The notes beneath the pieces are model-generated. The model saw only the letters and a list, made by a program, of their open reading frames with translations. It was not told the DNA's origin and searched no databases. A DNA stretch of 64,000 bases from NCBI GenBank assembly GCA_902384935.1, contig CABMDO010000013.1, positions 4,370-68,369 on the forward strand, written 5' to 3'. This document shows positions 1 through 64,000 of this stretch, piece after piece. How positions within the stretch are numbered: position 1 is the stretch's first letter; each line of letters starts with the position of its first letter. The stretch comes from Candidatus Norongarragalina meridionalis. Lineage in GTDB: Archaea; Micrarchaeota; Micrarchaeia; Norongarragalinales; Norongarragalinaceae. Both the position numbers and the translations under genes were made by a program.

Positions 1-262
1 ACCGGGCGTCGCTTCCGACGTATACCCCGCCGGACATGAACTTTTCGATGCCGCCGCAGGAGGAAGAGTATGCGCCTACGAGCGGCGACGTCCTCCTCAC
101 CATTCTTGTGCTTCTGCTCGCGGTAATCCTGCCGATCGCGGTCCTTGCGCTGCTGGTTTACGCGGGATACCGAATCGTGAAGAAGTTGCGCGGGAGATAG
201 GAAACGCGCGTATGCGTTTGCATATGATTTAATAGCGATAATAGCGTACGATATTCGTTGCC

Positions 263-1804
263 ATGAGACTTGCGAAAAACGGTATCGGACTTTTTCTTTT
301 TTCCTTCCTCTTGTTTTCCGTCCTTGTTCACGACGGCGCGAGTGCGCCCGACAACGTTTGCACTCCCAAATTTACGGACACATCGCCAGGCAATTTGAAG
401 ATTTTCGACGCGCATGTTCACGTAACTTCGGACTACACTTCGGATTTTGTGATTTCGGAGATGGATCAGGCGGGGGTGAGCATGGCCCTCCTGTATCCGG
501 ATAACGACGCAAGATCATTGAACTATATCGCGCAGTATCCTGGCAGATTCTCCACCTTCGTTGCCTTTCCGGACAATCCGCCGTGGCTCGATGGCGGTCA
601 ACAATTCATCGACCATGTCAAAACGCAACTGGACACGGGAAGATTCACCGGAATAGGCGAGATTAACCTGAGATACTACAACGGCGCTTCCTATACCCCG
701 CCTCCGGACATCTACGTTCAACCCGACACGCCGTTAATGCTTCAGGTCGTGAATTTGTCGGCAATCTATCGCGTTCCCATCTCCTTCCACTTCGTACCCG
801 ACGATCCCGTTGCGAACGCCGCTCTGGAACGGATGTTCAGCTACAACGAAAATGCGACGTTCATCTGGTCCCATCTGGGATTCAACAATATGCCGCTCAA
901 CGCAGACACGCTCGATTACTATCTTATGCGCTACCCCAATTTGTATCTGGACACCGCCGGAATTCAGAACATGATGAACGACCCCGGCGCGCTTAATTCC
1001 AACTGGCGGGGAGTCTTCGTTAACCAAACCGACGGACGCCTCAATGCGCGATGGAAAGAGTTCTTCGAAACCTGGAACTCCCGAATCCTCTGGGCTACCG
1101 ATGCCGGCGGGGGCAACGATCCGAAGAGATGGTTCAACTACGCAAATAACACGGTTCAAGACGCTCCGCCAAATGCGGTGGGCCGTTGGAGGAGCGCCCT
1201 CGCCACTTTGGACTCCAATGCGGTTCGCAACGTCTTCAGCGCCAATGCCCGGGCGGTCATTCTAAAGGAAGCAAGGCCCGCTTACGATTACTCCGTTGCA
1301 TCGAACGGCAAGTGCTTTCCCGTAACCGTCAACTCTAATTCGTCCGTCTCCGCTCTAGATTTTGATCAGGCAACGAACACCATCACCTTCAAGACCGCCG
1401 ATTCCAGCGGAACTACGGGCTCTGCCGCGGTATCCATACCGACAGGGCTCCTAAACGGGACTTTCACGGTCCAGGTGAACGGCCATAACGTGCAATTCGG
1501 AGAGACGATCAGCCCCGCTTACGCCAACCTACGCATAACATACGGCGGGGGAGTAAACCTGATTGCCGTAACAGCAACGCCGTCGGTTAATCCGACCAGT
1601 CAAAACCCATCCCCGACCCCGCAACCAACTGCTACTGCCGCTCCGACCGTTGCTGCCACAAACCAAGCAACCGCTATTGCTTCGGTAAATCCGAACACGC
1701 AAGCGAACGGATTCGGCTGGGTTCCGATAGTCGGCGTCGTTGCGGTTATAGCTGTGATTGCAGCGGTTTATTTCGTTACGAGGAAGCCGCCGAACCGCAG
1801 ATAG
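263..1804 (+). CDS. Secreted, membrane-anchored amidohydrolase-2 (TIM-barrel metal-dependent hydrolase) family protein
   Basis: N-terminal signal peptide (MRLAKNGIGLFLFSFLLFSVLV). FDAHVHV metal-binding motif typical of Amidohydro_2. C-terminal Thr/Pro-rich linker (PTSQNPSPTPQPTATAAPT), TM helix and basic tail (RKPPNRR). GC3-rich codons. Confidence 0.6.
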   Translation: MRLAKNGIGLFLFSFLLFSVLVHDGASAPDNVCTPKFTDTSPGNLKIFDAHVHVTSDYTSDFVISEMDQAGVSMALLYPDNDARSLNYIAQYPGRFSTFVAFPDNPPWLDGGQQFIDHVKTQLDTGRFTGIGEINLRYYNGASYTPPPDIYVQPDTPLMLQVVNLSAIYRVPISFHFVPDDPVANAALERMFSYNENATFIWSHLGFNNMPLNADTLDYYLMRYPNLYLDTAGIQNMMNDPGALNSNWRGVFVNQTDGRLNARWKEFFETWNSRILWATDAGGGNDPKRWFNYANNTVQDAPPNAVGRWRSALATLDSNAVRNVFSANARAVILKEARPAYDYSVASNGKCFPVTVNSNSSVSALDFDQATNTITFKTADSSGTTGSAAVSIPTGLLNGTFTVQVNGHNVQFGETISPAYANLRITYGGGVNLIAVTATPSVNPTSQNPSPTPQPTATAAPTVAATNQATAIASVNPNTQANGFGWVPIVGVVAVIAVIAAVYFVTRKPPNRR

Positions 1805-1825
1805 CTGCGTTTACTTTTTTTGGGC
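1805..1825 (+). terminator. Oligo-T tract downstream of CDS (archaeal-type terminator)
   Basis: tttacttttttt immediately after the stop codon. Confidence 0.35.
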
Positions 1826-1893
1826 GGTGCCGGTTAACGCAAATGCTGTATCGTGAAGAAGCTGCGGGGCAAATAACCGCCCCCAGCCTCGCT

Positions 1894-1904
1894 GATTATA
1901 AACG
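1894..1904 (+). promoter_or_regulatory. TATA-like box (gattataaacg) about 25-30 nt upstream of tRNA-Leu
   Basis: AT-rich TTATAAA element in an otherwise GC-rich spacer at the expected distance from the tRNA 5' end. Confidence 0.35.
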
Positions 1905-1927
1905 CTGGCAGTCATTTCCTATTCGAA

Positions 1928-2011
1928 GCAGGGGTGGCAGAGCTTGGAAAATGCGGCAGGTTTAGAGCCTGCTCCCTTAGGGGTTCAAGAGTTCAAATCT
2001 CTTCCCCTGCA
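1928..2011 (+). tRNA. tRNA-Leu (anticodon UAG), type II with long variable arm, no encoded CCA
   Basis: Hand-folded: acceptor GCAGGGG/CCCCTGC, 3-bp D stem, anticodon stem GCAGG/CCTGC with loop TTTAGAG (anticodon TAG), variable arm CCC-TTA-GGG, T arm AAGAG-TTCAAAT-CTCTT, discriminator A, followed by a T-tract. Confidence 0.8.
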
Positions 2012-2019
2012 CTTTTTAT

Positions 2020-2496
2020 TTACGCCAGCTGCTCTTCCGTGAACACGCGCTCGCAATACTCGCAGCGCACCTTCAACGGCGACTGCTGCTCGACGCGCAG
2101 CCTGGGAGTTCCCTCGCGGTTCGAGATGCAGATGGCGTTCGGGCAGCGGATTATCCCTTCGAGTTTCTCGGGCAGCTTGACGGCGTGCTTCTTCACGACG
2201 TGGTAGTCCTTGACGATGTTGACTGTTGCGTGCGGGGAGACGAGCGCTATCTTGTTAATCTCCGCCTCGGCCATCACCTTTCCCTCTATTTTGATGATGT
2301 CCTTGAGCCCGAACTTCGCGCTCGGGATGTTCATGATGATGCTTACCGTGCCCGGAAAAGTGGAATCGATTCCCAGAAGTTTCAGGATTGCGGGCGCCTT
2401 GCCGGCGTTGACGTGGTCTATGACTACGCCGTTCTCGATTTTCTTGACACGCATCTCGCCTTCCCTTTCCTTTTTGTCGGTAGTCATTGGCATCAT
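2020..2496 (-). CDS. pyrI: Aspartate carbamoyltransferase regulatory subunit PyrI
   Basis: IENGVVIDHV N-terminal core and a C-terminal zinc domain with CxxC...CxxC (CPNAIC...CEYC). Start ATG overlaps the pyrB stop (ATGA); an alternative internal start at 2454 (MRVKK) is possible. Confidence 0.85.
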   Translation of the reverse strand: MMPMTTDKKEREGEMRVKKIENGVVIDHVNAGKAPAILKLLGIDSTFPGTVSIIMNIPSAKFGLKDIIKIEGKVMAEAEINKIALVSPHATVNIVKDYHVVKKHAVKLPEKLEGIIRCPNAICISNREGTPRLRVEQQSPLKVRCEYCERVFTEEQLA

Positions 2497-3404
2497 CTCC
2501 CCGTCATGACGAGCGAGAGCAGCGCCATTCGCACCGCAATCCCGTTCGCCTCCTGCCTGAAGTACTTTGCACGCTTGTCCGCGTCAACCTCGGTCGCGAT
2601 TTCGTCGACGCGGGGAAGCGGATGCATGATAATCGCGTCCTCCTTCATCGTGCCGATTTTTTCGGCGTCGAGGACGTAGGCGCTCTGCGCGTATTCCGTC
2701 GGGTCGGCGAATCTTTCCTTCTGTATCCGCGTCGCGTACACCACGTCCGCCTGGCTCAAGTCCATCGAGGGAATCTCGCGTATCTTCACGGATTCCTTGA
2801 GCTCCGCGTACATCCACGCGGGGAAGCGGAGCTGCGCGGGCGAGTGGAGCGTTATGGTGACGTCCTCGAACTGCGACAGCGCGTAGGCGAGCGAGTGCAC
2901 CGTGCGCCCGTATTTCAAATCGCCGAGCAGGAGCACGTTCAGTCCGTCGATTTTCTTCTTCTGCTGCTTGATGGTGTACAAATCGAGAAGTGCCTGCGTC
3001 GGGTGCTGGTTGCTCCCGTCGCCTGCGTTGATGAACGGGACGTCGCTTGATTCTGCTGCGCGCCGTGCGGAGCCCTCGTTCGGATGGCGCATAACAATCG
3101 CATCGGAACATTCGTGCACGAGCTTTATCATGTCCCAGAGCGTCTCTCCCTTCGCCGCGCTCGTGCTTTTAGGTTCGGCGGTGCCGATTACCGTGCCTCC
3201 GAGCCGGAGCATCGCGGTTTGGAACGAAAACATAGTTCTCGTGGAAGGCTCGAAGAAAAGAGTTGCGAGAATCTTGCCCTTGAGAATCGGATCATACCCT
3301 CTTCCGCGGGATATCTTCTCCATCTTCTCGGAAAGCGCGAGAACCTCCTCCATGTCCTTTCGCGTGAACTCCCGCATCGTTATGACGTCGCGTCCCTTCC
3401 ACAT
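2493..3404 (-). CDS. pyrB: Aspartate carbamoyltransferase catalytic subunit PyrB
   Basis: STRTR-like motif (EPSTRTMFSFQ), HPxQ (HPTQALLD) and HPLP motifs. Start chosen at MWKGRD (3402-3404), preceded by a strong GGAGGTGGTG SD. The ORF-track extension to 3563 is rejected. Confidence 0.85.
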   Translation of the reverse strand: MWKGRDVITMREFTRKDMEEVLALSEKMEKISRGRGYDPILKGKILATLFFEPSTRTMFSFQTAMLRLGGTVIGTAEPKSTSAAKGETLWDMIKLVHECSDAIVMRHPNEGSARRAAESSDVPFINAGDGSNQHPTQALLDLYTIKQQKKKIDGLNVLLLGDLKYGRTVHSLAYALSQFEDVTITLHSPAQLRFPAWMYAELKESVKIREIPSMDLSQADVVYATRIQKERFADPTEYAQSAYVLDAEKIGTMKEDAIIMHPLPRVDEIATEVDADKRAKYFRQEANGIAVRMALLSLVMTGR

Positions 3405-3541
3405 GCGCCCACCACCTCCTTCCAAAAGCGTTTCCTGATTTAAAATCCTTTCCGCCAGCCCCAGCGACAACGTTATTAATACCGCCAACCGAATACCTTT
3501 CTCAGTACCATTTTTAGCCCGCAGGACTGAAATTCGAACAA

Positions 3542-3614
3542 AGCCCCGTCGTCTAGCGGTCAAGGACGAAGGCCTTTGAAGCCTTTTACGGCAGTTCGAA
3601 TCTGCCCGGGGCTA
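3542..3614 (+). tRNA. tRNA-Gln (anticodon UUG), no encoded CCA
   Basis: Hand-folded: acceptor AGCCCCG/CGGGGCT, D arm GTCT-AGCGGTCAA-GGAC, anticodon arm AAGGC-CTTTGAA-GCCTT (anticodon TTG), 4-nt variable, T arm GGCAG-TTCGAAT-CTGCC, discriminator A. Confidence 0.75.
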
Positions 3615-3639
3615 TAGTATTTGAACAGGTGAAATCGAT

Positions 3640-3843
3640 TTGGGAAGAATGAAAGGAAAGCACACGCGGTCCGTAGCCAAGGACTTGATCGAGAAGTACC
3701 CCGGCAAGTTCTCCGACAATTTCGAGGAGAACAAGAAGCATCTCGCGGAGCTCAACATGCTCGGCGACATGAAGGACGAACGCAACAAGCTCGGCGGCGA
3801 GCTGACTACCCGCATCAAGCGCAGCAAAAGAAAGGAAGACTAA
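3640..3843 (+). CDS. rps17e: 30S ribosomal protein S17e
   Basis: 67 aa. MGRMKGKHTRSVAKDLIEKYPGKFSDNFEENKK matches the S17e N-terminal consensus (MG..R.K.vK..a..iiEkY...f..dF..NK). Confidence 0.8.
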   Translation: MGRMKGKHTRSVAKDLIEKYPGKFSDNFEENKKHLAELNMLGDMKDERNKLGGELTTRIKRSKRKED

Positions 3844-3844
3844 A

Positions 3845-4369
3845 CTACTTTTCCGCAGTCTTGCGCCGTTCGCGGTTTCCGCACACAGGGCAGACGCATT
3901 CGTCGCCCTTTATTTCCATCCAGCTCCTGCAGCGGGTGCACGCCGGCTTTATGATGCCCAGCTCGCGGTCCGCTATGGTGACGTGAATGCCGAGCGGCGA
4001 CACTTCCTTGACGCGCGCCCTCACCATGTCCCCGATGCGTATGTATTCGCGGAACGTTTCGGCGTAGCCCCGCCTGACCTCGGAGATGCGCAGATAGCAG
4101 TAAGTCGAATGCGCGCCGAGGTGCGGGTTCACCGCCTCGAACTGTATGAGCGCAACCGCGTCGTAGACGTCCATCACCTTTCCGTAGACGATGTCGCCCC
4201 TCGCGAGCCCGCGCACGCCCCTGCCGTTGACGCCGACGATGCGCTTCTGGGCGTTTTCGCTTTTCGTGCCGACTATGCTGGCGTAGACGAAGTCGCCCTC
4301 CTCGTACGTGCCTTCGGCCGGAGCGAATTCCTCTATGCCGCAGACTTCATCTCCGGGTACAAGCGTCAT
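3845..4369 (-). CDS. csl4: Exosome complex RNA-binding protein Csl4 (N-domain + S1 + Zn-ribbon)
   Basis: S1-like core (GDIVYGKVMDV...) and a C-terminal 4-Cys zinc ribbon (CTRCRSW...CVCPVCG). Size 174 aa, typical of archaeal Csl4. Confidence 0.6.
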   Translation of the reverse strand: MTLVPGDEVCGIEEFAPAEGTYEEGDFVYASIVGTKSENAQKRIVGVNGRGVRGLARGDIVYGKVMDVYDAVALIQFEAVNPHLGAHSTYCYLRISEVRRGYAETFREYIRIGDMVRARVKEVSPLGIHVTIADRELGIIKPACTRCRSWMEIKGDECVCPVCGNRERRKTAEK

Positions 4370-4740
4370 TTGCTTTCCTCGCGCATCGCCATCAGGCTCT
4401 TCATCAAGTCGTCGGCGCTTTCAACGTTCTTCTTCATGACGGGCACGGTCTCCTCGTCTTCCGGCTCCATAGCCTTCGCTTCCTTCTCCATCCTGTCGCT
4501 CTCCCTCTCCGCCTTCTTCAGAACTGGGTGCGACGCGCCGTGGTCCTCCTTCATCTGGGAGACTATCTCGTCCATCTCGTTCGAGATGTGAAGCACTATC
4601 GTCTTGACGACGGTGTTCGGTTCAACGGGCTTGTCCGTGTTCACCGCGTCCTTGAGAATGCCTATGAGTTCGTTCAGTCCTTCGAGCCTTCCGCGGATGT
4701 ATGCTTCTCGCGGCGTAGAGTCGTCGTCCATAAATTCCAC
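4366..4740 (-). CDS. Hypothetical acidic protein, translationally coupled (ATGA overlap) to csl4
   Basis: 124-aa ORF, GC3-rich, with no motif I recognise. Its stop overlaps the csl4 start. Confidence 0.4.
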   Translation of the reverse strand: MEFMDDDSTPREAYIRGRLEGLNELIGILKDAVNTDKPVEPNTVVKTIVLHISNEMDEIVSQMKEDHGASHPVLKKAERESDRMEKEAKAMEPEDEETVPVMKKNVESADDLMKSLMAMREESK

Positions 4741-4811
4741 CTCTTATCTATCAGCGCTTATTCGTTTTAAAGGTTGCCTTAATCGTTTTTAGTGCAGGTT
4801 TTGCGAGCGCA

Positions 4812-6119
4812 TCAGCGCGAGCAAAAAGTGCTTTTGATGCGTGCTGCAGCTTCGGCTACCGACAGCAGTTCCTCCTTTCCCGACGCCATGTCGCGCAGTT
4901 TCACGCTTTTCTGCTTGAGTTCCGCCTCGCCCACCAGCACGGCGTACGGTATTCCCTCCTTCGCCGCGTATTCGAGGCAGCGCGAAACCCCGCGGTCGTT
5001 CAAGTCGATAGCCGTAGGGACGCCCATGCGGCGGAGTTCCTGCGCGGCTTTTGCGGCAGCCGCCCCTGTTTTAATGGGAATCACGAAGGCGCGCACTACC
5101 GTCTTCTTTTCCTTCGTTCCGTCGGCGAGCGCCTCTCCGATTACATCCAAGCCGAAGGATATTCCGACGGCGGGCATATCCTCGCCGCGTCCCGCGAAAG
5201 CGCCCACGAGCTTGTCGTATCTTCCGCCCGCGGCGATGCTCGACGTGATTGCGCCCTCGGTAAGGAAAGCCTCGAACACCGTTCCCGTGTAATAGGAAAG
5301 CCCGCGCGCCAGCGACGGGTCTGCTGCTACGAAGTCCTCGCGAACCCCGAACGCGGCGCAGTACTGCATCACGTCGCGCAGTTCCTTCAAACCCGCGTCC
5401 TCGGCGCCCACAATCGAAGCGAGCTTGTCGATGATTTCGTCGTTGCCCTTTTTGGCGAAGGAGTCGAACATGGCGAGGATTTCCTCGGCGCTTTTAGCCT
5501 CCACGCCGCGCTCGAAAAGTTCGGCGCGCACGCCTTCCTTGCCTATCTTCGCCAGCTTGTCGAGCGAAAGTATCGCGTCGGGTTGCTTGGCGGAAGGAAC
5601 TCCCGCTTTCAGGAGAAGCGCGTCCAGCAATTTGCGGTTGTTTATTTTTATGAACGTCTTCATTCCCAACGAATCAAAAGCGTCCTGAGTCAGCGCGATA
5701 AGTTCCGCGTCCGCTATCATTCCCTTTGCCCCGATGGTGTCGACGTCGCACTGGACGAATTCCCTGTAGCGGCCCGCCTTGATGGGCCCGTCGCGCCATA
5801 CGCTCGCAATCTGGTAGCGCTTGAAAGGAAGGGTCATGCGGGGGTTGGAAGCGACGACGCGGCAGAGCGGCACAGTCAAATCGTAGCGCAGCCCCAAGTC
5901 GCGCTTCCCCTGGTCCGTGAGCTTGTAGGTTTCCTTCAGTATCTCGTCGCCTCCCGCGTACTTCGACGAAAGCACCTCGAAGTTCTCGAGCGCAGGGGTT
6001 TCGAGCGGGTTGAACCCGTACGCCTCGAAGACGCGCCGCAGCTTCTCTATAACCGCGTCGCGCGCTATCTTTTTTTCGGGCAGGAAGTCCCTGCATCCCC
6101 GAACCGGCGTAAGGTCCAT
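4812..6119 (-). CDS. hisS: Histidyl-tRNA synthetase
   Basis: Class II aaRS motifs. Canonical HisRS N-terminus MDLTPVRGCRDFLPE, motif 2 region and GGRYD motif 3 (AAGGRYDKL). Start set at MDL (6117-6119). The ORF-track extension to 6194 overlaps tRNA-His and is rejected. Confidence 0.85.
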   Translation of the reverse strand: MDLTPVRGCRDFLPEKKIARDAVIEKLRRVFEAYGFNPLETPALENFEVLSSKYAGGDEILKETYKLTDQGKRDLGLRYDLTVPLCRVVASNPRMTLPFKRYQIASVWRDGPIKAGRYREFVQCDVDTIGAKGMIADAELIALTQDAFDSLGMKTFIKINNRKLLDALLLKAGVPSAKQPDAILSLDKLAKIGKEGVRAELFERGVEAKSAEEILAMFDSFAKKGNDEIIDKLASIVGAEDAGLKELRDVMQYCAAFGVREDFVAADPSLARGLSYYTGTVFEAFLTEGAITSSIAAGGRYDKLVGAFAGRGEDMPAVGISFGLDVIGEALADGTKEKKTVVRAFVIPIKTGAAAAKAAQELRRMGVPTAIDLNDRGVSRCLEYAAKEGIPYAVLVGEAELKQKSVKLRDMASGKEELLSVAEAAARIKSTFCSR

Positions 6120-6156
6120 TTCAACGTTCAACTCCAACTGCGGGGTAATTCGGAGG

Positions 6157-6232
6157 GCGCAGAGCGAGATTTGAACTCGCGTCGCAAGCTCCACAGGCTC
6201 GAATCCTAGACCAGGCTAGACGATCTGCGCCA
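6157..6232 (-). tRNA. tRNA-His (anticodon GUG) with genomically encoded G-1, no encoded CCA
   Basis: Hand-folded on the minus strand: G-1 + acceptor GCGCAGA/TCTGCGC + discriminator C73 pairing with G-1. Anticodon arm CGAGC-CTGTGGA-GCTTG (anticodon GTG), T arm GCGAG-TTCAAAT-CTCGC. The D arm is weak (two G-U pairs). Confidence 0.7.
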
Positions 6233-6308
6233 CAGAAGTCGGAACGGTTATACGCGAGGCTAGTTACGGGAAGGCACACGTCAATGAAGTAAACCGCCTT
6301 TCACATTC

Positions 6309-6320
6309 CTCACGCAAGGT
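6309..6320 (+). promoter_or_regulatory. TATA box (ggtattatattt) for pheT, leaderless configuration
   Basis: AT-rich element about 30 nt upstream of the pheT ATG. Confidence 0.4.
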
Positions 6321-6350
6321 ATTATATTTCGGAATTTGGTATTTAAACGC

Positions 6351-7973
6351 ATGGTTTCGGTTTCCGTCTCAAAATCGTGGCTTCTGTCGCGATTGAAGGG
6401 AATCACAGAATCGCAGCTTCTCGACAAGCTGCCCGACGTGAAGGCGACGGTCGAGGCTGGCAACGGCGATGAAATGACGCTCGAGGTTACGCCCGACCGC
6501 CCCGACCTGCTCTGCCGCGAGGGAATATTGCGTTCGCTGAAGGGTTTGTTCGAGAAGGAGACGGGTTTGCCTCTGCTTAAAATCGAAAAAGGCAAGGCGG
6601 TCATGAAAGTGGACGCCTCGGTGAAGGCGGTACGCCCTTTCATATGCTGCGCTTTTGCGCGCGGACTGAAAATAACCGCCGGCGACGTCGGGGAAATCAT
6701 GCAGGTGCAGGAGAAGCTTACGTTGACGCACGGACGCAGGCGCAAGAAAGTCGCGATAGGCGTCCACGATGCGGCGAAGACGAAGCCGCCCTTTGAATAC
6801 CGCGCTGTCGCCCCCGACTCTGTCAAGTTCGTTCCACTCAGCTGGGCTCGAGAGGCGACTCCGGGGCAGATTCTATCGCAGCACGACAAGGGCAAGGAAT
6901 ATGCGTTCGCTCTTGCGGACAAAAAACGCTGCCCCGTAATCACGGACGCGCACGGCGTGGTTTCGTTCCCGCCCATCATCAACGCCGCCCGCACTACGGT
7001 GACGGAAAAGACGACGGATTTGTTCCTCGACGTGACGGGCACGGATTACGACGCCTGCAATGCGGCGCTGAACATCCTGTGCCAGAATTTCTCGGACGAC
7101 GGGGCGCGTATAGAGAGCGTCTCAATTGCCGGCAAGGAAACGCCGGAAACCGCGCCAGAAACAATGCTTCTTTCAGTTGACGGCACTAACAAGACTCTGG
7201 GCACTTCGTTCACCGCTTCGGAGATGGCACGCTACCTGGCGAGGCAACGCATCGCGGCGGTTGAAGCGAAGAAAGGCGTCCTGAAATGCTCGATTCCGCG
7301 ATATCGCGCCGACTTCCTGCACGAGGCGGACTTAATCGAGGAAGTGGCGCTCGGCTACGGTTACAATTCATTCGCTCCGAAGAAACCGTCAGTTTTCACG
7401 TTAGGTTCGCTCAGCAAGAAAACGCTGTTCGAGGAAAAGGCGCGCGACCTGCTAGTGGGCGCGGGCTACGCCGAGCTGATGACGTACGTGCTCTCGAACG
7501 AGGAGAAGGCGTTCAAATCCCTCGCGGAAAAAAATCTCGTTCGCATCAAGAACCCCGTAAGCAAGGAATATTCCGCATTGCGTTCCACAATCATGCCCTC
7601 GCTTCTCGAAGTGCTGTCGGAAAATACGCATTCATCGTATCCTCAGCGCGTCTTCGAAGCGGGCGAGGTTGTTGAAAAGGATTCTTCGCGCGACACGAAA
7701 TCCGCGGAGCACACGCATCTTTGCGCTTTGAACGCGCACGCCGACGCGTCGCTAAGCGAGTCCGCTTCGGTTCTGCGCAAGGCGTGCGTCAGCCTTTTCG
7801 GAAAGGCGCCCTCTTTCGAGCAAGCCTCCGCGCCGCAGTTCCTGGCAGGAAGGCAGGCGCGCGTGATGCTTGACGGAAAAATGATAGGCGTAGTCGGCGA
7901 GCTGCACCCGCAGGTTCTGCTCAACTGGGGAATCACGGTCCCGTGCTCGGGATTCGAAGTGAGGCTTTTCTAG
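6351..7973 (+). CDS. pheT: Phenylalanyl-tRNA synthetase beta subunit (archaeal type)
   Basis: About 540 aa with B3/4-like and B5 domain signatures. C-terminal class II-like catalytic fold typical of the archaeal PheT architecture. ATG at 6351 lies about 30 nt downstream of ttatattt (leaderless). The track start 6336 is a TTG. Confidence 0.8.
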   Translation: MVSVSVSKSWLLSRLKGITESQLLDKLPDVKATVEAGNGDEMTLEVTPDRPDLLCREGILRSLKGLFEKETGLPLLKIEKGKAVMKVDASVKAVRPFICCAFARGLKITAGDVGEIMQVQEKLTLTHGRRRKKVAIGVHDAAKTKPPFEYRAVAPDSVKFVPLSWAREATPGQILSQHDKGKEYAFALADKKRCPVITDAHGVVSFPPIINAARTTVTEKTTDLFLDVTGTDYDACNAALNILCQNFSDDGARIESVSIAGKETPETAPETMLLSVDGTNKTLGTSFTASEMARYLARQRIAAVEAKKGVLKCSIPRYRADFLHEADLIEEVALGYGYNSFAPKKPSVFTLGSLSKKTLFEEKARDLLVGAGYAELMTYVLSNEEKAFKSLAEKNLVRIKNPVSKEYSALRSTIMPSLLEVLSENTHSSYPQRVFEAGEVVEKDSSRDTKSAEHTHLCALNAHADASLSESASVLRKACVSLFGKAPSFEQASAPQFLAGRQARVMLDGKMIGVVGELHPQVLLNWGITVPCSGFEVRLF

Positions 7974-7976
7974 AAC

Positions 7977-8567
7977 ATGTTTGAACAGCTGATTCCCGCA
8001 TTCATAATGCTCTTCGTGGTAATGGACCCCTTCTCCAGCATCGGGCCGTTCCTCGCGCTCACAAAGGGATTCAAGGATGAGCAGCGCGTGAAGTCCGCGA
8101 ACGAGGCCGCCGTAGTCGCGGCGTTGCTCATGGTTCCGTTCATATTCTTCGGCATGAACGTGCTCTCGATGCTCGGCATCTCGCTCGCTTCCTTCAAGAT
8201 AGGCGGCGGCATCGTGCTCGCTCTCCTGGGTTTGCAAATCGTGCTCGGTTTCTCGCTTTCGAAGGACGAGAAAAAGCCCACGGGAACCGCGGTGGCAATC
8301 ATCATCGCCACGCCCATGCTCACCGGCCCCGGAGTGCTCGTTACCGTGATTTTCCTGAAGGCGCAATACGGGCTTCCGGTTGCGATTCTTGCGTCGTTAA
8401 TCTCGCTCTCGCTGAGCTGGCTGCTCATCCGCAACGCCCACCGCATCCAGCAGAAAGTCGGAAGCAACGTCATCGAGATTTTCTCGAAAATCATGGGGCT
8501 GCTGCTCGTGGCGCTGGCGATCGAATTCATAAGCAGCGGGATAATGATATTCGCGAAGGGCGGCTAG
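7977..8567 (+). CDS. MarC-family (UPF0056) integral membrane protein
   Basis: 196 aa with about 6 TM segments. Conserved MarC-like N-terminus (FIMLFVVMDPFSSIGPFLALT). Confidence 0.65.
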   Translation: MFEQLIPAFIMLFVVMDPFSSIGPFLALTKGFKDEQRVKSANEAAVVAALLMVPFIFFGMNVLSMLGISLASFKIGGGIVLALLGLQIVLGFSLSKDEKKPTGTAVAIIIATPMLTGPGVLVTVIFLKAQYGLPVAILASLISLSLSWLLIRNAHRIQQKVGSNVIEIFSKIMGLLLVALAIEFISSGIMIFAKGG

Positions 8568-8573
8568 CGTTTT

Positions 8574-9245
8574 TCAGCGCAGGATTTTCTTAAGATCGCT
8601 TACGTCCTTCAGCACGTAGTCGGGCTTCGGGCCTTTTTGCTTGCGAACTTCCCCGTATTTCGCGTGCGCGGTTTTCATGCCCGCCCGCGCCGCGCCTTTC
8701 ACGTCGCGTTCAAGTGAATCGCCTACGAAAAGTATTTCCGACGGCGAAACGCCCTTCATTTTTTTCAGGGCGGCGGCGAACGGAAGGGCGCTGGGCTTGC
8801 GCTTGCGCGTGTCCTCGAACGAGACGACGAAGTCGAACGCACGCTCGAGATTCATCGCGGCGAGCCGCATCCACGCCTGCATGCGCGGCGCGTCCGTTAC
8901 GATTCCGAGTTTGTAGCCGCGGGCGCGCAGGGCAGCCAGCGTGTCCGCCACGTTCGGATACGGGTACAGGAACCCCTCTTTTACTTTCTTGTACGCCACC
9001 ACTCCCTTGGCAAGAATCGCGTAGTCGACGCGCCCGGTTTCCTGCTTCAGGAATTTCTGGAATATCCGCTGGTCCTCGAGCCCGTGCCTGTAATAGAGCG
9101 CGAACATCCTGCGCACCGCTTTTTCGCGCGGCGTCCGCAATCCCGCGGAGCGCATGCCGTTGACGGCGGCGTCCACGCACGCGCGCTTCATCGCCATGAA
9201 GTCGATGAGCGTGTTGTCCAAGTCGAAGAGCACGGCGCGAATCAT
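8574..9245 (-). CDS. HAD-superfamily hydrolase (phosphatase)
   Basis: Motif [10 protein letters not shown] (DxDxT). Motif [12 protein letters not shown]. Size 223 aa. Confidence 0.8.
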
Positions 9246-9329
9246 GAGCGCAGAACTGCGGCGATTTTATTAACCGTTTGCTTCCTTCGCTCCGTTTGCT
9301 TTAAAAACCGCGTTGCATTAATCGCTGCG

Positions 9330-10196
9330 GTGGGTATCTTGAGGCGTCTGCTGTTGCTGATATTGGTAGCTGGCTTCGTCTCCAGCCTCACGGAGAACGA
9401 GCAGCAGGTTCTTTTCGTCAACGCTACGCAGAGGGCACTCTCGCAGCATTTCGGCGCGCCGATAGATTTCCGCTCGGTATCGTACAACGCGTATTCTAAC
9501 CAGTACGATGCCGACTACGCGGACCTCATGTACACGTTCCACATCCTTCCGGCGCGGCAGTCCATCGGCGCTTACTCCGTAAGCAAGAAAATCAACGGCA
9601 TAGAGCTTTGGATGCGCATGCGCGGCTTGTGGAATCCGCAGCCGTCAAAAACCGCGTACGATGCGGGATTCTATTGCCCGGTTTCCAACTACACTGAATT
9701 CGGACTAGAATACCATCTGGAGCAGGGAAACCTTACGGACGTCGAGGAGTTCGGCAATATTCTGACGAACGCGTGCCTCGAATTCATTTTGTCGCTGACG
9801 CAGTCGCCCTCGCCCACGCCATCCCCGACTCCTACGCCTACCCCTACGGCGGTGCCATCTCCTTCGCCTTCCCCGTCGCCAATAGCGTCGCCGACAATAA
9901 TTCCGACGCCGACTTCAACAGTTGTTCCTTCGCCGTCCCCGTCGCCTTCAGCGGCGCCGGTTGTCAGCCAGGAGCAGCCGCAGACGCGCTGGAAGCTCAT
10001 AGTGCCCTTTGATTTGCAGACAGCCGCGCTCGTCGCCGTAGTGCTTCTGCTTCCGCTCGCGTACGTCTTCATGAAGCGCAACTTCCACCACGACGCGCAG
10101 AGGAAATCCACCGCTCTCGGTTATTACCGCAACATGGCGGGCTTCCTCTCGCAGGACGGGACGAAGCGCAAGAAATTCGTGCAGAAAAAGCTTTGA
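9330..10196 (+). CDS. Secreted protein with Pro/Ser/Thr repeat linker and C-terminal TM anchor (first gene of the HydA-like operon)
   Basis: GTG start at 9330 gives a signal peptide [23 protein letters not shown] repeat [27 protein letters not shown]-terminal TM helix. The track start 9084 overlaps the HAD gene on the other strand and is rejected. Confidence 0.55.
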
Positions 10197-10197
10197 G

Positions 10198-10725
10198 GTG
10201 AGGGATTCGATGGGAAAATTCGCCGCACTTGTAATGTTGATTGCGTTCGCTCTGTCCGTTTCGGCGTGGTGCAATACCACCGGCGACCAAGCCGGGTTAG
10301 TCGCGGGATGCTGCACCGACCAGTGGGGCACCAAGTGCGATTCCTGCTCGACGGATTTGAACGGGCATGCCGTTGTCCTGAAATACAACTGCCCGAACGG
10401 CGCGTCGAGCGAGTGCTTCGCGTACAAGGTGGCGTGCAGCGTGGACAAGACGTGCACGGACGGAGCATGCGCGCCGATTTACGGGGCGACTCCGACAGCC
10501 GCGCCGACGTATTCGGTGCCGACCGCGGCACCGACGTACTCCTCCGCGACGACACAGCCGACGCAGTACCCGACATACCCGACAGCCAGCTCTACGCCGA
10601 TGCCCGCGCAGCCGATTTCAACGGACATGTTCATGCTCGGCGGCGTGCTCGTGATCGCGCTTCTCGCGGTGATATGGTTCGTCGCGCGCAAACCTGCGCA
10701 GGCGAAGAAGAACAGGAAGGGGTGA
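10198..10725 (+). CDS. Small Cys-rich secreted protein with PT-rich linker and C-terminal TM anchor
   Basis: Signal peptide (MGKFAALVMLIAFALSVSA). About 10 Cys in a roughly 70-aa domain (CNTTGDQAGLVAGCCTDQWGTKCDSCS...CPNGASSEC...CSVDKTCTDGAC). APTYS repeats. TM helix and KKNRKG tail. Confidence 0.55.
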   Translation: MRDSMGKFAALVMLIAFALSVSAWCNTTGDQAGLVAGCCTDQWGTKCDSCSTDLNGHAVVLKYNCPNGASSECFAYKVACSVDKTCTDGACAPIYGATPTAAPTYSVPTAAPTYSSATTQPTQYPTYPTASSTPMPAQPISTDMFMLGGVLVIALLAVIWFVARKPAQAKKNRKG

Positions 10726-10729
10726 GGCT

Positions 10730-11191
10730 ATGCAACTGGTCGGAATGAGCATGTGGGTATACCTGATGCTGCTGTCAATCGGCATCATGGGCATACTTCC
10801 CTTCCTCATCAAGAAGAAGCACTGCTCGGAAATGCTGAAGATGGCGTTTTTCCTCGCGCTGTTCGATTTCGCTTTTGAAAACATAGGCGCGATACAGGGC
10901 TACTGGTATTCCACCGGAAGCGCGTTCCCGCTTCTCGCGGTGCCCATAGAAGTGTTCATAATCGCCCTTGCGGCGGGCTCGGCGTACGCGCTGATATTCC
11001 CGTCCAAGTTCGAGTGGCACTTCGCAATCGCCTCGAGCCTCGTCATCGCCGCCGTGGGCACGTTCATAGAGGCGATGCTCATCGGCGCGGGCAATCTGCA
11101 CTACGCGAACGGCTGGACTTCCTATCAGGCGTTCGCGTCGTACTTCGTCGTGTTCCTGATGATGGCGCGCGTGAACGAGCTGCTTGCGTGA
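10730..11191 (+). CDS. Hypothetical 4-TM membrane protein
   Basis: Hydrophobic helices throughout and GC3-rich codons. Its stop is 5 nt before the ATG of the next gene (11196). Confidence 0.5.
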   Translation: MQLVGMSMWVYLMLLSIGIMGILPFLIKKKHCSEMLKMAFFLALFDFAFENIGAIQGYWYSTGSAFPLLAVPIEVFIIALAAGSAYALIFPSKFEWHFAIASSLVIAAVGTFIEAMLIGAGNLHYANGWTSYQAFASYFVVFLMMARVNELLA

Positions 11192-11195
11192 TGCG

Positions 11196-12308
11196 ATGGA
11201 AGAACTCGAGCGCCTGCTTTCATCGAAGAAAATCGTAGCGGTCCAGACTGCGCCGTCGGTGCGCGTGACTCTCGGCGAGGAGTTCGGTTTGAAGCCCGGC
11301 ACCGATGTCACGGGGCGCGTCGTAGCCGCGTTGCGCATGCTCGGGTTCAAGTACGTTTTCGACACGGATTTCGGAGCCGAGGTTACTGTGCTCGAGGAGG
11401 CGCAGGAGCTTCTCGAACGCCTTGAACAGCAGGAGCGCCTGCCTCTTTTTACCTCGTGCTGCCCGGGCTGGACGCGCTTCTGCCTGAAACAGTTCCCGAC
11501 GCTGGAGCAGAACCTTTCCGAGTGCAAGGCGCCGCAGCAGATTCTCGGCTCGCTCGCGAAGACGTATTTCGCGAAGAAAATCCGCAAGCAGGCGAAGGAC
11601 GTCGCCGTCGTATCGATAATGCCCTGCTTCTCCAAGAAACTCGAAGCCAAGGAGCGCGAGCATGCCATCGCAGGGGCGTCGCAGGACGTCGATCTGGTCA
11701 TAACGACGCACGAGCTCGCGCAGATGCTCAAGGCCAAGGGCATAGACCTGCGCAGGCTTTCCGACGAGGAGTTCGACAATCCTCTCGGAGTAACGGGCGG
11801 GGCGGGTGCGCTGTTCGGCGCAACCGGCGGAATCGCCGAGGCGGTTATGCGCACTGCGTATCATGCAACAACTGGCGGCGCCCTTCCGCGCTTCGAATCG
11901 AACATGCGGCCAGCGCTCGGGCAAATCAAGGAGTATTCCATCATGATGGGAGACCGGGACGTGCATCTCGCGATAGTGCAGGGCTACCCCAACGCTTCCG
12001 TAGTGTGCAAGCGCGTGCTCGAGGAAAAGCGCAACGGAATGCGTTCGCTCGATTTCGTCGAGGTGCTCGGTTGCATCGGGGGCTGCGTCGGCGGTCCGGG
12101 GCAGCCCGATACGGGCGAGGATGCGGTGCTGATGCGCGCGGCGGCACTGCACGAGCGCGATCGCCGCCTACCGCTCAGGAGCGCGCACGACAACCCCGCG
12201 GTGAAGAAGGTTTACGCGTCGATGCTCGGGAAGCCCGGAAGCGCAAAGGCTAAGAAGTTCCTGCACCGGGGGCAGCGCGGTTATGCTGAGATGCTGAAGA
12301 CGCTGTGA
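11196..12308 (+). CDS. [FeFe]-hydrogenase-like protein, H-cluster domain only (HydA-like, M1-type)
   Basis: All three H-cluster signatures are present: L1 FTSCCPGW, L2 MPCFSKKLEAKE, L3 EVLGCIGGCVGGPGQP. The N-terminal APSVRVTLGEEFG resembles the start of the H-domain. No ferredoxin-like F-cluster domain. ATG at 11196 (the track start 11184 is a TTG). Confidence 0.75.
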   Translation: MEELERLLSSKKIVAVQTAPSVRVTLGEEFGLKPGTDVTGRVVAALRMLGFKYVFDTDFGAEVTVLEEAQELLERLEQQERLPLFTSCCPGWTRFCLKQFPTLEQNLSECKAPQQILGSLAKTYFAKKIRKQAKDVAVVSIMPCFSKKLEAKEREHAIAGASQDVDLVITTHELAQMLKAKGIDLRRLSDEEFDNPLGVTGGAGALFGATGGIAEAVMRTAYHATTGGALPRFESNMRPALGQIKEYSIMMGDRDVHLAIVQGYPNASVVCKRVLEEKRNGMRSLDFVEVLGCIGGCVGGPGQPDTGEDAVLMRAAALHERDRRLPLRSAHDNPAVKKVYASMLGKPGSAKAKKFLHRGQRGYAEMLKTL

Positions 12309-12318
12309 GGCGAGAATA

Positions 12319-12858
12319 ATGGGTTTTGCATTCGAATTTCCGTTTTCAGGAGCCGACGAGAACGTCCGCGTCCTTTTTTATTCGGCGGTAGCGTTCTTCG
12401 TCCCGTTTTTCCTTGACGGCCCGCAACTTCTCGTAGGCACGATAGTGAACGCGATGCTCGTCACGTGCGCGTTGGACGTGCGCGGCAACCGCGTGCTTCC
12501 CGTGATTTTCCTTCCGTCGATAGCGGCTGTTTCGCGCGGACTGATTTTCGGCCCGTTCACGCCTTTCCTGGCGGTGATGATGCCGGTGATATGGATTGGC
12601 AACGCCACGCTCGTTTTCGGAATACGGAGACTCGTGAGCCGCAACGTAAACGCAGTCTCCTCCGTCGCGGTCGCCGCATGCGCCAAATCCATCGTGCTCT
12701 TCGCGGCAGCCTATGCATTGGTTGCGACCGCTGCGCTTCCCGCACTGTTCCTGACGGCGATGGGTGCGGTGCAGCTCGCAACTGCCGTGATGGGCGGCGG
12801 GGTTGCGTTGTTTCTCCGCAACGCTTTAATGCGTCCGCGCCGTAACGCTTCTGGATGA
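12319..12858 (+). CDS. Hypothetical polytopic membrane protein (about 5-6 TM; ECF-S-component-like size)
   Basis: 179 aa, very hydrophobic. Its stop overlaps the start of the downstream radical SAM gene (ATGA). Confidence 0.5.
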   Translation: MGFAFEFPFSGADENVRVLFYSAVAFFVPFFLDGPQLLVGTIVNAMLVTCALDVRGNRVLPVIFLPSIAAVSRGLIFGPFTPFLAVMMPVIWIGNATLVFGIRRLVSRNVNAVSSVAVAACAKSIVLFAAAYALVATAALPALFLTAMGAVQLATAVMGGGVALFLRNALMRPRRNASG

Positions 12859-13550
12859 ACCTGCACTTCGCAAGCATGGTTGACGATGATCCGTCTGCTT
12901 ATCCTCGGAAGCGCTCTTCCGTGATATTCCTGTGCGGATGCCCGCTGAAATGCGGCTTCTGCTGCCGCCCCGAGCTTCTCGACACCTCGTCGTGCGGCGA
13001 GGAGCCTACGTCGTTTTTCAGCCGCCATTTCGCCGAAACGAAGCCCGAGGCAGTCGTCTTCGCCGGAGGCGAGCCGCTGATGCAGGGGAACGCGCTCCAC
13101 GAGCTATGCATGATTCTGGCGAAGCAGCAGCGCGTTTCCGTAAAGATAGACACGTGCGGCTACTATCCCGATGCGCTCGCGGATTTGCTTCCGTTCCTCT
13201 CGTACGTCTCGCTCGACATAAAGACGCGACTGAAGCAGAATGACTACGCCGAGATGACGGGTTTCGAAGGCAACCCCGAGCTCCTGCTCAGCAATGTCCT
13301 GCGCTCGCTCGCTTTTCTCGAGAAGCTCGGCAGCCACGTGTTCAAGGAGTTCCGCTTCACGATAGTCGAAGGAAAGAACGACGACGCGGAAATCGCCGAG
13401 AGCGTGGCGAAATACGTCGCTCCTTACTGCGACCGCTTCCTCGTCGTGGCGGATGACCGGAACAATGCGCTTCCCATAGCGCAAGCGTGCCGCAAGCACG
13501 TGCAGAACGTTGCGTTGCGCACCCCGCAGGCAGAGGAAAAGGTCTTCTGA
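12855..13550 (+). CDS. Small radical SAM protein, glycyl-radical-enzyme activase-like (PflA/NrdG/QueE-like)
   Basis: CxxxCxxC cluster (CGCPLKCGFCC) about 25 aa from the N-terminus. GGEPL motif. 231 aa, typical of NrdG/QueE-size activases. Confidence 0.6.
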   Translation: MNLHFASMVDDDPSAYPRKRSSVIFLCGCPLKCGFCCRPELLDTSSCGEEPTSFFSRHFAETKPEAVVFAGGEPLMQGNALHELCMILAKQQRVSVKIDTCGYYPDALADLLPFLSYVSLDIKTRLKQNDYAEMTGFEGNPELLLSNVLRSLAFLEKLGSHVFKEFRFTIVEGKNDDAEIAESVAKYVAPYCDRFLVVADDRNNALPIAQACRKHVQNVALRTPQAEEKVF

Positions 13551-13584
13551 AGCGTTTTTAACATTTTCCGTGCAGTATTAGTTA

Positions 13585-13713
13585 ATGGGTTCCGAAACGC
13601 TCCCGTACCTCCTGTTCGCCATCGCCGTAGCCTATTGGCTGAACGACCAGGGGCACATCGGCGACACGGACTGGCTCCTCCTGCTTTTCATCCTAATCGC
13701 CGTCCTTTGCTAG
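13585..13713 (+). CDS. Possible 42-aa single-TM membrane peptide
   Basis: ATG..TAG small ORF (MGSETLPYLLFAIAVAYWLNDQGHIGDTDWLLLLFILIAVLC) with GC3-rich codons. It is below the ORF-track size cutoff. Confidence 0.25.
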   Translation: MGSETLPYLLFAIAVAYWLNDQGHIGDTDWLLLLFILIAVLC

Positions 13714-13902
13714 CCGCGCAATCGCTTTTTATAATCCGCCGCGCAAATAATAGCAGTGATGAAACTGTCCCAGACGGAGTTTCGAAAGAAACTGTGACGA
13801 ACGGAGTAGCTTCTGATGAAAAATTACTTTGCGGCGAGCCAGCATAGGCCAGCATGGCTCCGTGCCGCAAAGGGATTTTAATCCTGACTTCCTCGCATTC
13901 CC

Positions 13903-15450
13903 ATGCGCAATTTCTTCAACCGCGTCCTGCTTACCGCGGCTACCGGCGTCCCCGAAAAGGCGGAGAAAAAGCTGGCTGCCGCAGGCGGACGTTTCGGGGA
14001 AAGCATCTCGGCGAACTGTTCGGCGGCGAGGAACGCGCTGCCCCTGTGCCAGGACACGGGCTATCACGTCGTCTTTTTGGACGTGGGACCGCGATGCGGG
14101 ATTAATGTGGCGGAGACGGTTCGCGACATCCGCGCCTCCTTGCGTTCCGTTTCCTCATCGCTTCCGTTGCGTCCCCGCATTCCGAATCCCTTTTCCAAGA
14201 AATTCGCCGAGGGCAACGTCGGATTCGGCATGCCCGACGTGAGAATTTCCGTCGACGGAACGCTAGGTTCGGCATGGCGCGTCTCCGTGCTGCAAATCGG
14301 CGGCGGGGCGGAGGATCAGAGCGCGTACGCGGTAGGCACGTATGACGACAACGACGCAGAAAAATGCATAATGCGCATTGCTCTCGACGCCGTCCGTTCC
14401 GCCGGGGGGAAAGGTTGCCCTCCGTATTGGGTTGCAATTGGTTTGGGAGCAACCAGCGCAATCGCCTGCGGAAACGCGGAGCGCGCCTTCGTTGACAAAT
14501 TCATAGGCAGGACGCAGGAGCCCGCGTTTGAACGCCGCCTGCTGCGCGACATCAACGCTCTTGGCGTGGGAGTCATGGGACTGGGCAGCGGAAAAACCGC
14601 GCTCGACGTGGCGCTGCGTTGGACGGGCGGACCGCACCAGAACGTTTGCGTGAAAACGCTGTGCTGGGCGCTGCGGCTGTGCGTTGTCGAAGTGAAAGGA
14701 AAGAACGTTCGGTGCATAACGCATCCGTCGAAAACGACGGAGTTCCAAGCTGCATTCGACGGCAAGAAATCATTGACGGAGAAACCGGCATTAATTCCCG
14801 CAGTTTCCGGAAAGCCGTTCTCCGTTATTACGAGCCTGCGCGCCGGGGATTTCGTTTCCCTGCGCGGCGACTTCCTGACGATGCGCGACAGGGCGTACGT
14901 TCTTGTTCGACGCATTCCGCAGAATGCGTCCAGCAGGGCGAAGAAAACCAGAATCGCAACGCCTGCGGCAATCTATCATTGCGGCCCGGTTGTGAAGAAC
15001 GGCCGCGTGGTTGCCGCGGGACCCACGACGAGCGCCCGCTTCGCCGAGGGAATCGCGCTCATGGCGGGGCGCGGGACGAAGATATTCATAGGAAAGGGAG
15101 AGCTGCCGAAGAAGGCGGTCGACGCTCTGCGCAGAAAGCATGCCGTCTATCTTCTTGCGTGCGGTGGATGCGGCGCGCTTTACGGCTCGCAGTTTTCGAT
15201 TTCCAAAAGATACTGGAGCGAGCTGGGAATGGCGGAATCGCCGTGGCTGTTATCTTCTGAAGGTTTTGGCCCTCTCCTGGTGGCGATAGACGCGAAAGGA
15301 AGGAGCGTATTCGACGGCATCGAGCGTAAGACTGCGGGCAATTATTCGCGTTTGCTGAAGAAGCTGCGTTTGGAAGGAAATTGGGCGTATGGGGGCGTGA
15401 AGGACGTCCTCGGAAGCGCGGAAACCGCCAAGCGGCTCGCAAAGTATTAA
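13903..15450 (+). CDS. Class I (Fe-S) fumarate hydratase / tartrate dehydratase, fused alpha+beta domains
   Basis: CQDTGY motif of the FumA/TtdA catalytic domain in the N-terminal half. The C-terminal half resembles the beta subunit (FumB/TtdB). Single 515-aa polypeptide. Confidence 0.7.
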   Translation: MRNFFNRVLLTAATGVPEKAEKKLAAAGGRFGESISANCSAARNALPLCQDTGYHVVFLDVGPRCGINVAETVRDIRASLRSVSSSLPLRPRIPNPFSKKFAEGNVGFGMPDVRISVDGTLGSAWRVSVLQIGGGAEDQSAYAVGTYDDNDAEKCIMRIALDAVRSAGGKGCPPYWVAIGLGATSAIACGNAERAFVDKFIGRTQEPAFERRLLRDINALGVGVMGLGSGKTALDVALRWTGGPHQNVCVKTLCWALRLCVVEVKGKNVRCITHPSKTTEFQAAFDGKKSLTEKPALIPAVSGKPFSVITSLRAGDFVSLRGDFLTMRDRAYVLVRRIPQNASSRAKKTRIATPAAIYHCGPVVKNGRVVAAGPTTSARFAEGIALMAGRGTKIFIGKGELPKKAVDALRRKHAVYLLACGGCGALYGSQFSISKRYWSELGMAESPWLLSSEGFGPLLVAIDAKGRSVFDGIERKTAGNYSRLLKKLRLEGNWAYGGVKDVLGSAETAKRLAKY

Positions 15451-15488
15451 ATGCGTTCGTTCAGTTAGTTGATTGGGTGGGGTTGAAG

Positions 15489-16517
15489 ATGCGTTACGCT
15501 GATTCTGGGGTTGACCGAAAGACGAGGGAACGCGCCAAACGCGGCGTGAGCGTATTCGGAAGCGCGGGACTCAAAACGCCGTTCAATTCCCTGATTCCGC
15601 TGGATTCCAAATCATATTATTCTTTCTGCACCGACGGCATCGGCACGAAGTGCCTCGTCGCACAGCTCGCGGACAAGCACGACGGCATCGGCATAGACGC
15701 CGTGGCGATGGTTGCGAACGATACTATCAGGAGCGGCGCCGCACCTGCCGCGCTCGTCGACGTAATCGACATCCGCAAAACCGAGGAACACCTGCTGAGG
15801 ACGCTTCTTCGCTCGATTGCGGAAGGCGCGAGGCAGTCCGACTGCCCAGTAGTGGGCGGGGAAACCGCGGATTTGGGCGAAATGGTGGGCGGAATCGGCG
15901 CGAATCCATATAACGTTAATTGCTCGTGCGTGGGGTTCGTAAAAAAGAAGGACGTTGTTGCGGGAACGGGTTTGAAGTCCGGCGACGTCATAATCGGATT
16001 GCGCTCTTCCGGAATACACAGCAACGGCTTTTCCCTCGTGAGAAAGGCGCTGTTCGCGCAGTGGGGCGGACGCTTCAACGCGCATGACAAACCCGAGGCA
16101 TTGCGCGGAAAAACAGTCGGCGACGCATGCCTCGAACCGACGCGCATCTACGTTAAAAGCGTGCTCAAGGCGATGAAGAACGCGGACGTGAAGGCGGCGG
16201 TTCACATCACCGGCGACGCTTACGTCAAGTTCGACAAGCTTTTCGCTTTTTCCAAAGGCGTCGGAATGCGCTTCGACAATTTCAAGCCCCAGCCTGTTTT
16301 CGGGCTCGTCCAGCAGTGCGGCAGCGTGCCCGACGACGAGATGCTGAAGACGTTCAACATGGGCTGGGGATTCGCGTTAATCGCGCCGAAGGAAGAGGAG
16401 GATGCGCTGCTGTTGCTGCTGAAGAATGAGGGGGCAGAGAAAATCGGCGAAGTCACTTCGCATGCAGGCGCAATCGAGGCAGTTTTCAAAGGCAAGCACA
16501 TCGTTCTCAAAAGATAA
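15489..16517 (+). CDS. purM: Phosphoribosylformylglycinamidine cyclo-ligase (AIR synthetase)
   Basis: N-terminus MRYADSGVD (PurM consensus M.YkdAGVD). AIRS N and C domains. The ORF-track start 15381 is rejected as an upstream extension. Confidence 0.85.
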   Translation: MRYADSGVDRKTRERAKRGVSVFGSAGLKTPFNSLIPLDSKSYYSFCTDGIGTKCLVAQLADKHDGIGIDAVAMVANDTIRSGAAPAALVDVIDIRKTEEHLLRTLLRSIAEGARQSDCPVVGGETADLGEMVGGIGANPYNVNCSCVGFVKKKDVVAGTGLKSGDVIIGLRSSGIHSNGFSLVRKALFAQWGGRFNAHDKPEALRGKTVGDACLEPTRIYVKSVLKAMKNADVKAAVHITGDAYVKFDKLFAFSKGVGMRFDNFKPQPVFGLVQQCGSVPDDEMLKTFNMGWGFALIAPKEEEDALLLLLKNEGAEKIGEVTSHAGAIEAVFKGKHIVLKR

Positions 16518-16528
16518 AGGGTGGTTTC

Positions 16529-16750
16529 ATGTTGTATCGCGTCGAAGTCCGCTACAAGAAGGGCGTTCTGGATCCCGAGGGCAACGCCGCGCTCGACGCG
16601 CTGCGCTCTCTCGGTTTCAAGGCCGATGCGGTTGCAACCGCGAAGGTTTACCTGATCGAGACGCCGTCTTCGCAGAAGGACGTCGAGGAGATGTGCCGCA
16701 AACTTCTGACGAATCCGATAATACACGACTATTCGGTGAGCAAGGCTTGA
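16529..16750 (+). CDS. purS: FGAM synthase PurS subunit
   Basis: 73 aa, MLYRVEVRYKKGVLDPEG, classic PurS. Confidence 0.85.
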   Translation: MLYRVEVRYKKGVLDPEGNAALDALRSLGFKADAVATAKVYLIETPSSQKDVEEMCRKLLTNPIIHDYSVSKA

Positions 16751-16767
16751 TTGTGAAAATAAGCGGG

Positions 16768-19041
16768 ATGTCCGACCCCGAACTCGTCAAGCTGAGCAGG
16801 GACGGACAGCTTTCGCTTTCGTTGGAGGAGATGCGCGAAATCAAGAAGTACTTCGCGGCGCAGAAGCGCGAGCCTACGGACGTGGAACTGGAGGCGGTAG
16901 CCCAGACGTGGAGCGAGCACTGCGGGCACAAGACATTCAAGGGAGTTTTCCTCACCAACGATGGCGAGGTATGCAATATTTTCAAGAAGTACATCGCCGC
17001 GGCGACGAAAAAGATAAACGCGCCCTGGTGCTTCTCGGTTTTCGAGGACAACGCGGGAATCGTCGAGTTCGAAGGCGACTGGCTGCTTTCGTTCAAGGCG
17101 GAAACTCACAACCATCCCTCGGCGCTCGAACCGTTCGGAGGAGCGGTAACCGGTGTGGGTGGCGTCATCCGCGACATACTCGGCGCGTGGGGCGACCCCA
17201 TCGCGAATACTGATATTTTGTGCTTCGGACCTCTTGATTTCCCGGACTCAAAGCTGCCCGCGGGAACGAAGCGCCCCCAGTACATCCATGACGGCGTGAT
17301 TTCGGGAATCCAGGCCTACGGCAACAACATGGGAATCCCGACGATAAACGGCGCGATCTATTTCGACGAATCATACGTCGGCAATCCGCTCGTGTTCTGC
17401 GGATGCCTCGGAATGCTGAGGAAGAAGCACTACGTGCGGAGAACAAAAGCGGGGGACGTTGCGCTTCTGGTCGGCGGGAAAACCGGACGCGACGGAATGC
17501 ACGGCGTTACCTTTGCGTCCGTGGAATTGCACGAGAAATCCGAGGAAACGTCGCGCTCGGCGGTGCAGATAGGCGACCCGATCGAGGAGGAAAAGATAAA
17601 GCGCGCCATGGTGCGCGTGCGCGAGGAAGGGCTCGCGTCGGGAACAACCGACTTGGGCGGAGGCGGGCTTTCTTCGGCAGTCACGGAAACCGCGCAACGC
17701 ACGGGCGGAATCGAGGTGCATCTCGACAACGTGCGGCTGAAATACCCGATGAGCGAGGCGTGGGAAATCTGGATTTCCGAGTCGCAGGAGCGCATGCTTC
17801 TCACGGTTCCGCCGCAGAACCTCGAGCGCGTTACGAAAATATTCGAGTCCGAGGAAGTCGAAGCCGTGCCTATCGGCATCTTCAATTCATCCGGAAAGCT
17901 GCGCATCAAATACAAGGGCGCGATGGTCGCGGACCTCGACCTTTCCTTCATGTTCGGCTCGTCTTTTGTGCAGAAAACCGACGCGCGCTTCACGCCGAAA
18001 ACGCATGTAGAGCCGGCTTTCAGCCAGCCGAAGGACTTGACGCACGCGCTTCTGAAGATTCTGGGAATGCCCAACGTGATGTCGAAGCGCCGCGTAATCC
18101 AGAAGTACGACCACGAAGTGAAGGGCAACACCGCGATAAAGCCGCTGCATCGCGCGGGTCCTGGCGACGCCGCGGTGCTGAAGCCGCTCGACGATTCCTG
18201 GAAAGGAGCGGTTCTTTCGAACGGTTTCAACCCCGAATACGGGAAAATCAGCGCCTACTGGATGGCGGCGTCGGCGATAGACGAGGCGATACGCAACAAC
18301 GCAGCAGTCGGAGGAAGACGCTTCGCAATACTCGACAATTTCTCGTGGGGCACGCCGAATAAGCCCGAAAACGCGCTTGCGCTGCTCGATGCGTGCCGCG
18401 CCTGCTACGATTTCGGCGTTGCGTTCAATGCGCCGTTCATCTCGGGCAAGGACAGCCTCTACAATGAATCTCCGATGGGCTCCATAGCGCACACGCTCGT
18501 CATCAGCGCGCTCGGAATCTCGCCCGACGTTCGCAAGTGCGTGACGATGGACGTGAAGAGGGAAGGAAACGCCCTCTATCTTGTCGGCGAAACGAAGCAG
18601 GAGCTAGGGGGTTCCCATTATTACAAGTCCATGGGCTATCTTGGCGCGTCAGTGCCGCAGGTGGACAAGGAAAAGGCGCCCGCCATTGTTTCCGCTTTGA
18701 CTTCCGCCATCGATTCGGGCGCAGTTCGCAGCTGCCACGACCTCAGCGAGGGAGGGCTCGGCGTCGCGCTGGCGGAATCGTGCTTCGCAGGCGGTTTGGG
18801 AGCCGACGTGGTTCTGCCGAAGGGAATGCGTTCCGACTTCTTCCTGTTCAGCGAGTCCAACACGCGCTTCGTCGTCGAGACGGAAAACGAAGAGAAGCTT
18901 AAGGCGGCGTTCAAGGGGCTGCCTCTGCTGCGTTTGGGCACGGTGGGCGGCAAAAGGGTAAGGGTGGCTGCCGAGGGCAAAACCATTGTTGACGCCGGCA
19001 TCGACGAGCTGCGCGACGCGTGGGAGGGCGTGAGCAAATGA
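16768..19041 (+). CDS. purL: FGAM synthase II (PurL, small form)
   Basis: WSEHCGHK motif, two AIRS-like repeats, about 760 aa. Start ATG at 16768 (an alternative GTG at 16753). The track extension to 16426 overlaps purS and is rejected. Confidence 0.85.
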   Translation: MSDPELVKLSRDGQLSLSLEEMREIKKYFAAQKREPTDVELEAVAQTWSEHCGHKTFKGVFLTNDGEVCNIFKKYIAAATKKINAPWCFSVFEDNAGIVEFEGDWLLSFKAETHNHPSALEPFGGAVTGVGGVIRDILGAWGDPIANTDILCFGPLDFPDSKLPAGTKRPQYIHDGVISGIQAYGNNMGIPTINGAIYFDESYVGNPLVFCGCLGMLRKKHYVRRTKAGDVALLVGGKTGRDGMHGVTFASVELHEKSEETSRSAVQIGDPIEEEKIKRAMVRVREEGLASGTTDLGGGGLSSAVTETAQRTGGIEVHLDNVRLKYPMSEAWEIWISESQERMLLTVPPQNLERVTKIFESEEVEAVPIGIFNSSGKLRIKYKGAMVADLDLSFMFGSSFVQKTDARFTPKTHVEPAFSQPKDLTHALLKILGMPNVMSKRRVIQKYDHEVKGNTAIKPLHRAGPGDAAVLKPLDDSWKGAVLSNGFNPEYGKISAYWMAASAIDEAIRNNAAVGGRRFAILDNFSWGTPNKPENALALLDACRACYDFGVAFNAPFISGKDSLYNESPMGSIAHTLVISALGISPDVRKCVTMDVKREGNALYLVGETKQELGGSHYYKSMGYLGASVPQVDKEKAPAIVSALTSAIDSGAVRSCHDLSEGGLGVALAESCFAGGLGADVVLPKGMRSDFFLFSESNTRFVVETENEEKLKAAFKGLPLLRLGTVGGKRVRVAAEGKTIVDAGIDELRDAWEGVSK

Positions 19042-19829
19042 AAGCCCTTGTCATGCGCGCGCCGGGCACGAACTGCGACTCCGAGATGGTGCGGGCGCTG
19101 AAAACAGTAGGGTTCGACGCGCCACTCGTGCACATCAACGACGTCCTGCGCGAGAAGAACCTTTCGCGGTACGATGTTCTGGTGTTTCCCGGCGGATTTT
19201 CATACGGCGACTACATCCGTTCGGGCGCGATATGGGGCAAGAAATTCGTGGCGGTGCTGAAGGACGAGCTGCGCGATTTCGTGGCGGCGAAGAAGCCGAT
19301 TGTCGGCGTATGCAACGGCATGCAGGTTCTGGTGGAAGCAGGATTGATACCCCGCACTGCAGATTATCCCGAGGCGGCTATGGCTTCCAATTCCCTCGGT
19401 TATAGATGCATGTGGACGTGGCTCCGCGTCGAGAAAAACGTCTGCGGGATTGCGGGGCTCTACAAGAAGGGCGAAGTGCTTCGCGTGCCGATTGCGCACG
19501 GCGAAGGCAGGTACACCGTTGCGCCCGGAACCGAAAAGAAGGCGCTCGCCGAACTCGAAGGAAACGAACAGATTGTCTTCAGGTACTGCAAGCCCGACGG
19601 TTCCCCTGCTGGCGGCGAATACCCGTGGAACCCTAACGGCTCCCTGTCGGACATTGCGGGAATCTGCAACCCCGAAGGAAACGTCCTCGCCATGATGCCG
19701 CACCCCGAGCGCGCCTCGTTCTTCTGGCAGTTCCCAGACTGGACTCTCGGCGAGAAACGGGAGGACGGACTGCGCCTGTTCAAGGGGCTGGCGGGGTCCG
19801 CCGGCGGCAAGTCAGGGCGAAGTATTTAA
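19038..19829 (+). CDS. purQ: FGAM synthase I, glutamine amidotransferase (PurQ)
   Basis: MKALVMRAPGTNCD N-terminus, catalytic Cys in GVCNGMQ, His/Glu in MPHPER. Start overlaps the purL stop (ATGA). Confidence 0.85.
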   Translation: MKALVMRAPGTNCDSEMVRALKTVGFDAPLVHINDVLREKNLSRYDVLVFPGGFSYGDYIRSGAIWGKKFVAVLKDELRDFVAAKKPIVGVCNGMQVLVEAGLIPRTADYPEAAMASNSLGYRCMWTWLRVEKNVCGIAGLYKKGEVLRVPIAHGEGRYTVAPGTEKKALAELEGNEQIVFRYCKPDGSPAGGEYPWNPNGSLSDIAGICNPEGNVLAMMPHPERASFFWQFPDWTLGEKREDGLRLFKGLAGSAGGKSGRSI

Positions 19830-19851
19830 AGTCAGTTGCGCTCCGATTATT

Positions 19852-21270
19852 ATGGGCGGGGAAGAGTTCGGCAATTATCAGTCTCCTTTTTCCTGGCGGT
19901 ACGGCTCCCCGGAAATGCGTTCTGTTTTCTCCGAAAAGCGGAAGCGCCTCGCATGGCGCCGCGTGTGGGTTTCACTTGCGAAAGCGGAAGCCAAGGCGGG
20001 CGTAGTTTCTTCCGCCGAACTGAAGGATATCGAGGCGCATGCAACCGCAGTAGACGTCGCCAAGGCGCTGGCGCTTGAAAAGGAGCTTCGCCACGACTTG
20101 ATGGCGGAGTTGAAGGTATATACGTCCCAGTGCAAAAAAGGAGGCGGGAAGCTTCATCTCGGAGCAACTAGCATGGACGTCGAGGACAACGCCGACGTAA
20201 TGCTCATGAAGGAGGCGCTTTCTCTTGTAAAGGCCAGAGCCGCGGCGCTCCTGAAGGTTGTTGCGTCCCAGGCGAAGAACCACGCAAAAACGCCCTGCCT
20301 CGGCCTCACGCATCTTCAGCCCGCGGAGCCGACTACCCTGGGATACCGTTTCGCCCAATACGCCCAGGATATCACGGCGGATCTGGATGCCCTCGACGCG
20401 TTACATTTGAAAGGAAAAGGATTGAAAGGCGCGGTCGGAACATCCGCGTCCTACGTCGCTTTGCTTCACGGCAGGAAAATGAACGCCGAACAGCTCGAGG
20501 CGGCATTCCTCTCCGAACTAAAGCTTGACGCTTTCGAAGTTGCCACTCAAACGTACCCGCGCAAGCAGGATTTGCTCGTGATGCAGGCGCTTTCCTCGCT
20601 CAGCCAGACGCTCCACAAGATGTGCCTTGACGTGCGCATCATGCAGTCGCGCTTCGAGGTTCTTGAGCCCTTCGGTTCGAAACAGGTGGGTTCCAGCGCG
20701 ATGCCGTTCAAGCGCAATCCCATTTCGTGCGAGCGCGTGTGCTCCCTTTCGCGTTTGCTGCCCGCGTACGAGGCTATAGCGTGGCATAACGCGGCGAACA
20801 GCGCCCTAGAACGAACGCTCGACGATTCCGCGAACCGCCGCATTTTCGTTCCCGAGGCATTTCTGACGACCGATGAAATGCTCTCGGTCGCGACGCGCGT
20901 GTTCGACGGGCTTTTCGTCAACGAGGCGCAGTTGCGCCGCAACCTCGATGCGTTCAACGCATTCGCCGCGTCGGAGCCTCTGCTTATGAAGCTCGCGGAA
21001 AAAGGCGCGTCGCGCCAGGAGATGCACGAGCTTATCCGCAGGTGCTCGCTGCGCGCGTGGGAAGACGTGCAACAGGGCAAACGCAATCCCCTTCCGGAAA
21101 TGCTCGGCCAGGCAACAGAAATCCGCAGGCGGCTTTCGGACGCGGAAATCGCAACCGCTTTCGAGCAGCCCCACTTCGGCGAAGCCGAACGCAAGGCGAA
21201 GGACGTCGCGGAAAAGGCGCTGAAGCGGGCGTCGCAGTACGCGGGCGTAAAGACGGGCGAGGTATTCTGA
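19852..21270 (+). CDS. purB: Adenylosuccinate lyase
   Basis: Fumarate lyase family with a PurB-specific N-terminus (YGSPEMRSVFSE), the signature region SSAMPFKRNP and a C-terminal ADSL domain. Confidence 0.85.
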   Translation: MGGEEFGNYQSPFSWRYGSPEMRSVFSEKRKRLAWRRVWVSLAKAEAKAGVVSSAELKDIEAHATAVDVAKALALEKELRHDLMAELKVYTSQCKKGGGKLHLGATSMDVEDNADVMLMKEALSLVKARAAALLKVVASQAKNHAKTPCLGLTHLQPAEPTTLGYRFAQYAQDITADLDALDALHLKGKGLKGAVGTSASYVALLHGRKMNAEQLEAAFLSELKLDAFEVATQTYPRKQDLLVMQALSSLSQTLHKMCLDVRIMQSRFEVLEPFGSKQVGSSAMPFKRNPISCERVCSLSRLLPAYEAIAWHNAANSALERTLDDSANRRIFVPEAFLTTDEMLSVATRVFDGLFVNEAQLRRNLDAFNAFAASEPLLMKLAEKGASRQEMHELIRRCSLRAWEDVQQGKRNPLPEMLGQATEIRRRLSDAEIATAFEQPHFGEAERKAKDVAEKALKRASQYAGVKTGEVF

Positions 21271-21722
21271 TGAATTCCGTTGCGATTGTCATGGGTTCGA
21301 AGTCGGACTTGGAGCACGCGAAAAAGATAGCCGCGGCGTTGAAGGAACTCGGTGTTGCTTCGGAAATGCGAGTCGCGTCCGCGCACAAGACTCCCGCCAA
21401 GGTTTTGAAACTTGCGAAGGAACTGGAAAAGAAGAATTCCGTCGTGATTGCAGTAGCGGGATTGTCCAACGCCCTGAGCGGAATGCTAGCGGGCGTCTCC
21501 ACCGTTCCCGTCATCACGTGCCCTCCGAACGCCGACGATCTGCTTTCTTCCCTGCGGATGCCGTCGGGCATAGCGCATGCCACGGTTTTGGGGGCGGGGA
21601 ACGCCGCGCTGTTCGCCGCGAAGATAATAGGCAGGACGGACGCGAACGTGCGCAAGAAAGTGGCGAAAGCGCTCGCGGAAAACTCGCGCCGCGTCGAGAG
21701 AGCGGATAGGGAGCTAAGGTAG
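21270..21722 (+). CDS. purE: N5-carboxyaminoimidazole ribonucleotide mutase / AIR carboxylase catalytic subunit
   Basis: VAIVMGSKSD...SAHKTP...IAVAGLSNAL PurE motifs. TGATG overlap with purB. The track ORF start 21042 is rejected. Confidence 0.85.
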   Translation: MNSVAIVMGSKSDLEHAKKIAAALKELGVASEMRVASAHKTPAKVLKLAKELEKKNSVVIAVAGLSNALSGMLAGVSTVPVITCPPNADDLLSSLRMPSGIAHATVLGAGNAALFAAKIIGRTDANVRKKVAKALAENSRRVERADRELR

Positions 21723-21744
21723 CTTTCCCCTCCGCTTCGCCATC

Positions 21745-21780
21745 TTTTTATATACCGCCGCCTCTCGTTACTATAGGTGG
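21745..21780 (+). promoter_or_regulatory. Promoter + RBS of secreted paralog A (TATA tttttatata, SD aggtgg)
   Basis: TATA 21745-21754, SD 21775-21780, ATG 21787. The arrangement is nearly identical upstream of paralog B. Confidence 0.45.
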
Positions 21781-21786
21781 TTTGAA

Positions 21787-23490
21787 ATGAGGAATTCCGT
21801 TCTGATGATAGTCGCGCTTTTGTGCGCCCTCCCCGCTTTTTCGTTCGCGGCGAATTCGGTTACGACAATTTCTAATGTTATCGACATCTCGTACACCGGC
21901 ACCAAGCCGCTGACCGCGAATTATCCGGGGCTCGAGACCCTGACTGCGGGAATCACCGATTCCGAAAACTCCCTGATTCTTTTCCAGAAGTTTACGCTGA
22001 GCAGCAGCGGCAGTCCTACGGACGCTTCGGGCACCGTAACCCTGACTGGCCACTATCTCGACATCGACGTCAAAACCATCGATATGCGCCAGCTGCAGAA
22101 CAAGCTCGGGAACAGCGATCCAAAGGAAAAAATCACGCCGAAATCCTTCTCGATAAGCGGCGTAAAGGCGGTCGCTTTCATAAACAACGGCTTCAGCGGC
22201 TATGCCACGCGCGACGAACGCGATTCGCCTAGGGAAGCGGTCTTTGCAGTAGTAGCGAAAGCGGGAACCGATTTCGGAACGCGCAAACGCGAAGTCAAGT
22301 TCGCTTCCGGCACCGATTATTACGATTATGTTTCGAGGGGGCTTCCGACGATCGAGGTTATCTCGAATACGTGCCCCCCGTCTTCGGGAAAAAGCACCAA
22401 CGACCCCGTAAAGAGCTGCAAATCAGGCAGCGCATCAACCGCCTTCGCCCTTAGCACGGACACGATAAGCTCAGAAAACACGAATCTCAAGGTCACGGTT
22501 ACGGGACTTCGCTCCGCGGAATACGTATCGTATCCCAAAGGCTCAACCGTGGTGATTCGCCTGAAGTACGAAGGCGGCGGCTTCGGAAACTGCGATTCCA
22601 ACCTCTTCATGTCGGCGTTGGCAAGCGGTGGGGCTGCGTCGGCGTGCGCGCTGCAGATTGCCGGCGGTTCCGGTAGCAACATAGCGATTCCTGACGGATT
22701 TTCGGGAAAAATCATGGCGGGCGGCAAGTGCACCGCTACCGCGGTAACGAGCCTGACGAACCTCAAGACCGCGATAAACAATTACGCGGAATCGAACGCA
22801 ATAGACGAAAGCGCGGTAGTCGCTTCGAAATTCGCCACTGACCTAAATTCCGAGTTCAAGCTGCACTCGCACGACTACGAGGACACGAAACCCGTTTCTA
22901 CGAACACCGAAGCATCCCCTATAGTCGGCCCCTGCAGTTCCAAGCGCGTCTCGCTGACGCCGCAAACCTACGTGGTAATCACCAAGAACATGCCCGCGCC
23001 GGTGAAGGGAGCGGGCGTTCCTTCGTATAGCGTCGAGTTTACGGCAGCGAACCTGAAGAGCTGGCTCAAGAAGCCCGGCACATACTCCATAGAAGTCGAC
23101 GTTGACGGAAAGTATCTGGGCTACAAGCCCTTTTACGTTTCCATAGCGGATCCTGCCGGCGCGGTTTCCGCCGCGCTTTCCAGCGCGAAGGTATCCGGAC
23201 AGCTTGCGGTTTACTACCTTTCGCCAATAGGCAAGACGTACGCCACCGCCGCTTACGGGAACGTAAAGCTGGACAAGGCGGCTTCGTCGAACGACGGCAA
23301 GTACGACCTTTTCGTCGGAGGCAAGCAGATGCCGCCGTACCCGAGCCCCTTGCTCGCCGGGCTGGTTTCCGTAGGGTCCGTCGTTCAGGCCGCGGTGCAG
23401 AGCGACAACTGCAATTCGCCGCTGCTCGCCTGCAAATGCAACGGAAAGCCCGGCTGCGCCGACGTGCTGATCGCGCCCAAGACGGCATGA
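21787..23490 (+). CDS. Large secreted protein, paralog A (candidate S-layer/surface structural protein)
   Basis: Signal peptide MRNSVLMIVALLCALPAFSFA. 567 aa, Ser/Thr/Gly-rich. C-terminal Cys motif CNSPLLACKCNGKPGCADVLIAPKTA shared with paralog B. Confidence 0.55.
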   Translation: MRNSVLMIVALLCALPAFSFAANSVTTISNVIDISYTGTKPLTANYPGLETLTAGITDSENSLILFQKFTLSSSGSPTDASGTVTLTGHYLDIDVKTIDMRQLQNKLGNSDPKEKITPKSFSISGVKAVAFINNGFSGYATRDERDSPREAVFAVVAKAGTDFGTRKREVKFASGTDYYDYVSRGLPTIEVISNTCPPSSGKSTNDPVKSCKSGSASTAFALSTDTISSENTNLKVTVTGLRSAEYVSYPKGSTVVIRLKYEGGGFGNCDSNLFMSALASGGAASACALQIAGGSGSNIAIPDGFSGKIMAGGKCTATAVTSLTNLKTAINNYAESNAIDESAVVASKFATDLNSEFKLHSHDYEDTKPVSTNTEASPIVGPCSSKRVSLTPQTYVVITKNMPAPVKGAGVPSYSVEFTAANLKSWLKKPGTYSIEVDVDGKYLGYKPFYVSIADPAGAVSAALSSAKVSGQLAVYYLSPIGKTYATAAYGNVKLDKAASSNDGKYDLFVGGKQMPPYPSPLLAGLVSVGSVVQAAVQSDNCNSPLLACKCNGKPGCADVLIAPKTA

Positions 23491-23504
23491 AAGGTTTCCG
23501 CCCC

Positions 23505-23540
23505 TTTTTATATTTCCGCGCCCTAGTGCCTAATAGGTGG
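23505..23540 (+). promoter_or_regulatory. Promoter + RBS of secreted paralog B (TATA tttttatattt, SD aggtgg)
   Basis: TATA 23505-23515, SD 23535-23540, ATG 23545. ATGAGG start context identical to paralog A. Confidence 0.45.
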
Positions 23541-23544
23541 TAAA

Positions 23545-25650
23545 ATGAGGAGGATTCTCGCTTTCGTTCTCGTCGCGGTTATGCTCGTTCCGATAGTCGC
23601 CGCGGTGCAGGCTCCTTTCAAGAACATATTCGTGTTCGACGGCAGCAGCCAGCGGGTGCAGAAGCTGTCGGACGTAACCGGCGCACCGTCGTCGGGGCCG
23701 ACCGAATCCTCCCATTCCGTGAAGTTCGCGACTCCCGTTGACATGACGGTCGCGTACATGGAAAAGGGCAAGTGCTATTACGCGAAATTCACGTCGGTCT
23801 ATTCAATCGATTTCACCCGCGAGGTGGAGTTTTACCTGCAGGAAAATCCCGTCTACGATCCGTACGGCGTCGCCCAGTCGCTTTTCGACGACCTGAGTTC
23901 AGCGTCGGGCGCGCTGCTCGACTATTCCGGAGCGAAAATGACCGTATTGACGCGTAACAAGCAGCAGTTCATACCCTACGAGAACCCGTTCTGCGAGAGG
24001 CCCGCGTTCTATTATTCCTATACGATAGATTCCCTGAAGTACCTTAAGGTCCTCACCCCGAACGTCCTGCTGAGCATGTGCCCGGGAAACTCGTGCTACT
24101 TCAATTCCAGCGTTCCCGCGACACTGAAGCTGCAGCGCGATTCCAGCGGCGACGCAACGCCGACCCCGTCGCCAAGTTCCGGCGGGCAGGCGCTCCAGCC
24201 GATTGACATGACTGGCGTCTGGCAGATAACCATCGACGGCGCGGGCGGCGCGGCGCTCATCCAGCAGCTTTACACCGCGTCCGAGGACGCGTCCCACCGC
24301 CGCACGTTCACTTACGCCATAGATTCCGCCAAGTTCACCGCGACGATAAACACGCTTACCAAGCAGACCGCGCTCGAGAACTATCTCAAATACAGTACGG
24401 CGCCACCCGAGACGCCCTCGGGCACGCAGAACCCCGTAAAGCAAACGCTCGTGCAGACGATTACGGCAACGGGCTTCTCGTATTCCGGCGGAATGCCGAG
24501 CGTGATGTGGGACGTCCAGTCGTCTTTAATGTTTAGCCACGTCGTGGACATCTCGTTCACCGTAGGCGGGAAGCAGAAGCTCGTGCGCGGCGTAACGATG
24601 ATGGAGTTTCCCGAGGGTTCGGTTGCAGCCGCCGCGGTGCAGAAGGCAATAGACGGACTCAAGTCGGGAACAGATGACAAGCGCTCCGCATCATTCCCAT
24701 CCACGGCTCTGACGGTGTATTCCGAGCCGGCTTCGTCGTCCTGCGTCACGCCTTCGGATTCGCCGCACGTGGAAATCGCCATGACGGTCACGACTTCGGG
24801 CGAATCGGTCTCGGTAACCGCGAGCGACCTGCCGAACAAGGACGCCTCTGGAAAAACAATCAGCGTGCCGGTCGAGGTTTCGTTCGAACGCTCGCCTGGC
24901 GCCCTCACGAACGACGACATGGTAGGCATTCTCGCAGTCATAGGCACCGCTGACATCAATATAGACATCGGCAAGCCGCAGACGAAATCCGTGTATTCCC
25001 GCGCAGAAGCCGAGCTTTACGATGGCGTCGGGCTCAGGGCGACGAACATAAAGCGCTCGCCGAAGATATCCGCGTTCATGCCGTCGGTTCGCGAATCCCG
25101 CGGCACCTCCTACGTGGACGGCGGCGTGCTCGGGCAGTGCAAACTCCCCGTCAAGCGCGAGTCGCTCGTAATGTCCGCCGTCACGAAATCCTCGTCGGTG
25201 TCGCTCCGCTTCGCTTCGGGCATCGTCAAGGACTTCTTCGCGCTTCCGGGACCGTACAAGGTGCGCGTCATCGCGGCGGGGCAGCAGATAGGCGAGCAGA
25301 CGATTTACCTTAATTCGCCGGACCCGACCGAGGCGGTTGCCGACGCGGTCAGGGCTGTCGGGCTGCCTGTGGGCACGAAACTGCCCGTGCAGTACCTGGC
25401 GAAGGGCGCAAGCACCGCGATATCGTACGGCTCGCTTAAATCTCTCCCACTGACGCGTTCCGGCGACAACTACGCCATAGGCGCGGCGGGATTGACGCAG
25501 AAGGTTCCCCTAGGCGAGGTGTTCGCGCAGGCGGCGAACATGGTGGCGCTCGCGGAGCCAGTGTGCTATACGGGATTCGTCGCGCCTTCCTGCACGTGCA
25601 AGGGCAACGACGCGTGCACGCCCGTATGGGTGCAGCCGAAGACGTCCTGA
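23545..25650 (+). CDS. Large secreted protein, paralog B (candidate S-layer/surface structural protein)
   Basis: Signal peptide [23 protein letters not shown]. 701 aa. C-terminal [28 protein letters not shown]. Confidence 0.55.
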
Positions 25651-25663
25651 GGTTTTTGAAAAC

Positions 25664-26185
25664 ATGGACCTTTCATCGCACATACGCAACGTGCCCGACT
25701 TCCCGAAAAAGGGAATCGGATTCAAGGACATCACCACGTTGCTGAAGGACAGGGCGGCGTTCCGCGACGCGATAAAGCAGCTTTCCGCGCCCTACCGCGA
25801 CAAGAACGTTTCCGTAGTGGTGGGCATCGAAAGCCGCGGATTCATTCTCGGCGCCGCCGTGGCGCACGAGCTCGGCGTCGGGTTCGTCCCGCTCCGCAAG
25901 CCCGGCAAGCTGCCGTACAAGAAAATCAAGCAGGAATACGCGCTGGAATACGGAACCGATGCGATTGAAATTCATGAGGACGCGATTGCGCCGGGAGAAC
26001 GCGTTCTGCTCGTGGATGATTTGCTCGCAACCGGCGGAACCGCGAAGGCGGCGTGCGATCTGATCGAGAAGCTCGGCGGGAAAATAGTCGCGCTCGCGTT
26101 CCTCATCGAGCTAACGTTCCTGAAGGGACGCGAAAAACTCAAGGGGCGTGACGTCATGGCGCTGATAAAGTACGATTCGGAGTGA
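25664..26185 (+). CDS. apt: Adenine phosphoribosyltransferase
   Basis: PRTase motif [13 protein letters not shown]. 173 aa with an APRT-like N-terminus. Confidence 0.85.
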
Positions 26186-26188
26186 CGC

Positions 26189-26938
26189 CTACCTTTTCTT
26201 TCCGATGAACAGCGCCCTTATTGTTCTTACCAGTGCTGGCTTCATGAACCACCGGGCAGCGTCTTCCGTTAGTCCGTAGCGGTCCAGTGTCGGGAACCCC
26301 TTGTGCAACTCTCCGGTTCCGACGTCGTACACCGCATTCGCTATCGTGAGTTTCCCCTTTTTCATCGCTTCCTTTACGTATGCCACCTTCATCAGATTCG
26401 CGGTTTGAAGCAGCATATTCGCCTCGACTATCATCCTGTGGCGATCTTCTTCACTCACTTCAAGATTGTTTTCGCGTATCGCCCTGTCGACGAATTTTTT
26501 CGCGGGCAGCGCCTTCTTGAGATGTTTTTTGATTTCCTTTTCAACCGTGGCGAGATGGTCGAGCGCCTTTATTCCGCCGCAGTTGTAATGCCCGACGACC
26601 CACACGAGCCCTTCCCTATCCTCCTCGCCTGGCTTCGTCTTAAGCAGATGCCTTATGAAATACGCCGCATTCGCCGAAGTGCCGTGGTCGTGACGGTCTA
26701 TGATGTTTCCCGCGTTCTGAGTTATCGTGAATATCTCCCCCAGATGCATTCCCCCGGATTTTACGATGTGCATCCTGGAGTCCGCGCATTCGATTATCGC
26801 ACTGTGCGGTTCTTGTCCGTTAGCCATCCTTGCGAGTTCGCCGGGTGCCCTGAGATGCACCTTTTCGACCCATTTCTTGTTTCCTTCAAAAACCCGTTCG
26901 GCCATTTGCCAGGGAGCTTTCCTCATAATCATCACCAA
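26189..26938 (-). CDS. Beta-class carbonic anhydrase
   Basis: CADSR (CxDxR) and HYNCGG (HxxCG) zinc-ligand motifs. The start codon is uncertain among the N-terminal Met residues. Confidence 0.7.
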   Translation of the reverse strand: MVMIMRKAPWQMAERVFEGNKKWVEKVHLRAPGELARMANGQEPHSAIIECADSRMHIVKSGGMHLGEIFTITQNAGNIIDRHDHGTSANAAYFIRHLLKTKPGEEDREGLVWVVGHYNCGGIKALDHLATVEKEIKKHLKKALPAKKFVDRAIRENNLEVSEEDRHRMIVEANMLLQTANLMKVAYVKEAMKKGKLTIANAVYDVGTGELHKGFPTLDRYGLTEDAARWFMKPALVRTIRALFIGKKR

Positions 26939-27026
26939 CTACTTTAGGTTGCCCGGTTTTTTAAATCGAAACTCCTACCATCAAAAGCCATTTATTCCGC
27001 GCCTTCGTAGGCAGCTGGGGATTGGC

Positions 27027-27701
27027 ATGGCTTCGGTTCGTTATCTGGGGCATTCGGGATTCGAGGTTTCCTGGGGTTCCCACGTGGTATATTTCGACCC
27101 GTGGCTGGAGCTCCGCCCGAAGGAGGAACAACGGCTTATACCGCCCGCGATTACGTCCGACCGCATCCGCAAAGCCGACCTGATATTCGTCTCGCACGAG
27201 CACCACGACCACTGCGATCCGGCCGCGATAAGCGACATCGTGAGCAGGACGTTCGCCCAGGTCGTAGCTCCTGAGGAGACGCTGGCGCGCATCGATATTC
27301 CGCCGCGCTACCGCGTAGCCGCGATGGCAGGCGACAACTTCACGGTGATGGGCATAAACGTGAGCGTCGTGCCCGCCAAGCACCCGCAGTCGGTGCACCC
27401 GGTAGGCTTCATTATAGACGCCGGAGGAAAGAAAATATACTTCGCCGGCGACACCTACGACTTCTACGAGATGAGCACGTTCGACGTTGACTTGGCGATG
27501 CTGCCTATCGGCGGAATGTACACGATGGATTCCATCGCCGCCGTAAAAGCCGTAAAAATGATGCGGACGGATTTCGCCATCCCGATGCACTATGGCACCT
27601 TTGCCAGGATACAGGCCGACGCCGACGACTTCGCGAAGCGTCTGAAGGGCACTAAAACCCAGCCGGTCGTGCTCGGAGTCGGCGAAACGTTCCAGCTGTG
27701 A
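27027..27701 (+). CDS. Metallo-beta-lactamase-fold metal-dependent hydrolase (UPF0173-like)
   Basis: HxHxDH motif (VSHEHHDHCD) and a beta-lactamase fold. Start at MASVRY (27027). The track extension to 26727 is rejected. Confidence 0.7.
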   Translation: MASVRYLGHSGFEVSWGSHVVYFDPWLELRPKEEQRLIPPAITSDRIRKADLIFVSHEHHDHCDPAAISDIVSRTFAQVVAPEETLARIDIPPRYRVAAMAGDNFTVMGINVSVVPAKHPQSVHPVGFIIDAGGKKIYFAGDTYDFYEMSTFDVDLAMLPIGGMYTMDSIAAVKAVKMMRTDFAIPMHYGTFARIQADADDFAKRLKGTKTQPVVLGVGETFQL

Positions 27702-27721
27702 AAATCAGCAGCGTTGACGCA

Positions 27722-28912
27722 TCAGCACTTTTCTTCAGTTTCTTTTCTCTGATTTAGGTTCCCTACCGCGACATTATGCCCGCCGTCGGTCTTGCATACC
27801 GCGACATACGCACCGATATCCCGTTTAGCGGTTATGCCGGTTTCCCCGCAGCTGAGAATTTCTCCGCATAAGCCGTCCTCTACCGCGACAACTTTGAAAC
27901 CCAGATCCCCTAATTCCGTCGTAGTGTTTTCCAGAAACAGAACGCGGGTTTCCGCGGTTCCGTTCGTCCTGTCCGCCTGGCGCGCCGCATTCGCGATAAT
28001 CCATTTCGGATTTCCCGTTTTGTCCGCGCAGTCCATCAGCAGCCTCAGCAGCACCGCCTTGTCCTCGTCGCGGCTGCGCTGCCGGGCGTATTCCAGATCG
28101 TAGTTCAGGAAGCCCTTGCATGCCGTCAGGTCCGCGCCGGCCAGTGCGCCTTCCATGAACCCGACGTGTTCCTTAAGTTCCGTCGTGCCGTCGAAGAAGT
28201 AATCTCCGTAGCGGGAGTTCATAATAGTGTCCGCGTATTCGTAATTTCCAGCTTCGAGCACGGAGTACGCCATTGATACGTTGTAGTAAAGAATCGTCAT
28301 CTTTTCGTTGTCATTTTTCCCCCAAACCCACAACGCCTTGGTAATCGGGTCTGAAGTTTTCAAGTGGTCTATGTAAGCGTCTGCTTCCGCGCTTTTCTCG
28401 GCGACGTTGTTCGCGAGAAGCCTCAGCGATTCCGCGTCGGTCAGAGGGGTAACCGTCAAGTTGTTGAACCTGTTCGCTGGAGCGCGCGCGAACGAAACGC
28501 CGCAACGCCCGCCCGCGCAGGAAACCGAAAAGTCCCAGTGCGCCTTCTCGTTGAAACGGACGCGGCTTCCTCCCCAGTCTTCGGAGCACTCGATGGCAGC
28601 ATCCGTCGGGCACGAAAACGAAACGGTTACGTTGCGTGCAAGAACGGGAAAAACTTCCAGTTCCCTGTAATCGGCATTTTGGAAATTCATCGTCAGTTCT
28701 GTGCCGCGCCATGTGCCTTCCCTGAACTCCGCGCCGGAAAGCGTCTGAGTCTCGCCCGTTATCGCGGCTCTCTCAAGCGCCTTCGTAAGCAAGGTGCCGC
28801 CGTCCTGCGATGGATAGTTAATGTCGGACGTCTCCCTTTCGACGTAAATCCACGCGCCGAGCAGCGCGACGATTAATGCGACTAAAATCAGTTCCTTCCA
28901 GTGCTTAGCCAC
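27722..28912 (-). CDS. Hypothetical secreted/membrane-anchored protein (N-terminal signal anchor, multiple Cys)
   Basis: MAKHWKELILVALIVALLGAWIYV N-terminal helix. 396 aa with no recognisable catalytic motif. Confidence 0.45.
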   Translation of the reverse strand: MAKHWKELILVALIVALLGAWIYVERETSDINYPSQDGGTLLTKALERAAITGETQTLSGAEFREGTWRGTELTMNFQNADYRELEVFPVLARNVTVSFSCPTDAAIECSEDWGGSRVRFNEKAHWDFSVSCAGGRCGVSFARAPANRFNNLTVTPLTDAESLRLLANNVAEKSAEADAYIDHLKTSDPITKALWVWGKNDNEKMTILYYNVSMAYSVLEAGNYEYADTIMNSRYGDYFFDGTTELKEHVGFMEGALAGADLTACKGFLNYDLEYARQRSRDEDKAVLLRLLMDCADKTGNPKWIIANAARQADRTNGTAETRVLFLENTTTELGDLGFKVVAVEDGLCGEILSCGETGITAKRDIGAYVAVCKTDGGHNVAVGNLNQRKETEEKC

Positions 28913-28936
28913 GAAAGGCGGACGCCGCTGCGCTTA

Positions 28937-29350
28937 TTATTTCTTGGCTTCCGCAGCCGCGGGCTTCGCTTCCTTGGGCTTCGGAACGAATCCGAGGTCC
29001 GCGAGCGCCTTGGAACCCGCTTCGGCAATCTTCGCGTTGAGCTGCATCGTGTGCTCCCCGACGGTGTTGCCCACGACGGTTTTCTTGATTTTCTGGCCGC
29101 GCTTCAAGCCGCGCACTCCCGAACCGCCGCCGATAATAGCCTTCGTCTTGCGCATTCCCTTTACGTCCTTGCGCATGGGCGTTCCCTCGCGGTTGCTTCC
29201 GCCGGTTATTTCGAGCGTGTAGCCCTCGAGCCCGACGATTCCGCCGTCGAACTTGTCGCCGATGGCTTTGCCGTAGAGTTGGGACTCCTTCGCCTTCTCG
29301 ATTTCCTTCTGGAAGGAATGTCCGCCTTTTTCGCCGAATACAATCTTCAT
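28937..29350 (-). CDS. rps6e: 30S ribosomal protein S6e
   Basis: MKIVFGEKGG...GIVGLEGYTLEITGGSNREGTPMRKDV...TVVGNT matches archaeal S6e. Start chosen at MKIV (29348-29350). Confidence 0.8.
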   Translation of the reverse strand: MKIVFGEKGGHSFQKEIEKAKESQLYGKAIGDKFDGGIVGLEGYTLEITGGSNREGTPMRKDVKGMRKTKAIIGGGSGVRGLKRGQKIKKTVVGNTVGEHTMQLNAKIAEAGSKALADLGFVPKPKEAKPAAAEAKK

Positions 29351-29394
29351 GAAATCACCTTTCACCCGATGCATTCCTTACGGAATGCATCCAT

Positions 29395-29997
29395 TTAAGC
29401 TTCAAAATCCTCCGGCTTGTAAGCGTAGTCCTCGTCGGAAGCGAGCGCGCCCTTTGCGCGCAGAACTTCGCGCGCCATTATCCAGAACAACAGCGCTATT
29501 GCCTTGCGTCCCTTGTTGTTCGTGGGAACTACGAGGTCGATGTACTTCGTGCCGTTGTTGGTGTCGCAGAGCGCGATCACCGGCATGTTCGCCGTGAACG
29601 CCTCGCGCACCGCCTGCTTGTCTATGCCGGGGTCCACTACGAGAACGAGAGACGGCTCCGCGAAGTCCTTGCGCGACGGGTTCGTCAATCTTCCGGGCGC
29701 GAATCTGCCCGCCATGGGCACGCAACCCGTAATCTCGCAGAACAGTTCGATGGCGTGCTTCGCGTTGTCCTTGCTTCCTATGATCGCGATCTCTTTGGGG
29801 TCGTATCTCGAGAGCAGGTTCACCGCCATGTGCAGCCTTTCGTCGAGTTTCTTCAAATCGATGACGTGCAGTCCGTCCTCGCGCGCGCGATAGATGTACT
29901 GCCTCATCGAGCCGTTTTTCAAGCGGGTGCCTATGTGCACTCCCGCGCTCAGGTACGTCTCCTGCGGAACGTAAAGCTCCATCTCCTTATTCACCAC
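29395..29997 (-). CDS. rps2: 30S ribosomal protein S2 (uS2)
   Basis: YLSAGVHIGT...IIGSKDNAK...VVDPGIDKQAVREA...PVIALCDTN, typical archaeal uS2. Confidence 0.85.
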   Translation of the reverse strand: MVNKEMELYVPQETYLSAGVHIGTRLKNGSMRQYIYRAREDGLHVIDLKKLDERLHMAVNLLSRYDPKEIAIIGSKDNAKHAIELFCEITGCVPMAGRFAPGRLTNPSRKDFAEPSLVLVVDPGIDKQAVREAFTANMPVIALCDTNNGTKYIDLVVPTNNKGRKAIALLFWIMAREVLRAKGALASDEDYAYKPEDFEA

Positions 29998-30084
29998 ACA
30001 AAACCGCGCAAAGAAGAAAAGCGGTGTCGTTAGTCTTCGCGCACCAGGCGCACGAAGCCGTAGTTATTCCGCCTTTCCGCCTTA

Positions 30085-30654
30085 TTAAACGTGACGCTTA
30101 GACGCGGCGGAGAGCACGTCGGACTTCGTGATTATCCCCGCGATTTTCCCGCGTTTCGTGACGAGCACGGCCTTTTCATGCATGAGAAGCGCGACAACTG
30201 CCTGCAGCGGCACCGCCTCGTCCACCTGCGGGAACGGCGGCGCCATTATCGCTGCCACTGTTTCGGAAGAGAGGTCCGCGCCCTTTTCCACCCGCGCAAG
30301 AACGTCCTCCTCGCTCAGGCTTCCTACGGCGCGCTCTCCCTCGAGCACCGGAAGCTGTGAAACGCCCTTTTTTCCCATGAGCGAAACCGCCTTTGATGCC
30401 TTCTCGTGCGGCGCGACGACGCACAGCCGCCTGCTCATCGCGTCCGACGCCTTCAAACCCGTGGCATGCTCCTTCTCGTCGAGCACGTCCAGCAGCCGCT
30501 TCACGCGCGAATACGACGCGTCGCTTGTTCCCGCCTCGAGCTTCGCGACCAGGGACTGACTCACTCCCGCCTCCTTCGCAAGCTCAGACTGCGTCATGCC
30601 CAGCACCGCGCGCCGCCTTCGTATCGCCGCAGTTTCCGCGTCCATATATTCCAA
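30085..30654 (-). CDS. HTH (XRE-type) + CBS-pair transcriptional regulator
   Basis: N-terminal HTH LGMTQSELAKEAGVSQSLVAKLE, followed by two CBS-like segments. Confidence 0.65.
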   Translation of the reverse strand: MEYMDAETAAIRRRRAVLGMTQSELAKEAGVSQSLVAKLEAGTSDASYSRVKRLLDVLDEKEHATGLKASDAMSRRLCVVAPHEKASKAVSLMGKKGVSQLPVLEGERAVGSLSEEDVLARVEKGADLSSETVAAIMAPPFPQVDEAVPLQAVVALLMHEKAVLVTKRGKIAGIITKSDVLSAASKRHV

Positions 30655-31625
30655 TCATAATAATTACGACAGAAAAATATTTATACCTTTGTAACGTGTT
30701 TAATCTATGTTTGCTCCTAATATCGGCAAAGAGTACATCGAGCCTGCTGAGCATAGCGTTTGTAAGAGCGACTGCCAAGATTTCATTCGTGACAAGTTCG
30801 GCTTGATTTCGCAGCGCGAGATGGCGCGCAGGCTAGGACTTGGAAAAACTACGGTAAACCGTTGGGCTGAAGAAATAGGTTGCAAGTTCGTTAAAAACTC
30901 TGTCGACGATGCATTCTTCGATTCCTGGTCGGAAGAATCCGCCTACGTTTTCGGTTTCATTATTTCTGATGGAAATGTTTGTTGGAATCCCCGCAAGTCG
31001 TACTGGACGCTCACGATAACCGCTTCGGAAAAGGATGTTTCCCACCTAGAAAAACTGCGTTCGTTGCTGGACTCCACAAAGCCGCTTCTTTACTCCCTGG
31101 AAACCAAGTCCTATCGTTTGATGGCGACTAACAAACGTCTATGCAAAAAACTTATGCATTTGGGCGTCTTGCCCAGAAAGTCGTTGACGGTAAGATTCCC
31201 GAAAATTCCAAAAGCATTCCTTAAGGATTTTCTGCGGGGCGTGATAGACGGAGACGGGAATGTCCGTTACGTGAAAAGAAAACGGAGCCCTTATTTCGAG
31301 ATAACGATAGCTTCGGGTTCCAAAGAATTCTGCGAGGGACTTATTGCCGCCATAAAAAGAAATTATGGAATACCTGCAAATGTTCGTAGGGCGCACGGAC
31401 ACACCTACGTAGTTCAGTATTGCTGTTCCCGCGGCGAAAAACTTGCGGAAATAATTTATTCTAACGCGACTGTATTTCTCGAAAGAAAGTACGTCGCTTT
31501 TGATGAAGCAAAGAAAAAGAGGTGTAAGCATGGCTGAAAAAAAGTTTTTCACGTCTGAGTCAGTCACCGAAGGTCACCCGGACAAAATTCCCGAATGATT
31601 TATTCGTTCGAGGATGTCTAAAATT
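30655..31625 (+). mobile_element. AT-rich island carrying a free-standing LAGLIDADG homing endonuclease gene and the disrupted 5' end of metK
   Basis: Marked drop in GC relative to the flanks. Contains the HE ORF and a 36-nt insertion in metK flanked by AAAATT direct repeats. Confidence 0.5.
30707..31537 (+). CDS. Double-motif LAGLIDADG homing endonuclease with N-terminal HTH
   Basis: Motif 1 YVFGFIISDGNV, motif 2 FLRGVIDGDGNV. N-terminal HTH (REMARRLGLGKTTVNRWAEE). AT-rich codon usage unlike its neighbours. The stop overlaps the metK ATG. Confidence 0.75.
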   Translation: MFAPNIGKEYIEPAEHSVCKSDCQDFIRDKFGLISQREMARRLGLGKTTVNRWAEEIGCKFVKNSVDDAFFDSWSEESAYVFGFIISDGNVCWNPRKSYWTLTITASEKDVSHLEKLRSLLDSTKPLLYSLETKSYRLMATNKRLCKKLMHLGVLPRKSLTVRFPKIPKAFLKDFLRGVIDGDGNVRYVKRKRSPYFEITIASGSKEFCEGLIAAIKRNYGIPANVRRAHGHTYVVQYCCSRGEKLAEIIYSNATVFLERKYVAFDEAKKKRCKHG

Positions 31626-32723
31626 TGTGACCAGGTGAGCGACGCGATACTTGATGCGATGCTGGCGAAGGACCCTGACGCGCGCGTCGCGGTGGAATGC
31701 ATGACCACCACGGGCTCGCTGATGATGGCGGGCGAAGTCACCACCAACTGTTACGTGGATATCCCGCACATCGCGCGCGAAACCTTGCGCGACATAGGCT
31801 ACACCGATCCGGAGTTCGGGCTCGACTGCAACGACTGCGGCGTCTGGACGAGCATCCACGAGCAGTCCCGCAACATCGCCGTAGGCGTCGACTCTTCGGC
31901 GAAGAAGGAACAGGGTGCGGGGGACCAGGGCATGATGTTCGGGTTCGCGTGCAACGAAACCAAGGAGCTGATGCCGCTTCCCATATCGCTCGCGCACAAG
32001 CTGACGCACCGCCTGGCGGAGGTGCGCAAGAAGAAAATCCTGGATTGGGTGCGGCCCGACGGAAAGTCGCAGGTTACCGTTGAATACGAAAATGGAAAGC
32101 CGACGCGCGTCGACGCGATAGTAATCGCGGTTCATCATAATCCTTCCGTGTCGCGCGAGAAAATAGTCGCCGACGTGATGGAGCACGTCATAAAGCCGGT
32201 TTGCGGCAATCTCGTCGACGGAAACACGAAATACTTCATCAATGCAACCGGGGTATTCGCAGTTGGCGGGCCCGAGGCGGACACGGGAGTGACGGGGCGC
32301 AAGATAATCGTGGATACTTATGGGGGAATGGGCAGGCACGGCGGAGGATGCTTCAGCGGCAAGGATCCGAGCAAAGTCGATCGCTCGGCTGCGTACGCGG
32401 CGCGCTACATCGCGAAGAACATAGTCGCGGCGGGATTGGCTGAAAAGTGCGAGGTGCAGCTTTCGTACAGCATAGGCGTCGCGGAGCCCGTGAGCGTGCG
32501 CGTGGAATGCTTCGGCACCAACAAGGTTTCCGAAGACAAGCTCTCGGAACTCATACGCAGGCACTTCCCGCTCAAGCCGGCGGACATAATCAGCCAACTG
32601 AAGCTCAAGCGGCCGATTTACCGGAAAACCGCGGCGTACGGGCACTTCGGACGCGAGGATCCCGACTTCACGTGGGAGAAAACCGACAAGGCGGAAGCGC
32701 TCAGGAAGGAAGCCGGGGTTTAG
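31530..32723 (+). CDS. metK: S-adenosylmethionine synthetase, bacterial MetK type, interrupted by an in-frame TGA at 31596-31598 (36-nt insertion); the main ORF restarts at 31614
   Basis: N-terminal exon-like piece [20 protein letters not shown] (31530-31589) matches the MetK N-terminus. After the insertion, [13 protein letters not shown]...[12 protein letters not shown]...[34 protein letters not shown] continues in the same frame. Removing 31590-31625 restores a contiguous MetK. Confidence 0.7.
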
Positions 32724-32758
32724 CGATAGTTTTTAAGCAAGCCGCGTTTTTTTTGTTT

Positions 32759-34381
32759 ATGCGGCTTCAGGTTTTTCTAGCGTTCGCACTTCTGGCGCCA
32801 TTACTGTACGGCGCGGATCTCGAGCCGAAGATGACGGGTTCCGCGCATTTCGGCGTCTCGCTTTCCTGGGTCATGCACGCTTCGGAAGGTTTCCGCGGAA
32901 CCGCGCGCTTCTCGACGTTCGCGTTTTCCGAGACGCCCTACCAGAACGCGCAGTTCCGCATCCCGCAGCAATATTCCGAGGAGACCGACTCCTTCGGGAA
33001 CAAGCGCATCGCCTTTTCGTGGAATCCGGAACCCGGCAATCCGCAGAAATTCGAGATGTTCGCGGATGTTTCCGTCGACTATTCGCAGGAACTGGAGCGC
33101 ATCGCGGAGCAGAATCCCGCGTACCTGCAGCAGAGCGAGTTCGTGATTCTGGACGGCGAGGCGGCGTCCCAGGCGCTGGAAATCGTAGGCGACGCGCCGA
33201 CGCGCTTCGAGAAGGCGGTGCGGCTCGCCGACTGGGTTTACAACAACGTCGAGTACGACGTGGCGTACTGGGACCGGCAGGAGAATTCCAGCACGGTGCT
33301 GAAGATACGGCGCGGCGTGTGCGACGAGAAGAGCCACCTGCTCATGGCGTTCCTGCGCAGCGTGGGCATACCCTCGCGCATGGCAGCGGGTTTCGTCTAT
33401 TCCGGCAAGTCGTGGGGTCCGCACGCGTGGGTGGAGGCGGACTTGGGCGACGGATTCTGGACGCCGATAGACGCAACGTTCAACGAGTTCCGCGTCATAG
33501 ACGCAACGCACCTGCGCTTCGCCGTAGGACGCGACCAGGGCGATATAGCGGAGGAGCTTACCGAGGGGCTGCTGCTCCAGAAACCCGCGCCTTCGTTCGA
33601 CGTGGAATCGCAATCCAATTTCAACAGCCTCGCCTATTCGCTGAAGTTCTCGACGGTTCCGAAGCGCGTAGGCCCCGGTTCTTCCGAGAAAGTGGCGGTT
33701 GAAATCCAGAGCACGTCCGCATTCCCGCAGGCGGTGCCCGTTTCGCTGGCGGCGCCGCAATCTCCTGCGGAACTGGCGGTGCGCGTCACCGACGCGGCAT
33801 CCCGGCTCGTATACCTTCCGCCGAACGGCGACGCGAAGGAGGAGTGGAATCTGGTTTTCCCGACCGCGCTGCAGCCCAGTTACGTCTACAATTTCACGCT
33901 CGAGGCGTCAACGATGGGTTCGCGCTTATACGCAGTTGTGGAAGGAAGGCGCGACGCCCCGGTTTCCTACTCGCAGGAGGTTTCCATCGAAAAGCTCGAA
34001 TCCGAACTCAAGGACGGAATGTTCGTGCTCAGCGCGGTGATTCGCAACCGCGGAAACGTGCAGGCGAACCCCAACGTAATATGCGTGCTCGGCGACGTGT
34101 CGCAGAGCAGCGTGGTTCCGCTCACGCCGGGAGAGGAGCGCGCCGTGCAATTCGCATTTCCCGCGCCGAACGCCACCAGCGTTTCGGGCAAGGTTCGGGT
34201 TGTTTCGGGAACGCAGGTGACGGAACAGCCGTTCGTTTCCTCCATCACGCAGGAATCGGTTATCTACGAGCGCCCGACGAACGACGAGCGCCCCGTCGTA
34301 GTCGCGGTGCTCGCCATAATAGTCGTATTGCTCACGCTATTTTTCCTGAAGAAGCTGCGGCTGCCTTATCGGCCTTTATAA
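32759..34381 (+). CDS. Membrane-anchored transglutaminase-like cysteine protease domain protein
   Basis: Signal peptide MRLQVFLAFALLAPLLYGA. Transglutaminase-like core GVCDEKSHLLMAFLRSVGIPSR...HAWVEADL...WTPIDAT (Cys/His/Asp triad). C-terminal TM helix and basic tail. The track extension to 32447 is rejected. Confidence 0.65.
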   Translation: MRLQVFLAFALLAPLLYGADLEPKMTGSAHFGVSLSWVMHASEGFRGTARFSTFAFSETPYQNAQFRIPQQYSEETDSFGNKRIAFSWNPEPGNPQKFEMFADVSVDYSQELERIAEQNPAYLQQSEFVILDGEAASQALEIVGDAPTRFEKAVRLADWVYNNVEYDVAYWDRQENSSTVLKIRRGVCDEKSHLLMAFLRSVGIPSRMAAGFVYSGKSWGPHAWVEADLGDGFWTPIDATFNEFRVIDATHLRFAVGRDQGDIAEELTEGLLLQKPAPSFDVESQSNFNSLAYSLKFSTVPKRVGPGSSEKVAVEIQSTSAFPQAVPVSLAAPQSPAELAVRVTDAASRLVYLPPNGDAKEEWNLVFPTALQPSYVYNFTLEASTMGSRLYAVVEGRRDAPVSYSQEVSIEKLESELKDGMFVLSAVIRNRGNVQANPNVICVLGDVSQSSVVPLTPGEERAVQFAFPAPNATSVSGKVRVVSGTQVTEQPFVSSITQESVIYERPTNDERPVVVAVLAIIVVLLTLFFLKKLRLPYRPL

Positions 34382-34388
34382 AAAAGAG

Positions 34389-34481
34389 TGCGACGGCCGG
34401 GATTTGAACCCGGGTTGCGAGATATTTGCGAGATTTCGCCTCTTGGCAATCTCGCGTCCTACCAGGCTAGACTACCGTCGC
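34389..34481 (-). tRNA. tRNA-Gly (anticodon GCC) with an approximately 20-nt intron at the canonical 37/38 position
   Basis: Minus strand: acceptor GCGACGG/CCGTCGC, D arm GTCT-AGCCTGGTA-GGAC, anticodon stem CGAGA...TCTCG with loop TTGCCA | intron (about AGAGGCGAAATCTCGCAAAT) | A. 4-nt variable CAAC, T arm CCGGG-TTCAAAT-CCCGG, discriminator A, downstream T-tract. Confidence 0.7.
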
Positions 34482-34521
34482 GCGGAAGGGAATTTGGATG
34501 CGCGCTTATAAAACGCTTTTC

Positions 34522-35526
34522 TTAGAGCGAAATTTTCTCGCGCTTCCCGCTCTGCGCCGCCTTCACCGCGGCTTCCGACGCCGCTATTGCGTAGAGCCCG
34601 TCCAGCGCCGTAACCATGGGTTCGGTTTTCTTCTCAACTGAACGCAGGAACGACTGCAGTTCCAGCCGCAGTGGCTCGTCTTTTTGTATGAAGAGCTTCA
34701 ATTCGTTGCCTCGCCCCGCTCTCGCGGTGAGCTCGTTGAACGTCTTGAATTCCGTGTACTGCTTCGGGATGGAGTCGAGCTTGTTTATGGTGAGTTCCTG
34801 CGCAGTGAAATCGAGATGCGCCGTCCCCTCCAATCCTATCACGAAAAGCTCGCGCGTTTTTATCGGCGCGACCCGGTTCGCCTCCACCGTCGCATCGAAA
34901 CCCTCGTACTCGAAAATAGCCGAGCACAAGTCGTTGCTCTCCTTGTCCAGGATTTTGCGTTCGTGCGCGAGCACCGTCTTGGGGCGCTTGCCGGTCAGGA
35001 ATGTAAGGACGTCGATGTCGTGAACCGCCTGGTCGAAGAACGCGTCGCCGAGTTTCGCGGGCGTCGGGATTCCGAACCTGTGGGCAGTCGCGTAAACGAC
35101 GCGTCCGAGCATGCCGATATGCTCACGGAGCGCGAGCACCGCGGGGTTGAAGCGTTCGACGTGCCCCACTTGGAGCGTTATCTTCTTCTCGGAAGCGCGC
35201 GCCATGAGCTTCGCGCCCGACTTCAAGTCGTCGGTTATCGGTTTTTCCACCAGCAGTGAAACGCCCTTTTCCATCAGTTCGTTCGCAACGGCGAAATGCA
35301 AATGCGTGGGCACCGCGACCGTAGCCGCCTGCGGTTCGTGGACAAGCGCTTCGCGTATCGATGAAAAGCACTCCGCCTTCTCGAAGTTCCTTTCGGCTAC
35401 TTTCTGGCGCGACTCTTCCGACGGGTCGACGACGAGCACCCTCTCCACGTTCGGAAGCTCGTTGTAGACGCGGACGTGGTGCCTTCCCATGTTTCCCGCG
35501 CCGACGACCATTACGGTGAATTCCAT
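34522..35526 (-). CDS. Gfo/Idh/MocA-family NAD(P)-dependent oxidoreductase
   Basis: Rossmann N-terminus MVVGAGNMGRHH and an EKP motif (LLVEKPI). 334 aa. Confidence 0.7.
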   Translation of the reverse strand: MEFTVMVVGAGNMGRHHVRVYNELPNVERVLVVDPSEESRQKVAERNFEKAECFSSIREALVHEPQAATVAVPTHLHFAVANELMEKGVSLLVEKPITDDLKSGAKLMARASEKKITLQVGHVERFNPAVLALREHIGMLGRVVYATAHRFGIPTPAKLGDAFFDQAVHDIDVLTFLTGKRPKTVLAHERKILDKESNDLCSAIFEYEGFDATVEANRVAPIKTRELFVIGLEGTAHLDFTAQELTINKLDSIPKQYTEFKTFNELTARAGRGNELKLFIQKDEPLRLELQSFLRSVEKKTEPMVTALDGLYAIAASEAAVKAAQSGKREKISL

Positions 35527-35530
35527 ATAA

Positions 35531-36937
35531 TCAACCCTTTATCACGCCCATCGGGACGAAACGGGCAACTATCTTACACAATCCCGCCTTTTCAACGCTG
35601 CGGACGACCGCGTCAACGTCCTTGTACGCCCCGCCCGCTTCTTCGGCGAGTATTTGCGGCTCCATCGACTTCACCGCCACGCCTTCGGCTTCCATTTTTT
35701 TCTGCACGTCGGTTCCGCGGAACGCGCGCAGCGCCTCGTGCCTGCTCATCGTCCGTCCCGCTCCGTGGCACGTTGAACCGAAAGTTTCCGCCGCTCCTTC
35801 GAGCCCGCACAGCAGGTAGGACGCCGTATTCATGCTGCCGGGAATAATGACCGGTTGCCCGACGTTACGGTATGCCGTCGGAATCTCCTTCCTGCCCTTC
35901 CAGAAGGCGCGCGTCGCTCCCTTGCGATGCACGCAAACCTTTTTCCCGCCGTGCTCCTCGATTTTCGCGATGTTGTGGCACACGTCGTAAACAAGCTGGA
36001 ATCCCATCGCGTCCCAAGATTTTTTCATCACCGAGGCGAAGGATTCGCGCACCCAGTGCGTCATCACCTGGCGGTTGCAGAAAGCGTAATTCACCGCGCT
36101 GTTCATCGCGCCCATGTAATTGCGGGCTTCCTCGCTGTTGAGCGGCGCGCAGCATAACTCGCGGTCTGGAAGCGAAATCTTGTACTTCTCGGCTACGCCG
36201 AGCATCGTGCGTATGTAATCGTCGCACACCTGGTGCCCGTAGCCGCGCGAACCCGAGTGGATCATCACCGTTACTTGCCCCTCGCCGGTTATCCCGAACG
36301 CTTTCGCGATGTCGGCGTCGAACACTTTATCCACGCGCTGAATCTCGACGAAGTGGTTGCCGCTTCCGAGCGTTCCGAACTGCGGTGCGCCTCTTTTTTT
36401 AGCCATGTCGCTAGCCTTCGAGAAGTCGGCGCCTTTCATGCACCCGTTTTCCTCGCAGTGCTCTATGTCCGCCGCCACGCCGTATCCTTTCTCAACCGCC
36501 CACGCCGCGCCCTGCGTCACCGCCTCGCCGAGCTGCTTCGTATCGAGCCGAATCTTGCTCTTGCTCCCCACGCCCGACGGTATGTTGCCGAAAAGCGTCT
36601 GGACGAGTTCGTGCGCGTGGGGTTTGACGTCTTCGGCTTTCAATTCCGTTCGTAACAGTCGCACGCCGCAGTTGATGTCGTATCCCACGCCGCCGGGAGA
36701 TATCACGCCGGCTTCCATGCCGAACGCCGCGACGCCTCCTATCGGAAAGCCGTATCCCTCATGCCCGTCTGGCATCACCAGCGCGGCTCCGACTATGCCC
36801 GGAAGCTTCGAAACGTTTTCCGCCTGCCCTATGGTGCGGTCGCCCTTCATTTTTTCGAAAAGCGCCTCCTCGGCGTAGACGCGTACGCTCCCGTCGGTAG
36901 TTTCGAATACGGCGTCGCGCTTTTTCACGAATTCCAA
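35531..36937 (-). CDS. rtcB: RNA-splicing ligase RtcB (tRNA ligase)
   Basis: 468 aa. Conserved GYDINCG, metal-binding His residues and HGAGR motif (CHGAGRTMSRHEA). Confidence 0.85.
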   Translation of the reverse strand: MEFVKKRDAVFETTDGSVRVYAEEALFEKMKGDRTIGQAENVSKLPGIVGAALVMPDGHEGYGFPIGGVAAFGMEAGVISPGGVGYDINCGVRLLRTELKAEDVKPHAHELVQTLFGNIPSGVGSKSKIRLDTKQLGEAVTQGAAWAVEKGYGVAADIEHCEENGCMKGADFSKASDMAKKRGAPQFGTLGSGNHFVEIQRVDKVFDADIAKAFGITGEGQVTVMIHSGSRGYGHQVCDDYIRTMLGVAEKYKISLPDRELCCAPLNSEEARNYMGAMNSAVNYAFCNRQVMTHWVRESFASVMKKSWDAMGFQLVYDVCHNIAKIEEHGGKKVCVHRKGATRAFWKGRKEIPTAYRNVGQPVIIPGSMNTASYLLCGLEGAAETFGSTCHGAGRTMSRHEALRAFRGTDVQKKMEAEGVAVKSMEPQILAEEAGGAYKDVDAVVRSVEKAGLCKIVARFVPMGVIKG

Positions 36938-37008
36938 ATAAATCCCCTTCCATTATTCAACGCGCGGCTTTTTTAATGCGTTTCCCTTAAAACGTTAAAG
37001 GTGGGTTT

Positions 37009-37965
37009 ATGCCGTTCAACGCCTCTCGTTTTGTAGCCCAGAAAGCCGAAGACATGCAAAAATACGCGGATGGCGAGGCGGTCATCGCCACGTCGGGCGG
37101 AGTTGATTCCACAGTCGCCGCGGTGCTCGTGAAAAAGGCGTTCGGCAGGAAACTGCACTGCGTTTTCGTGGACACCGGCTTGCTAAGGAAGGGCGAGGCG
37201 GAAACCGCGAAGCTGAACTTCAGGAAATGCGGGCTCGACGTGAAAATCGTCGACGCATCGGCGCGTTTCCTCGGCGGACTGAAGGGCGTCGGGGACCCGG
37301 AACGCAAGCGCAAAATAATCGGCGAACTTTTCATACGCGTCTTCGAGGAAGAGGCGAAGGCGTGCAAGGCTAAGTACCTCGTTCAAGGGACGATCGCGCC
37401 GGACTGGATAGAAAGCGGTTCGGGAATGCGCGACAACATCAAATCCCATCACAACGTCGGCGGCTTGCCGAAGGAGATGGGCTTGCTTTTAATCGAGCCT
37501 TTGCGCGATTTGTACAAGGACGAGGTGCGTCTCGTAGCCAAGGAGCTCGGCGTTCCTTCGGAAGTATTCTCGCGCCAGCCGTTCCCCGGTCCCGGGCTTG
37601 CGATCCGGGTAATGGGCGAGGTTACGAAAGAACGCGTCGACATAGTTCGGGAAGCGTGCGCCATCGTCGAGGAAGAGCTTGAGGCTGCCGCGAAGGCGCG
37701 GAAAATGGAAATACCGTGGCAGTACTTCGCGGTTCTTCTGCCTGTGAAAAGCGTGGGAGTGCAGGGCGACGTGCGCGCCTACGGTTACACGATTGCAGTC
37801 AGAGCCGTCGACGCGGCGGACGGCATGACCGCCAACTATTCGGCGGTTCCTCACGAAATACTGCACAAGATTTCGCTTCGCATTACCAACGCTATGAAGG
37901 ACAAGGTCAACCGCGTCGTGTTCGACGTGACGAACAAGCCGCCTGCGACGATAGAGTGGGAATGA
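37009..37965 (+). CDS. guaA: GMP synthase subunit B (ATP pyrophosphatase)
   Basis: PP-loop SGGVDSTV and a C-terminal GMP synthase dimerisation domain. Archaeal two-subunit organisation. Confidence 0.85.
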   Translation: MPFNASRFVAQKAEDMQKYADGEAVIATSGGVDSTVAAVLVKKAFGRKLHCVFVDTGLLRKGEAETAKLNFRKCGLDVKIVDASARFLGGLKGVGDPERKRKIIGELFIRVFEEEAKACKAKYLVQGTIAPDWIESGSGMRDNIKSHHNVGGLPKEMGLLLIEPLRDLYKDEVRLVAKELGVPSEVFSRQPFPGPGLAIRVMGEVTKERVDIVREACAIVEEELEAAAKARKMEIPWQYFAVLLPVKSVGVQGDVRAYGYTIAVRAVDAADGMTANYSAVPHEILHKISLRITNAMKDKVNRVVFDVTNKPPATIEWE

Positions 37966-37966
37966 C

Positions 37967-38533
37967 ATGCGCGTAGCCGTAATCGACTTGGGAAGCCAGT
38001 GGACGCACAGGATATGGCGAACCCTGCGCGATTTGGACTGCGAATCCGAAATCCTTCCGCCCGACGTGTCCTTTTCGAAGGTGGCGGATGCCGATGGACT
38101 GGTGCTGAGCGGCGGTGCGGTGCGCATGGGCAAAGGAGAGGATTCGAAGGTTTCCAAGTGCCACGCGCTTCTCGACGAATTCAAGAAACCAGTGTTCGGA
38201 GTGTGCGCGGGGCAGCAGTTCATCGCGCTGCATTACGGCGGGAGCGTCGCGCCGGCGAAGATGCCCGAATACGGCAACACCGAACTCACGATAATCGAGC
38301 CCGACGACCTGTTCGCGGGTTTGCCGAGGAAATTCACGGTCTGGGCGTCGCACAACGACGAGGTGACGAAAGCGCCGGGGTTCGAGCTTCTGGCGTCCTC
38401 GCCGGATTGCAAATGGCACGCCTTCAAGCACGCGAAAAAGCCGTTATACGGCACGCTTTTCCACCCCGAGGTGGCGCACTCGCAGCACGGCGAGGAAATA
38501 TACGCGAACTTCGTAAAAGTTTGCAGGCGCTAG
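37967..38533 (+). CDS. guaA: GMP synthase subunit A (class I glutamine amidotransferase)
   Basis: GATase catalytic Cys in GVCAGQQ and the HPE motif (LFHPEVAHS). Confidence 0.8.
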   Translation: MRVAVIDLGSQWTHRIWRTLRDLDCESEILPPDVSFSKVADADGLVLSGGAVRMGKGEDSKVSKCHALLDEFKKPVFGVCAGQQFIALHYGGSVAPAKMPEYGNTELTIIEPDDLFAGLPRKFTVWASHNDEVTKAPGFELLASSPDCKWHAFKHAKKPLYGTLFHPEVAHSQHGEEIYANFVKVCRR

Positions 38534-39345
38534 TAACTGCTTTCTATCGCGGCGCCTATTGCCAGCAGAATAAGCGATATCGCCGTCAGCGCGATGACGT
38601 CCCTGAGCACGAACTTGAAGCAGCCGCTTTTGTAGTGCTTCCTCATCACCGCCACCGAAAGAATTCCTCCCGCAATGCTCGCCACGAAGTAGGCGGCGAT
38701 TTCGAAAATGCCGTGAGGCAGCAGGGAGACGAAGCCCATCACGACTCCGAGCACGCCCTCGTTGATTTTGCTGCCGATGACGAGCCCGATGATGGACGCG
38801 TTCCATAGCAGCAGATAAACCGAACCCATGCCGTATACCAAACAGAACGCGAACATCAGGCCGAGCACCTGCAGGTTGTGCGTGAACAGATATTCGAAGC
38901 GGGCGGAATCGAAGAACCTGCCGGTTGTTATGCCCTTTATGGCGTTCAGTTCGTTCATCTGGTCTGCGTAGAGCGCCTGCGTCTGCTGCGCGGGAAGCGC
39001 GGCGTACCAGACGGAGTAGGCGAACACCGCGCCCAAGAAGAAGAAGGAGAACACCTCGACGAGCGCGGCGTGCCTCGCGAGTATGCTCGTTACCGATGCG
39101 CCTTCCCAATAATGCGTGCGGTAGCACGCCTGGATTTCCGCCTCCTCGTCGTGTTCCTCGCGGACGAGAAGGGACCACATGAGCGGAATCGCCGGCACCA
39201 TGGCGAATATGATTATGGAACCCTTTACCGAGGGAATGAACATCTGGACGAGCACGGCGAAGGACACGAACAGCGCCGCGACGATGAACACTTCGTGCGG
39301 CTTGCGCTTCGCCTCGCGCGGCGAAATCAGGTAGTCCAGCACCAT
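38530..39345 (-). CDS. SpoIIM-family (stage II sporulation protein M-like) membrane protein
   Basis: 271 aa polytopic protein of the archaeal SpoIIM/DUF95-like architecture. Confidence 0.5.
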   Translation of the reverse strand: MVLDYLISPREAKRKPHEVFIVAALFVSFAVLVQMFIPSVKGSIIIFAMVPAIPLMWSLLVREEHDEEAEIQACYRTHYWEGASVTSILARHAALVEVFSFFFLGAVFAYSVWYAALPAQQTQALYADQMNELNAIKGITTGRFFDSARFEYLFTHNLQVLGLMFAFCLVYGMGSVYLLLWNASIIGLVIGSKINEGVLGVVMGFVSLLPHGIFEIAAYFVASIAGGILSVAVMRKHYKSGCFKFVLRDVIALTAISLILLAIGAAIESSY

Positions 39346-39396
39346 AACCCTAGAAACGCGCCAACCCTTAAAAGCGCTACCGTTGATGTTTTCTCA

Positions 39397-39984
39397 ATGC
39401 TCGAATCATTGCTCGCTCTCGAACAGCAGCTCACGGACAGCGTCGTCGCTCTTGTCGGCTCCTACGGCGGACTCGGCATACTGGTGGGTATGTTCCTGGA
39501 GTCTTCGATAGTGCCGATTCCCTCGGAAGTCATACTGGTGACTGCGGGATTGCTCGGATTCGATCCCCTTACGGTCGCCATCTACGGCACAATAGGCTCC
39601 ACGCTCGGCGCAATAGTCGGCTATTTCATCGGCAAGCTGGGCGGACGCCCCGTAATCGACAAAATCGGGCCCTATCTGTTCATAACGCAGGAAAAGGTGC
39701 TCGCGGCGGAGCAGAAATTCAAGGAATGGGGCGGATGGACCGTTTTCGTATCGCGTCTCATCCCCTTCATCCCGTACAAGGTGTTCTCGATAACGAGCGG
39801 CATCCTGAAGTACGATTTCAAGCAGTTCGTGTTCTTCACGTTCATCGGCTCCTTCCCGCGCTGCTTCCTGCTCGCGTGGATAGGCGTGCAGATAATGCAG
39901 TACCGCGAAGTCGCGCTTTACGTTCTCGGGGCGGTCGCGCTGCTCGCGATTGGATACTGGCTCTGGACGAAGCGGAAGCGCTGA
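39397..39984 (+). CDS. DedA / SNARE-associated (TVP38/TMEM64) family membrane protein
   Basis: DedA signature region ...FLESSIVPIPSEVILVTAGLL...GRPVIDK...WGGWTVFVSRLIPFIPYKVFSITSG. Start at MLESLL (39397). The track extension is rejected. Confidence 0.65.
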   Translation: MLESLLALEQQLTDSVVALVGSYGGLGILVGMFLESSIVPIPSEVILVTAGLLGFDPLTVAIYGTIGSTLGAIVGYFIGKLGGRPVIDKIGPYLFITQEKVLAAEQKFKEWGGWTVFVSRLIPFIPYKVFSITSGILKYDFKQFVFFTFIGSFPRCFLLAWIGVQIMQYREVALYVLGAVALLAIGYWLWTKRKR

Positions 39985-40251
39985 CTACCTGCTCTTGTAA
40001 ATCCTATCGTGATGGTCGTAGTCCTCGAGCGTCACCGTCTTCGTTTTTTCATCAACGGAGAACGTGAGCACGAAATTGCCTATGTGGACGCGCTTCCATG
40101 CCTCCAGTGGCGGACGCAGGTTTTTGTAATGCTGCGGGTTTTCAAGGATTTCAGCAGTCTTCTTGAACACCGCCTCGTACTGCTTCCTGTCGCGCTTCGC
40201 CAATTTCTTGAGTTTGCGGTCTATCGATGGCGTCGTGTCCACTGAATACAA
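39985..40251 (-). CDS. Type II toxin, RelE/ParE family
   Basis: 88 aa, downstream of a small partner ORF. RelE/ParE-like sequence (IDRKLKKLAKRDRKQYEAVFKK...PPLEAWKRVHIGNFVLTFSVDEKTKTVTLEDY). Lower GC than its surroundings. Confidence 0.6.
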   Translation of the reverse strand: MYSVDTTPSIDRKLKKLAKRDRKQYEAVFKKTAEILENPQHYKNLRPPLEAWKRVHIGNFVLTFSVDEKTKTVTLEDYDHHDRIYKSR

Positions 40252-40536
40252 TCAGCCGTACCTCTTCTTGAAGTCGCCCATGCTTCCGACGTGAATGGAT
40301 TTTTCCCGCATTATCCGTTTTGCTTTTTTGACGTATTCCGGCCTGAGCTCCGGTTCCAGGAGCTTGTCGTCATACTCCTGCGCCATCTGGCATATCGCCT
40401 GAGACTTGTCCCGAAGCCCGTATTTCGCCTTCACGATGTTCAGGACGCGGTTCGCCTCTTCCGTTATGTTCACGACGGCATATACCATATCATCACGATA
40501 ATATGGTATTAATTCGGTATTAATATGCCTTTTCAT
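40252..40536 (-). CDS. Putative antitoxin partner of the RelE/ParE toxin
   Basis: 94-aa ORF immediately upstream of the toxin and abutting it. Confidence 0.45.
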   Translation of the reverse strand: MKRHINTELIPYYRDDMVYAVVNITEEANRVLNIVKAKYGLRDKSQAICQMAQEYDDKLLEPELRPEYVKKAKRIMREKSIHVGSMGDFKKRYG

Positions 40537-40601
40537 GGAACGTCTATGGCATTAAAATCTCGCGGTTTTTAAGAGTCGGGAGGCGTCGCTTCCACTGCGC
40601 G

Positions 40602-41411
40602 CTATTTCTTCGGCATGCGTCCGCGCGGCTTCGGAATCTTCAGCTTGGGATAGAGCCCGTTTATCGTTTCCGTCGAAACGTAGGGCGTGAAGCCGCATCT
40701 CGCGAACGCGCGCTCGAAAAGAAGTTCGCGAAGCAGTTTCTCGTCGCGGGCGAACGGAGTAATGTCCGCTTCTGCCGCTGCCCTGAGCGCATCCGGCAAT
40801 CTCGAGAAGGACTTTCTTTCCGGAATCGCGGAGAAAACCTTGTTCATAAAAGCGGAATAGGAAACGTAATCCTTCGCCGCCAGCTCTTCGGTTTTCCGTG
40901 AAATCGACGCGTACATGCCGACGAGCGCGGCGAGCACCTCGTCGTCCGTCGCCTTTCCGGGCAACGCCTTCTTAACCACCTGCCAGCCGCCGCAGTTCGC
41001 CGCGAGCAGTATCGGCGACGTCGGCTTCTTCTTTGCTGCGCGGGGGAACGCCCTGTCGCACAGCACCCGCAGGAAATACGCCCATCCCAGGTCGAGAGGC
41101 TCGCCTTTTGTCTTGTCAACCCCGAATTCGTCGATTTCGCGCTTGTACTTCACGTGCTTCCCGAGTTCGGCGGCAACCGCTCCCTGCTTCAGGGAAGCGA
41201 TAACCTTTGGAAGGTCTGCGGGGGATTTTATCTGGGCGAAATACGGCCGCGCCATCGCCTCTATCCCGGCGGCGTCTATGGGCGCGTAATAAAACATGGT
41301 TCCGAGCACGCTTTCGCGCGCCGAAGAAACCTCGCGGAGCAGCTGCTCGGGTTTCGGCCACTCGAGCTCGCGCTTCTCGCCCGAGAAATCAAACAGGAAG
41401 AATTCCCTCAT
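40602..41411 (-). CDS. Hypothetical protein translationally coupled to rpl37ae (last gene of the exosome superoperon)
   Basis: Start MREFFLFDF overlaps the L37ae stop (ATGA). About 270 aa, predicted all-alpha. No motif recognised. Confidence 0.4.
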   Translation of the reverse strand: MREFFLFDFSGEKRELEWPKPEQLLREVSSARESVLGTMFYYAPIDAAGIEAMARPYFAQIKSPADLPKVIASLKQGAVAAELGKHVKYKREIDEFGVDKTKGEPLDLGWAYFLRVLCDRAFPRAAKKKPTSPILLAANCGGWQVVKKALPGKATDDEVLAALVGMYASISRKTEELAAKDYVSYSAFMNKVFSAIPERKSFSRLPDALRAAAEADITPFARDEKLLRELLFERAFARCGFTPYVSTETINGLYPKLKIPKPRGRMPKK

Positions 41412-41638
41412 TCCTTCTTTCCCGCCAGCGCCTTTTTCGAGGCGATTCCCGCTTCGGTTTGCGGCGAGTACGCCCCGCCCGCGAACGTGCAGTTGCAGGA
41501 GTGGCATCTCCAGCGTGCGTGCCCTTCGCGCCTGACGCTGTCCTTTCCGCAGCGCGGGCACGGGTGGTGCTTGTTCTTCTCCTTAAGCACCGCGGCTTCC
41601 TGCTTGCGTATCTTTACTCCGTAACGCGACGTTCCCAT
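41408..41638 (-). CDS. rpl37ae: 50S ribosomal protein L37Ae (L43e)
   Basis: YGVKIRKQ...CPRCG...WRCHSCNCTFAGGAY zinc ribbon. 76 aa. Confidence 0.8.
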   Translation of the reverse strand: MGTSRYGVKIRKQEAAVLKEKNKHHPCPRCGKDSVRREGHARWRCHSCNCTFAGGAYSPQTEAGIASKKALAGKKE

Positions 41639-41687
41639 ATCATCACCCTTTGTTCGATGCGCCGTAATTCTACCAGGCGCATCAACC

Positions 41688-42464
41688 TCATATTAGTTTT
41701 CTGAGTTCCCCGCCCTTCTCAAGGGCGATGCCCATCATCGTCACTATCTCGGCGCGCGAGAATCCTGCCGCCCCGCTCTTCTGAGTTGCGCAGATGGTTT
41801 TGGAATCCGCGGTTGCAATCGTATAGCGTCCGTCGCTCGCGATTTCCTCCTCGTCCGTTCCATCCGCCAGGAGTTTCCCGCCGATTTTCTCGAAGGAGCA
41901 CGTTACCACCTTGTGCGCTATCGGGAGACTTCCCGTAGGCTGGTCGCGCAGAAGCTTCTTCGTTTCGGTATCGTATTTCGGCACCTTGGCGTCCGCGAGC
42001 GCGGCCATCGCCGCCAGCGCGGCGCAGTCTATGAGGTTGCCCGAGTGGTCCAATACGTACAAATCGACGAACACGCCGAGCACCTTACCCTCCTCGAGGA
42101 ACAGCGACTTCAAATCTATTACCTCGGCGCTGCGTATTCCCCTGTCCACGACGCGGGCGAGCTCGACGTTGTTCTCGTTGGGCGGGCCCGGCTCGAAAGC
42201 GGGGTGCGCCAAAATCGGGAACTCCGAATTCACCATGAACACCCCTTCGTTGGGGCGGTCGGCGAACGGAATAGCTGCGTCGAATTTAACGCCTGCAGCG
42301 ACTTTCGTGTCGCCTATTTCCGCAAGGGCGCTTCCTTCGGCGTTCGGATACGCGCCTTTCGTCACCTTTACGTCGCGGTACTGCAGCAACTGCCTTCCGT
42401 CGGCGCGGCTGCCTTTTGCGAGCAGGTCGCGCACGTACGCTTCCTTCACTTCGTCGAGTATCAT
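41688..42464 (-). CDS. rrp42: Exosome complex component Rrp42
   Basis: RNase PH-like inactive subunit (ADGRQ...DVKVTKG...AEGSALAEIGDTKVAAGV). Start at MILDEV (42462-42464) overlapping the rrp41 stop. The long Arg-rich N-terminal extension in the track is rejected. Confidence 0.75.
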   Translation of the reverse strand: MILDEVKEAYVRDLLAKGSRADGRQLLQYRDVKVTKGAYPNAEGSALAEIGDTKVAAGVKFDAAIPFADRPNEGVFMVNSEFPILAHPAFEPGPPNENNVELARVVDRGIRSAEVIDLKSLFLEEGKVLGVFVDLYVLDHSGNLIDCAALAAMAALADAKVPKYDTETKKLLRDQPTGSLPIAHKVVTCSFEKIGGKLLADGTDEEEIASDGRYTIATADSKTICATQKSGAAGFSRAEIVTMMGIALEKGGELRKLI

Positions 42465-43225
42465 CAGTTTCCGCCTCCGTTGTTGCCGTTCTCGGTTTCC
42501 GCGAGGATGCTTTCGTAGCGCTCCTTCAGCGCCGCAACCTGCAGCTCGCGTATTTTCTTGGAAGCCTCGAAGGACATGTCCATCGCTTCCGCGATTTCCT
42601 CCTTCGTGAGCTTTCCGTCTATCTGGTGCAGCAATACTTCGCCAGTTCTGGGCGAAAGTATTAGCGGCATGTCGCTTTCGCCGTAATTGTCCTCGGTTTT
42701 GTCCAAGTCGACAACGAGTTGGCCGTTGATTCTGCCGACGCTGACTCCGCAAACGAGGTCCTTCATCGGAATTCCCGCGTCCGCGAGCGCCACGCTTGCG
42801 GCGGTGATTGCGGCGACGCGCGTTCCGCCGTCGCTCTGCAGCACTTCCATGTCAACGTTGATCATCGTCTTGGGGAACATGCCCGTGAGCACGACGTTTT
42901 CGAATACGTGCTTCGCCACCTTGCTGATCTCCATGCTTCTCCTGTTCGGGCCGCTGCGTCCGTGCTCCTCCTGTCCTGAAAACGGCGCCATGATGTAGCG
43001 CGCCTGTATGATCGCGCGCTTCGGGTCCGTCATGTGCCTGGGCACGACCTCGCGAGGTCCGAAAACGCCCGCAAGAACCTTGTTGCGCCCCCATTCGATG
43101 AGCGCGGAACCGTTCGCCCTCTTGAGCACGCCCGCCTTTATGGAAATCGGGCGCAAATCGTTGAAGCCCCTGCCGTCGAGGCGCTTCCCGTTCACTATCA
43201 TCTGTTTTTCTTCGCTTACCGCCAT
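42464..43225 (-). CDS. rrp41: Exosome complex exonuclease Rrp41
   Basis: RNase PH domain (RLDGRGFNDLRPISIKAGVLKRANGSALIEWGRNKVLAGV) and phosphate-binding GTRV-like region (QSDGGTRVAAI). Confidence 0.8.
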   Translation of the reverse strand: MAVSEEKQMIVNGKRLDGRGFNDLRPISIKAGVLKRANGSALIEWGRNKVLAGVFGPREVVPRHMTDPKRAIIQARYIMAPFSGQEEHGRSGPNRRSMEISKVAKHVFENVVLTGMFPKTMINVDMEVLQSDGGTRVAAITAASVALADAGIPMKDLVCGVSVGRINGQLVVDLDKTEDNYGESDMPLILSPRTGEVLLHQIDGKLTKEEIAEAMDMSFEASKKIRELQVAALKERYESILAETENGNNGGGN

Positions 43226-43229
43226 GAAA

Positions 43230-43832
43230 TCACTCCCTTCCTTCCAGGAGCGCGACTACGCGGTCGGTCAATCCGCCCGTGTGCGCCTCCTTGCAAATCT
43301 TCAGAATCGCCCTTATCGCCAGCGCGGTGTTTCCGCCCTTCACGTAGATGCGTCCGTTCTTGCCGACGAGCAGTTCGCTCTTGGTGTGCTGCTTTATCGT
43401 CTCCACCATGCTCGCGTTCCTGCCTATGATGCGCGGAACCTTCACCGATTCGACGTCGATGATTTCGCCGCCCCAAAGCTTGCGGGGCTCCGCGATTATC
43501 GCCTCGTGAATCTCGTTCACGTCCACCACCTTGGCGGAAATCACTTCGCCTACCGCGAAGCGCTCGCGCGTTTCGCGCGTGCTCAGCCTCCCCTCGTAGG
43601 GGGAGTTTATCTCTATCTCGTAGCCGCTGAACATCTCCTCCTTCACGATGCCGACTACCGCATCGCCTGGCTTCGGCAGGTAATATCCTTTCAGGGGCAC
43701 GAGCTTTCCGTCGTGCACCATCGCCATGGTCGTGGCGAACGTGCCCGTCGCGTCGGCGTATCCTCCCTCGACACGCCTCTGGTCGTCGAAGACCTTTTCT
43801 CCGGGGACCACGATTGTCCTTTCATTTTCCAT
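43230..43832 (-). CDS. rrp4: Exosome complex component Rrp4 (S1 + KH)
   Basis: S1 domain (PGDAVVGIVKEE...) followed by a KH-like GxxG (VGKNGRI). 200 aa. Confidence 0.7.
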   Translation of the reverse strand: MENERTIVVPGEKVFDDQRRVEGGYADATGTFATTMAMVHDGKLVPLKGYYLPKPGDAVVGIVKEEMFSGYEIEINSPYEGRLSTRETRERFAVGEVISAKVVDVNEIHEAIIAEPRKLWGGEIIDVESVKVPRIIGRNASMVETIKQHTKSELLVGKNGRIYVKGGNTALAIRAILKICKEAHTGGLTDRVVALLEGRE

Positions 43833-43847
43833 TTTTTATCTCCTCAA

Positions 43848-44540
43848 TCAGTTCAATGACTTCGTCTGCGCCTGCCCAGCCGTCGCCCTGTTCAGGCGGT
43901 CGAAGAACTCGCCGCTCATTCCCGCGGGGAATTCGCAGACGCAGAGCAGCGAGCCGTCGTTTGCCCATTCGTCCTTCGTCATTCCGTATTCCTTCAGCAA
44001 TCCGTAAGCCCGGCCCGCGTGATCCGCCGGGACTTTGACCGCAACTTTCGCCTTCTCCGTGCTTATCGGTATGATTTCGCGTATCTCTTCTATTACCTCT
44101 TCGACCTGCGCTTCCGCGCTCTTGAAGGCGTCGATGTGAACGCGCGCCTCCTCCATCGCCTTCTCGATGCGCTGCGGGGGGTGGGGCGCCTTCGTGCGCG
44201 GATCCACCACGTTCGCGGCTATCAGCGAGACTATCTTCGTGCGCTTTTCCTCGAGCAGCTTCCTTCGCTGGTCCGTCGTGAGCTGGAGTTCGCCTTCAGC
44301 GAATATGCGCTTGGCGATTTCGTTGATGTCGTCGGTTCCGAAGAACTTCTTCACCGCGCCGCCCGTCTGGCGCTCGCCGCGCTGTGCATCCTTGAACACC
44401 TCTTCGACGACGAGGACGTTCGTGATGTCCTTCCGCGCCCCTGTCTTGTATTCGTAGCCGAGCTTGGGATCCACGAGAATTTCGAAACGTTCGCCTCCCT
44501 TTTCCAGGCGAGCGACGATTGTGTTTTCTATTCCGGACAC
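43848..44540 (-). CDS. Ribosome maturation protein SBDS/SDO1 homolog
   Basis: FEILVDPKLGYEYKTG N-terminal FYSH domain. 230 aa. Position between psmA and rrp4 as in the archaeal superoperon. Confidence 0.75.
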   Translation of the reverse strand: MSGIENTIVARLEKGGERFEILVDPKLGYEYKTGARKDITNVLVVEEVFKDAQRGERQTGGAVKKFFGTDDINEIAKRIFAEGELQLTTDQRRKLLEEKRTKIVSLIAANVVDPRTKAPHPPQRIEKAMEEARVHIDAFKSAEAQVEEVIEEIREIIPISTEKAKVAVKVPADHAGRAYGLLKEYGMTKDEWANDGSLLCVCEFPAGMSGEFFDRLNRATAGQAQTKSLN

Positions 44541-44547
44541 GAACCTT

Positions 44548-45264
44548 TCAACCCTTTTCGAGGTAACCGGCGATTTCCTCGCGGCTCAGTGCGCGGGACT
44601 TCTTCGCCTTGTCGACTATCGCGACGTCGACGAGTTCGTGCGTGAGCTTGTCGTTCGTCGCCTTCCTCAGCGCGCGTATCGCGAGCTTGATTCCTTCCTG
44701 CATCGGGATGCTCTCCTTGTACTCCTTCTCGAAGAACTCCTCGACCGCCTTTTTGCCGGAACCTATGGCGGTTGCCTTGTATTCGAATAGCGCGCCGCTC
44801 GGGTCAGTTTCGAAAAGATGCAGGGAGCCGTCCCTGTCCGCCCCGCCGATGAGCAGCGAAACCCCGTAGGGCCGCGCGCCGCCGTATTGCGTGAAGAACT
44901 GGACGTGGTCGCCGACGTGCTTCGCTATCACTTCGATGGGCATTTCCTCGTTGAACGTCATGCGGTGCTTCTGCGCCTCGAGCCGCGCGAAATCCACGAG
45001 CTTCCTCGCGTCCGCAACTAGCCCAGACGAAGCCGCCGCGATGTGTTCGTCTATCAGGTATATCTTTTCGTGCGATATGCTGACCGCCAGCGGCGACGTG
45101 ATGCGCTTGTGCGCGAGCAGGACGAGCCCGTCCCTGCAAACCACGCCTATGCTGGTGCTCCCGGTTTTCACCGCCTCGCGCGCGTATTCCACCTGGAACA
45201 GCCTGCCGTCTGGCGAGAACACCGTAATGGCCCTATCGTAAGCCGCCTGCGAAGGAGGATACAC
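44548..45264 (-). CDS. psmA: Proteasome subunit alpha
   Basis: YDRAITVFSPDGRLFQVEYAREAV alpha-subunit signature. 238 aa. Confidence 0.85.
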   Translation of the reverse strand: MYPPSQAAYDRAITVFSPDGRLFQVEYAREAVKTGSTSIGVVCRDGLVLLAHKRITSPLAVSISHEKIYLIDEHIAAASSGLVADARKLVDFARLEAQKHRMTFNEEMPIEVIAKHVGDHVQFFTQYGGARPYGVSLLIGGADRDGSLHLFETDPSGALFEYKATAIGSGKKAVEEFFEKEYKESIPMQEGIKLAIRALRKATNDKLTHELVDVAIVDKAKKSRALSREEIAGYLEKG

Positions 45265-45402
45265 TAAAACCCACCTCTCTGTTTTTTATGCTAACACAAA
45301 TCAGCCCGCCTCGAAGGACGGTCCAATTTCGTTTTGTTTCTCTCTACGGAAGAATTACGGAAAACCGCTTTTTAAGCGTGCGCCTTGGCTTCCTCCGCCG
45401 CC

Positions 45403-46710
45403 TCAGTCCGTGCCGAGCACGAAGTGGCGGTACCTGAATCCCGCCGCGTCGCCGAAATTCCACTCGCAGCCGTCCACTTCGTAATTCCCGACGAGCGCGC
45501 CGGTTTTCCCGTCGAGCTTCGTGACGAACGTGCTTTCGAAGTTTGACACCCAGACGTTCCCGTCGAAATCAACCGATATTCCGAGCGCGTATTCGCCGAC
45601 GGAGTATTCGCCGAGCAGTGTTCCGCCCGAATCGTACTTCTTCACGGTGTTGCCCGCGTCGGTAGCCCACAGGTTCCCGTCGGCGTCAACCGCCATTCCG
45701 ACCGCGGAGAACGAGTAATTGCCTAGTATCCCGCCGGTTCTGCCGACGCGCGTCACAATTCCCCTGGTTCCTCCGCTGACAAGCAGGTTCCCGTCGGAGT
45801 CGAGCGTCATGAAACCCGCGCTGCCTTGCAGGTTGTATGCCGCCGTTACGCTGCCGTCCGAGTCGAGCCTGACGAGGTTGCCGTTCGCACTCTGCGTCGC
45901 GGTGCCGGTCACCCATACGTTGCCGTCCTTGTCCGCTATTATGTCGACGGGGTCCATCACCGTCGTGAATTTCCCCAGGACTTTGCCGTCAGGGTCGAGC
46001 TTTTCGATTTTGTCGCCTATGTCCGTCACCCAAACGTTGCCCGACGGGTCCAGCGCAACCCTCGAATGCGCCGTGCCTGTTACGTAGGTGCCGATGAGCG
46101 CGCCGTTCGGGTCTAGCTTGGTGACTTCGCCGTTTCCCTCGCTTCCGTCCGCAACCCACACGTTGCCGTCGGCGTCAACCGCGATGCTCACGGGAACCGC
46201 GCCTGCCGCGTAGAATCCCGCGAACGTGCCGTTTTTCTCGTAGAGTTTCGCAACCTTTCCGCTGTTCTTCGAAGCAATCCAGACGAAGCGGTCGGAGGAC
46301 GCGGAAGACGCAGCCGGGGTTTCGCTTCCCTCGCCCTCCCTGAGCGTCACGCAGGCGGTGCCGTTGAAGCACTTGTCCCCGCATCCGCATATCCTTATGG
46401 GATGGCTGTATTCGGGGGCGCATCCGCATGCCCCTATCGCACAGGAATTCGGGAAGTCCTCGGTTATGCTGGTGCAGCAGTTCGCCGTCGTTACGGTGCC
46501 GCCCGACGCGATGCAGCCGAGCTCGGCAGCGGAAGCAGTGGGCGAAGGCGACGTAATAACGGGCGTGGCTGTTGGCGATAGGGTTGCCGTCGGCGCAACT
46601 GCCGGCGTGGGTGTCGGCGCGGGCTGCGGCGTGAGGCAGCCGAAAAGCAGCAACGAAGCGGCGAGCGCGAACAGGATTCCCTTCAAATCATCACCGATAA
46701 AGCAACGCAT
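45403..46710 (-). CDS. NHL/beta-propeller repeat protein, probable lipoprotein
   Basis: Signal peptide with a possible lipobox (LLLFGC). Pro/Thr-rich linker near the N-terminus. At least 6 repeats of the D-GNVWV-D type. Confidence 0.5.
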   Translation of the reverse strand: MRCFIGDDLKGILFALAASLLLFGCLTPQPAPTPTPAVAPTATLSPTATPVITSPSPTASAAELGCIASGGTVTTANCCTSITEDFPNSCAIGACGCAPEYSHPIRICGCGDKCFNGTACVTLREGEGSETPAASSASSDRFVWIASKNSGKVAKLYEKNGTFAGFYAAGAVPVSIAVDADGNVWVADGSEGNGEVTKLDPNGALIGTYVTGTAHSRVALDPSGNVWVTDIGDKIEKLDPDGKVLGKFTTVMDPVDIIADKDGNVWVTGTATQSANGNLVRLDSDGSVTAAYNLQGSAGFMTLDSDGNLLVSGGTRGIVTRVGRTGGILGNYSFSAVGMAVDADGNLWATDAGNTVKKYDSGGTLLGEYSVGEYALGISVDFDGNVWVSNFESTFVTKLDGKTGALVGNYEVDGCEWNFGDAAGFRYRHFVLGTD

Positions 46711-46729
46711 AGGGGCTTAAAAAAGAAAA

Positions 46730-46885
46730 TGCTCCGGCCGGGATTTGGACCCGGGTTGCAGGATTTCCCTCACTTTTCCCTTTCAGCGCAATCGCTTCTT
46801 TCTTTTTAGTGCAGGTTTTCTTTCTTCCAAAGAAAGAAAAAGTGCTGAGAGTCCTGCGTCCTTGACCGAGCTAGACGATCGGAGC
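46730..46885 (-). tRNA. tRNA-Glu (anticodon CUC) with an approximately 81-nt intron at position 37/38
   Basis: Minus strand: exon 1 46846-46885 (acceptor GCTCCGA, D arm GTCT-AGCTCGGTCAA-GGAC, anticodon stem CAGGA + loop CTCTCA). Intron 46765-46845 is AT-rich and contains the hairpin TTTCTTTCTT-TGG-AAGAAAGAAA. Exon 2 46731-46764 (A + TCCTG, variable CAAC, T arm CCGGG-TCCAAAT-CCCGG, acceptor CCGGAGC), discriminator A at 46730. A7:C66 mismatch in the acceptor. T-tract downstream. Confidence 0.65.
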
Positions 46886-46917
46886 GCGTCAGATATTACG
46901 GAAGCCGAGTTTTATAT

Positions 46918-47673
46918 TTGTTGTTTTCATATATACTCGTGGCAAGAAGGCAAAAGGCAATCGACAGGTACGTACGCGACGTCACCATCCAGAACGTCCT
47001 GGGCTGCCCCGTGCAATGCGCGTTCTGCAACGTGGAATCGCCGAGGGCGCAGAAATTCATGGCTACGAAAAAGTTCGGGGCGGCGCTTGAGGAACTCGGC
47101 AAAAAATACGATTTGTCCGACGCGCTGAACGTGCTCTATTCGGGGCGCGGCAACCCTATAGACGACCCGGAACTCCGCATGAAGACGGAACTCCTGCGCA
47201 GCAGGCTCGGGCAGGGCGGCAGGAAACTGAATATAACGCTCGCGTGGCCGCTTCACGGAGGGCTGAACAATCTCGCGGAGCGCACCCGCGGAATAGACGT
47301 CCTGCGCATTTCGCTCAGCAGCGAGGTGCTTCGGGCGATACGCCGGGAGTTGAAGAAAACCGCGGTTCCTTCGGCGGACATCGAGGATGCGGTGCTCGCC
47401 GAGGCGAAATGGCGACTGCGCAAGGCCGCGGATGCGGCGGCTGCCAACGGATTCAAGCCAGTCCTTCTTTTGGAGGGCACGCCCGGCGAAAGGGGGCAGC
47501 TTTATCGCATCGCCGAGGAGGCGTTTAAGGGAAGCAGGATTCCGTTCGGCAGGGTGGAAACGCTTTTTTCGGGTTTGGAGCCGCGCGGAAGCGCGCTCGG
47601 CAAATCCCTCGGAAGGGGCGGCATCCTGATACTGCACACGGGCAAAATCTCTAAGGTTCATCCCCCGCGCTGA
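46918..47673 (+). CDS. Hypothetical protein with radical-SAM-like CxxxCxxC cluster near the N-terminus
   Basis: LGCPVQCAFCNVES. GC3-rich codons on the + strand. A same-length antisense ORF (46927-47691) is judged spurious. Confidence 0.4.
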   Translation: MLFSYILVARRQKAIDRYVRDVTIQNVLGCPVQCAFCNVESPRAQKFMATKKFGAALEELGKKYDLSDALNVLYSGRGNPIDDPELRMKTELLRSRLGQGGRKLNITLAWPLHGGLNNLAERTRGIDVLRISLSSEVLRAIRRELKKTAVPSADIEDAVLAEAKWRLRKAADAAAANGFKPVLLLEGTPGERGQLYRIAEEAFKGSRIPFGRVETLFSGLEPRGSALGKSLGRGGILILHTGKISKVHPPR

Positions 47674-48251
47674 ACAAGCGCAGCCGCCCACGCGCCCCTT
47701 TCCGCGTCGAGCAGAGACGCACCGAAGCCGAGAATAATCGCATCGCCTTCATCGGCGTCCAGTGCCGCCATGATTTTTTCCGCGTCAGAGGCGCGCATGC
47801 GGAAGCCGGGCACGCCTGCGTCGAGTTTTCCGTTCTTCACTCTCAGCGTTGTTGCGCCCTCCGCGCCCGCCTTGACGGCGGCGTCGCGCCACGCCAACCC
47901 AGCAGGCTCGCGTTTTTTCATCACGATTCCGAACGCCTTCCTGTTGTCCGACAGCCCAGTTGCAGATACGCGATGCGCGTCCTTTATTCCGAGCGACGCG
48001 ATTTCCGCGCTTCCCTTCCTCGTAAGGGCGCAGCCCCGTCTTCTTATCTCCAGCATTCCCACGCGCCTCAGGAAGGCTATGATGGTGCGCACGCTGCCCT
48101 CGCCGATGCCCAGTTCTTTCGAGAGTGAGCCCCTGCTTTTCCTCCCTTCTCGCAATGCCCAGAGGAAACGCGCGACGTCGCCTTCCGCGAACGCGGGCTT
48201 CGGTCCGTAGCGCTTGCGTATTGGATGAATCATCCAAATCATTAAAAACAT
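47658..48251 (-). CDS. Winged-helix transcriptional regulator with C-terminal domain of unknown function
   Basis: wHTH FLWALREGRKSRGSLSKELGIGEGSVRTIIAFLRRVGMLEIRRRG. Start chosen at MFLMIWMIHP. The upstream track extension is rejected. Confidence 0.45.
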   Translation of the reverse strand: MFLMIWMIHPIRKRYGPKPAFAEGDVARFLWALREGRKSRGSLSKELGIGEGSVRTIIAFLRRVGMLEIRRRGCALTRKGSAEIASLGIKDAHRVSATGLSDNRKAFGIVMKKREPAGLAWRDAAVKAGAEGATTLRVKNGKLDAGVPGFRMRASDAEKIMAALDADEGDAIILGFGASLLDAERGAWAAALVQRGG

Positions 48252-48276
48252 CCCGCGCTGGCTTATTTGTCTTTCG

Positions 48277-50028
48277 GTGGTGATGGGCATGCGTTTTGGA
48301 ATGTCGTTCTGGGTTCTGACGTTGCTGGTATTCGCGCCGCTCGCCGCTGCGGACGCGCAGTCCGCGGTTTCGTGGCTCGAATCGCACCAGCAGTCGGACG
48401 GCTCCTTCGGGGCTTGGCAGGAGCACCTCACCGCGGCTGCGGCGCTCGGGCTTCACGCCTGGGGTTCGCCCAAGGCGCCGCTCTCGCTGGCGTATCTGGC
48501 GTCCTCGGCTGAAAATCCGTCGAGCTGGTTCTACGGCGCGTGGGGCGAGGCGGACGTGCCGGGAGTAATGGCGTATTCGTTGGCGGAGGCGTCGTACGCG
48601 ACAAACGGCGCGTCAATCGCGGCTAACCTCATCCCGTTGCAAAACTCCTCGTCGGGCGGATTCCGCGGCTACTACGACATGGGAGTCGGCGGGGCGGTTG
48701 ATTCGGGCGTGGACACGTCGTGCGCCTTGCTCGGATTGTCGTCGCTTGGAGCGATGCCAGCAGCCAACTCGGACGCGGCGGTTTCCTTCCTTTTCTCGCT
48801 GCAGAACGCCGACGGCTCCTTCAACCTGACGCATTCGCGCGAATACGACGCGATATATTCGCTCGGTCCGAACAAGCCGAGCGAAACCGCGCTTGCGCTG
48901 CTCGCGTTGAAATCCGCGGGTGTTTCTCCGTCGGATTCGCGCGTCCAATCCGCGCTGGCATACCTGCGCAGTTCCGCATCATCGAATTACGGGGGAAGCG
49001 CGTACGCGGCATCAGTTTCTTCCGTAGTTTTCGCCGATTACGGCGACTCACCCCATCTGTCATCCTCGCTTGCGTATCTCCTCACTTTGCAGAACCCGGA
49101 CGGCGGATTCGCCGACGCGGCGCGTTCGTCAAGCGTCTCCAACGCGCTTGACACTGGCTTCGCCAGCTACGCGCTCAGTTTCGCGCCGTCGCCGACGCCC
49201 AGCCCCTCGCCGTCTCCGAGTCCTTCGCCTTATCCGTCCCCCTCGCCGAGCCCCTCTCCTTCCCCATCTGCGTCCCCGCAGCCCCACGACGCGTACGTGC
49301 GCATATACTTCCCGCCCGCGTCGGGGCAACCGCACATCCTGACGCAGGGAACATGCAGCCACGCGTACGAATGCTTCGCCGCGGTGGCATCGGTTTCCTG
49401 CACGTGGTATCCCGCCATGGGAGCCCTCGCCTGCCCCGACCCTGCGGTAACGCAGACGTGCTTCATCACCGCAGTGAACAACGTCACTTCCGAATCCAGC
49501 GAGTACTGGGTGTTCGATGTGAACGGCGCGCCGTCGCCGCGGGGCGTAAGCTGCTACGAGCCTTCGGACGGCGACGTCCTCGTCCTGCGCATCAACACCT
49601 TCGCGGTGCCGAGCCCGTCTCCCAGCCCGTCGCCTTCACCTGAACCGAGTGCCACGCCCACTCCGACGCCTGCCGCAGCAAGCGGAGGAGGCGGCGGAGC
49701 GAACTGCGTAGCCGCGGGAACGTGCGGTTCCGCATCTACGGGAACTCCAGCTGCAACCGCAGCCGCAACCGCGGCTCCAGCGCTCGCGCCGACTTCGACG
49801 CCTGCGCCAACCGCCGCCGCGCTCGAGCCAACCGCCGCGCCCAAAAAACGCGCCAACTACCACACGCCTTGGACGCCGCCTGCTGTTACGGCGACGCCCG
49901 CGCCTTCATCGATCGAGCCGCCGTCTTCGCTTACCGGGCTTTTTGCGGCGGGAAATGCGCCTTTGATAGGCGGCGTCGCAATCCTGCTCGTTGCCGCGGG
50001 TTGGTATTTCCTCGGAAGGCGGCGTTAG
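48277..50028 (+). CDS. Cell-surface protein with prenyltransferase/squalene-oxidase-like alpha-alpha toroid repeats, PS-repeat linkers, DUF4430-like domain and C-terminal TM anchor
   Basis: Signal peptide. QxxDGSF/QNADGSF/QNPDGGF repeats. (PS)n linkers. Segment YWVFDVNGAPSPRGVSCYEPSDGDVLVL resembles DUF4430. TM helix and RRR tail. Confidence 0.5.
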   Translation: MVMGMRFGMSFWVLTLLVFAPLAAADAQSAVSWLESHQQSDGSFGAWQEHLTAAAALGLHAWGSPKAPLSLAYLASSAENPSSWFYGAWGEADVPGVMAYSLAEASYATNGASIAANLIPLQNSSSGGFRGYYDMGVGGAVDSGVDTSCALLGLSSLGAMPAANSDAAVSFLFSLQNADGSFNLTHSREYDAIYSLGPNKPSETALALLALKSAGVSPSDSRVQSALAYLRSSASSNYGGSAYAASVSSVVFADYGDSPHLSSSLAYLLTLQNPDGGFADAARSSSVSNALDTGFASYALSFAPSPTPSPSPSPSPSPYPSPSPSPSPSPSASPQPHDAYVRIYFPPASGQPHILTQGTCSHAYECFAAVASVSCTWYPAMGALACPDPAVTQTCFITAVNNVTSESSEYWVFDVNGAPSPRGVSCYEPSDGDVLVLRINTFAVPSPSPSPSPSPEPSATPTPTPAAASGGGGGANCVAAGTCGSASTGTPAATAAATAAPALAPTSTPAPTAAALEPTAAPKKRANYHTPWTPPAVTATPAPSSIEPPSSLTGLFAAGNAPLIGGVAILLVAAGWYFLGRRR

Positions 50029-50064
50029 CGAAGCGATTTAATAATCGCCGATTCTAATCGAACC

Positions 50065-51141
50065 ATGGAGATAAACCCGTGGGGCAGCGAGCTCATCAAG
50101 GATTACGAGGGGCTTTTCACCGAGTTCGGGCTCCAGCATGTCCCGGAAGAACTGCGCAAGCGTCTTTCGGAGAGCAGATATTTCCGGCGCGGAATAGTCT
50201 TCGCCCACCGCGATTTCGACGCTTTCGTCAAAAGCGCCGACAAGAAGGAGAAAATCGCGGTTATGTCGGGCATAAAGCCGTCGAGCGAATTCCACCTCGG
50301 CAGCAAGATGACCGCCGAGGAAATCATATTCCTGCAGAAAACCTTCAAGGCGAAGGCGTTTTACTGCGTAGCCGACAACGAGGCGTACGCGGACAACGGA
50401 ATGACGTACGGGGAAACCGCGCCGCTTGCTGTTGATAACGTCGCGGACTTATTGGCGTTGGGGCTCGATGAAAAGAACGCCGTGATTTACAAGCAGTCGG
50501 AATGCCTTAATGTTTTGAATCTCGCACAACTTTTCGCCCGCAGGACGACGCTTAACACGCTCGAAGCGCTTTACGGGCACCAGAATCTCGGATTGTATCT
50601 CGCGGTTCTGACGCAGGCGGGAGACATCGTCCAGCCGCAGCTCGCGGAGTTCGGCGGGAAGAAGCACGTCGTAGTTCCCGTGGGCATAGACCAGGACCCG
50701 CATCTGCGCTTTACCCGCGACGTGGCGGCGAAGTGCGGTTTTGTGCTTCCCTCCTCGACGTACCACAGGTTCTTCCGCGCCCTCAACGGCGAGACGAAGA
50801 TGAGCAAGCGCGATCCGATGAGCGTGCTCACGCTGAACGATTCCCCCGAACTGGTTAGAAAGAAGCTGGCGAAGGCATTCACCGGAGGGCGCGCGACGGT
50901 TGAAGAACAGAAGAAACTCGGCGGCGAATGGCGCAAGTGCGTCGTCTATGAGTTGATGCTGTTCCATTTCGAGGACGACGACGCCGAGCTCGCCAAGATA
51001 AAGCGCGACTGCGAAAACGGGAAAATAATGTGCGGCGAATGCAAAGCGCGCCGCGTTGAGAGCATAAACGCCTGGCTCGCCAAGCATCAGGAGCGCAAGA
51101 AGAAGGCGCTTCCCAAAGCCGAAAAACTGCTCTCTCGCTAA
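50065..51141 (+). CDS. trpS: Tryptophanyl-tRNA synthetase (archaeal/eukaryotic type)
   Basis: Class I aaRS: HIGH-like FHLGS and KMSKS-like KMSKR motifs. 358 aa. Confidence 0.8.
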   Translation: MEINPWGSELIKDYEGLFTEFGLQHVPEELRKRLSESRYFRRGIVFAHRDFDAFVKSADKKEKIAVMSGIKPSSEFHLGSKMTAEEIIFLQKTFKAKAFYCVADNEAYADNGMTYGETAPLAVDNVADLLALGLDEKNAVIYKQSECLNVLNLAQLFARRTTLNTLEALYGHQNLGLYLAVLTQAGDIVQPQLAEFGGKKHVVVPVGIDQDPHLRFTRDVAAKCGFVLPSSTYHRFFRALNGETKMSKRDPMSVLTLNDSPELVRKKLAKAFTGGRATVEEQKKLGGEWRKCVVYELMLFHFEDDDAELAKIKRDCENGKIMCGECKARRVESINAWLAKHQERKKKALPKAEKLLSR

Positions 51142-51206
51142 CTTTTTATAGCCGTAATGCGTGCTTTTTTCACCCACTAGCTGGACGCGCCGAAAGACGG
51201 CGCGTC

Positions 51207-51953
51207 ATGCAAGGAAAAGGCAGAGAGCAAATGGACCTCCTAGAAATCGTAATCCAGCCGACGTGGCGCGAATTTCTCGTAGACCTTGTCGCCAGCGAGC
51301 GCATGGACCCGTGGGATTTGGACATCGTGCAGCTGGCGGACGTCTATCTTTCCCGCGTTCGGCAAATCGAAGCGCTCGACTTGCGCCTTCCAGCTAACGT
51401 TATACTCGCGTCGGCGATCATGCTCAGGTACAAGGCGGATGCGCTCAGGCTCGAGGAAGTCGCGCCCGAACCCGAGGAGTACGCGGAGCCGAAAATAGAC
51501 GAGGCTCTTCCCGAGCTGATGCTCAAGGCGAACCGCCCCCGCTCGAGGCGCGTGACTCTTGACGAGCTCGTCCGCGCCGTAGGCGACGTGATGCGCAGCG
51601 GGCGCAAAGGGGCGATGCGCGTTCCCCTCACCCAGATATTCAACCTCGACGTGCCGCAGAAGGGCATGAACATCCGCATGCAGGAGCTTTACGAAAAAGC
51701 GGCGCAGATGAAGGATTCCGAGGATATCGTGCTATTCTCCTCACTCATAGGCGAATGGACTCCCGAGTTCGTCATCTCCTGCCTTCTGCCCGTGATGCAC
51801 CTTGTCCAAGAAGAGCGCATGATGGCGTGGCAGGACGAGTATTTCGGGGAAATATTCCTGAAGGTTTTGGAGGAGAGGGCGGCCGAGGGGAACGTAGCGA
51901 TCGAAGGAGCGGAGGTTGTCGCGGTTGAAGCGACCGCCAAAAGCGCGGCGTAG
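51207..51953 (+). CDS. scpA: Segregation and condensation protein A (kleisin ScpA)
   Basis: ScpA N-terminal region DLVASERMDPWDLDIVQLADVYL and C-terminal winged helix. 248 aa. No scpB follows. Confidence 0.65.
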   Translation: MQGKGREQMDLLEIVIQPTWREFLVDLVASERMDPWDLDIVQLADVYLSRVRQIEALDLRLPANVILASAIMLRYKADALRLEEVAPEPEEYAEPKIDEALPELMLKANRPRSRRVTLDELVRAVGDVMRSGRKGAMRVPLTQIFNLDVPQKGMNIRMQELYEKAAQMKDSEDIVLFSSLIGEWTPEFVISCLLPVMHLVQEERMMAWQDEYFGEIFLKVLEERAAEGNVAIEGAEVVAVEATAKSAA

Positions 51954-51958
51954 CATGC

Positions 51959-51994
51959 TTTTAAATAAACGAAATGTAATGGTTGCGAGGGTGG
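51959..51994 (+). promoter_or_regulatory. Promoter + RBS for the first pilin-like gene (TATA ttttaaataaa, SD gagggtgg)
   Basis: TATA 51959-51969, SD 51987-51994, ATG 52001. Confidence 0.4.
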
Positions 51995-52000
51995 TTATAG

Positions 52001-52486
52001 ATGAAAAAGCGCGGACAAGCGTTTGAGACGATGATGCTCGTCATTTCCGTTATTGTGGCGGTTGCCATACTCGGCGTCCTGCTCGGCTTCATCAGCCGCA
52101 TCGGGCCCGGCATCGGCGGCGACGCGCTCACCACGATGCAGACGCAGCTCAAGAGCGTCCAGTCGCGCGGTTTCGGCTCCTCCAACGTAGAGAAAGCCAC
52201 CTTCAAGGAGGGCTCGATACGCGTCGGCGAACTCGTGGTTGATTTGCCGGTATCCGCGAACGACGTGAAGTTCTCCGCGGTTGACGGCGGAATCTGCGGC
52301 TCCTCCGACACCGACCCGCTGAAGTGCGAGGAGAAGAAAATCACCATAAACAAGCAAATCGTCGGCTACATAACGACGTGCAAGGGCGAATCAGGACCGT
52401 ACGTCATCGTCATAGGTTCCGAGAACCAGAAGACCGAAGTGACGACGAAGTGCGACGAGTGCGTCGACAGCAACGGCAGCTGCTAG
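52001..52486 (+). CDS. Pilin-like protein 1 (class III / type IV prepilin-like signal peptide)
   Basis: MKKRG|QAFETMMLVISVIVAVAILGVLLGF: short basic N-region, G-Q junction, then a hydrophobic helix (Methanococcus EppA-type pilin signature). Cys-rich C-terminus. Confidence 0.55.
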   Translation: MKKRGQAFETMMLVISVIVAVAILGVLLGFISRIGPGIGGDALTTMQTQLKSVQSRGFGSSNVEKATFKEGSIRVGELVVDLPVSANDVKFSAVDGGICGSSDTDPLKCEEKKITINKQIVGYITTCKGESGPYVIVIGSENQKTEVTTKCDECVDSNGSC

Positions 52487-52520
52487 CAACCTTTTTATGC
52501 GCAGCCTTCCTCGCTTGTTT

Positions 52521-52691
52521 ATGAAAAGAAGGGCTTCCGAATGGTCGCCCATTTACCTGGTGTTAGTCGTCGCCATAGCGCTCGTGCTTCTCATAACCCT
52601 GGTGAAGCCGATGTTCAGGGGCGCGCAGGCGTCGGCGGCTTCGAACCTCGACACGGCGCAGTCACTCGCCAAGAGCGCGCTGTTTCCGTGA
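52521..52691 (+). CDS. Pilin-like protein 2 (short)
   Basis: MKRRASEWSPIYLVLVVAIALVLLITLV. Alternative start at 52497. Confidence 0.4.
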   Translation: MKRRASEWSPIYLVLVVAIALVLLITLVKPMFRGAQASAASNLDTAQSLAKSALFP

Positions 52692-52695
52692 TGCG

Positions 52696-53376
52696 ATGAA
52701 AAAGCGCGGACAGATGGAGGCGCCGATTGAGCTTTTCGTCGCGGTGATAGTTCTCGCAATGAGCCTCGCGCTCGCTTTCACCGTGATGAGCCGCACCGAC
52801 GAGGGCAAGTGCATCGCCACACTGCGCACTGAAACAGACAAGCTGCAGGCGGCGATGCTCGACGTGGCTTTCGCCTCGCCGCCCACCACGCGCACGGTGC
52901 TGTTCAGCATGACGCGTTGCGGCAACGTGGCGGTCGACGGATTGCGCTTCGTCTATTATTCCAAGCCCGAATGGTGCGAACTCTGCCAGGCGCATTACGG
53001 CGGATGCTGGCAGATAGTTCCCGTTTCTAAGGACAAGGACGGCTCCTACAAAGTCGTATCCGATGCCGTTTCCTGCGTCAACATTGCGGGCGACATCTTC
53101 CTTCGCCAGGACCCCGCGTGCGACGAGCTCAGCAACAACCCGTGCCCGCCCAATGATCAGGATTGCAAATCGGGAGTGCCGCGCGGAATCTGGACAGGGG
53201 ATCCGGACTCGCCGTCGCGCTGGCTCACCATGGGCAAAACCGCCACGGGCACCAGTTACCGCATCACGCTCACGAAATCCGTCACCGCAGGCTCGAGCGA
53301 AAGCGGGCAGGGCACGGAATCCGGCGAGATAATAGTATGCGCGCGCTCCGCAACCGCGCAAAGCAGCACGCCTTAG
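52696..53376 (+). CDS. Pilin-like protein 3
   Basis: MKKRG|QMEAPIELFVAVIVLAMSLALAF. The first 17 nt of this gene are identical to those of pilin 1 (atgaaaaagcgcggaca). Confidence 0.55.
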   Translation: MKKRGQMEAPIELFVAVIVLAMSLALAFTVMSRTDEGKCIATLRTETDKLQAAMLDVAFASPPTTRTVLFSMTRCGNVAVDGLRFVYYSKPEWCELCQAHYGGCWQIVPVSKDKDGSYKVVSDAVSCVNIAGDIFLRQDPACDELSNNPCPPNDQDCKSGVPRGIWTGDPDSPSRWLTMGKTATGTSYRITLTKSVTAGSSESGQGTESGEIIVCARSATAQSSTP

Positions 53377-53397
53377 GCGCAGCTATTTTAACCCGCG

Positions 53398-54072
53398 ATG
53401 ATTTCCTCGGTTATGGTGGAGAAGACGCGCGGCATGCGTCCGACAGGGCGCGGCCAGATAGCGCTCTGGATGCTCACGAAGTTCGCCATGATATTCTTCA
53501 TCGGCGCGCTCGCGCTCATCCTTCTCGGAATGAGCAGCCGCGAGCAGACGGGTTTGTGCGACGAGCAATCGGGACGCGTGGAATCGTCAATATCCGGCGC
53601 GGTTGTGCAGGTGCTCAGTTCGCCAATCGAAGACGAGAGAAAGGTATACCCCTTCGAGCCTTCGCTTTCCTTCGGGCGTTCCGACTTCGAGCTTTACAGC
53701 GTCAACATAACGAAGCACGTCACGGACGAGACGAAATCGTTCATAGTCGACGTGCTTCCGCGGAGCCCGACGTGCAAGGCGTCGGGAAGCGTGGGCATCG
53801 ACGCCGACGTCAAGGTGCACCTGTCCGGTTCCAGGCTTTCCCAATCGTCGGAAGGCCCGCGGCTGACGCTCGAGCCGTCGAACGCGAAGGCGCGCAGCTA
53901 CTATCTCGTGATAATCAAGTGCGCCACCAAGAAGTGGCCCACCGAGCGGCATCTTTTCCTGCAGGATTGCACATCCAACAATCCCGCGGAGTGCATCACG
54001 CTTGAAACCGATACGATAGCGGCGTGCTGCGGATGGACGCAGCCCGAACCGCAGTGCGAGGATGAAATCTGA
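53398..54072 (+). CDS. Pilin-like protein 4
   Basis: ...RPTGRG|QIALWMLTKFAMIFFIGALALILLG. Alternative start at 53434. Confidence 0.45.
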   Translation: MISSVMVEKTRGMRPTGRGQIALWMLTKFAMIFFIGALALILLGMSSREQTGLCDEQSGRVESSISGAVVQVLSSPIEDERKVYPFEPSLSFGRSDFELYSVNITKHVTDETKSFIVDVLPRSPTCKASGSVGIDADVKVHLSGSRLSQSSEGPRLTLEPSNAKARSYYLVIIKCATKKWPTERHLFLQDCTSNNPAECITLETDTIAACCGWTQPEPQCEDEI

Positions 54073-54575
54073 TGGTAGCGCGCCGTGCGTTCGTCGGTCC
54101 ATTAGGCGACGACATCCCCAGCATTTTTCCGATAGTCGCGGGAGTGCTTCTGTTCATCGGCACCATGGCGTATGCGGCTTCGCTGGTGGCGGAGAAGAAC
54201 AGCTATCTCGAGGTGCGCAAGACGTCGCTCGGGCTTTCCTACATCGTGACCGAGCGCGGGCAGATGAAGAAGGCGGATCTCGAGACGCTGTGCGCCGACA
54301 AGCTCAGAAAATTCGGCACGAACGCACGCGTCAAGTTCCTGATAACCCTCGAACGCGAATGCCCGGGGTACGTGTTCGAAACCGACCCCAAAACCACCTA
54401 CGACCCCAACACGGCGTATGCCGCGTGCTCGAATCTCGATTTCGATGCGATAAAACCCGACGAGGTGGCGGCGCGCAGTCCCGTTGTGCTGAACTATCCC
54501 GTTGCGGTTCCCTGCCCCGACGAGGGCTCGTTTACCGACGGTTTCGGAATGATAAACGTGATTGTCTGGCGATGA
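54072..54575 (+). CDS. Pilin-like or pilus-associated protein 5
   Basis: MVARRAFVGPLGDDIPSIFPIVAGVLLFIGTMAYAA. TGATG overlap with the previous gene. Confidence 0.35.
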   Translation: MVARRAFVGPLGDDIPSIFPIVAGVLLFIGTMAYAASLVAEKNSYLEVRKTSLGLSYIVTERGQMKKADLETLCADKLRKFGTNARVKFLITLERECPGYVFETDPKTTYDPNTAYAACSNLDFDAIKPDEVAARSPVVLNYPVAVPCPDEGSFTDGFGMINVIVWR

Positions 54576-54576
54576 T

Positions 54577-55341
54577 ATGAGCGAACGCAACCCACCGGCG
54601 AAGCGCGCGCAAGCCGCGGTATTCGACGGAATCATGTTCCTCCTGCTCGTTTCGCTCAGTTGCACCTTCGTGTTCGTAACAGTCGCGTCCTACGGACAGC
54701 AGGAGGACCAGGTGATGCGCTCCGCGTACATGCTGAACTACATGCAGAGCGTGATGAAATCCGTTTATTTCATAGACGCGTCGACGATTTCCAACATCAA
54801 GCCCGACGCGACGCTTTACCCCAATCTCGACTGCCTTAAGACGAAGGATTATCCCGGCACCGTCAGCGTTTCGGATCTCGTCAAGCGCGACGTCGGCGAC
54901 CCGGCGCAGACGCATCCCCTCGGACCCGCGCTCGACGACAAGTTCGGCACCGCGGATTCGCCCGGAAAAACCGCGCTCCGCTGCTCGCTCGAGGAACTGA
55001 TGAAGCCGCTCTCGCTTTCCGGATACAAGTACTTCTCGGAATTCCTGGACCAGCGGCGTCCAACCGCGGAGTCGCCCTCGGGCAAGGCCGTTACCCAGCC
55101 GGAGACGCGCATCACGAACTCGATTCTTTTCGCGAAGCTCGCGGAGCCAGCCAAGCAGGAAGGGCAGATAGTCCAGCCCAGCGGCTGCGAACTCGCGAAG
55201 AACGCCGGGGCGAACGTGCTTTCCGTCGCCTCTCCGTTCAGGGTAATCAACTACATAGGCGGCGGCGAAACGTCCAACCGCTACATCTTCAGGATATGCG
55301 TGTGGCAGTCCAACGAAACGGCAGTCGGGCTTGGACGCTGA
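54577..55341 (+). CDS. Pilin-like protein 6
   Basis: MSERNPPAKRA|QAAVFDGIMFLLLVSLSCTFVFV. ATG lies 1 nt after the stop of the previous gene. Confidence 0.45.
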   Translation: MSERNPPAKRAQAAVFDGIMFLLLVSLSCTFVFVTVASYGQQEDQVMRSAYMLNYMQSVMKSVYFIDASTISNIKPDATLYPNLDCLKTKDYPGTVSVSDLVKRDVGDPAQTHPLGPALDDKFGTADSPGKTALRCSLEELMKPLSLSGYKYFSEFLDQRRPTAESPSGKAVTQPETRITNSILFAKLAEPAKQEGQIVQPSGCELAKNAGANVLSVASPFRVINYIGGGETSNRYIFRICVWQSNETAVGLGR

Positions 55342-55344
55342 GAA

Positions 55345-56802
55345 CTAAGCCGCGGATTCCGCCTTCTTCTTGACGCTTACGTCTTCGCCGCACTTGGGGC
55401 ACGTGTAGACGAAAGAGTCGGGCAGCGGGACAATCATCGGCGAGCAGTTGGTGCACATGCCCGAACCGCAGTACGGGCAGAACACGATGCGGGAGCTCTT
55501 CGAGCCGCACGTCGGGCATCCCGCGCTTTTCGATGCCTCCACCTTGACGAGATGGACGTCCTCTTTCGGCGCCTCGGCTTTTGATTCCGCGCCGCCTGCC
55601 ATGGCGCTGAGCTGCCCGAACAAATCGCTCTCCTTCGGCTCTATTTCCGGCGCTTTCTTTGGAGGCTGCCCGAACAAGTCCGACATCGTGAGTTCCTTCT
55701 TTTCCGCGGCAACCGGCGCAGCCTGCTTCCCCTTTGTTTCCTTCGCAGCCGGCGCCTCCTCCTTCGAAGTTTTAGTGTAAATCTCCTGCACGAGCAAGCC
55801 GTAATCGTCCCCTGCTTTCGCTTTCCCCGCCTCCGCCTTCTCCTGCTGCTTCCTGTAAAGCCCCTGCACGAACGCCTGCAAGTCCGTGTCGCTTGTCACG
55901 GCAGTAGGCTGCCCCTTCTCCGCGAACCACCGCGTTCTGGGTTCGGGTTTCGCCTGTCCGGGCGTTGTTTTGTAGCCCATCTCGGCGAGCATTTCCTCTT
56001 CTTCGGTAGTCGGCTTCTGCGTTTGTCCTGCCTTTGCTCCGCCGAGGTACATGCGCCGCCTTCCCGCGGCTGTTTCAGTTGGAACGAAAACCTGCCCGCC
56101 TGGCTTCTCCCTCACTATGTCGGTAATCATCTGCTGGAACTCGGTTTCGCGCTGCGCCTGGGCGGCTTTGGAAGCGTCGCGCTTCGGCGCGCCAGGAACG
56201 CTCGGAGCGCCGGATTTCTTCGCAAGTATTCCCCTGAACGGCGCGGCGATTCCGGCGATGATTTTGCCGGCGTCAAAGCCTCCTCCTTGCGAAGGGGTTT
56301 GCGCGTAGCGTCGGCGTTCGTTCGCAGCAGCGGGAGTCGCGTAAGTAATGGCGGCTGGCGCGGTTACGGGCATTGCCGCAGTTGCGGCGCCTTGCGCCTT
56401 CGCCGGCGCGGCAGGCGCCTTCTCGTCGCCTACGGCGCGCCTTATGGTAAGCAGCTTCTGTACCACCGGGCTTTTCCTGCGCGGTATTCCAACGACGACG
56501 TAGTCGGGTTTCGCAGCCATCGCCGCGACTTTAACCGCGAGGAACGCAGCCAGAACGAAAATGAAAACGAACGTAACCGCGAATCCTGCCGCCGCGGCGA
56601 CAGCTCCCCCTCCCGCTAGCACGAAATCCGCCGCTAACGAAAGCACGACGATTCCTGCGCCCACGCCGAGCGAATACGTCAGCTTCTTCCTCTGCGAAAA
56701 AAGCCGCACGTCGGGATAGTTCAGGCGAAGAAGGAGATAGCCGAGCGACACGGAACCGGCGATCAGGTAAAGATAGTAGACCGCGGCGAGCCACGCTTCC
56801 AT
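55345..56802 (-). CDS. Membrane protein with N-terminal TM helices, long low-complexity Ala/Lys/Pro-rich region and C-terminal double zinc ribbon
   Basis: C-terminal CPTCGS...CPYCGSGMCTNC...CPKCG. 485 aa. Confidence 0.45.
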   Translation of the reverse strand: MEAWLAAVYYLYLIAGSVSLGYLLLRLNYPDVRLFSQRKKLTYSLGVGAGIVVLSLAADFVLAGGGAVAAAAGFAVTFVFIFVLAAFLAVKVAAMAAKPDYVVVGIPRRKSPVVQKLLTIRRAVGDEKAPAAPAKAQGAATAAMPVTAPAAITYATPAAANERRRYAQTPSQGGGFDAGKIIAGIAAPFRGILAKKSGAPSVPGAPKRDASKAAQAQRETEFQQMITDIVREKPGGQVFVPTETAAGRRRMYLGGAKAGQTQKPTTEEEEMLAEMGYKTTPGQAKPEPRTRWFAEKGQPTAVTSDTDLQAFVQGLYRKQQEKAEAGKAKAGDDYGLLVQEIYTKTSKEEAPAAKETKGKQAAPVAAEKKELTMSDLFGQPPKKAPEIEPKESDLFGQLSAMAGGAESKAEAPKEDVHLVKVEASKSAGCPTCGSKSSRIVFCPYCGSGMCTNCSPMIVPLPDSFVYTCPKCGEDVSVKKKAESAA

Positions 56803-56848
56803 GAAACGATTACAAACCTCTTATTTAAATCCCCGCCGTAAATATTGC

Positions 56849-57091
56849 ATGGCAGCGACTCTCGACATGTTCGTGCAGGACGCGCCCCTGCTTTTGTTCT
56901 ACGCGGTGATAGCGGCGCTCGTGCTGTTCCCGCTCGTATTCCTGATGTCGTTTGTTTACGAGGCGCTTTGCAAGAAGTGGGAGAAGTCGCCGAAAATCCT
57001 CCTGATGCTTTTGTGCACGTTCATCGGCGTGCTCGCCGCTGCGCTGATGCTTTATTTCTATCTCGGGGCGTCGCTTACGCCGGCTACGTAA
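56849..57091 (+). CDS. Small 2-TM membrane protein
   Basis: MAATLDMFVQDAPLLLFYAVIAALVLFPLVF... with GC3-rich codons. Confidence 0.35.
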   Translation: MAATLDMFVQDAPLLLFYAVIAALVLFPLVFLMSFVYEALCKKWEKSPKILLMLLCTFIGVLAAALMLYFYLGASLTPAT

Positions 57092-57788
57092 AGGAAACGA
57101 GTTTCTTCTTGACGTCCTCAAGGCTCAGCATAGTCACGAGCAGCGGGATTCCCTCGTTCTCCGCGATTTTGACGGCGAGCTTGTCCACCTTGTCCGCGGA
57201 AAGCCCGTGCAAAACTACGACTGCGGGTTTTATCGGCGCGATGCGCACCGCCACCATCGGGCTTCTTCCGGTTGTCGTCCCCGTGAACAGCAGAGCCCTC
57301 TGGGAAGTCGTGCTGTATATCTTGACAAAGGATTCGTACGGCATCTCCAGGATGACTTTCACGGAATCCAGGATGGTGCATCCGAAAATGGAAATCTTCG
57401 AAAGCTTATCCTCGTTGCACAGCGCCTTCGCCTCGATGGCTTTGGCGAAATCAGCCAGAAGAACGGTTTTCTTGAAGTTCACGATGTCGAAGAACGTCTG
57501 TTCGGGTTCCGATTCGCGGAGGCGCTTCACGAGCTCCCCGCCCTTCTTTATGTCTATCTCGAACAGGGCGTCGACGAAGCGCTTTATGATTGCGATTCCT
57601 GGGCTCTTGCGGCGGTTTCCCTCGTAATCGCTTATGGTCGAAGGCGTGATTTTCAGGAACTCGCTGAGCTCGCTCTGGCTGATGCCGAACACCTCGCGCC
57701 ACTTCTTCATCGTCGCGCCGACGTCTTCCGATAGCGCGATTTCCCCAGCGATTTTCACTTTAAGCTGTTCGAGTGCCACGAAATCCAA
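57084..57788 (-). CDS. HTH (XRE-like) transcriptional regulator with C-terminal domain of unknown function
   Basis: HTH MKKWREVFGISQSELSEFLKITPSTISDYEGNRRKS. 234 aa. Confidence 0.55.
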   Translation of the reverse strand: MDFVALEQLKVKIAGEIALSEDVGATMKKWREVFGISQSELSEFLKITPSTISDYEGNRRKSPGIAIIKRFVDALFEIDIKKGGELVKRLRESEPEQTFFDIVNFKKTVLLADFAKAIEAKALCNEDKLSKISIFGCTILDSVKVILEMPYESFVKIYSTTSQRALLFTGTTTGRSPMVAVRIAPIKPAVVVLHGLSADKVDKLAVKIAENEGIPLLVTMLSLEDVKKKLVSFT

Positions 57789-57843
57789 TCCCCGATAAAC
57801 CGCACGCCGAGTGCGTTAAAAAGCGTTTCGTCAAACGGCGAAC

Positions 57844-58401
57844 TCAGCGTCTCTTTCTGCCGATGAGGAGGAATGCCGCCAGCAAAACCAGCCCTACGGC
57901 TGCGAGGATTAATGCCGTGCCGTCGTTTGTTTCCGCGGGTCGGGCGGTGGGCAGCGATGTCGGCGTCGCAGTTGCCGCAGGCGTTGCCGTGGAGGTTGCA
58001 GTCGGAGTGGCGGAGGCGAAGCTGATGTCGCAGGCAACCTTGCTCCCATCCTTTACTACGAGCCTTGCCGCATTCCCGAAATGCTTCGCGCTTATGTCGA
58101 ACGTTCCGTCCACCGTTTCCTCGCCGCCGATCATCGTCCCGTTTTCGTCTAATGCGTCCCAGTGCACCGTCGGCGCATCGAAGTAGAACGAGTCCAGCAT
58201 GCTTCCGTTTGCCGCGTAAAGCCTGTAAGAGAACCTGCCTTCGTTCGGAAACATGCGGTAGTCGTCGGGAAAACCCGCCTGCGGCTCCGCCGAAAGGCAT
58301 GACAGCGTTCCGTTGGAATAATTCATCTCGACTACAAGCGTCGTCGCGCCTACTCCTGCAAAGAGCGCGAACGCAAAGGTCAGCAGCAGCATTTTTCTCA
58401 T
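57844..58401 (-). CDS. Small secreted protein with Thr/Pro/Ala linker and C-terminal TM anchor
   Basis: Signal peptide MRKMLLLTFAFALFAGVGA. ATPTATSTATPAATATPTS linker. TM helix and RKRR tail. Directly downstream of the M64-like protease. Confidence 0.5.
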   Translation of the reverse strand: MRKMLLLTFAFALFAGVGATTLVVEMNYSNGTLSCLSAEPQAGFPDDYRMFPNEGRFSYRLYAANGSMLDSFYFDAPTVHWDALDENGTMIGGEETVDGTFDISAKHFGNAARLVVKDGSKVACDISFASATPTATSTATPAATATPTSLPTARPAETNDGTALILAAVGLVLLAAFLLIGRKRR

Positions 58402-58402
58402 T

Positions 58403-59650
58403 TCAACCGAACCTCTTCAGCATTTTTTCAAGCGCCACCGTGCATATCGGACAGAACGACTGCCCGCCGCTCATCACGCACGCATCCTTTTTCACAGGCG
58501 TGAACCTATCCAAATAGTCGTAGAGCGCGCCTGGGAAGCAGCCAGTTCCGCTCACGCAGCCGGTTCCGAAGTCGCAGCCGAGAACGAAGTCCATCGCAAG
58601 CCCTTTTCTGCCAGTCCCTTCGAATTCCTTCTGCACGGCGTCAAAGCATTCGGCATTTGCGTTCCTTCCGCATTCGAGGAGTTTCCGCCAGTATTCCGCG
58701 CACGCCGGCGACGCGGCAGACCCTCTGGAGCACCAATTCGGGCATCCGATTTCGTCGATGTTGGGATAGCCGATGAACGGAGGGGTGTCGGCTTCTTTGT
58801 ACAGGTTTCCGACGTTTAACAATGATTCGTCGCCCAGGTACGCGAACACGTGCCCGAACTCGTGCGCCAGTATGGCTTCGCCATCCCGCTTTGTCGCGAC
58901 GTCCCTTCCGGGCGCGTACAAGGAAGCGGGCACCAGCGCGATTCCGGACAACATGAACCCATATCCGATGTCCTCGATGCCCTTCGAGAGGACCGCCGTC
59001 ACCGTGCGCCTGCATCCCCGCACGAGCGCGGCAACCTCGGCTTGCGTCTTCTCATCCTGCCAGTCGAACGAACTGCCGAGCAGGAACTCCGCCCTGTAGA
59101 AGTTGAACTTGCCGATGTTGGACGCGAACGGTTCGGTGACGCGGAATGCGGCTGCGGCGTTTTCAGCGCTTTCCTCAAACAACCGGCGCTCGTCTGTCCC
59201 GAATCCGTCGGGCACGAACACGACGTTCAGGGCTTTTTCCTCGTCTACTTCCCCGCCGAATTTCTCGCACGTTCCAGATTCCAGTCCGGGAAGCGCCATG
59301 AGCATCGAGGCGAACGATTTCTTTACGCCTAGGAAAATCACGACGACGCCAGTCATCTCGGTTATTTTCGGGTTTTCGTCGAAGCCGACGATGCAGTTTG
59401 GGTCGTGTCCGCCGCATATGATTTTCCCGTTTTCCGTTATCTCAAGCGCCACCGAATCGTCGGAGATGTCGGCCGCGCTTATCAGCAGTTCCCTGCCGCC
59501 TGCGTTGAGCGCTATGCCCACGTCCTGCGTAATCCGCGCAATCCTTGCGGGCGTCGCCTTGTCGAGCGAAAGCTTGACGAAGTCGTCGTTCGTATTCTGT
59601 GCCGCGAAAACAAACGCGGCGAAAAGGAGCAGTAGCAGCAGCCGCTTCAT
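58403..59650 (-). CDS. Secreted zinc metallopeptidase, M64 (IgA-peptidase)-like
   Basis: Signal peptide MKRLLLLLLFAAFVFAA. HExxH zinc motif in HEFGHVFAYLGDE (resembling the M64 consensus HE[LF]GH.F..L.DEY). Start at MKRLL (59648-59650). The track extension to 59935 is rejected. Confidence 0.55.
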   Translation of the reverse strand: MKRLLLLLLFAAFVFAAQNTNDDFVKLSLDKATPARIARITQDVGIALNAGGRELLISAADISDDSVALEITENGKIICGGHDPNCIVGFDENPKITEMTGVVVIFLGVKKSFASMLMALPGLESGTCEKFGGEVDEEKALNVVFVPDGFGTDERRLFEESAENAAAAFRVTEPFASNIGKFNFYRAEFLLGSSFDWQDEKTQAEVAALVRGCRRTVTAVLSKGIEDIGYGFMLSGIALVPASLYAPGRDVATKRDGEAILAHEFGHVFAYLGDESLLNVGNLYKEADTPPFIGYPNIDEIGCPNWCSRGSAASPACAEYWRKLLECGRNANAECFDAVQKEFEGTGRKGLAMDFVLGCDFGTGCVSGTGCFPGALYDYLDRFTPVKKDACVMSGGQSFCPICTVALEKMLKRFG

Positions 59651-59676
59651 GACAGAATAAGCGTTGTGCGTGCTTT

Positions 59677-60012
59677 TTATCTTATCTTCCAGTAAATCAG
59701 GCCGAGCAGGACCACGCCGACTCCGAGAATCGTCAAATCCAGGTTGTACAGGAACGTGATGAGCAGGAGCAGCGAAAGCCCCAGCATGAAGAACGTGAGC
59801 GGATCCATCCCGAATATGCCCGGCTGCTTGTACGCCGGCGGAGGCGCGAGATTGCCGCTTCCGGGCTGAGGCCCTCCCTGGGAAATCGGGGTTACGTTCC
59901 CCGTAGCGGGGTCGACCTTTACGGCAAAGCCGCATTTCTTGCAGTAAACGACGCTGTTCGCTTCATCAACGTCGAGATTCGGGTTGCCGCACTGCGGGCA
60001 CGCTATGTCCAC
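59677..60012 (-). CDS. Zn-ribbon + C-terminal TM small protein
   Basis: CPQCG...CKKCG zinc ribbon, then a Pro-rich linker and a TM helix. Confidence 0.4.
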   Translation of the reverse strand: MDIACPQCGNPNLDVDEANSVVYCKKCGFAVKVDPATGNVTPISQGGPQPGSGNLAPPPAYKQPGIFGMDPLTFFMLGLSLLLLITFLYNLDLTILGVGVVLLGLIYWKIR

Positions 60013-60063
60013 GGAGGCATTAAGAAGCGCGCTTTTAAAACCGTTCCTTCAGTTCCCTTTAAC

Positions 60064-61080
60064 GTGAAGGACGCGCTGCTCTGGGAGAAGAAAGGCGAAA
60101 AAGTCCACTGCCTTCTGTGCGCACATTCCTGCGTCATTCCCGAAGGCGGCGTAGGTTTCTGCGCGTGCCGCCTGAACGAAAACGGAAAGCTGAAAACGCT
60201 CACTTACGGGAAAAGCACGGGCTTCGCTTTGGATCCGATAGAAAAGAAGCCGTTCTACCATTTCCATCCCGGCTCCGCCGTCCTGTCGTTCGGAACGCCT
60301 GGTTGCAATTTCCGCTGCCTCGGGTGCCAGAACTGGCATCTTTCGCAGTCGCCCCGCGAAAGCAAGCGCGCATTCGACATCCCCGACACGATGCCCGTGG
60401 AAATCGCGAAAATGGCTGTTCGTGAAAAAGCGGACGGCATCGCCTACACTTATTCCGAACCCACCATATTCTTCGAATACGCCCGCGACACGATTCTTGA
60501 AACCAAAAAGCTGGACAAGAAGAAATTCCACGTCTTCGTTTCAAACGGCTTTTTCTCCGAGGGCATGTGGAAGCTCTCGATGAAGGAAAAACTGATTGAC
60601 GCAATACGGATAGACCTGAAATCCTTTTCCGATAAGTTCTATCGCGAGTATTGCGGCGCCCGACTCGAGCCCGTGCTCGACTCGATCAAGCGCGTGAAAA
60701 AAAGCAAAATTCCGCTGGAACTGATCACATTGCTTGTTCCAGGCAAGAATGATTCCGCCGAGGAGATTCGTGCCATTTCCGATTTTGTCGCCTCACTCGA
60801 CAAGAACATTCCCCTGCATTTCATCCGCTTCTTCCCGCAGTACAAGGCGGGAGATTTAGGTGCGACGCCGACGGAATCGCTTTTCAAAGCCAAGGAAATC
60901 GCGCGCGGCGAGGGGTTGCGCTACGTCTACGTTGGAAATCTTGGAGGAGAGGACGACACCTTCTGCCCGAAATGCGGAACTAAAGTAATAGAACGCGCCG
61001 GTTTCTCAGTTGCACAGAATGCGCTCCGCAACGGCGCATGCCCGTCCTGCGGCGCGAAAATCGCGGGCGTCTGGGCGTAG
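60064..61080 (+). CDS. AmmeMemoRadiSam-system-type radical SAM enzyme (PFL-activase-like)
   Basis: N-terminal Cys cluster (CLLCAHSCVIPEGGVGFCACR), radical SAM CxxxCxxC (GCNFRCLGCQN), C-terminal CPKCG...CPSCG. 338 aa. Confidence 0.65.
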   Translation: MKDALLWEKKGEKVHCLLCAHSCVIPEGGVGFCACRLNENGKLKTLTYGKSTGFALDPIEKKPFYHFHPGSAVLSFGTPGCNFRCLGCQNWHLSQSPRESKRAFDIPDTMPVEIAKMAVREKADGIAYTYSEPTIFFEYARDTILETKKLDKKKFHVFVSNGFFSEGMWKLSMKEKLIDAIRIDLKSFSDKFYREYCGARLEPVLDSIKRVKKSKIPLELITLLVPGKNDSAEEIRAISDFVASLDKNIPLHFIRFFPQYKAGDLGATPTESLFKAKEIARGEGLRYVYVGNLGGEDDTFCPKCGTKVIERAGFSVAQNALRNGACPSCGAKIAGVWA

Positions 61081-61111
61081 CGTTTATTAATGCCCGCGCG
61101 TTCTTTTTCTC

Positions 61112-61735
61112 ATGCCATTCCAGGGACTTTTCAAGTGGCTGATGGGTTTCTTCCGCGGAAGGAAGGCGTTCAGCCTCGGAATTTACGGGAACGTCAATAC
61201 GGGAAAGAGCACTCTTGCGAACAGAGTCTCGATGGACTGGACCGGCGAGGCGATGAGCAAGGTTTCGGAAATCCCCCACGAGACGCGCGAAGTAATCAAG
61301 AAGGAGCGCGTTTCCATCAAGGTCGATGGCAAGGAACTTACGATTAATCTGCTCGACATGCCCGGCATTGCGACTAAAGTCGATTACCACGAGTTCGTGG
61401 ACTACGGCATGTCGAAAGGGGACGCGCAGCAGCGCGCGAAAGAAGCGACGAAGGGAATCATCGAAGCTATAAAATGGCTGGAGCACGTGGACATAGCGCT
61501 CGTCGTGATGGACGCGTGCCTGGACCCGTACACCCAGGTGAACATAACGATTCTCGGAAACCTCGAGGCGAGGAACATCCCCGTCATAATCGTCGCGAAC
61601 AAAATCGACAAGAAATCCGCGAAGCCCGAGCGCATCCGCGCGGCTTTCCCGCAGCATTCCGTGGTCGAGATATCCGCGCTCAAGGGCGACAACGTGAACA
61701 AGCTCTACGAGGAAATCGTGAAGAGGGCGCGCTAA
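61112..61735 (+). CDS. Small GTP-binding protein (MMR_HSR1/Era-like family)
   Basis: P-loop GNVNTGKST. G4 NKID. 207 aa. Confidence 0.65.
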   Translation: MPFQGLFKWLMGFFRGRKAFSLGIYGNVNTGKSTLANRVSMDWTGEAMSKVSEIPHETREVIKKERVSIKVDGKELTINLLDMPGIATKVDYHEFVDYGMSKGDAQQRAKEATKGIIEAIKWLEHVDIALVVMDACLDPYTQVNITILGNLEARNIPVIIVANKIDKKSAKPERIRAAFPQHSVVEISALKGDNVNKLYEEIVKRAR

Positions 61736-62086
61736 ATGGCAATCCAGTTCGAGTTCATATCCTCCGACACGGTTATGGGCAAGTCCAGCGAGGAGAAAAT
61801 CAACATCATAATGAAATCGGTTCGCAAGGACAAGATTCTCGTGCTTGAGGAGCCGCTCACGCCCGCGGAGGAAAAACTGCTCATCATGAAAACCATGACC
61901 GCTATAACACGCGACTTCCCCGGAATCGAGGTGTGCTCGCTCGGAAACACCGTCGACGACCTCAAGAGCCGCGTCATCAAGTTTCTCGGCGGAAAGACGT
62001 CGGGCTTAACCGTCGTAGGGCCGTCCAACCTGGTGCATCAGGTAAAAAGGGACCCGAACAAACTGCGCTTCGTGGCGGGGAAATAA
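61736..62086 (+). CDS. DUF2073-like archaeal protein (GTPase-associated)
   Basis: 116 aa, immediately downstream of (abutting) the GTPase gene. Conserved archaeal neighbourhood. Confidence 0.4.
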   Translation: MAIQFEFISSDTVMGKSSEEKINIIMKSVRKDKILVLEEPLTPAEEKLLIMKTMTAITRDFPGIEVCSLGNTVDDLKSRVIKFLGGKTSGLTVVGPSNLVHQVKRDPNKLRFVAGK

Positions 62087-62087
62087 C

Positions 62088-62498
62088 ATGCCGCATAAGT
62101 GCGTGCGTTGCGGAAAGGTTTTCGCCAACAACTCTCCCGAGCTCGTGAAAGGATGCCCGTGCGGCTCGCGCGTTTTTCTCTTCCTCAGGGAGGACCAGGT
62201 GACGCTCAAGGAACTAGTTGAAAGCGGGATGTCCGAGAAGGAGGCGGAGAAAAAGGTGCCCGACGCGCCGAAGGCTCCGGTTGACGTTTCGCATCTGCAT
62301 TGGCTTGAGGAGGAACTGGCTTTCCTGTCAAAAGACAAGCCCGTGTCGGTTGACTTGGACGCGGTTGAGAACCTGAAGATACTTGAGCCTGGTTCCTACG
62401 AGTTGGACATATCGTCGCTGATGAAGGGCAACCCTCTCGTCATAAAATCCGAGCACGACATCTACTACATCAAGCTGCCCTCGCTGAAACGCAAGTAG
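62088..62498 (+). CDS. Zn-ribbon protein (DUF2072-like)
   Basis: CVRCG...CPCGS zinc ribbon at the N-terminus. 136 aa. Confidence 0.45.
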   Translation: MPHKCVRCGKVFANNSPELVKGCPCGSRVFLFLREDQVTLKELVESGMSEKEAEKKVPDAPKAPVDVSHLHWLEEELAFLSKDKPVSVDLDAVENLKILEPGSYELDISSLMKGNPLVIKSEHDIYYIKLPSLKRK

Positions 62499-62509
62499 CG
62501 CGGAAACAA

Positions 62510-62932
62510 TCAGCACTTTCCCTTCTTTTTCATGCGTTCCGCCGCTATTGCCGCGACTCCCGCGACAACTGCGCCCAGAATCGCGTTAAGCACGACAATC
62601 AGCGCGAAAACAACAATCAGCCAGAGCGTCGACGGCACCGATATGCCGAGCACGGGCCTTCCGCCCAGCATTTTCGAGAGCATTCCTACCACGCACAGGG
62701 AAAGCGCCGCCCCTCCCATCAGTGTCGCTCCTTTAACCGCCGCTTCCTTCGGCTTCGCCATCATCCAGCCGACGTAAATAAGAAGCGCGTCGAACGCCAC
62801 CGTAAAGAGAAGGTTGCCGGCGTCGTACGCAGTTATCACGGGAAGCAGCCCAGAGGCGATGAGCGCAGCTTCGAGTGCGCCGAGAATTACGAATGCCGCG
62901 AGCATTTTCAAGTCCGATTTCATTTTCGCCAC
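62510..62932 (-). CDS. Hypothetical 4-TM membrane protein
   Basis: 140 aa, hydrophobic throughout, KKKGKC tail. Confidence 0.4.
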   Translation of the reverse strand: MAKMKSDLKMLAAFVILGALEAALIASGLLPVITAYDAGNLLFTVAFDALLIYVGWMMAKPKEAAVKGATLMGGAALSLCVVGMLSKMLGGRPVLGISVPSTLWLIVVFALIVVLNAILGAVVAGVAAIAAERMKKKGKC

Positions 62933-62938
62933 CGTACC

Positions 62939-63418
62939 TTACTTCTTAGCATATCCTTTGATTCTGTCACGCTTTTCAGTGCCTGCGGGAACGCGCGAGC
63001 CCTTGACGTTGCGAACGGTTCGCTCCCCGAATCCCCTTGCTCTGAAAATCTCCTGTTCGCCGAGCTTCCCGCCCATTCCGAGCAACCCGCCGCTTTTCTC
63101 GAGGTTCATAGTGTTTACGACGCGCGCGCCCTTTTCAGCGAGGCGGGAAACAACACGCTCGGTTTCGTCGCGCTTCGCCTTGCCCGAATGCACGCAGAAC
63201 AGCGCCACCTTCCTGCCGTTCCAGTCCGCCCTTTCCACCAGCGCTTCCAGCCTCGCGTCCTTTTTCAGCGGCTTGGTTTCAAATCCCAGAAAAACGAGTT
63301 CGTAATCCCCGGGCTCCTCGGCGCGTTCCGCCTGTTCGCCCGCAGCGGAAACGCCCTCAACGAGCGCTTTCGCTGCCTCGTCAAGTGCTTCGCTGGTTAC
63401 GACGACGGCTACGCGCAT
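62939..63418 (-). CDS. Flavodoxin-like fold protein
   Basis: MRVAVVVTS... N-terminus and alternating beta/alpha pattern. Weak assignment. Confidence 0.3.
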   Translation of the reverse strand: MRVAVVVTSEALDEAAKALVEGVSAAGEQAERAEEPGDYELVFLGFETKPLKKDARLEALVERADWNGRKVALFCVHSGKAKRDETERVVSRLAEKGARVVNTMNLEKSGGLLGMGGKLGEQEIFRARGFGERTVRNVKGSRVPAGTEKRDRIKGYAKK

Positions 63419-63422
63419 CGCT

Positions 63423-63995
63423 TCACCGTTTCCTTCTGTTGCTGATTGCCCAGAATGCGAACAGCGCCGCTCCCAACGCCAGCAAGGGCGTCATCTCGGG
63501 AGTCGCCTTCGGCGGCTGGCCGAAGCGCGTAACTGTTTCGCTCCAAGAGTCGTACGTCTGGCCGTTGATTACGGAGTGCGCCACCAGGCGGTACGTGCCC
63601 GGCGTCTTCGTGTCAACGGTGAATATGTGCTGGCCCGCGTTGCAGCTCTTGTACGAGCCTGCGCCGCTTGCCTGTCCGTCCCTGGTTATGGAAAGCGTCA
63701 TCGCGGGGTCGCATATGCCCGTCCCGTTTACCAGGAGCGACACCGTCGCCTCATAGGTGTTTCCGAGCTGCAATCCCGTGTGCCTTGCCACCTTGAAGTA
63801 AGTTCCCTGGGGCAACGGCGTAGACGGCGCTCCCTCTCCACCGGGCGGCGCAGAAGGCGACGGGCTCGGAGTCGCGAACATGTTCTTGATTATCACGGGC
63901 AGCACCGTCTCCTTTACGAACGAGGCGTCGCCTGTTTCGCAGTTATCGCCGGAACACGCCTCCCATCCGTACGGGTTGTATTCGCCGGGATTCAA
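63423..63995 (-). CDS. Secreted protein with PSPSPS linker and C-terminal TM anchor (possibly truncated at the window edge)
   Basis: C-terminal TM helix and NRRKR tail. The N-terminus lies within 5 nt of the window end. Confidence 0.4.
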   Translation of the reverse strand: MNPGEYNPYGWEACSGDNCETGDASFVKETVLPVIIKNMFATPSPSPSAPPGGEGAPSTPLPQGTYFKVARHTGLQLGNTYEATVSLLVNGTGICDPAMTLSITRDGQASGAGSYKSCNAGQHIFTVDTKTPGTYRLVAHSVINGQTYDSWSETVTRFGQPPKATPEMTPLLALGAALFAFWAISNRRKR

Positions 63996-64000
63996 ACCCG

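Follow-up and report, generated by a model that had tools for sequence, protein, structure and literature searches.

Minimal group A1 [FeFe] hydrogenases of DPANN archaea average 363 aa and are active after artificial maturation (PMC11216029); two of them, Mu and Ia, from Micrarchaeota and Iainarchaeota, evolved H2 once matured in this way (Cell 2024, PMC11216029). Most archaeal genomes with [FeFe] hydrogenases (122 of 130) lack all three HydEFG maturases, while five carry all of them and three only some; for the archaea without HydEFG, a different maturation pathway has been proposed (PMC11216029). A neighbour of hydA was drawn in that survey under the label "hyd6TM" and left uncharacterised (Greening et al., Cell 2024, PMC11216029). 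Here we consider a hydA locus in a 64-kb stretch of the genome of Candidatus Norongarragalina meridionalis (Micrarchaeota), hereafter the window; its radical SAM protein and hyd6TM each have a 100% identical match among proteins assigned to this species. The genome was very probably part of the same survey, because it is a GTDB r202 species representative. An earlier note on this DNA had taken six genes around hydA for a new hydrogenase and maturation module. We think it likely, instead, that the block is a genus-specific string in which only hydA and hyd6TM form a conserved unit, with a catalytic HydA, a hyd6TM of S-component type and a radical SAM protein of PflA/NrdG type; domain identities, folds and the genes that stay together across lineages are the observations on which this reading is built.

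Gene order and genus-specific neighbours

All six plus-strand open reading frames named in the earlier note were recovered, and so was their close packing, with successive spacers of 1, 4, 4 and 10 nt and then a 4-nt overlap, which is tight enough for a single transcript. A TATA-like AT-rich box, TTTAAAAA (9301-9308, plus strand), can be read 22 nt 5' of the first start codon as a putative promoter, and a T5 run (13555-13559, plus strand) directly after the radical SAM stop codon is a candidate archaeal terminator; such AT islands are conspicuous because the genome has a GC content of 58-60%. Given the tight spacing, the upstream box and the downstream T-run, the six genes look like a single archaeal transcription unit, from which we infer co-transcription.

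The first two genes encode putative surface proteins. O1 (9330-10196, plus strand; GTG start at 9330, within a longer mechanical ORF at 9084-10196) runs from an N-terminal signal-like segment through a globular domain and a PS/PT-rich linker to a TM helix and basic tail at the C-terminus, and matches no Pfam family. O2 (10198-10725, plus strand) has the ten Cys previously counted in it, a Thr/Pro-rich stalk, a C-terminal TM anchor and a basic tail; its sole Pfam match is weak, sub-threshold and mucin-like. Both had been described as secreted, but the N-terminal signal-like segment, Pro/Ser/Thr linker, C-terminal TM helix and basic tail of each together indicate that they would remain anchored at the surface. 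In loci whose HydA shows 79-92% identity, O1 reaches just 64-68%, and it is not present at any more distant hydA or hyd6TM locus examined. O2, 65% identical in relative L090, occurs in the closest relatives only and is missing from L002 and L092, where just 86 nt separate O1 from O3. With both proteins at 64-65% identity against 92% for HydA, O1 and O2 appear from their sequences to be fast-evolving surface proteins specific to the genus.

The third gene, O3 (10730-11191, plus strand), encodes a 153-aa 4-TM protein that is weakly CBO0543-family-like (NCBIfam NF041644, 3e-7; 30.7 bits, cut-off 35). It is 81-93% identical in L001, L002, L090 and L092 and stands beside no other hydA among the loci examined, and is a lineage-specific protein that neighbours hydA in this genus only. 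A seventh conserved ORF, small (42 aa) and with two hydrophobic segments (13585-13713, plus strand), follows the radical SAM gene; tblastn finds it at the same position in L001, L002, L090 and L091 with 70-74% amino acid identity, and Rfam has no match in its region.

As a whole, the block is a string of genes confined to the genus Ca. Norongarragalina. O1-O3 and the radical SAM gene lie beside hydA at no locus whose HydA is less than 73% identical, a limit that corresponds to the genus, and beyond these close relatives hydA and hyd6TM alone persist together. The co-conservation claimed for the six genes does not hold, and a lack of it, which the earlier note had itself named as grounds for giving up the module, applies to every partner gene but hyd6TM, four out of five, so that a new maturation module finds no support. 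What was supposed to be a new six-gene hydrogenase/maturation module reduces to a further DPANN minimal hydrogenase locus of the published type with unrelated neighbours.

The hydA-hyd6TM pair and the fold of hyd6TM

The fifth gene (O5; 12319-12858, plus strand) is the hyd6TM of Greening et al., a 179-aa six-helix membrane protein, and it is the sole hydA partner conserved across DPANN lineages, which bears out the suggestion that a polytopic membrane protein is linked to the hydrogenase. Where HydA identity falls to 48-54%, each hydA still has a hyd6TM homologue of 182-188 aa directly after it, overlapping by 4 nt, and neither the radical SAM gene nor O1-O3 is found at these loci. Among 77 metagenomic hyd6TM loci, many of them near-duplicates from related samples, which makes the counts larger than the number of independent cases, hydA lies within 3.1 kb in 27, with hyd6TM co-directional just downstream of it in 15 and on the opposite strand in 12. 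At six further loci hydB or hydC stands at the contig edge, and of the loci flanked by 3 kb or more on each side, only two have no hydrogenase gene at all. The linkage spans minimal, 301-aa group-E-like and trimeric A3-type hydrogenases, and the unlinked members are essentially a single tight clade. No hyd6TM was found around 78 bacterial hydA genes (1.29 Mb covered).

The protein turns out to have a micronutrient-transporter fold, that of a six-TM ECF S-component with both termini inside, and RibU is its best structural match, at weak Foldseek E-values of 0.08-1; it is this fold similarity that suggests a transport role. In sequence it falls outside the known S-component families: it has no Pfam or NCBIfam match, the S-component Pfam families match none of 53 diverse members, and a profile search against PDB sequences gave no match to solved S-components at E <=10. 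No fusions were found in the family. Its invariant polar residues (Q36, N44, W92, N95, K123, M148, Q152 and T155) sit in the outer and middle parts of the membrane, the substrate-binding zone of S-components, and the pocket holds an invariant Lys, Met and Trp. No ABC ATPase occurs among the 524 genes at the 77 loci, and group II and solitary S-components need no nearby module, being encoded apart from the EcfAA'T module or working without one. We suggest that hyd6TM may act as a solitary capture or uptake protein of S-component type, the cargo of which would be a small cofactor or precursor beyond the biosynthetic reach of hydrogenase-bearing DPANN cells; the candidates are a flavin, in view of the structural match to RibU, and a precursor related to the H-cluster.

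MreD and sensor kinases share the S-component fold (PMC11109136). An alternative to a transporter is that hyd6TM serves as an anchor or docking subunit, holding the soluble hydrogenase at the cytoplasmic side of the membrane. We regard this as doubtful. The linkage to hydA is indeed very strong, neither an ECF ATPase nor a T component lies near hyd6TM, and the 4-nt overlap in minimal-hydrogenase loci of several lineages suggests translational coupling and is equally compatible with a stoichiometric subunit. However, loops of 2-9 residues leave hyd6TM almost no cytoplasmic mass, no Cys or His is conserved for a redox cofactor, and the invariant residues are polar, intramembrane and ligand-pocket-like, off the cytoplasmic surface. 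In A3-type loci, moreover, hyd6TM is mostly divergently transcribed, one clade has no hydrogenase gene in the available flanks (up to ~6 kb), and the A1 and E enzymes were modelled as monomers with hyd6TM left unassigned (PMC11216029).

Within the transporter reading, a more specific proposal can be made, which we offer as a long shot: that hyd6TM is a hydrogenase-dedicated solitary importer of a pre-formed H-cluster precursor or building block, obtained from hosts or neighbours, that enables activation of HydA in cells without HydEFG. It is compatible with the linkage to minimal, E-like and A3-type enzymes, the common element of which is HydA, with the absence of hyd6TM beside bacterial hydA and with the Lys/Met/Trp pocket. 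Were it true, hyd6TM would account for the "alternative maturation pathway" still missing from the picture of HydEFG-less DPANN archaea. The S-component fold is new and is a useful lead in any case, in that hyd6TM tracks hydA across DPANN phyla and not in bacteria, marks at the least an uncurated transporter-like family, and is a concrete and cheaply testable candidate for cofactor supply to an archaeal H-cluster assembled without HydEFG.

The radical SAM protein and maturation

The sixth gene (O6; 12855-13550, plus strand) encodes a 231-aa radical SAM protein with the Pfam domains Radical_SAM and Fer4_12. Its motif CPLKCGFC gives the CX3CX2C pattern, which together with a compact fold is that of a glycyl-radical-enzyme activase, and the fold is PflA-like and unlike HydE or HydG. 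The best family is NrdG2 (4.5e-26), below the family cut-off (91.4 bits against 131.15), with PFLA further off (54.8 bits against 231.75), and the PflA/NrdG-like description of the earlier note stands. The protein is probably an activase of anaerobic ribonucleotide reductase or a similar protein-radical activase. The hallmarks of HydE and HydG are missing, namely membership in TIGR03956 or TIGR03955, a full-barrel fold with a C-terminal domain, and co-occurrence with hydA across lineages.

Its gene context points away from the hydrogenase, with which the earlier note had partnered it. All six orthologues examined outside the genus, 38-54% identical, lie in an STT3 (aglB)/GT4-rSAM-(0-2 genes)-nucS arrangement with no hydA, and one of the six belongs to GCA_002792935.1, which has its hydA-hyd6TM pair on a separate contig. 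The gene is the Micrarchaeota orthologue of one whose usual place is between GT4 and nucS, and a rearrangement within the genus has probably brought it beside hydA-hyd6TM.

Maturases were sought in the rest of the window as well. HydE, HydG, HydF and NrdD are all absent from the scanned ORFs of at least 318 aa in the 64 kb, and no glycyl-radical enzyme (NrdD, PFL or similar) occurs among the scanned window ORFs. No protein of the six-gene block combines the GTPase, dimerisation and FeS-binding domains of HydF, and the window's single small GTPase, a 207-aa protein at 61112-61735, reaches 53 bits where the TIGR03918 cut-off is 325. The lack of a HydF GTPase had thus been rightly observed, and an unconventional maturation route, also raised at the time, agrees with the 122 HydEFG-less genomes of the survey.

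It is tempting to assign that route to the small radical SAM protein, perhaps with the membrane and surface proteins, as a maturase that would make or install the [2Fe] subcluster for HydA in place of HydE, HydG and HydF. The gene does lie directly 3' of hydA-hyd6TM in all five genus loci, overlapping the hyd6TM stop codon as ATGA in the window, the radical SAM chemistry motif of the window protein is intact, and an alternative pathway is to be expected in archaea that mostly lack HydEFG (PMC11216029). We nevertheless hold this very unlikely, for the linkage ends with the genus and the two genes part company in the contexts described above. The 77 hyd6TM loci contain no member of the radical SAM family, nor do five distant and 78 bacterial loci of hydA, and strong matches to the family come from Micrarchaeota only, whereas hydA and hyd6TM span many DPANN phyla. 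The CxxxCxxC motif is gone from some orthologues, and even within the genus the ATGA overlap varies, giving way to a spacer of ~42 nt in L002 and L091. Effort on the radical SAM protein as a maturase can be saved.

HydA and its place among known systems

HydA (11196-12308, plus strand) is a 370-aa, H-domain-only protein of the M1-type group A with a fused C-terminal small-subunit-like segment. The ATG start fits because close relatives are also 370 aa long; an alternative TTG start at 11184 would overlap O3. Pfam identifies Fe_hyd_lg_C (2.4e-83) and Fe_hyd_SSU (3.6e-15), the H-domain begins at about residue 9 of 370, and there is no F-cluster domain and no Fer4 match, in accord with the H-domain-only architecture first proposed. 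The TIGR02512 match (1.6e-103) falls under the family cut-off solely because the N-terminal FeS domains are missing, and the protein is readily matched in the PDB by HydA1 (8a6t, 7.9e-95) and CpI (about 1.8e-80). The motifs TSCCPGW, MPCFSKKLE and EVLGCIGGCVGGPGQ match L1 (TSCCPxW), L2 (MPCxxKxxE) and L3 (ExxxCxxGCxxGxGQ), and all four cluster-ligating Cys are present. Of the CpI positions compared, A230/P231/S232, E279, E282, R286, C299, C300, S319, Q325, M353, C355, K358, E361, C499 and C503 are unchanged in HydA, with Leu in place of M497. The proton pathway (C299, S319, E279, E282 and R286) is retained at five of five positions, as opposed to sensory-type substitutions.

To judge by these residues, HydA is a group A [FeFe] hydrogenase of the DPANN minimal class, in which H2 turnover has been shown for homologues only. 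That it is a non-catalytic sensor or scaffold, as the earlier note had suggested, and as the lack of accessory FeS domains, the M497L substitution adjoining the H-cluster and the want of maturases in the window might hint, is extremely unlikely in view of its intact cluster and proton-relay residues, its lack of a PAS or other signalling domain in Pfam and the H2 evolution of homologous Micrarchaeota and Iainarchaeota minimal enzymes once artificially matured (PMC11216029). As a hydrogenase, HydA would be cytoplasmic and monomeric and would most likely release as H2 the electrons that pyruvate fermentation passes to ferredoxin; for Ca. Norongarragalina meridionalis, PorABC and no electron transport chain are reported in its genome paper.

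Several known systems can be set beside the parts of this locus. Like HydE and HydG, O6 is a radical SAM enzyme; compared with the PflA/NrdG2 (TIGR02495) activases, it scores under the NrdG2 equivalog cut-off, shares with its window clade a deletion of ~23 residues near the C-terminus, and has no cognate glycyl-radical enzyme among the scanned ORFs. For hyd6TM the comparison is with ECF S-components, notably RibU, and with the solitary S-components BioY and BtuM; no sequence similarity to solved or Pfam S-components is detectable, there is no clear AxxxA docking motif, and in the S-component literature consulted no family shows consistent linkage to hydrogenase genes. HydA itself resembles the M1-type HydA1 of Chlamydomonas reinhardtii (PDB 3lx4, 4.2e-78), which is likewise H-domain only without F-clusters and is reduced directly by ferredoxin, but which differs in its 457 aa, its extra loops, its maturation by HydEF/HydG and its lack of a linked S-component-like gene.

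The closest counterparts are the DPANN A1 minimal hydrogenases (PMC11216029), with which the locus shares an H-domain-only HydA of ~363-370 aa with all H-cluster Cys, an adjoining 4-6 TM protein and the absence of HydEFG. The statement that this combination is not a described module is accordingly half right: hydA with a 4-6 TM protein is already in PMC11216029, whereas the O1-O3 and radical SAM neighbours are peculiar to this genus. Beyond that survey, hyd6TM is here given an S-component fold, and its linkage to hydA is counted across minimal, E-like and A3-type loci.

Gene layout and the hydrogenase

An ORF check recovered all six plus-strand genes that the earlier note had read as one [FeFe]-hydrogenase operon, in the same positions: O1 (9330-10196, with a GTG start inside a longer mechanical ORF, 9084-10196), O2 (10198-10725), O3 (10730-11191), HydA (11196-12308), O5 (12319-12858) and the radical SAM gene, rSAM (12855-13550). 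The tight packing claimed for them is equally real, with intergenic gaps of 1, 4, 4 and 10 nt and then a 4-nt ATGA overlap in which the rSAM start overlaps the O5 stop; this overlap, although present in the window, is not kept in relatives, which have a spacer of about 42 nt instead. The GC content of the region is 58-60%. By eye, we called on the + strand of this archaeal DNA a TATA-like AT-rich box, TTTAAAAA (9301-9308), 22 nt upstream of the O1 start, and a T5 run directly 3' of the rSAM stop; together with the tight spacing, these signals make a single archaeal transcription unit from O1 to rSAM plausible. Directly 3' of rSAM lies a small + strand ORF of 42 aa, MGSETLPYLLFAIAVAYWLNDQGHIGDTDWLLLLFILIAVLC (13585-13713), with two hydrophobic segments, which recurs at the equivalent position with 70-74% identity in the homologous loci L001, L002, L090 and L091. 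An Rfam search of 9000-14200 gave no match.

HydA was correctly described as H-domain-only, since Pfam finds Fe_hyd_lg_C (2.4e-83) and Fe_hyd_SSU (3.6e-15) and no FeS accessory domain. The protein matches group A hydrogenase models strongly, and its best solved relatives are HydA1 of the bifurcating HydABC complex (8a6t, 7.9e-95), HDCR HydA2 and the reference enzyme CpI. In the alignment to CpI, A230/P231/S232, E279, E282, R286, C299, C300, S319, Q325, M353, C355, K358, E361, C499 and C503 are conserved, the sole change among the residues compared being M497 to Leu, which is common to other Micrarchaeota enzymes. This position adjoins the H-cluster; Leu occupies it in the window (12030-12080, L3 motif EVLGC) and in the relatives P0052-P0055, and other DPANN HydAs, minimal as well as long, retain Met. 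HydA agrees with the DPANN "group A1" minimal hydrogenases, which average 363 aa (Greening et al., 2024, PMC11216029), and the window hydrogenase is therefore of an already known kind. With the CpI catalytic residues kept and a good fit to the group A1 enzymes, the alternative suggestion of a HydA-like sensor or scaffold is disfavoured. The known H-cluster maturases HydE, HydF and HydG are all absent from 122 of 130 archaeal genomes with [FeFe] hydrogenases, the full set occurring in five and an incomplete one in three, and Greening et al. propose an alternative maturation pathway in archaea (PMC11216029); our literature search found no paper since 2024 on such a route.

Both rSAM and O5 match proteins of Candidatus Norongarragalina meridionalis at 100% identity. 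Its genome is MAG LFW-144_1 (Micrarchaeota), obtained from a groundwater trench, and it is reported as a pyruvate fermenter (PorABC) that lacks an electron transport chain and has de novo nucleotide synthesis (PMC8561730). The block is flanked by typical housekeeping genes of archaea (PheRS-beta, MarC, HAD, fumarase, purine synthesis, exosome, proteasome). The window also holds four large ORFs that match nothing in Pfam or NCBIfam, at 21787-23490 (567 aa), 23545-25650 (701 aa), 27722-28912 (-) (396 aa) and 55345-56802 (-) (485 aa), a 276-aa ORF resembling a free-standing LAGLIDADG homing endonuclease (30707-31537, +), and a bacterial-type S-adenosylmethionine synthetase (31614-32723, +) with the N, M and C domains of MetK at E-values as low as 1.8e-69. 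Archaea usually carry a distinct archaeal MAT, and so this MetK may be a horizontal transfer.

Conservation of the neighbours and the radical SAM gene

O1 and O2, proposed to be secreted, are not free proteins: both bear C-terminal TM anchors and are better described as anchored surface proteins. Neither has an informative family match, and O3, a 4-TM protein, has a sub-threshold match to the CBO0543-family. None of the three occurs outside the genus, and their sole tie to hydrogenase function is adjacency. At the genus loci (L001, L002, L090-L092; HydA 73-92% identical), O1, O3, HydA, O5 and rSAM are kept, O2 is missing from L002 and L092, and identity in O1 and O2 is just 64-68% where that of HydA is 79-92%. 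A HydA scan of genome contigs yielded two archaeal loci and 78 bacterial ones, the latter serving as a negative control. For minimal HydAs at 48-54% identity (P0054, P0055, P0070), the next gene in each case overlaps hydA by 4 nt and encodes a protein of 182-188 aa without a Pfam family, and none of the other block genes is present beside them. These proteins are O5 homologues (about 45% identity) with the invariant motifs GPQLLVG..VNA, LPS..RG..FGPFT and P.IW.GN. Greening et al. draw a "hyd6TM", which they call uncharacterised, beside group A hydrogenases (PMC11216029); O5 is evidently this protein, and the term was not met elsewhere in the literature searched. The synteny check thus speaks against a co-conserved module of six genes, as the hydA-hyd6TM pair alone persists outside the genus. 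What had been presented as an undescribed hydrogenase module is the pair already published (PMC11216029) among unrelated lineage-specific genes.

The rSAM protein carries a CX3CX2C motif and scores best with NrdG2, at 4.5e-26 and 91 bits (cut-off 131) in an alignment that is nearly full-length; HydE and HydG models are not among the best 25 of its 28 NCBIfam matches, and its single PDB sequence match is PflA. Its strong family matches fall into about 30 clusters, and every one with a named source comes from Micrarchaeota. Six orthologues outside the genus (38-54% identity) were examined, at L081, L082, L083/L084, L172/L173, L174 and L175. In four of them (L081, L083/L084, L174, L175) the gene directly follows STT3/AglB and a PF00953 glycosyltransferase; at L172/L173 the glycosyltransferase alone is visible upstream, and at L082 an STT3-like gene is directly upstream, with the glycosyltransferase two genes further. 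NucS lies 0-2 genes downstream in five of the six, L175 having an unannotated 250-aa gene there. No hydrogenase occurs within the available flanks of these orthologues. In GCA_002792935.1, hydA-O5 is on PFPG01000077 and the rSAM orthologue is on PFPG01000037 in a GT4...NucS context, and no member of the rSAM family was found in 77 O5 loci, five distant hydA loci or the 78 bacterial loci. Judged from these gene contexts, the adjacency of rSAM and hydA is a genus-specific rearrangement, given that orthologues outside the genus sit in glycosyltransferase/NucS surroundings, are unlinked in GCA_002792935.1 and are absent from the distant hydA and O5 loci. The window itself contains no GT4, STT3 or NucS.

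In alignment, the Micrarchaeota orthologues P0018, P0026 and P0028 have lost the CxxxCxxC cluster motif with other fold motifs kept, and in the Norongarragalina clade about 23 residues are deleted ahead of the C-terminal helix. That rSAM might serve as an unconventional hydrogenase maturase, as the earlier note had raised, is very unlikely, as it is unlinked to hydA outside the genus and some orthologues lack the cluster Cys. The most economical reading would make it an activator of a glycyl-radical enzyme such as anaerobic ribonucleotide reductase; no glycyl-radical enzyme was found among the window ORFs scanned. A second radical SAM (60064-61080, +) clearly belongs to the AmmeMemoRadiSam system (TIGR04337, 322.7 bits, cut-off 220), and 31 nt after it lies a stand-alone small GTPase of 207 aa (61112-61735, +), whose matches are limited to the G-domains of Der, Era and HydF.

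Linkage of the hyd6TM family to hydrogenase genes

A profile search placed at least 626 proteins in the O5 (hyd6TM) family, all annotated as hypothetical, with named sources in Micrarchaeota, Altiarchaeota, Nanoarchaeia, Woesearchaeota and Nanobdellota. An exhaustive search gave 800 representatives at 50% identity, 498 of them with E no higher than 1e-10; among the best 150 of the 800 no fusion occurs, each being a stand-alone protein of 124-253 aa. The 77 further O5 loci, obtained from a metagenome scan, were analysed by HMMs, ORF clustering and Pfam checks. In 27 of these hydA lies within 3.1 kb of O5, which is directly downstream on the same strand in 15 and on the opposite strand in 12; six more carry hydB (NuoF-like) or hydC (2Fe-2S thioredoxin-like) at the contig edge. 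Only two loci have at least 3 kb of flank on each side and no hydrogenase gene; the remaining 42 also show none, with flank on one or both sides too short to judge. Several loci are near-duplicates, and hence these counts are not fully independent; even so, given one hydA per ~1-Mb genome, the enrichment is far above chance. No O5 homologue was found in 1.29 Mb around the 78 bacterial hydA genes.

The linked hydrogenases comprise minimal forms of about 355-390 aa, a 301-aa group-E-like form (L118) and A3-type forms of 565-608 aa with hydBC. In a neighbour-joining tree of O5, most unlinked members form one tight clade; over the remainder, partners of minimal hydrogenases and of A3-type ones are interspersed. 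Homologues of the L113-L166 clade (e.g., L149, 5953-12449) share a conserved hyd6TM / S30AE-like / 260-aa / PheS / PheT context, and their available flanks (up to about 6 kb) hold no hydrogenase; PheT in the window is 4.3 kb upstream of O5. At L127, L137, L140 and L141 a flavodiiron protein (ODP metallo-beta-lactamase and flavodoxin domains) recurs beside hyd6TM, two of these loci being arranged hydA-hyd6TM-...-FDP; this protein may be relevant to flavin uptake or to O2 protection of the hydrogenase.

Predicted fold and possible role of hyd6TM

The AlphaFold2 model of O5 (85 sequences) is confident, with six helices, pLDDT 90.4 and pTM 0.85. Foldseek independently places YkoE, RibU and ThiT at the top, all S-components, the substrate-binding membrane subunits of ECF transporters (probability 0.97-1.00, TM 0.60-0.70, E-values not significant). 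Lys and Arg are abundant in loops 2-3 and 4-5 and at the C-terminus, and the remaining loops are uncharged, a pattern that indicates an N-in/C-in topology, as in S-components. The invariant residues Q36, N44, W92, N95, K123, M148, Q152 and T155 map to the outer and middle membrane. At the sequence level, no link to known S-components was found by Pfam/NCBIfam searches, by the O5 profile against PDB sequences (no match) or by scanning 53 diverse family members against Pfam (no match); nor did our literature search find a paper linking [FeFe] hydrogenases to S-components.

No ABC ATPase was found in the 77 O5 neighbourhoods. We suggest that O5 is a solitary or group-II S-component-like capture or uptake protein, whose substrate would be important to hydrogenase-bearing DPANN cells. 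One candidate substrate is a flavin, as RibU is the best structural match and HydB and the flavodiiron proteins beside O5 in several loci need FMN; against it, minimal HydA needs no flavin. A more speculative candidate is an H-cluster-related precursor, HydA being the sole element common to all linked loci. That O5 is instead a pure membrane anchor is a serious rival to a capture or uptake function. A respiratory or membrane-bound hydrogenase complex was rejected, as the O5 family has no conserved Cys or His (a His occurs in 75% of members) and O3 is genus-specific.

Overall, the observation made in the earlier note is confirmed and its interpretation only partly supported. Beyond the published pair, what is new here is that hyd6TM is predicted to fold as an S-component and that its linkage to all DPANN [FeFe] hydrogenase types is archaea-specific and has been quantified, which makes it a testable candidate for supplying a cofactor where HydEFG are lacking.

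Follow-up and report, generated by a model that had tools for sequence, protein, structure and literature searches.

Two adjacent anchorless exported proteins of Candidatus Norongarragalina meridionalis as candidate surface structure subunits

Two adjacent genes of Ca. Norongarragalina meridionalis, a groundwater archaeon of the Micrarchaeota (DPANN), encode large exported proteins that have a regulatory cassette and a C-terminal domain in common but are not whole-gene duplicates. The genes, found in a 64-kb stretch of DNA (the window), belong, as its A-type and C-type members, to a family of very narrow distribution, here a set of seven genes from three genomes (the window genome and two related assemblies), and they are best read as surface structure subunits. 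There may be a little less than an even chance that they are, more specifically, surface-coat proteins, abundant and unglycosylated, which diversify rapidly and are held by the C-terminal module that they share. The surfaces of DPANN archaea are poorly known, with major envelope proteins mostly annotated as 'hypothetical', and the locus supplies concrete candidates for the exposed surface of the Norongarragalinales. The genes and their flanking elements are as follows.

21787..23490, plus strand: gene 1, A-type, 567 aa, exported protein of unknown family
23545..25650, plus strand: gene 2, C-type, 701 aa, exported protein of unknown family
21745..21754, plus strand: TATA box of gene 1 (TTTTTATATA), 33-42 nt 5' of the ATG
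21773..21781, plus strand: ATAGGTGGT, putative Shine-Dalgarno-like element (GGTGG) of gene 1, 5 nt before the ATG
23505..23514, plus strand: TATA box of gene 2 (TTTTTATATT), one of the two TTTTTATAT sites in the window
23533..23541, plus strand: ATAGGTGGT, putative Shine-Dalgarno-like element of gene 2, 3 nt before the ATG
25653..25657, plus strand: T5 run directly after the gene 2 stop, candidate archaeal terminator

The original prediction gave the coordinates and lengths of both plus-strand ORFs (567 and 701 aa) exactly, and the TATA boxes, Shine-Dalgarno elements and ATGAGG starts that it described are present at both genes, in the order TTTTTATAT(A/T), N18, ATAGGTGGT, 5 or 3 nt, ATGAGG. 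The 9-mer TTTTTATAT has two sites in the 64 kb, both before these genes, against 0.16 expected, and the composite TTTTTATATW-N18-ATAGGTGGT is found in the window at genes 1 and 2 only, even when two mismatches are allowed (0 expected). The TATA-consensus scores of 8/8 and 7/8 at -40 are the best upstream of any window ORF, and an equivalent promoter precedes all seven family genes in the three genomes; each gene thus has its own near-consensus archaeal promoter, as had been claimed, and on promoter quality alone both would be strongly expressed. In gene 1 the spacing between TATA box and ATG leaves room for a leader of at most about 12 nt, and its ATAGGTGGT element may overlap the transcription start. 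The T-run of the gene 2 TATA box may double as a terminator of gene 1, and the apt ATG lies at 25664, 3' of the T5 run. Read-through fusion of the two ORFs was rejected, for although they share a frame, a TGA and an in-frame TAG stand between them, and a bacterial-type promoter and terminator scan was set aside as irrelevant to an archaeon. Recent horizontal transfer of the pair was likewise rejected, as its GC3 (0.71 and 0.79 for genes 1 and 2) and its codon bias are those of native genes, with effective numbers of codons (41.7 and 39.5) that fall towards the more biased values in the window.

The export signals of the two proteins are these.

21787..21849, plus strand: signal peptide of gene 1 (MRNSVLMIVALLCALPAFSFA, followed by A), aa 1-21, with the cleavage site SFA/A read directly
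23545..23613, plus strand: signal peptide of gene 2, aa 1 to ~23, with cleavage at VAA/V or VQA/P

Each protein contains a single hydrophobic stretch, at its N-terminus (aa 1-26 in the 567-aa and aa 1-31 in the 701-aa protein), with putative cleavage sites of the small-x-small type, and hydrophobic 19-mers beyond the signal peptide are absent from both genes and from five homologues. P0004 and an upstream-extended gene of L002 both conserve the signal peptide sequence found in gene 2. The Sec signal peptides and missing membrane anchor of the original prediction were thereby borne out; other exported proteins of the window carry C-terminal hydrophobic anchors (263-1804, 10198-10725, 32447-34381, 48277-50028 and 57844-58401). 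Both proteins lack a C-terminal sorting signal (PGF-CTERM/archaeosortase, PEP-CTERM or LPXTG), stopping 2-3 residues after an invariant PK, and both lack the class III signal peptide of type IV pilins and archaellins, their N-termini being of the Sec type with cleavage after the hydrophobic core. A pilin-like N-terminus was seen elsewhere in the window, in ORF 52001-52486. Both the missing lipobox and the lack of conservation around Cys13 (context A-L-L-C) told against a lipoprotein, and that reading was rejected.

At the other end of the proteins lies the domain that relates them.

23002..23487, plus strand: shared C-terminal domain of gene 1, aa ~406-567
25174..25647, plus strand: shared C-terminal domain of gene 2, aa ~544-701
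23410..23487, plus strand: four-Cys cluster and Pro-Lys tail of gene 1, C542, C549-x-C551-x5-C557 ... PKTA-COOH
25564..25647, plus strand: four-Cys cluster and Pro-Lys tail of gene 2, C674, C683-x-C685-x5-C691 ... PKTS-COOH

The pair had been described as tandem paralogues, a view that depended on similarity between the two bodies beyond the termini. BLASTP aligned gene 1 with gene 2 only over aa 413-567 and aa 551-701 (28% identity, E 7e-9), and the N-terminal ~400 aa of gene 1 and ~540 aa of gene 2 are no more similar than shuffled controls (z = 0.5). The bodies therefore have no detectable relationship, and what survives of the paralogy is a homologous stretch of the last ~155 aa together with the regulatory cassette. 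Recent duplication was rejected as well, since long DNA repeats are absent and only a 19-nt promoter repeat is common to both genes. The shared Cys-containing C-terminal motif that had been noted, C-x-C-x-G-x3-C-x2-V-x-[IV]-x-PKT[AS], was recovered from these two ORFs only in the six-frame translation of the window, and it is part of a real domain, recognised by a local HMM in all seven family proteins. Invariant across the seven are PG, P, L-x-V-x-Y, C-x-C, C and PK, and all keep a C-x(6-9)-C-x-C-x(4-5)-C cluster, which in L001_688 reads C-P-C-x4-C-H-C and resembles a metal site.

An exhaustive profile search of 1.84 billion representative proteins returned P0002, P0004 and P0001 only, that is, the window pair and one orthologue. 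A marginal match to P0005 (1772 aa, HYR_4C repeats, E 5e-5) was rejected as compositional, its score being summed over 12 repeats. Scans of genome, metagenome and viral contigs yielded family members in the L001 genome and the L002-L004 contigs alone, and a search with the gene 1 protein matched only itself, as 'Uncharacterised protein [Candidatus Norongarragalina meridionalis]'. Arrays of two to three family genes occupy the purE-apt site in all three genomes and, as the exhaustive search held no other true member, the C-terminal domain appears to be confined to this gene array. Known families offered little more: at E <= 1 the 567-aa protein had a sub-threshold Pfam match to DUF6941 only and the 701-aa protein had none, NCBIfam matched neither at the same threshold, and Pfam scans of the L001 and L002 paralogues gave no significant family. 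A viral or phage structural origin was considered and rejected, as the sole PHROG match was a weak one to a tail-fibre entry (E 0.007, 15.9 bits), no relative of the pair was found in IMG/VR, and the genes sit at the purE-apt locus in three genomes.

The locus is a hot spot of diversifying evolution, for the flanking proteins are 87-95% identical between the window and the related genomes, whereas the genes themselves are 43-54% identical or unrecognisable. The orthologues of gene 2 share 54% (P0003) and 43% (P0004) identity with it, in a mosaic along the protein, and L001_688 is, by its alignment, a very diverged and barely recognisable positional orthologue of the gene 1 body (Smith-Waterman score 103 against 49.9 +/- 7.2 for shuffles, z 7.4, with matching Cys spacings). 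DNA identity of ~82% ends at the purE stop codon and picks up again within gene 2. The segment 23498-23587, which holds the promoter and signal peptide, matches the 5' ends of the L001 genes for 859-aa and 722-aa proteins at 80-83% DNA identity, and L002_707 is a chimera of an A-type N-terminus and a B-type body. These patterns support the view that the pair evolves like exposed surface proteins, a diversification that is probably driven by viruses or partner cells.

A further, clean signature is the loss of the N-glycosylation sequon N-x-S/T. Across the seven proteins 2 sequons were observed against 28.7 expected, a count as low as which was reached in 0/1000 shuffles; the window pair contributes 0 and 1 against 5.6 and 3.3 expected (567-aa and 701-aa proteins). 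Reverse-motif and neighbouring-residue controls were normal in the family, and the remaining ORFs of the window hold 69 sequons against 62 expected, so that the depletion is specific to the gene family, and, being directional, it indicates selection acting on the protein. Such loss implies an active N-glycosylation system along with surface proteins obliged to escape it. The two genome papers mention neither AglB nor a PF05123 S-layer protein. Should the same pattern hold more widely, proteins of this kind could be sought in other archaeal genomes by their scarcity of sequons.

The surface-coat reading can be set out as a sequence of steps. Each gene would be transcribed strongly, starting from a near-consensus TATA promoter of its own and giving a message with a very short leader, and the products would be exported via Sec with removal of a cleavable signal peptide. 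The C-terminal domain of ~160 aa, with its four-Cys cluster and a Pro-Lys 2-3 residues from the C-terminus, may be a common assembly or attachment module that links the paralogues to each other or to a putative membrane-bound partner, with disulfides or a bound metal lending stability. The unrelated N-terminal bodies would face outward and, as the observed pattern suggests, diversify by substitution and by recombination, which would act at the conserved flanks, the promoter and signal peptide on the 5' side and the C-terminal domain on the 3' side. The sequon loss that is observed could then mean that the proteins meet the N-glycosylation machinery and that glycans would disturb their packing or assembly, and together the two proteins might form the outer coat of the cell or a major decoration of it. 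A bolder version, which we consider distinctly unlikely, is that this Norongarragalina-related group builds its outer envelope as a glycan-free protein coat of two or three components unrelated to known S-layer families, in which the paralogues are locked via the four-Cys/Pro-Lys module, whether by disulfides, metal or an isopeptide through the invariant Lys, and the bodies are swapped by recombination. Were this true, the purge of N-x-S/T would mark a layer that has to remain free of glycans, the reverse of what is usual in archaea, where the S-layer is a glycoprotein.

Several other explanations draw on the same observations. The proteins could be released soluble factors (adhesins, toxins or effectors) that act on other cells or substrates and are not envelope parts, as neither has a membrane anchor and their extremely fast, mosaic evolution is what changing partners would bring about. 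The sequon depletion peculiar to the family would then reflect a later step that a glycan would prevent, such as entry into the envelope of another cell or transit through it; in eukaryotes, secretory proteins with one more membrane to cross, those of the Plasmodium apicoplast among them, have been reported to be under selection against sequons. Nevertheless, such factors seem unlikely, for the limitation of the conserved C-terminal domain to two or three co-located paralogues fits co-assembly better, Pfam and NCBIfam scans of the pair and Pfam scans of the paralogues detected no toxin, enzyme or lectin domain, and the Norongarragalinales have been argued to be less host-dependent than other DPANN or possibly free-living (PMC12892359). 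Extracellular binding proteins or enzymes, with the C-terminal module as a four-Cys metal-binding or redox domain and not as an assembly device, would suit the Cys cluster of all seven proteins, the metal-site-like variant in L001_688 and the iron-rich, radionuclide-contaminated trench that the organism inhabits (PMC8561730). This reading is nonetheless decidedly improbable, as searches extending to E <= 10 matched neither a catalytic nor a known metal-binding family, the bodies diverge too fast for conserved enzymes, and the strong dedicated promoter of each paralogue suggests a structural bulk role.

The hydrophobic-x-hydrophobic-x-P-K extreme C-terminus kept in all paralogues invites comparison with extracellular filaments, in which a C-terminal V-x-[IV]-x-P-K strand could enter the adjacent subunit by donor-strand exchange or the invariant Lys could be covalently cross-linked. 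The pilin motif of sortase-assembled pili, V-x-V-Y-P-K, resembles the C-termini found here, and a membrane protein with a transglutaminase core lies 7 kb downstream, likewise in L001; the entire region is syntenic, however, so that its presence does not count as specific support. At 57-89 kDa and with unrelated bodies, the subunits would also be large for known donor-strand filaments, no filament protein in the PDB was matched, and the organism is already equipped with type IV pilus genes (PMC8561730) and the pilin-like gene at 52001-52486, which together leave filament subunits highly improbable. As to decaying or non-functional ORFs that share their elements by chance, the lack of characterised homologues could be cited, but long intact ORFs at one locus in three genomes effectively refute this; the conserved promoter, signal peptide and C-terminal domain, the native codon usage, and a directional sequon depletion that requires protein-level selection reduce its probability to almost nothing.

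The surface-coat reading can also be measured against known surface systems. Predicted structure provided little guidance: AlphaFold2 gave no confident fold for the 701-aa protein (4-row alignment, mean pLDDT 43.5) or the 567-aa protein (2-row alignment, mean pLDDT 28.5), and Foldseek against the PDB with the low-confidence 701-aa model reached a best E of 1.5e-3, to generic multi-domain beta-sandwich proteins, with nothing at E <= 0.001. Searches of all PDB chains with phmmer and profile hmmsearch returned no S-layer or other meaningful match. SLP_Mh (Micr_00292) of Ca. Micrarchaeum harzensis, from the same phylum, resembles the pair in that it starts with a signal peptide and no membrane anchor has been recognised in it, the way it is anchored being explicitly described as unknown; it was measured among the most expressed genes, whereas high expression of the window pair is predicted from the promoter only (10.1101/2021.04.28.441871). 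SLP_Mh has a mass of 101 kDa, a pI of 5.55, almost no sulfur-containing residues and many N- and O-glycosylation sites, is PAS-positive, matches PF05123, TIGR01564 and TIGR01567, and has PF05123-type homologues in other Micrarchaeota (10.1101/2021.04.28.441871). The mature window proteins differ in mass (57 kDa for the 567-aa and 72 kDa for the 701-aa protein), pI (8.5 and 6.2), cysteine content (10 each, plus 5-15 Met) and sequons (0 and 1), and neither matches those models or PF05124. Their composition (567-aa/701-aa) is rich in S (12.2/11.3%), A (10.8/9.7%), T (8.1/8.1%) and G (8.5/7.3%), with a hydrophobic fraction of 48-50% in both (AVLIMFWPG counted). Against the rules given for S-layer proteins (40-200 kDa, pI 4-6, 40-60% hydrophobic, few sulfur-containing residues; 10.1101/2021.04.28.441871), mass and hydrophobic fraction thus fall inside the range and pI and sulfur content outside it.

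SlaA and SlaB of the Sulfolobales are likewise adjacent genes for large exported beta-rich proteins, as the window pair may be, possibly building one layer, and the large subunit SlaA also lacks a TM anchor. SlaB, however, carries a C-terminal TM helix that neither window protein has, both Sla proteins are heavily N-glycosylated (10.1101/2023.10.27.564410), the PDB chain searches found no sequence similarity to them, and in the window each gene has its own promoter and the C-terminal domain is common to the paralogues. MJ1_0160 of Nanobdella aerobiophila and NEQ300 of Nanoarchaeum equitans are, like the pair, exported proteins that are restricted to their lineage, carry the label 'hypothetical' and lack a C-terminal TM helix; expression data were the main ground for proposing them as S-layer subunits. 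They have ~1000 aa, ~15 N-glycosylation sites by prediction and Ig-like folds predicted with confidence (10.1101/2023.10.27.564410), in contrast to the nearly sequon-free window pair (0 and 1) with no confident AlphaFold2 fold. In evolutionary pattern the family also has bacterial counterparts. The sap homologues of Campylobacter fetus and the slpA cassette of Clostridioides difficile are variable surface cassettes with conserved ends, and they share with the window family a conserved terminal or attachment region, a divergent exposed body, several paralogues, and recombination mosaics or chimeras inside a conserved chromosomal neighbourhood. They have known cell-wall or LPS binding domains and no sequence relationship to the window family, which shows no sign of promoter inversion or silent cassettes, every paralogue having a promoter.

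The prediction of S-layer or surface structure subunits therefore stands in part: export, the missing anchor, the promoters, the shared C-terminal domain and fast evolution speak for surface subunits, while the lack of an S-layer family match, the few sequons and the atypical pI and Cys content speak against an S-layer protein. That the two proteins would constitute the S-layer lattice itself appears unlikely. PF05123 S_layer_N proteins are present in other high-GC groundwater Micrarchaeota, which suggests that this genome may hold a canonical S-layer gene outside the window.

Two large open reading frames stand between purE and apt, and their coordinates and lengths proved exactly as originally predicted:

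21787-23490, forward strand: gene 1, encoding W_567 (567 aa, A-type)
23545-25650, forward strand: gene 2, encoding W_701 (701 aa, C-type)

The TATA box, Shine-Dalgarno-like element and ATGAGG start that had been claimed for both genes are present, arranged as TTTTTATAT(A/T), an 18-nt GC-rich spacer, ATAGGTGGT, 5 or 3 nt, and ATGAGG. Within the 64-kb window the 9-mer TTTTTATAT occurs at two sites only, both at these genes (0.16 expected), and the composite promoter element has only the same two matches with two mismatches tolerated (0 expected). The best TATA-consensus matches among all long ORFs of the window are likewise those of the W_567 and W_701 genes, at about -40. As only 33-42 nt separate the TATA box from the ATG, the leader can be no longer than about 12 nt; the GGTGG may be a Shine-Dalgarno site or may mark the transcription-start position. 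Each protein has one hydrophobic segment, at its N-terminus and ahead of a small-x-small cleavage site; a whole-protein scan of W_567 and W_701 found no further hydrophobic 19-mer. This agrees with the predicted signal peptide and lack of a transmembrane anchor, and C-terminal hydrophobic anchors were indeed found on other exported proteins of the window. The predicted C-terminal motif, searched as a regular expression in a six-frame translation of the window, matches these two ORFs only. Codon usage of both genes is native.

The proposal that the two genes are tandem paralogues produced by duplication holds for one domain. The sole BLASTP alignment joins residues 413-567 of W_567 to residues 551-701 of W_701 (28% identity, E 7e-9), the similarity of the bodies is not above shuffled controls (z 0.5), and the genes contain no long DNA repeats, having only a 19-nt promoter repeat in common. 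The C-terminal domain, of ~160 aa, is thus homologous, and the bodies are not detectably related; the pair has this domain, its regulatory cassette and the general style of its signal peptides in common, and is no whole-gene duplication.

Each protein has an identical counterpart among the ‘Uncharacterised protein’ entries of Candidatus Norongarragalina meridionalis, a Micrarchaeota (DPANN) genome from groundwater metagenomes (PMC8561730). A protein search with W_567 returned no match besides itself, and W_701 matched, besides itself, P0003 (54% identity) and P0004 (43% identity). A HMMER profile search with these sequences, covering 1.84 billion representative proteins, recovered P0004 besides the window pair itself; its one other match was a repeat protein judged spurious. 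No significant match to the family came from Pfam, NCBIfam, PHROGs or PDB sequence searches, nor did genome, metagenome and viral contigs, when scanned, yield further members. Judged by these searches, the family appears undescribed, with detectable relatives limited to three related assemblies.

On the contigs from related assemblies that encode P0004 (L001) and P0003 (L002-L004), the array lies as in the window, after purL-purQ-purB-purE and before apt. The array comprises three large genes in L001 (688, 859 and 722 aa) and two in L002 (707 and 702 aa), all without Pfam matches. After the start codons of three family genes had been corrected, the TTTTTATAT(A/T) box, a GGTG(G/A)T element and a signal peptide were found at all seven family genes, and an HMM of the C-terminal domain matches the C-terminus of every one of the seven proteins. 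Their alignment contains invariant P-G, P, L-x-V-x-Y, C-x-C, C and P-K elements, with a fourth Cys 6-9 residues upstream, displaced in one paralogue as C-x-C. The body of W_567 aligns with the first L001 gene product at a local score of 103 (shuffles, 49.9 +/- 7.2), and the two also match in the spacing of their Cys residues (18 and 28/29 residues); by this comparison, it is a very diverged positional orthologue of that product. The array composition is thus A-C in the window, A-B-C in L001 and A/B chimera-C in L002. A gap of 13 nt (25651-25663) separates the stop of gene 2 from apt (25664-26185) and holds a T5 run only, with no TATA-like element for apt; spacing is equally tight in L001 (11 nt). 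The apt gene may be transcribed by read-through from the surface-protein gene, or from a promoter within the 3' end of that gene. Synteny breaks just downstream of apt, where the window carries a carbonic-anhydrase-like gene (26189-26938, reverse strand), found also in L003 with a weak Pro_CA match there, and L001 carries an unrelated 288-aa ORF (12718-13584, forward strand).

The array diverges far more rapidly than its surroundings. Between the window and L001 or L002, flanking proteins (PurL, PurQ, PurB, PurE, Apt, a metallo-beta-lactamase-fold protein and ribosomal protein S2) keep 87-95% identity, whereas C-type orthologues reach only 43-54% and A-type bodies are barely recognisable. DNA identity is ~82% up to the purE stop, is lost throughout gene 1, returns in a 90-nt stretch over the gene 2 promoter and signal peptide, where it reaches 80-83% to the 5' ends of the L001 B and C genes alike, and picks up again in the 3' half of gene 2. 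W_701 is a mosaic: its N-terminal 270 aa are nearest P0003, its last 85 aa are nearest P0004, and two internal segments are more alike between P0003 and P0004 than between W_701 and either of them. A further composite is found in L002:

L002 1587-3725: chimera L002_707 (707/712 aa); parents at L001 5167-7224 and 7311-9890

Its first ~160 aa are an A-type N-terminus (60% identity to the 688-aa L001 protein) and the remainder is a B-type body (78% identity to residues 288-859 of the 859-aa L001 protein), and the junction lies at a Ser-rich linker, ‘TGSSxSTQD[IL]I’, that occurs in both parent types. Such divergence and mosaicism are expected where a locus for exposed surface proteins varies through substitutions and through recombination between conserved ends.

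The seven family proteins are also nearly devoid of N-glycosylation sequons, with two N-x-S/T (x not P) observed and 28.7 expected from residue shuffling; the lowest count in 1000 shuffles was at least 15. Control motifs occur at normal frequency (S/T-x-N, 33 vs 28.7; D-x-S/T, 50 vs 46; Q-x-S/T, 25 vs 27; N-S/T, 31 vs 30.7; N-x-A/G/V, 38 vs 38.5), as do sequons in all other long window ORFs (69 vs 62), and the exported proteins with transmembrane anchors are not depleted (for example 6 vs 6.5 and 4 vs 1.1). The depletion is therefore directional and family-specific. Its simplest reading is that these proteins pass an N-oligosaccharyltransferase and that glycans on them are selected against; such passage would lend independent support to export. 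Two small exported, C-terminally anchored proteins contrast with the sequon-free pair, which suggests N-glycosylation of other surface proteins:

57844-58401, reverse strand: sequon-enriched (4 vs 1.1 expected)
10198-10725, forward strand: mucin-like, with a weak sub-threshold MGC-24 match

Structure prediction gave AlphaFold2 mean pLDDT values of 43.5 for W_701 with a four-row alignment and 28.5 for W_567 with a two-row alignment, and Foldseek, queried with a low-confidence model, found no PDB match at E <= 0.001. In both low-confidence models the C-terminal domain forms a beta-hairpin, a helix and a beta-hairpin. A few sub-threshold sequence matches hint at beta-sandwich domains (DUF6941, filamin and PapC_N). 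The interpretation that follows gives these structural indications no weight.

The original observation is upheld, and its interpretation as S-layer or surface-structure subunits is supported in part. Our preferred reading, held tentatively, is that W_567 and W_701 are bulk, unglycosylated, rapidly diversifying coat proteins of the cell surface, in which the common four-Cys/Pro-Lys C-terminal domain would be the module for attachment or assembly, with the variable bodies facing outward. That they form the S-layer lattice proper seems unlikely. The promoter evidence favours a lattice, and the S-layer protein of Ca. Micrarchaeum harzensis likewise has no recognised anchor, but that protein is demonstrably glycosylated and DPANN S-layer candidates have many sequons, the opposite of the pattern seen here. 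Matches to PF05123 or TIGR01564 are absent, the mature pI is 8.5 for W_567 and 6.2 for W_701, each mature protein has 10 Cys, and S_layer_N proteins are present in other high-GC groundwater Micrarchaeota. On the side of the lattice, UBA8480, the genome that gives its name to the GTDB order including Norongarragalina, is in the genome list of the Micrarchaeum S-layer study (preprint 10.1101/2021.04.28.441871) and absent from the BLAST matches there, an absence that MAG incompleteness could explain.

Release of the proteins as interaction factors is similarly doubtful, and is weakened by the low host dependence proposed for Norongarragalinales (PMC12892359). A role as extracellular enzymes or binding proteins whose tail binds metal is somewhat less probable again, donor-strand or cross-linked filaments are improbable, and non-functional ORFs can be all but discounted. 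The kind of locus, a variable surface-protein locus with conserved ends, is familiar; the family itself is undescribed, and the sequon purge and C-terminal module would gain in interest if a glycan-free surface layer were confirmed experimentally.

About 7 kb downstream of the array, a membrane protein (32447-34381, forward strand) contains a transglutaminase-core domain (PF01841, E 5.5e-22) and is also encoded in L001 (19242-20864). One might speculate that it is a candidate cross-linker of the invariant C-terminal Lys; since the whole region is syntenic, its linkage to the array is non-specific. Elsewhere, a small protein (52001-52486, forward strand) begins with MKKRGQAFETMMLVISVIVAVAILGVLLGF, which resembles a class III (type IV pilin/archaellin-like) signal peptide; its gene has a TTTAAATA box at -41 and GGGTGG ahead of the ATG, and no other gene of the window is as strongly biased in codon usage (effective number of codons 33.1). 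The nearby ORF at 54562-55341 (forward strand), with a basic leader and then a hydrophobic helix (…AKRAQAAVFDGIMFLLLV…), is possibly another pilin-like protein; neither has a Pfam match. An exported 583-aa protein with a C-terminal anchor (48277-50028, forward strand), located in the stretch where window GC is highest (65.5%), matches prenyltransferase/squalene-hopene-cyclase-type alpha-alpha toroid domains, the alpha-macroglobulin TED domain and DUF4430. In the region 30655-31537, the ORF at 30707-31537 is atypical (GC 45.8%, against ~58% elsewhere; GC3 0.50; effective number of codons 58) and may be foreign or recently acquired; the AT-rich divergent intergenic region that precedes it is common to an HTH/CBS-type gene at 30085-30654. 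Three tRNA genes were also located:

1928-2012: tRNA Leu-TAG
3542-3614: tRNA Gln-TTG
6155-6230: tRNA His-GTG

Follow-up and report, generated by a model that had tools for sequence, protein, structure and literature searches.

How can a metK gene whose reading frame is broken immediately after the catalytic GHPD motif still provide a full-length MetK? In the window, by which we mean the whole 64-kb stretch of DNA analysed, from Ca. Norongarragalina (Micrarchaeota, DPANN), the ORF that starts at ATG 31530 runs up to a TGA at 31596–31598 and encodes GHPDK within an N-terminal peptide of 22 aa; a second ATG at 31614, sharing the frame of the first, opens a 369-aa ORF that ends at 32723. The 369-aa ORF matches all three MetK Pfam domains, the N-terminal domain from profile position 16 only, and the comparison with MetK families thereby confirms, at these coordinates, the preliminary description of this DNA as a MetK gene interrupted after GHPDK. 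The corresponding NCBI entry is a 369-aa "S-adenosylmethionine synthase" without the catalytic GHPD motif, because gene callers truncate the protein at the internal start. At the level of genes and signals, the locus is composed as follows:

30676–30686, forward strand: TATA-like box AATATTTATAC, the putative metK promoter, located by alignment with the relatives L008 and L019
30707–31537, forward strand: HEG-A, a free-standing LAGLIDADG homing endonuclease gene of 276 aa (Pfam LAGLIDADG_3, 1e-10, and Hom_end)
31519–31524, forward strand: Shine-Dalgarno motif GAGGTG of metK exon 1 (a Shine-Dalgarno-like 5-mer occurs in 19/19 alleles)
31530–31585, forward strand: metK exon 1, encoding 18 residues plus AA, the first two bases of a Lys codon
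31586–31621, forward strand: predicted BHB-type mini-intron of 36 nt, AAUUCCCGAAUGAUUUAUUCGUUCGAGGAUGUCUAA, with homologous 33–38-nt inserts in 19 alleles
31596–31598, forward strand: in-frame TGA stop close to the tip of the intron hairpin, an in-frame intronic stop being present in 19/19 alleles
31622–32723, forward strand: metK exon 2, beginning with the last base of the Lys codon and running to the stop

We consider it likely that 31586–31621 is a relaxed BHB mini-intron in a bacterial-type metK, that it is spliced at the RNA level, and that it most likely confers resistance to HEG-A. An interruption at the identical codon is found in 19 distinct metK alleles of Micrarchaeota, from other genomes and metagenomes. 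These alleles were collected by protein similarity, through the truncated N-terminus (M/V/L)SKICDQVSD seen in many diverged MetK clusters, and by DNA pattern scans; GUCU, the 3' half of the central helix described below, belonged to the DNA search pattern, and alleles found by protein similarity alone carry it too. Eight of the nine genome-representative matches to the DNA pattern are Micrarchaeota MAGs; the ninth, L015, was rejected as a chance match with no GHPD upstream. The inserts are 33, 34, 35, 36, 37 or 38 nt long, and removing them at AA/N…AA/A (the slash marks a predicted border) restores GHPDKICDQ and the reading frame in all 19 alleles whatever the insert length. Intron-bearing alleles are interspersed among intron-less ones at about ten or more places in the MetK tree. 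Relatives free of the 36-nt insert, which the preliminary description had proposed to look for, do exist: L008 lacks it, the metK 5' region of this intron-less type reading GGTCACCCGGACAAAATCTGCGACC, and P0002 is likewise intron-less.

In the window, joining 31585 to 31622 gives GAC AAA AUU UGU (D-K-I-C), with a predicted spliced junction of GGACAA/AAUUUGUG and a predicted spliced mRNA that reads …CCGGACAA/AAUUUGUGACC… across it. The predicted spliced MetK has 385 aa and shows 91% identity and full collinearity with intron-less P0002. The equivalent join, GGACAA to AAUHUGY, produces GHPDK-ICDQ in 19/19 alleles. The insert had earlier been delimited as 31590–31625; the product deduced from those limits is unchanged, and the boundaries predicted from the structure are 31586–31621, the two deletions yielding one product because of the AAAATT repeat. 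Both copies of that repeat are indeed present, at 31584–31589 and 31620–31625, and they represent two A-rich bulges together with Lys-Ile codons, not a target-site duplication. The description of everything from exon 1 through the TGA as lying in one frame holds for the window allele, and elsewhere the downstream ORF is out of frame in most relatives; since the insert lengths are mostly not multiples of three, the in-frame TGA of the window is a coincidence and read-through is impossible in most alleles.

The RNA around the insert can be drawn as a BHB motif with an additional hairpin on the intron side, whose elements are:

31572–31577, forward strand: 5' strand (GGUCAC) of the outer exon-exon helix, pairing with 31627–31632 in the minimum-energy fold
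31580–31583, forward strand: 5' strand (GGAC) of the 4-bp central helix, pairing with GUCU at 31616–31619
31584–31586, forward strand: 5' bulge AA/A, with the predicted 5' splice site between 31585 and 31586
31587–31615, forward strand: intron hairpin, in which helix h' pairs 31587–31598 with 31604–31615 around the loop 31599–31603, supported by fold and covariation
31616–31619, forward strand: 3' strand (GUCU) of the central helix, present also in the alleles found by protein similarity alone
31620–31622, forward strand: 3' bulge AA/A, with the predicted 3' splice site between 31621 and 31622
31627–31632, forward strand: 3' strand (GUGACC) of the outer helix, supported by fold and alignment

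Two 3-nt bulges on opposite strands around a 4-bp helix can be drawn in 19/19 alleles, and on each strand, read 5' to 3', helix is followed by bulge, which is the canonical BHB geometry. The 5' bulge is bounded by the central helix and by h', which begins immediately 3' of it, with A as its third base in 13 alleles and U in the other six. BHB motifs are cleaved between the second and third bulge residues (PMC2738675), and cleavage at these positions would give a functional junction in every one of the 19 alleles. The 3' side departs from the strict hBHBh' form: between helix h and the 3' bulge there is an internal loop, with CC opposite AUUU. The 3' bulge forms part of a larger loop of 7 nt against 2 nt, which makes the motif a relaxed HBh' one, for which a broad-specificity EndA would be needed.

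Folding and covariation support the hairpin. The mini-intron has a GC content of 36%, and its fold, a check that the preliminary description had proposed, is a stable hairpin at 31587–31615, with an energy of −11.9 kcal/mol (z −2.7 to −3.2); the region around the insert folds with −28.3 kcal/mol (z −3.9). Helix h' is maintained by compensatory substitutions: seven of the eight anchored pairs are changed on both sides, in 43 cells over the 19 alleles. The observed values were reached by none of 500 shuffles, and slid controls were 28–42% paired versus 90%. RNAalifold independently recovers the same architecture including h', with nine compensatory pairs. The outer helix is paired in 93% of cells across the 19 alleles and is without covariation because both of its strands are coding. 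The central helix can form in all 19 alleles, is present in the single-sequence minimum-energy fold of nine, and is invariant, so that covariation cannot test the GGAC/GUCU pairing. When the window was screened for BHB motifs that interrupt ORFs, using a generic pattern of a 4-bp helix with a 4-bp h', 302 candidates came up, most of them at the boundaries of genes; 31586–31621 was among them, and the scan was otherwise uninformative. No Rfam family matched within 30000–33000 at E values up to 1. A repeated DNA element or MITE was ruled out, as the insert is single-copy in the window (at up to three mismatches) and has no terminal inverted repeats.

Exon 1 has a pN/pS of 0.09 with a pS of 0.51 (12 codons, 19 alleles), and the median pN/pS of the whole metK is 0.24, values which indicate that both exons are under strong purifying selection. 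The central-helix codons CCG and GAC are frozen at their synonymous sites in 19/19 alleles, where intron-less relatives have CCA GAT or CCC GAT. All 19 alleles have an in-frame stop within the intron, where the expectation is about 46% per allele, and in 14 of them it falls at the same codon position.

Immediately upstream of metK, the window carries a LAGLIDADG endonuclease gene whose 3' end reaches 8 nt into the metK start; this neighbour, and the overlap of its stop with the metK ATG, had been noted at the outset and are borne out by Pfam and by the coordinates. The HEG-A product has a helix-turn-helix at its N-terminus and two LAGLIDADG-type motifs, YVFGFIISDGNV and FLRGVIDGDGNV, and reading the ORF shows both with their acidic residues (…FGFIISDGNV… and …LRGVIDGDGNV…). 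Its GC content of 45% versus about 60% in the flanks, and its GC3 of 0.50 versus about 0.75, make it the sole low-GC island in the 64 kb. This foreign base composition goes together with presence and absence among close relatives: the syntenic L008 and L009, with MetK 91% identical, are without HEG-A, and so is L019. L008 has neither the endonuclease gene nor the intron, and L019 has the intron only. The window is collinear with the HEG-less L008 and L019 up to the TATA-like box and then diverges into the cassette, leaving the box 21 nt upstream of the HEG-A ORF. By blastn, the cassette had no match to phage records that would point to a phage origin.

HEG-A has 289 homologues, and the family is physically tied to metK. 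Each of the four intact loci that were examined (the window, L016, L041 and L042) has a member immediately upstream of metK, and a decayed remnant is found in L011. A MetK-like N-terminal leader ending …EGHP is present on 14 of 120 homologues, and four homologues read through into metK exon 1. The duplicated 5' segment of L041 breaks off at GA/ in the Asp codon of GHPD, a position 3 nt away from the splice site. Decayed remains of a metK 5' end were also sought at the N-terminus of HEG-A in the window itself; the alignment was non-significant (score 16), such leaders being clear only in relatives. The L041 duplication boundary and the protein leaders ending …EGHP place the putative HEG-A target site at or near the metK insert. 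The association with a homing endonuclease suggested in the preliminary description is thus upheld by the four intact loci and by a boundary 3 nt away, and its proposal that the insert protects the target site is still the best evolutionary reading of the HEG-A/metK linkage. Given the upstream position of the HEG-A family and the L041 boundary at 3 nt from the insert, it is probable that the intron protects metK from HEG-A, as judged from one clean junction and the protein leaders. L041 and L042 have HEG-A beside an uninterrupted metK, so that gene and endonuclease can coexist without an intron. A further step, that the insert is an RNA-spliced "immunity insert" which arose or spread by breaking the target of a metK-specific homing endonuclease, is a conjecture that we put forward tentatively and with some doubt.

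Four other accounts of the interrupted gene have to be weighed against splicing. The ribosome might skip the insert, as in T4 gene 60, whose bypass element adjoins the mobA homing endonuclease gene: it would take off at Lys/Ile before the hairpin, slide about 36 nt and land on AAA AUU. Like that phage system, metK combines an essential gene, a short AT-rich hairpin insert with a stop and a free-standing endonuclease neighbour whose target the insert plausibly shields, and the window has AAA AUU on both sides, a stable hairpin right after the take-off site and an in-frame stop within it, a stop kept in all 19 alleles. The matched take-off and landing codons proposed from the window do hold there, but they fail in 7/19 alleles; the take-off codon is AAU, not AAA, in 6–7 of the 19, a hop from the next Ile would give GHPDN-I and not the conserved GHPDK-I, and L011 (AAU ACU GCU GAA UGA) has no codon at all that matches the landing site. 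The stop stands three to six codons past the Lys/Asn codon (four in 14/19) rather than adjacent to the take-off codon, and the nascent chain would have just 19–24 residues. Bypass also leaves unexplained why intronic GUCU pairs with GGAC, why the 3-4-3 geometry is exact and why the CCG GAC synonymous sites are frozen, and we regard it as improbable; because the fold is that of a BHB, removal of the insert most likely takes place at the RNA and not by the ribosome. Nor does a split gene, in which the 22-aa GHPDK peptide and the 369-aa MSKICDQ protein are made separately and assemble non-covalently, agree well with the alleles. Phage genes are known that homing endonuclease insertions have divided into functional halves; the 369-aa ORF is what gene callers annotate, and every allele has a correctly placed NUG (ATG in eight, GTG in eight, TTG in three) and a stop after the N-terminal fragment. 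A Shine-Dalgarno motif, however, stands ahead of exon 1 in all 19 alleles and ahead of the internal NUG in none of them, which contradicts this earlier proposal. The NUG is itself fixed by pairing, its U pairing with the first A of h', its G lying within GUCU and its first base covarying; the C-terminal tails of the N-peptide are unconserved (PE, VA, F, NIG, TN and others); and separate halves would have no need of a covarying helix or an exact BHB geometry. A split gene is accordingly unlikely.

It is likewise unlikely that the insert is removed or tolerated without EndA and RtcB, with the BHB-like fold incidental to a DNA-level role such as a target-breaking hairpin. The non-canonical 3' side and the position of the insert, at most 5 nt from the HEG-A junction, speak for such a role; yet covariation preserves an RNA or single-strand helix and not the DNA sequence, the bulge positions give exactly the required junction in 19/19 alleles, and no other archaeal mechanism is known for the precise removal of about 35 nt. 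A dead gene or an artefact, be it through recent pseudogenisation, misassembly or the decoding of TGA as sense, has hardly any credibility left. The ORF is broken by a stop, and gene loss is frequent in DPANN, but the interruption recurs at one codon in 19 independent, diverged alleles from different assemblies and sites, which disposes of the assembly error that had been named as a possible refutation, and purifying selection acts strongly on both exons, the opposite of the recent pseudogenisation also suggested at first. Decoding or reading through TGA was ruled out: TGA is the commonest stop in the window, ending 25 of 44 long ORFs, and recoding cannot help because most inserts shift the reading frame. 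By these sequence comparisons, a dead gene or artefact is effectively refuted.

Returning to RNA splicing of a mini-intron, the events may be pictured as follows. Transcription would start from the metK promoter and, in the window genome, first cross the inserted LAGLIDADG endonuclease gene. In the RNA near codon 19, GGAC of the Pro-Asp codons would pair with intronic GUCU, flanked by the two 3-nt bulges and with the hairpin on the intron side. The tRNA-splicing endonuclease EndA would then cleave past the second base of each bulge, and an RtcB-type ligase would join the exons, the product …GGACAA/AAUUUGU… being the mRNA for a normal 385-aa MetK with GHPDKICDQ intact. The conserved in-frame stop in the hairpin may serve to terminate translation of unspliced transcripts. 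With only about 56 nt of coding sequence ahead of the intron, the fold could be disturbed by translating ribosomes. On the DNA level, an intron 3–5 nt from the insertion point of the HEG-A family in metK would render the gene resistant to the endonuclease, and it may be maintained, or be passed on by co-conversion, whether or not the endonuclease gene accompanies it. None of ten predicted spliced proteins turned up in an exact look-up, a result that argues neither way.

The arrangement has partial parallels in several known systems. In collaborative homing, a free-standing endonuclease is paired with an intron, as in the cyanophage psbA intron with F-CphI. Here as there, the intron does not contain the endonuclease gene but occupies or adjoins the presumed target, where it would make the host allele immune, and joint spread is possible; the phage introns are self-splicing group I introns, whereas ours is a putative enzyme-dependent BHB mini-intron in a cellular archaeal genome, and the comparison relies on a putative HEG-A cleavage site. 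Some BHB introns of archaeal rRNA encode LAGLIDADG endonucleases such as I-DmoI (PMC2738675). They share with metK the pairing of a BHB intron with a LAGLIDADG enzyme, and ORF-less derivative introns are known as well, but their ORF is within the rRNA intron, whereas HEG-A lies upstream of metK and the metK intron is too small to encode anything. In Haloferax volcanii, the HVO_1309 transcript contains a 5' UTR BHB intron verified in vivo and in vitro (PMC7714728). Like the predicted metK intron, it makes an mRNA a substrate of the archaeal splicing endonuclease beyond tRNA and rRNA; it differs in lying in an untranslated leader, where no reading frame is interrupted.

The intron of the cbf5 pre-mRNA, reportedly described by Watanabe in 2002, offers the closest precedent within a coding sequence. 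In the Crenarchaeota (Desulfurococcales and Sulfolobales), cbf5 introns measure 16–44 bp, interrupt a catalytic-residue codon and mostly have an unconventional BHB (Yokobori 2009, PMC2738675). The metK intron (33–38 nt) resembles them in being a very short intron of a coding sequence at a catalytic-motif codon, in its relaxed BHB, in exon borders between the second and third bulge residues and in a patchy, lineage-specific distribution. It differs in its host, DPANN Micrarchaeota instead of Crenarchaeota, in its gene, in that its splicing is a prediction, and in its physical linkage to an endonuclease, none having been found for cbf5 (PMC2738675). Relaxed BHB motifs are cut by broad-specificity EndA only (PMC5829648), and the broad-specificity type epsilon-2 was discovered in Micrarchaeota, where it is known from Ca. 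Micrarchaeum (PMC5829648, PMC12397907).

According to a 2020 paper, to which later literature searches added no case, no archaeal gene other than cbf5 has been reported to carry a BHB intron in its coding sequence; the same paper has one further archaeal mRNA with a BHB intron, located in the 5' UTR. The metK intron would thus be the second of its kind known within archaeal protein-coding sequence and, if true, the first outside Crenarchaeota. With a second case, in an essential gene unrelated to cbf5 and in a distant DPANN lineage, mRNA splicing by the tRNA-splicing endonuclease could no longer be seen as a crenarchaeal oddity. Because gene callers truncate MetK, metabolic reconstructions of such genomes could misjudge metK. 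The system would be easy to test in vitro, since it needs an RNA of about 80 nt and one enzyme and comes with 19 natural variants. The physical link between metK and HEG-A provides a concrete, testable route for the origin and spread of such introns; it would, if true, be the first gain of an archaeal mRNA intron tied to homing endonuclease conflict, and may suggest a general origin for introns at catalytic-site codons, the cbf5 intron too being at a catalytic Asp codon.

The metK locus of the window proved to be as the preliminary description had it, with the starts, the TGA, the AAAATT motif on either side of the insert and the endonuclease gene all in place:

30707-31537, + strand: HEG-A, a free-standing LAGLIDADG endonuclease ORF of 276 aa, whose end overlaps the metK start by 8 nt
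31530-31585: metK exon 1, from ATG 31530, with GAGGTG upstream
31586-31621: predicted 36-nt mini-intron
31596-31598: TGA ending the reading frame opened at ATG 31530
31614: internal ATG, in the same frame as ATG 31530, beginning a 369-aa ORF
31622-32723: metK exon 2

The 369-aa ORF spans all three MetK Pfam domains, with its N-terminal domain matched only from profile position 16, and has an identical counterpart among NCBI proteins, from Candidatus Norongarragalina meridionalis (Micrarchaeota, DPANN). The insert is single-copy within the window, and no Rfam family matches its region. The surrounding genes are archaeal (ribosomal protein S6e, archaeal-type uS2), and ~30600-31800 is the sole low-GC island of the 64 kb (GC 0.46-0.49 versus 0.51-0.68 elsewhere). 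The metK gene itself (31530-32723) encodes a bacterial-type MetK in an archaeal genome; candidate-phyla-radiation bacteria (Kerfeldbacteria, "bacterium Unc6") have MetK proteins 72-75% identical to it, which suggests that metK has been exchanged between domains among ultra-small organisms.

The interruption recurs in other genomes. Among the best 120 MetK relatives, examined for their N-termini, nine clusters (78-79% identical to the window protein) lack the N-terminus and begin with (M/V/L)SKICDQVSD or a longer variant. Their contigs share one anatomy: an upstream short frame encoding GHPDK/N plus 1-4 residues and a stop, a hairpin, and NUGUCUAAAAUH UGY GAC CAG. Scanning the DNA pattern of this 3' junction gave nine places in one-genome-per-species representatives (eight Micrarchaeota MAGs and one chance match without an upstream GHPD) and 18 in JGI metagenomes (12 metK loci and six chance matches). 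In total, 19 distinct interrupted metK alleles were obtained, with inserts of 33, 34 (three alleles), 35 (five), 36 (seven), 37 and 38 (two) nt.

The preliminary description had envisaged a hairpin in the insert; the hairpin is found, and in every allele the whole fold can be laid out as an archaeal bulge-helix-bulge (BHB) motif (81-nt stretch of the window, -28.3 kcal/mol, z -3.9). GGAC, comprising the last base of the Pro codon and the Asp codon, pairs with intronic GUCU in a 4-bp central helix, followed on the 5' strand by a 3-nt bulge (AA^N) and directly by h', the helix closing the intron hairpin, and on the 3' strand by AA^A. When pairs were counted on an ungapped alignment (A1) anchored at both intron ends, seven of the eight h' pairs showed changes on both sides (43 cells). 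In 500 shuffles neither the paired fraction nor the covariation score observed was ever attained, and pairing, 90% in register, fell to 28-42% when the partners were slid by 1-3 columns. A plain MAFFT alignment of the full sequences, given to RNAalifold, yielded the same architecture with nine compensatory pairs, and the clearly homologous introns of the window and its close relative L019 differ by compensatory changes. The central helix is invariant, hence beyond the reach of covariation, and appears in the single-sequence minimum-energy fold of only 9 of the 19 alleles; its GUCU half belonged to the search pattern, and alleles found by protein similarity alone carry it as well. The 3' bulge has no directly adjoining helix, a loop of 2 nt opposite 4 nt preceding the outer helix GGUCAC/GUGACC, so that the motif is a relaxed HBh' rather than a strict hBHBh'; this strict 3' flank excepted, the element has the sequence-testable features of a BHB. 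The established cut in a BHB follows the second of the three residues of each bulge (PMC2738675). Applied to all 19 alleles, this rule yields ...GGACAA|AAUHUGY..., i.e., GHPDK-ICDQ in frame, and places the window intron at 31586-31621. Relaxed motifs of this kind are cleaved only by broad-specificity forms of the tRNA-splicing endonuclease EndA (PMC5829648), one of which, the epsilon-2 type, was discovered in Candidatus Micrarchaeum (PMC5829648, PMC12397907).

Selection and translation signals were compared across the same 19 alleles. The final 12 codons of exon 1 combine high synonymous divergence (pS 0.51) with a pN/pS of 0.09, the median pN/pS of whole metK being 0.24. The synonymous sites of the CCG and GAC codons, which form the central helix, are invariant in all 19 alleles while adjacent codons vary freely; intron-less relatives have CCA GAT or CCC GAT there. 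All 19 alleles have a Shine-Dalgarno-like 5-mer ahead of the exon-1 start, and none has one ahead of the internal "start". The internal codon (ATG in eight alleles, GTG in eight, TTG in three) is set by structure: the U is paired to the initial A of h', the G is part of GUCU, and the base in first position covaries with the one opposite it. Every allele has an in-frame stop within the intron hairpin, against ~46% expected per allele from shuffles, at an identical codon position in 14; we infer that it serves as a safety stop where ribosomes translate unspliced RNA.

Judged from these comparisons, the best explanation, which we regard as likely, is that the metK insert would be removed by RNA splicing via the tRNA-splicing machinery. 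Translational bypass, proposed in the preliminary description, fits the window but not the allele family: six alleles have AAU for AAA before the gap, where a hop would yield GHPDN, L011 (an allele beside an endonuclease remnant) lacks any matching codon, and other codons separate the stop from the take-off codon. A split gene yielding a two-piece MetK is contradicted by the missing ribosome-binding site before the internal start and by N-peptide tails that are not conserved. Recent pseudogenisation or an assembly error is excluded by recurrence in 19 alleles together with selection. Most inserts have a length not divisible by three, leaving the downstream ORF in a different frame from the upstream fragment in most alleles. 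That the TGA of the window lies in frame is thus a coincidence, and neither read-through nor recoding can be how metK is expressed. Nor is TGA read as sense, a possibility also raised earlier, as it is the commonest stop in the window, terminating 25 of 44 long ORFs. Collectively, the original observation is confirmed and its evolutionary intuition supported, whereas the expression mechanisms then offered are not.

That intuition concerned the endonuclease. The closest MetK proteins (91% identity) come from L008 and L009, two loci with the gene order of the window (S6e, uS2, HTH-CBS, metK, transglutaminase) and neither endonuclease gene nor intron, supplying the insert-free relatives sought in the preliminary description; L019 has the intron only. 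The window cassette starts right after the TATA-like box of the promoter and ends just before the metK Shine-Dalgarno motif, so the endonuclease gene and metK probably share one transcript. Homologues of HEG-A number 289 at E below 1e-5, and many of them belong to other DPANN lineages. All four intact copies examined in their loci (window, L016/L039, L041, L042) lie directly upstream of metK, and in L011 a 27-aa remnant of the HEG-A C-terminus remains immediately upstream of exon 1. Among the best 120 of the 289 homologues, 14 called proteins start with a MetK-like leader and four read through into a fresh metK exon 1, three of these ending in GHPDKT-x-stop, the intron type. In L041, the endonuclease gene is flanked by a direct duplication of ~75 nt (Shine-Dalgarno, ATG and codons through GHP). 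This duplicated segment stops at GA| of the Asp codon, at a distance of 3 nt from the mini-intron 5' splice site, so that the HEG-A invasion point in metK coincides with the intron position within a few bases; the leader motif xYLCD could place the true insertion point some codons further downstream. This near-coincidence favors the earlier proposal that the insert disrupts the endonuclease target, but in L041 and L042 HEG-A adjoins an uninterrupted metK.

Several further features of these copies were recorded. At L041 1023-1130, the "old" metK 5' copy fused to HEG-A has an extra 17-18 nt (EIYQNS) at GHP|DK and then IKCEDIS, similar to KICDQVS; in other HEG-A leaders xY stands where DK is expected (GHP-LY-LCDE), and the presumed target centre is altered in every endonuclease-linked copy. 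The window endonuclease ORF holds at 31192-31215 AAGATTCCCGAAAATTCCAAAAGC, resembling the start of the intron region at 31584-31600, AAAATTCCCGAATGATT (12 nt, one mismatch), a match that may be chance because this part of the ORF encodes a conserved RFPKIPK. Without the intron, window 31572-31632 contains GGTCAC CCGGACAAAATTT GTGACC, a near-palindrome whose 6-bp arms are separated by 13 bp; LAGLIDADG targets typically show symmetry of this sort, but these bases are also the ones that build the outer RNA helix.

A rough NJ tree of MetK that took in 14 intron alleles scatters them among intron-less ones, at about ten or more positions, a pattern that points to intron mobility or repeated loss. 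Two Micrarchaeota alleles, L014 (metK from ~1380 on) and L030 (minus strand), carry, besides the mini-intron, an in-frame ~404-aa insertion at GAGDQG|C...VHN|SMFGF with intein-like ends and the LAGLIDADG-type motifs GELIGDG and LRGLFDSDG, so that invasion has hit metK at two separate catalytic motifs. Close to intron-bearing metK, but on the opposite strand, L001 (2392-3198, minus strand), L011 (330-1121, minus strand) and L034 have genes of another LAGLIDADG family, HEG-B; its members are 67-71% identical to one another and unrelated to the window endonuclease by BLASTP. In L011, HEG-B adjoins the HEG-A remnant, as if displacing or invading HEG-A.

The closest precedent of the metK mini-intron is the crenarchaeal cbf5 pre-mRNA intron, an EndA substrate of 16-44 bp that interrupts the catalytic Asp codon, departs from the conventional BHB in most cases and has been gained and lost across lineages (PMC2738675). 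As late as 2020, the only mRNA cases listed were cbf5 and one Haloferax 5' UTR (PMC7714728). Our literature search found no report of an archaeal metK intron, and in the paper describing Norongarragalina we found no mention of introns or LAGLIDADG genes. The splicing claim is specific, is based on 19 natural variants and is directly testable with an 80-nt transcript and one enzyme. Both the host gene and the superphylum would be new for a relaxed BHB mini-intron such as the metK element, as would its link to a free-standing homing endonuclease.
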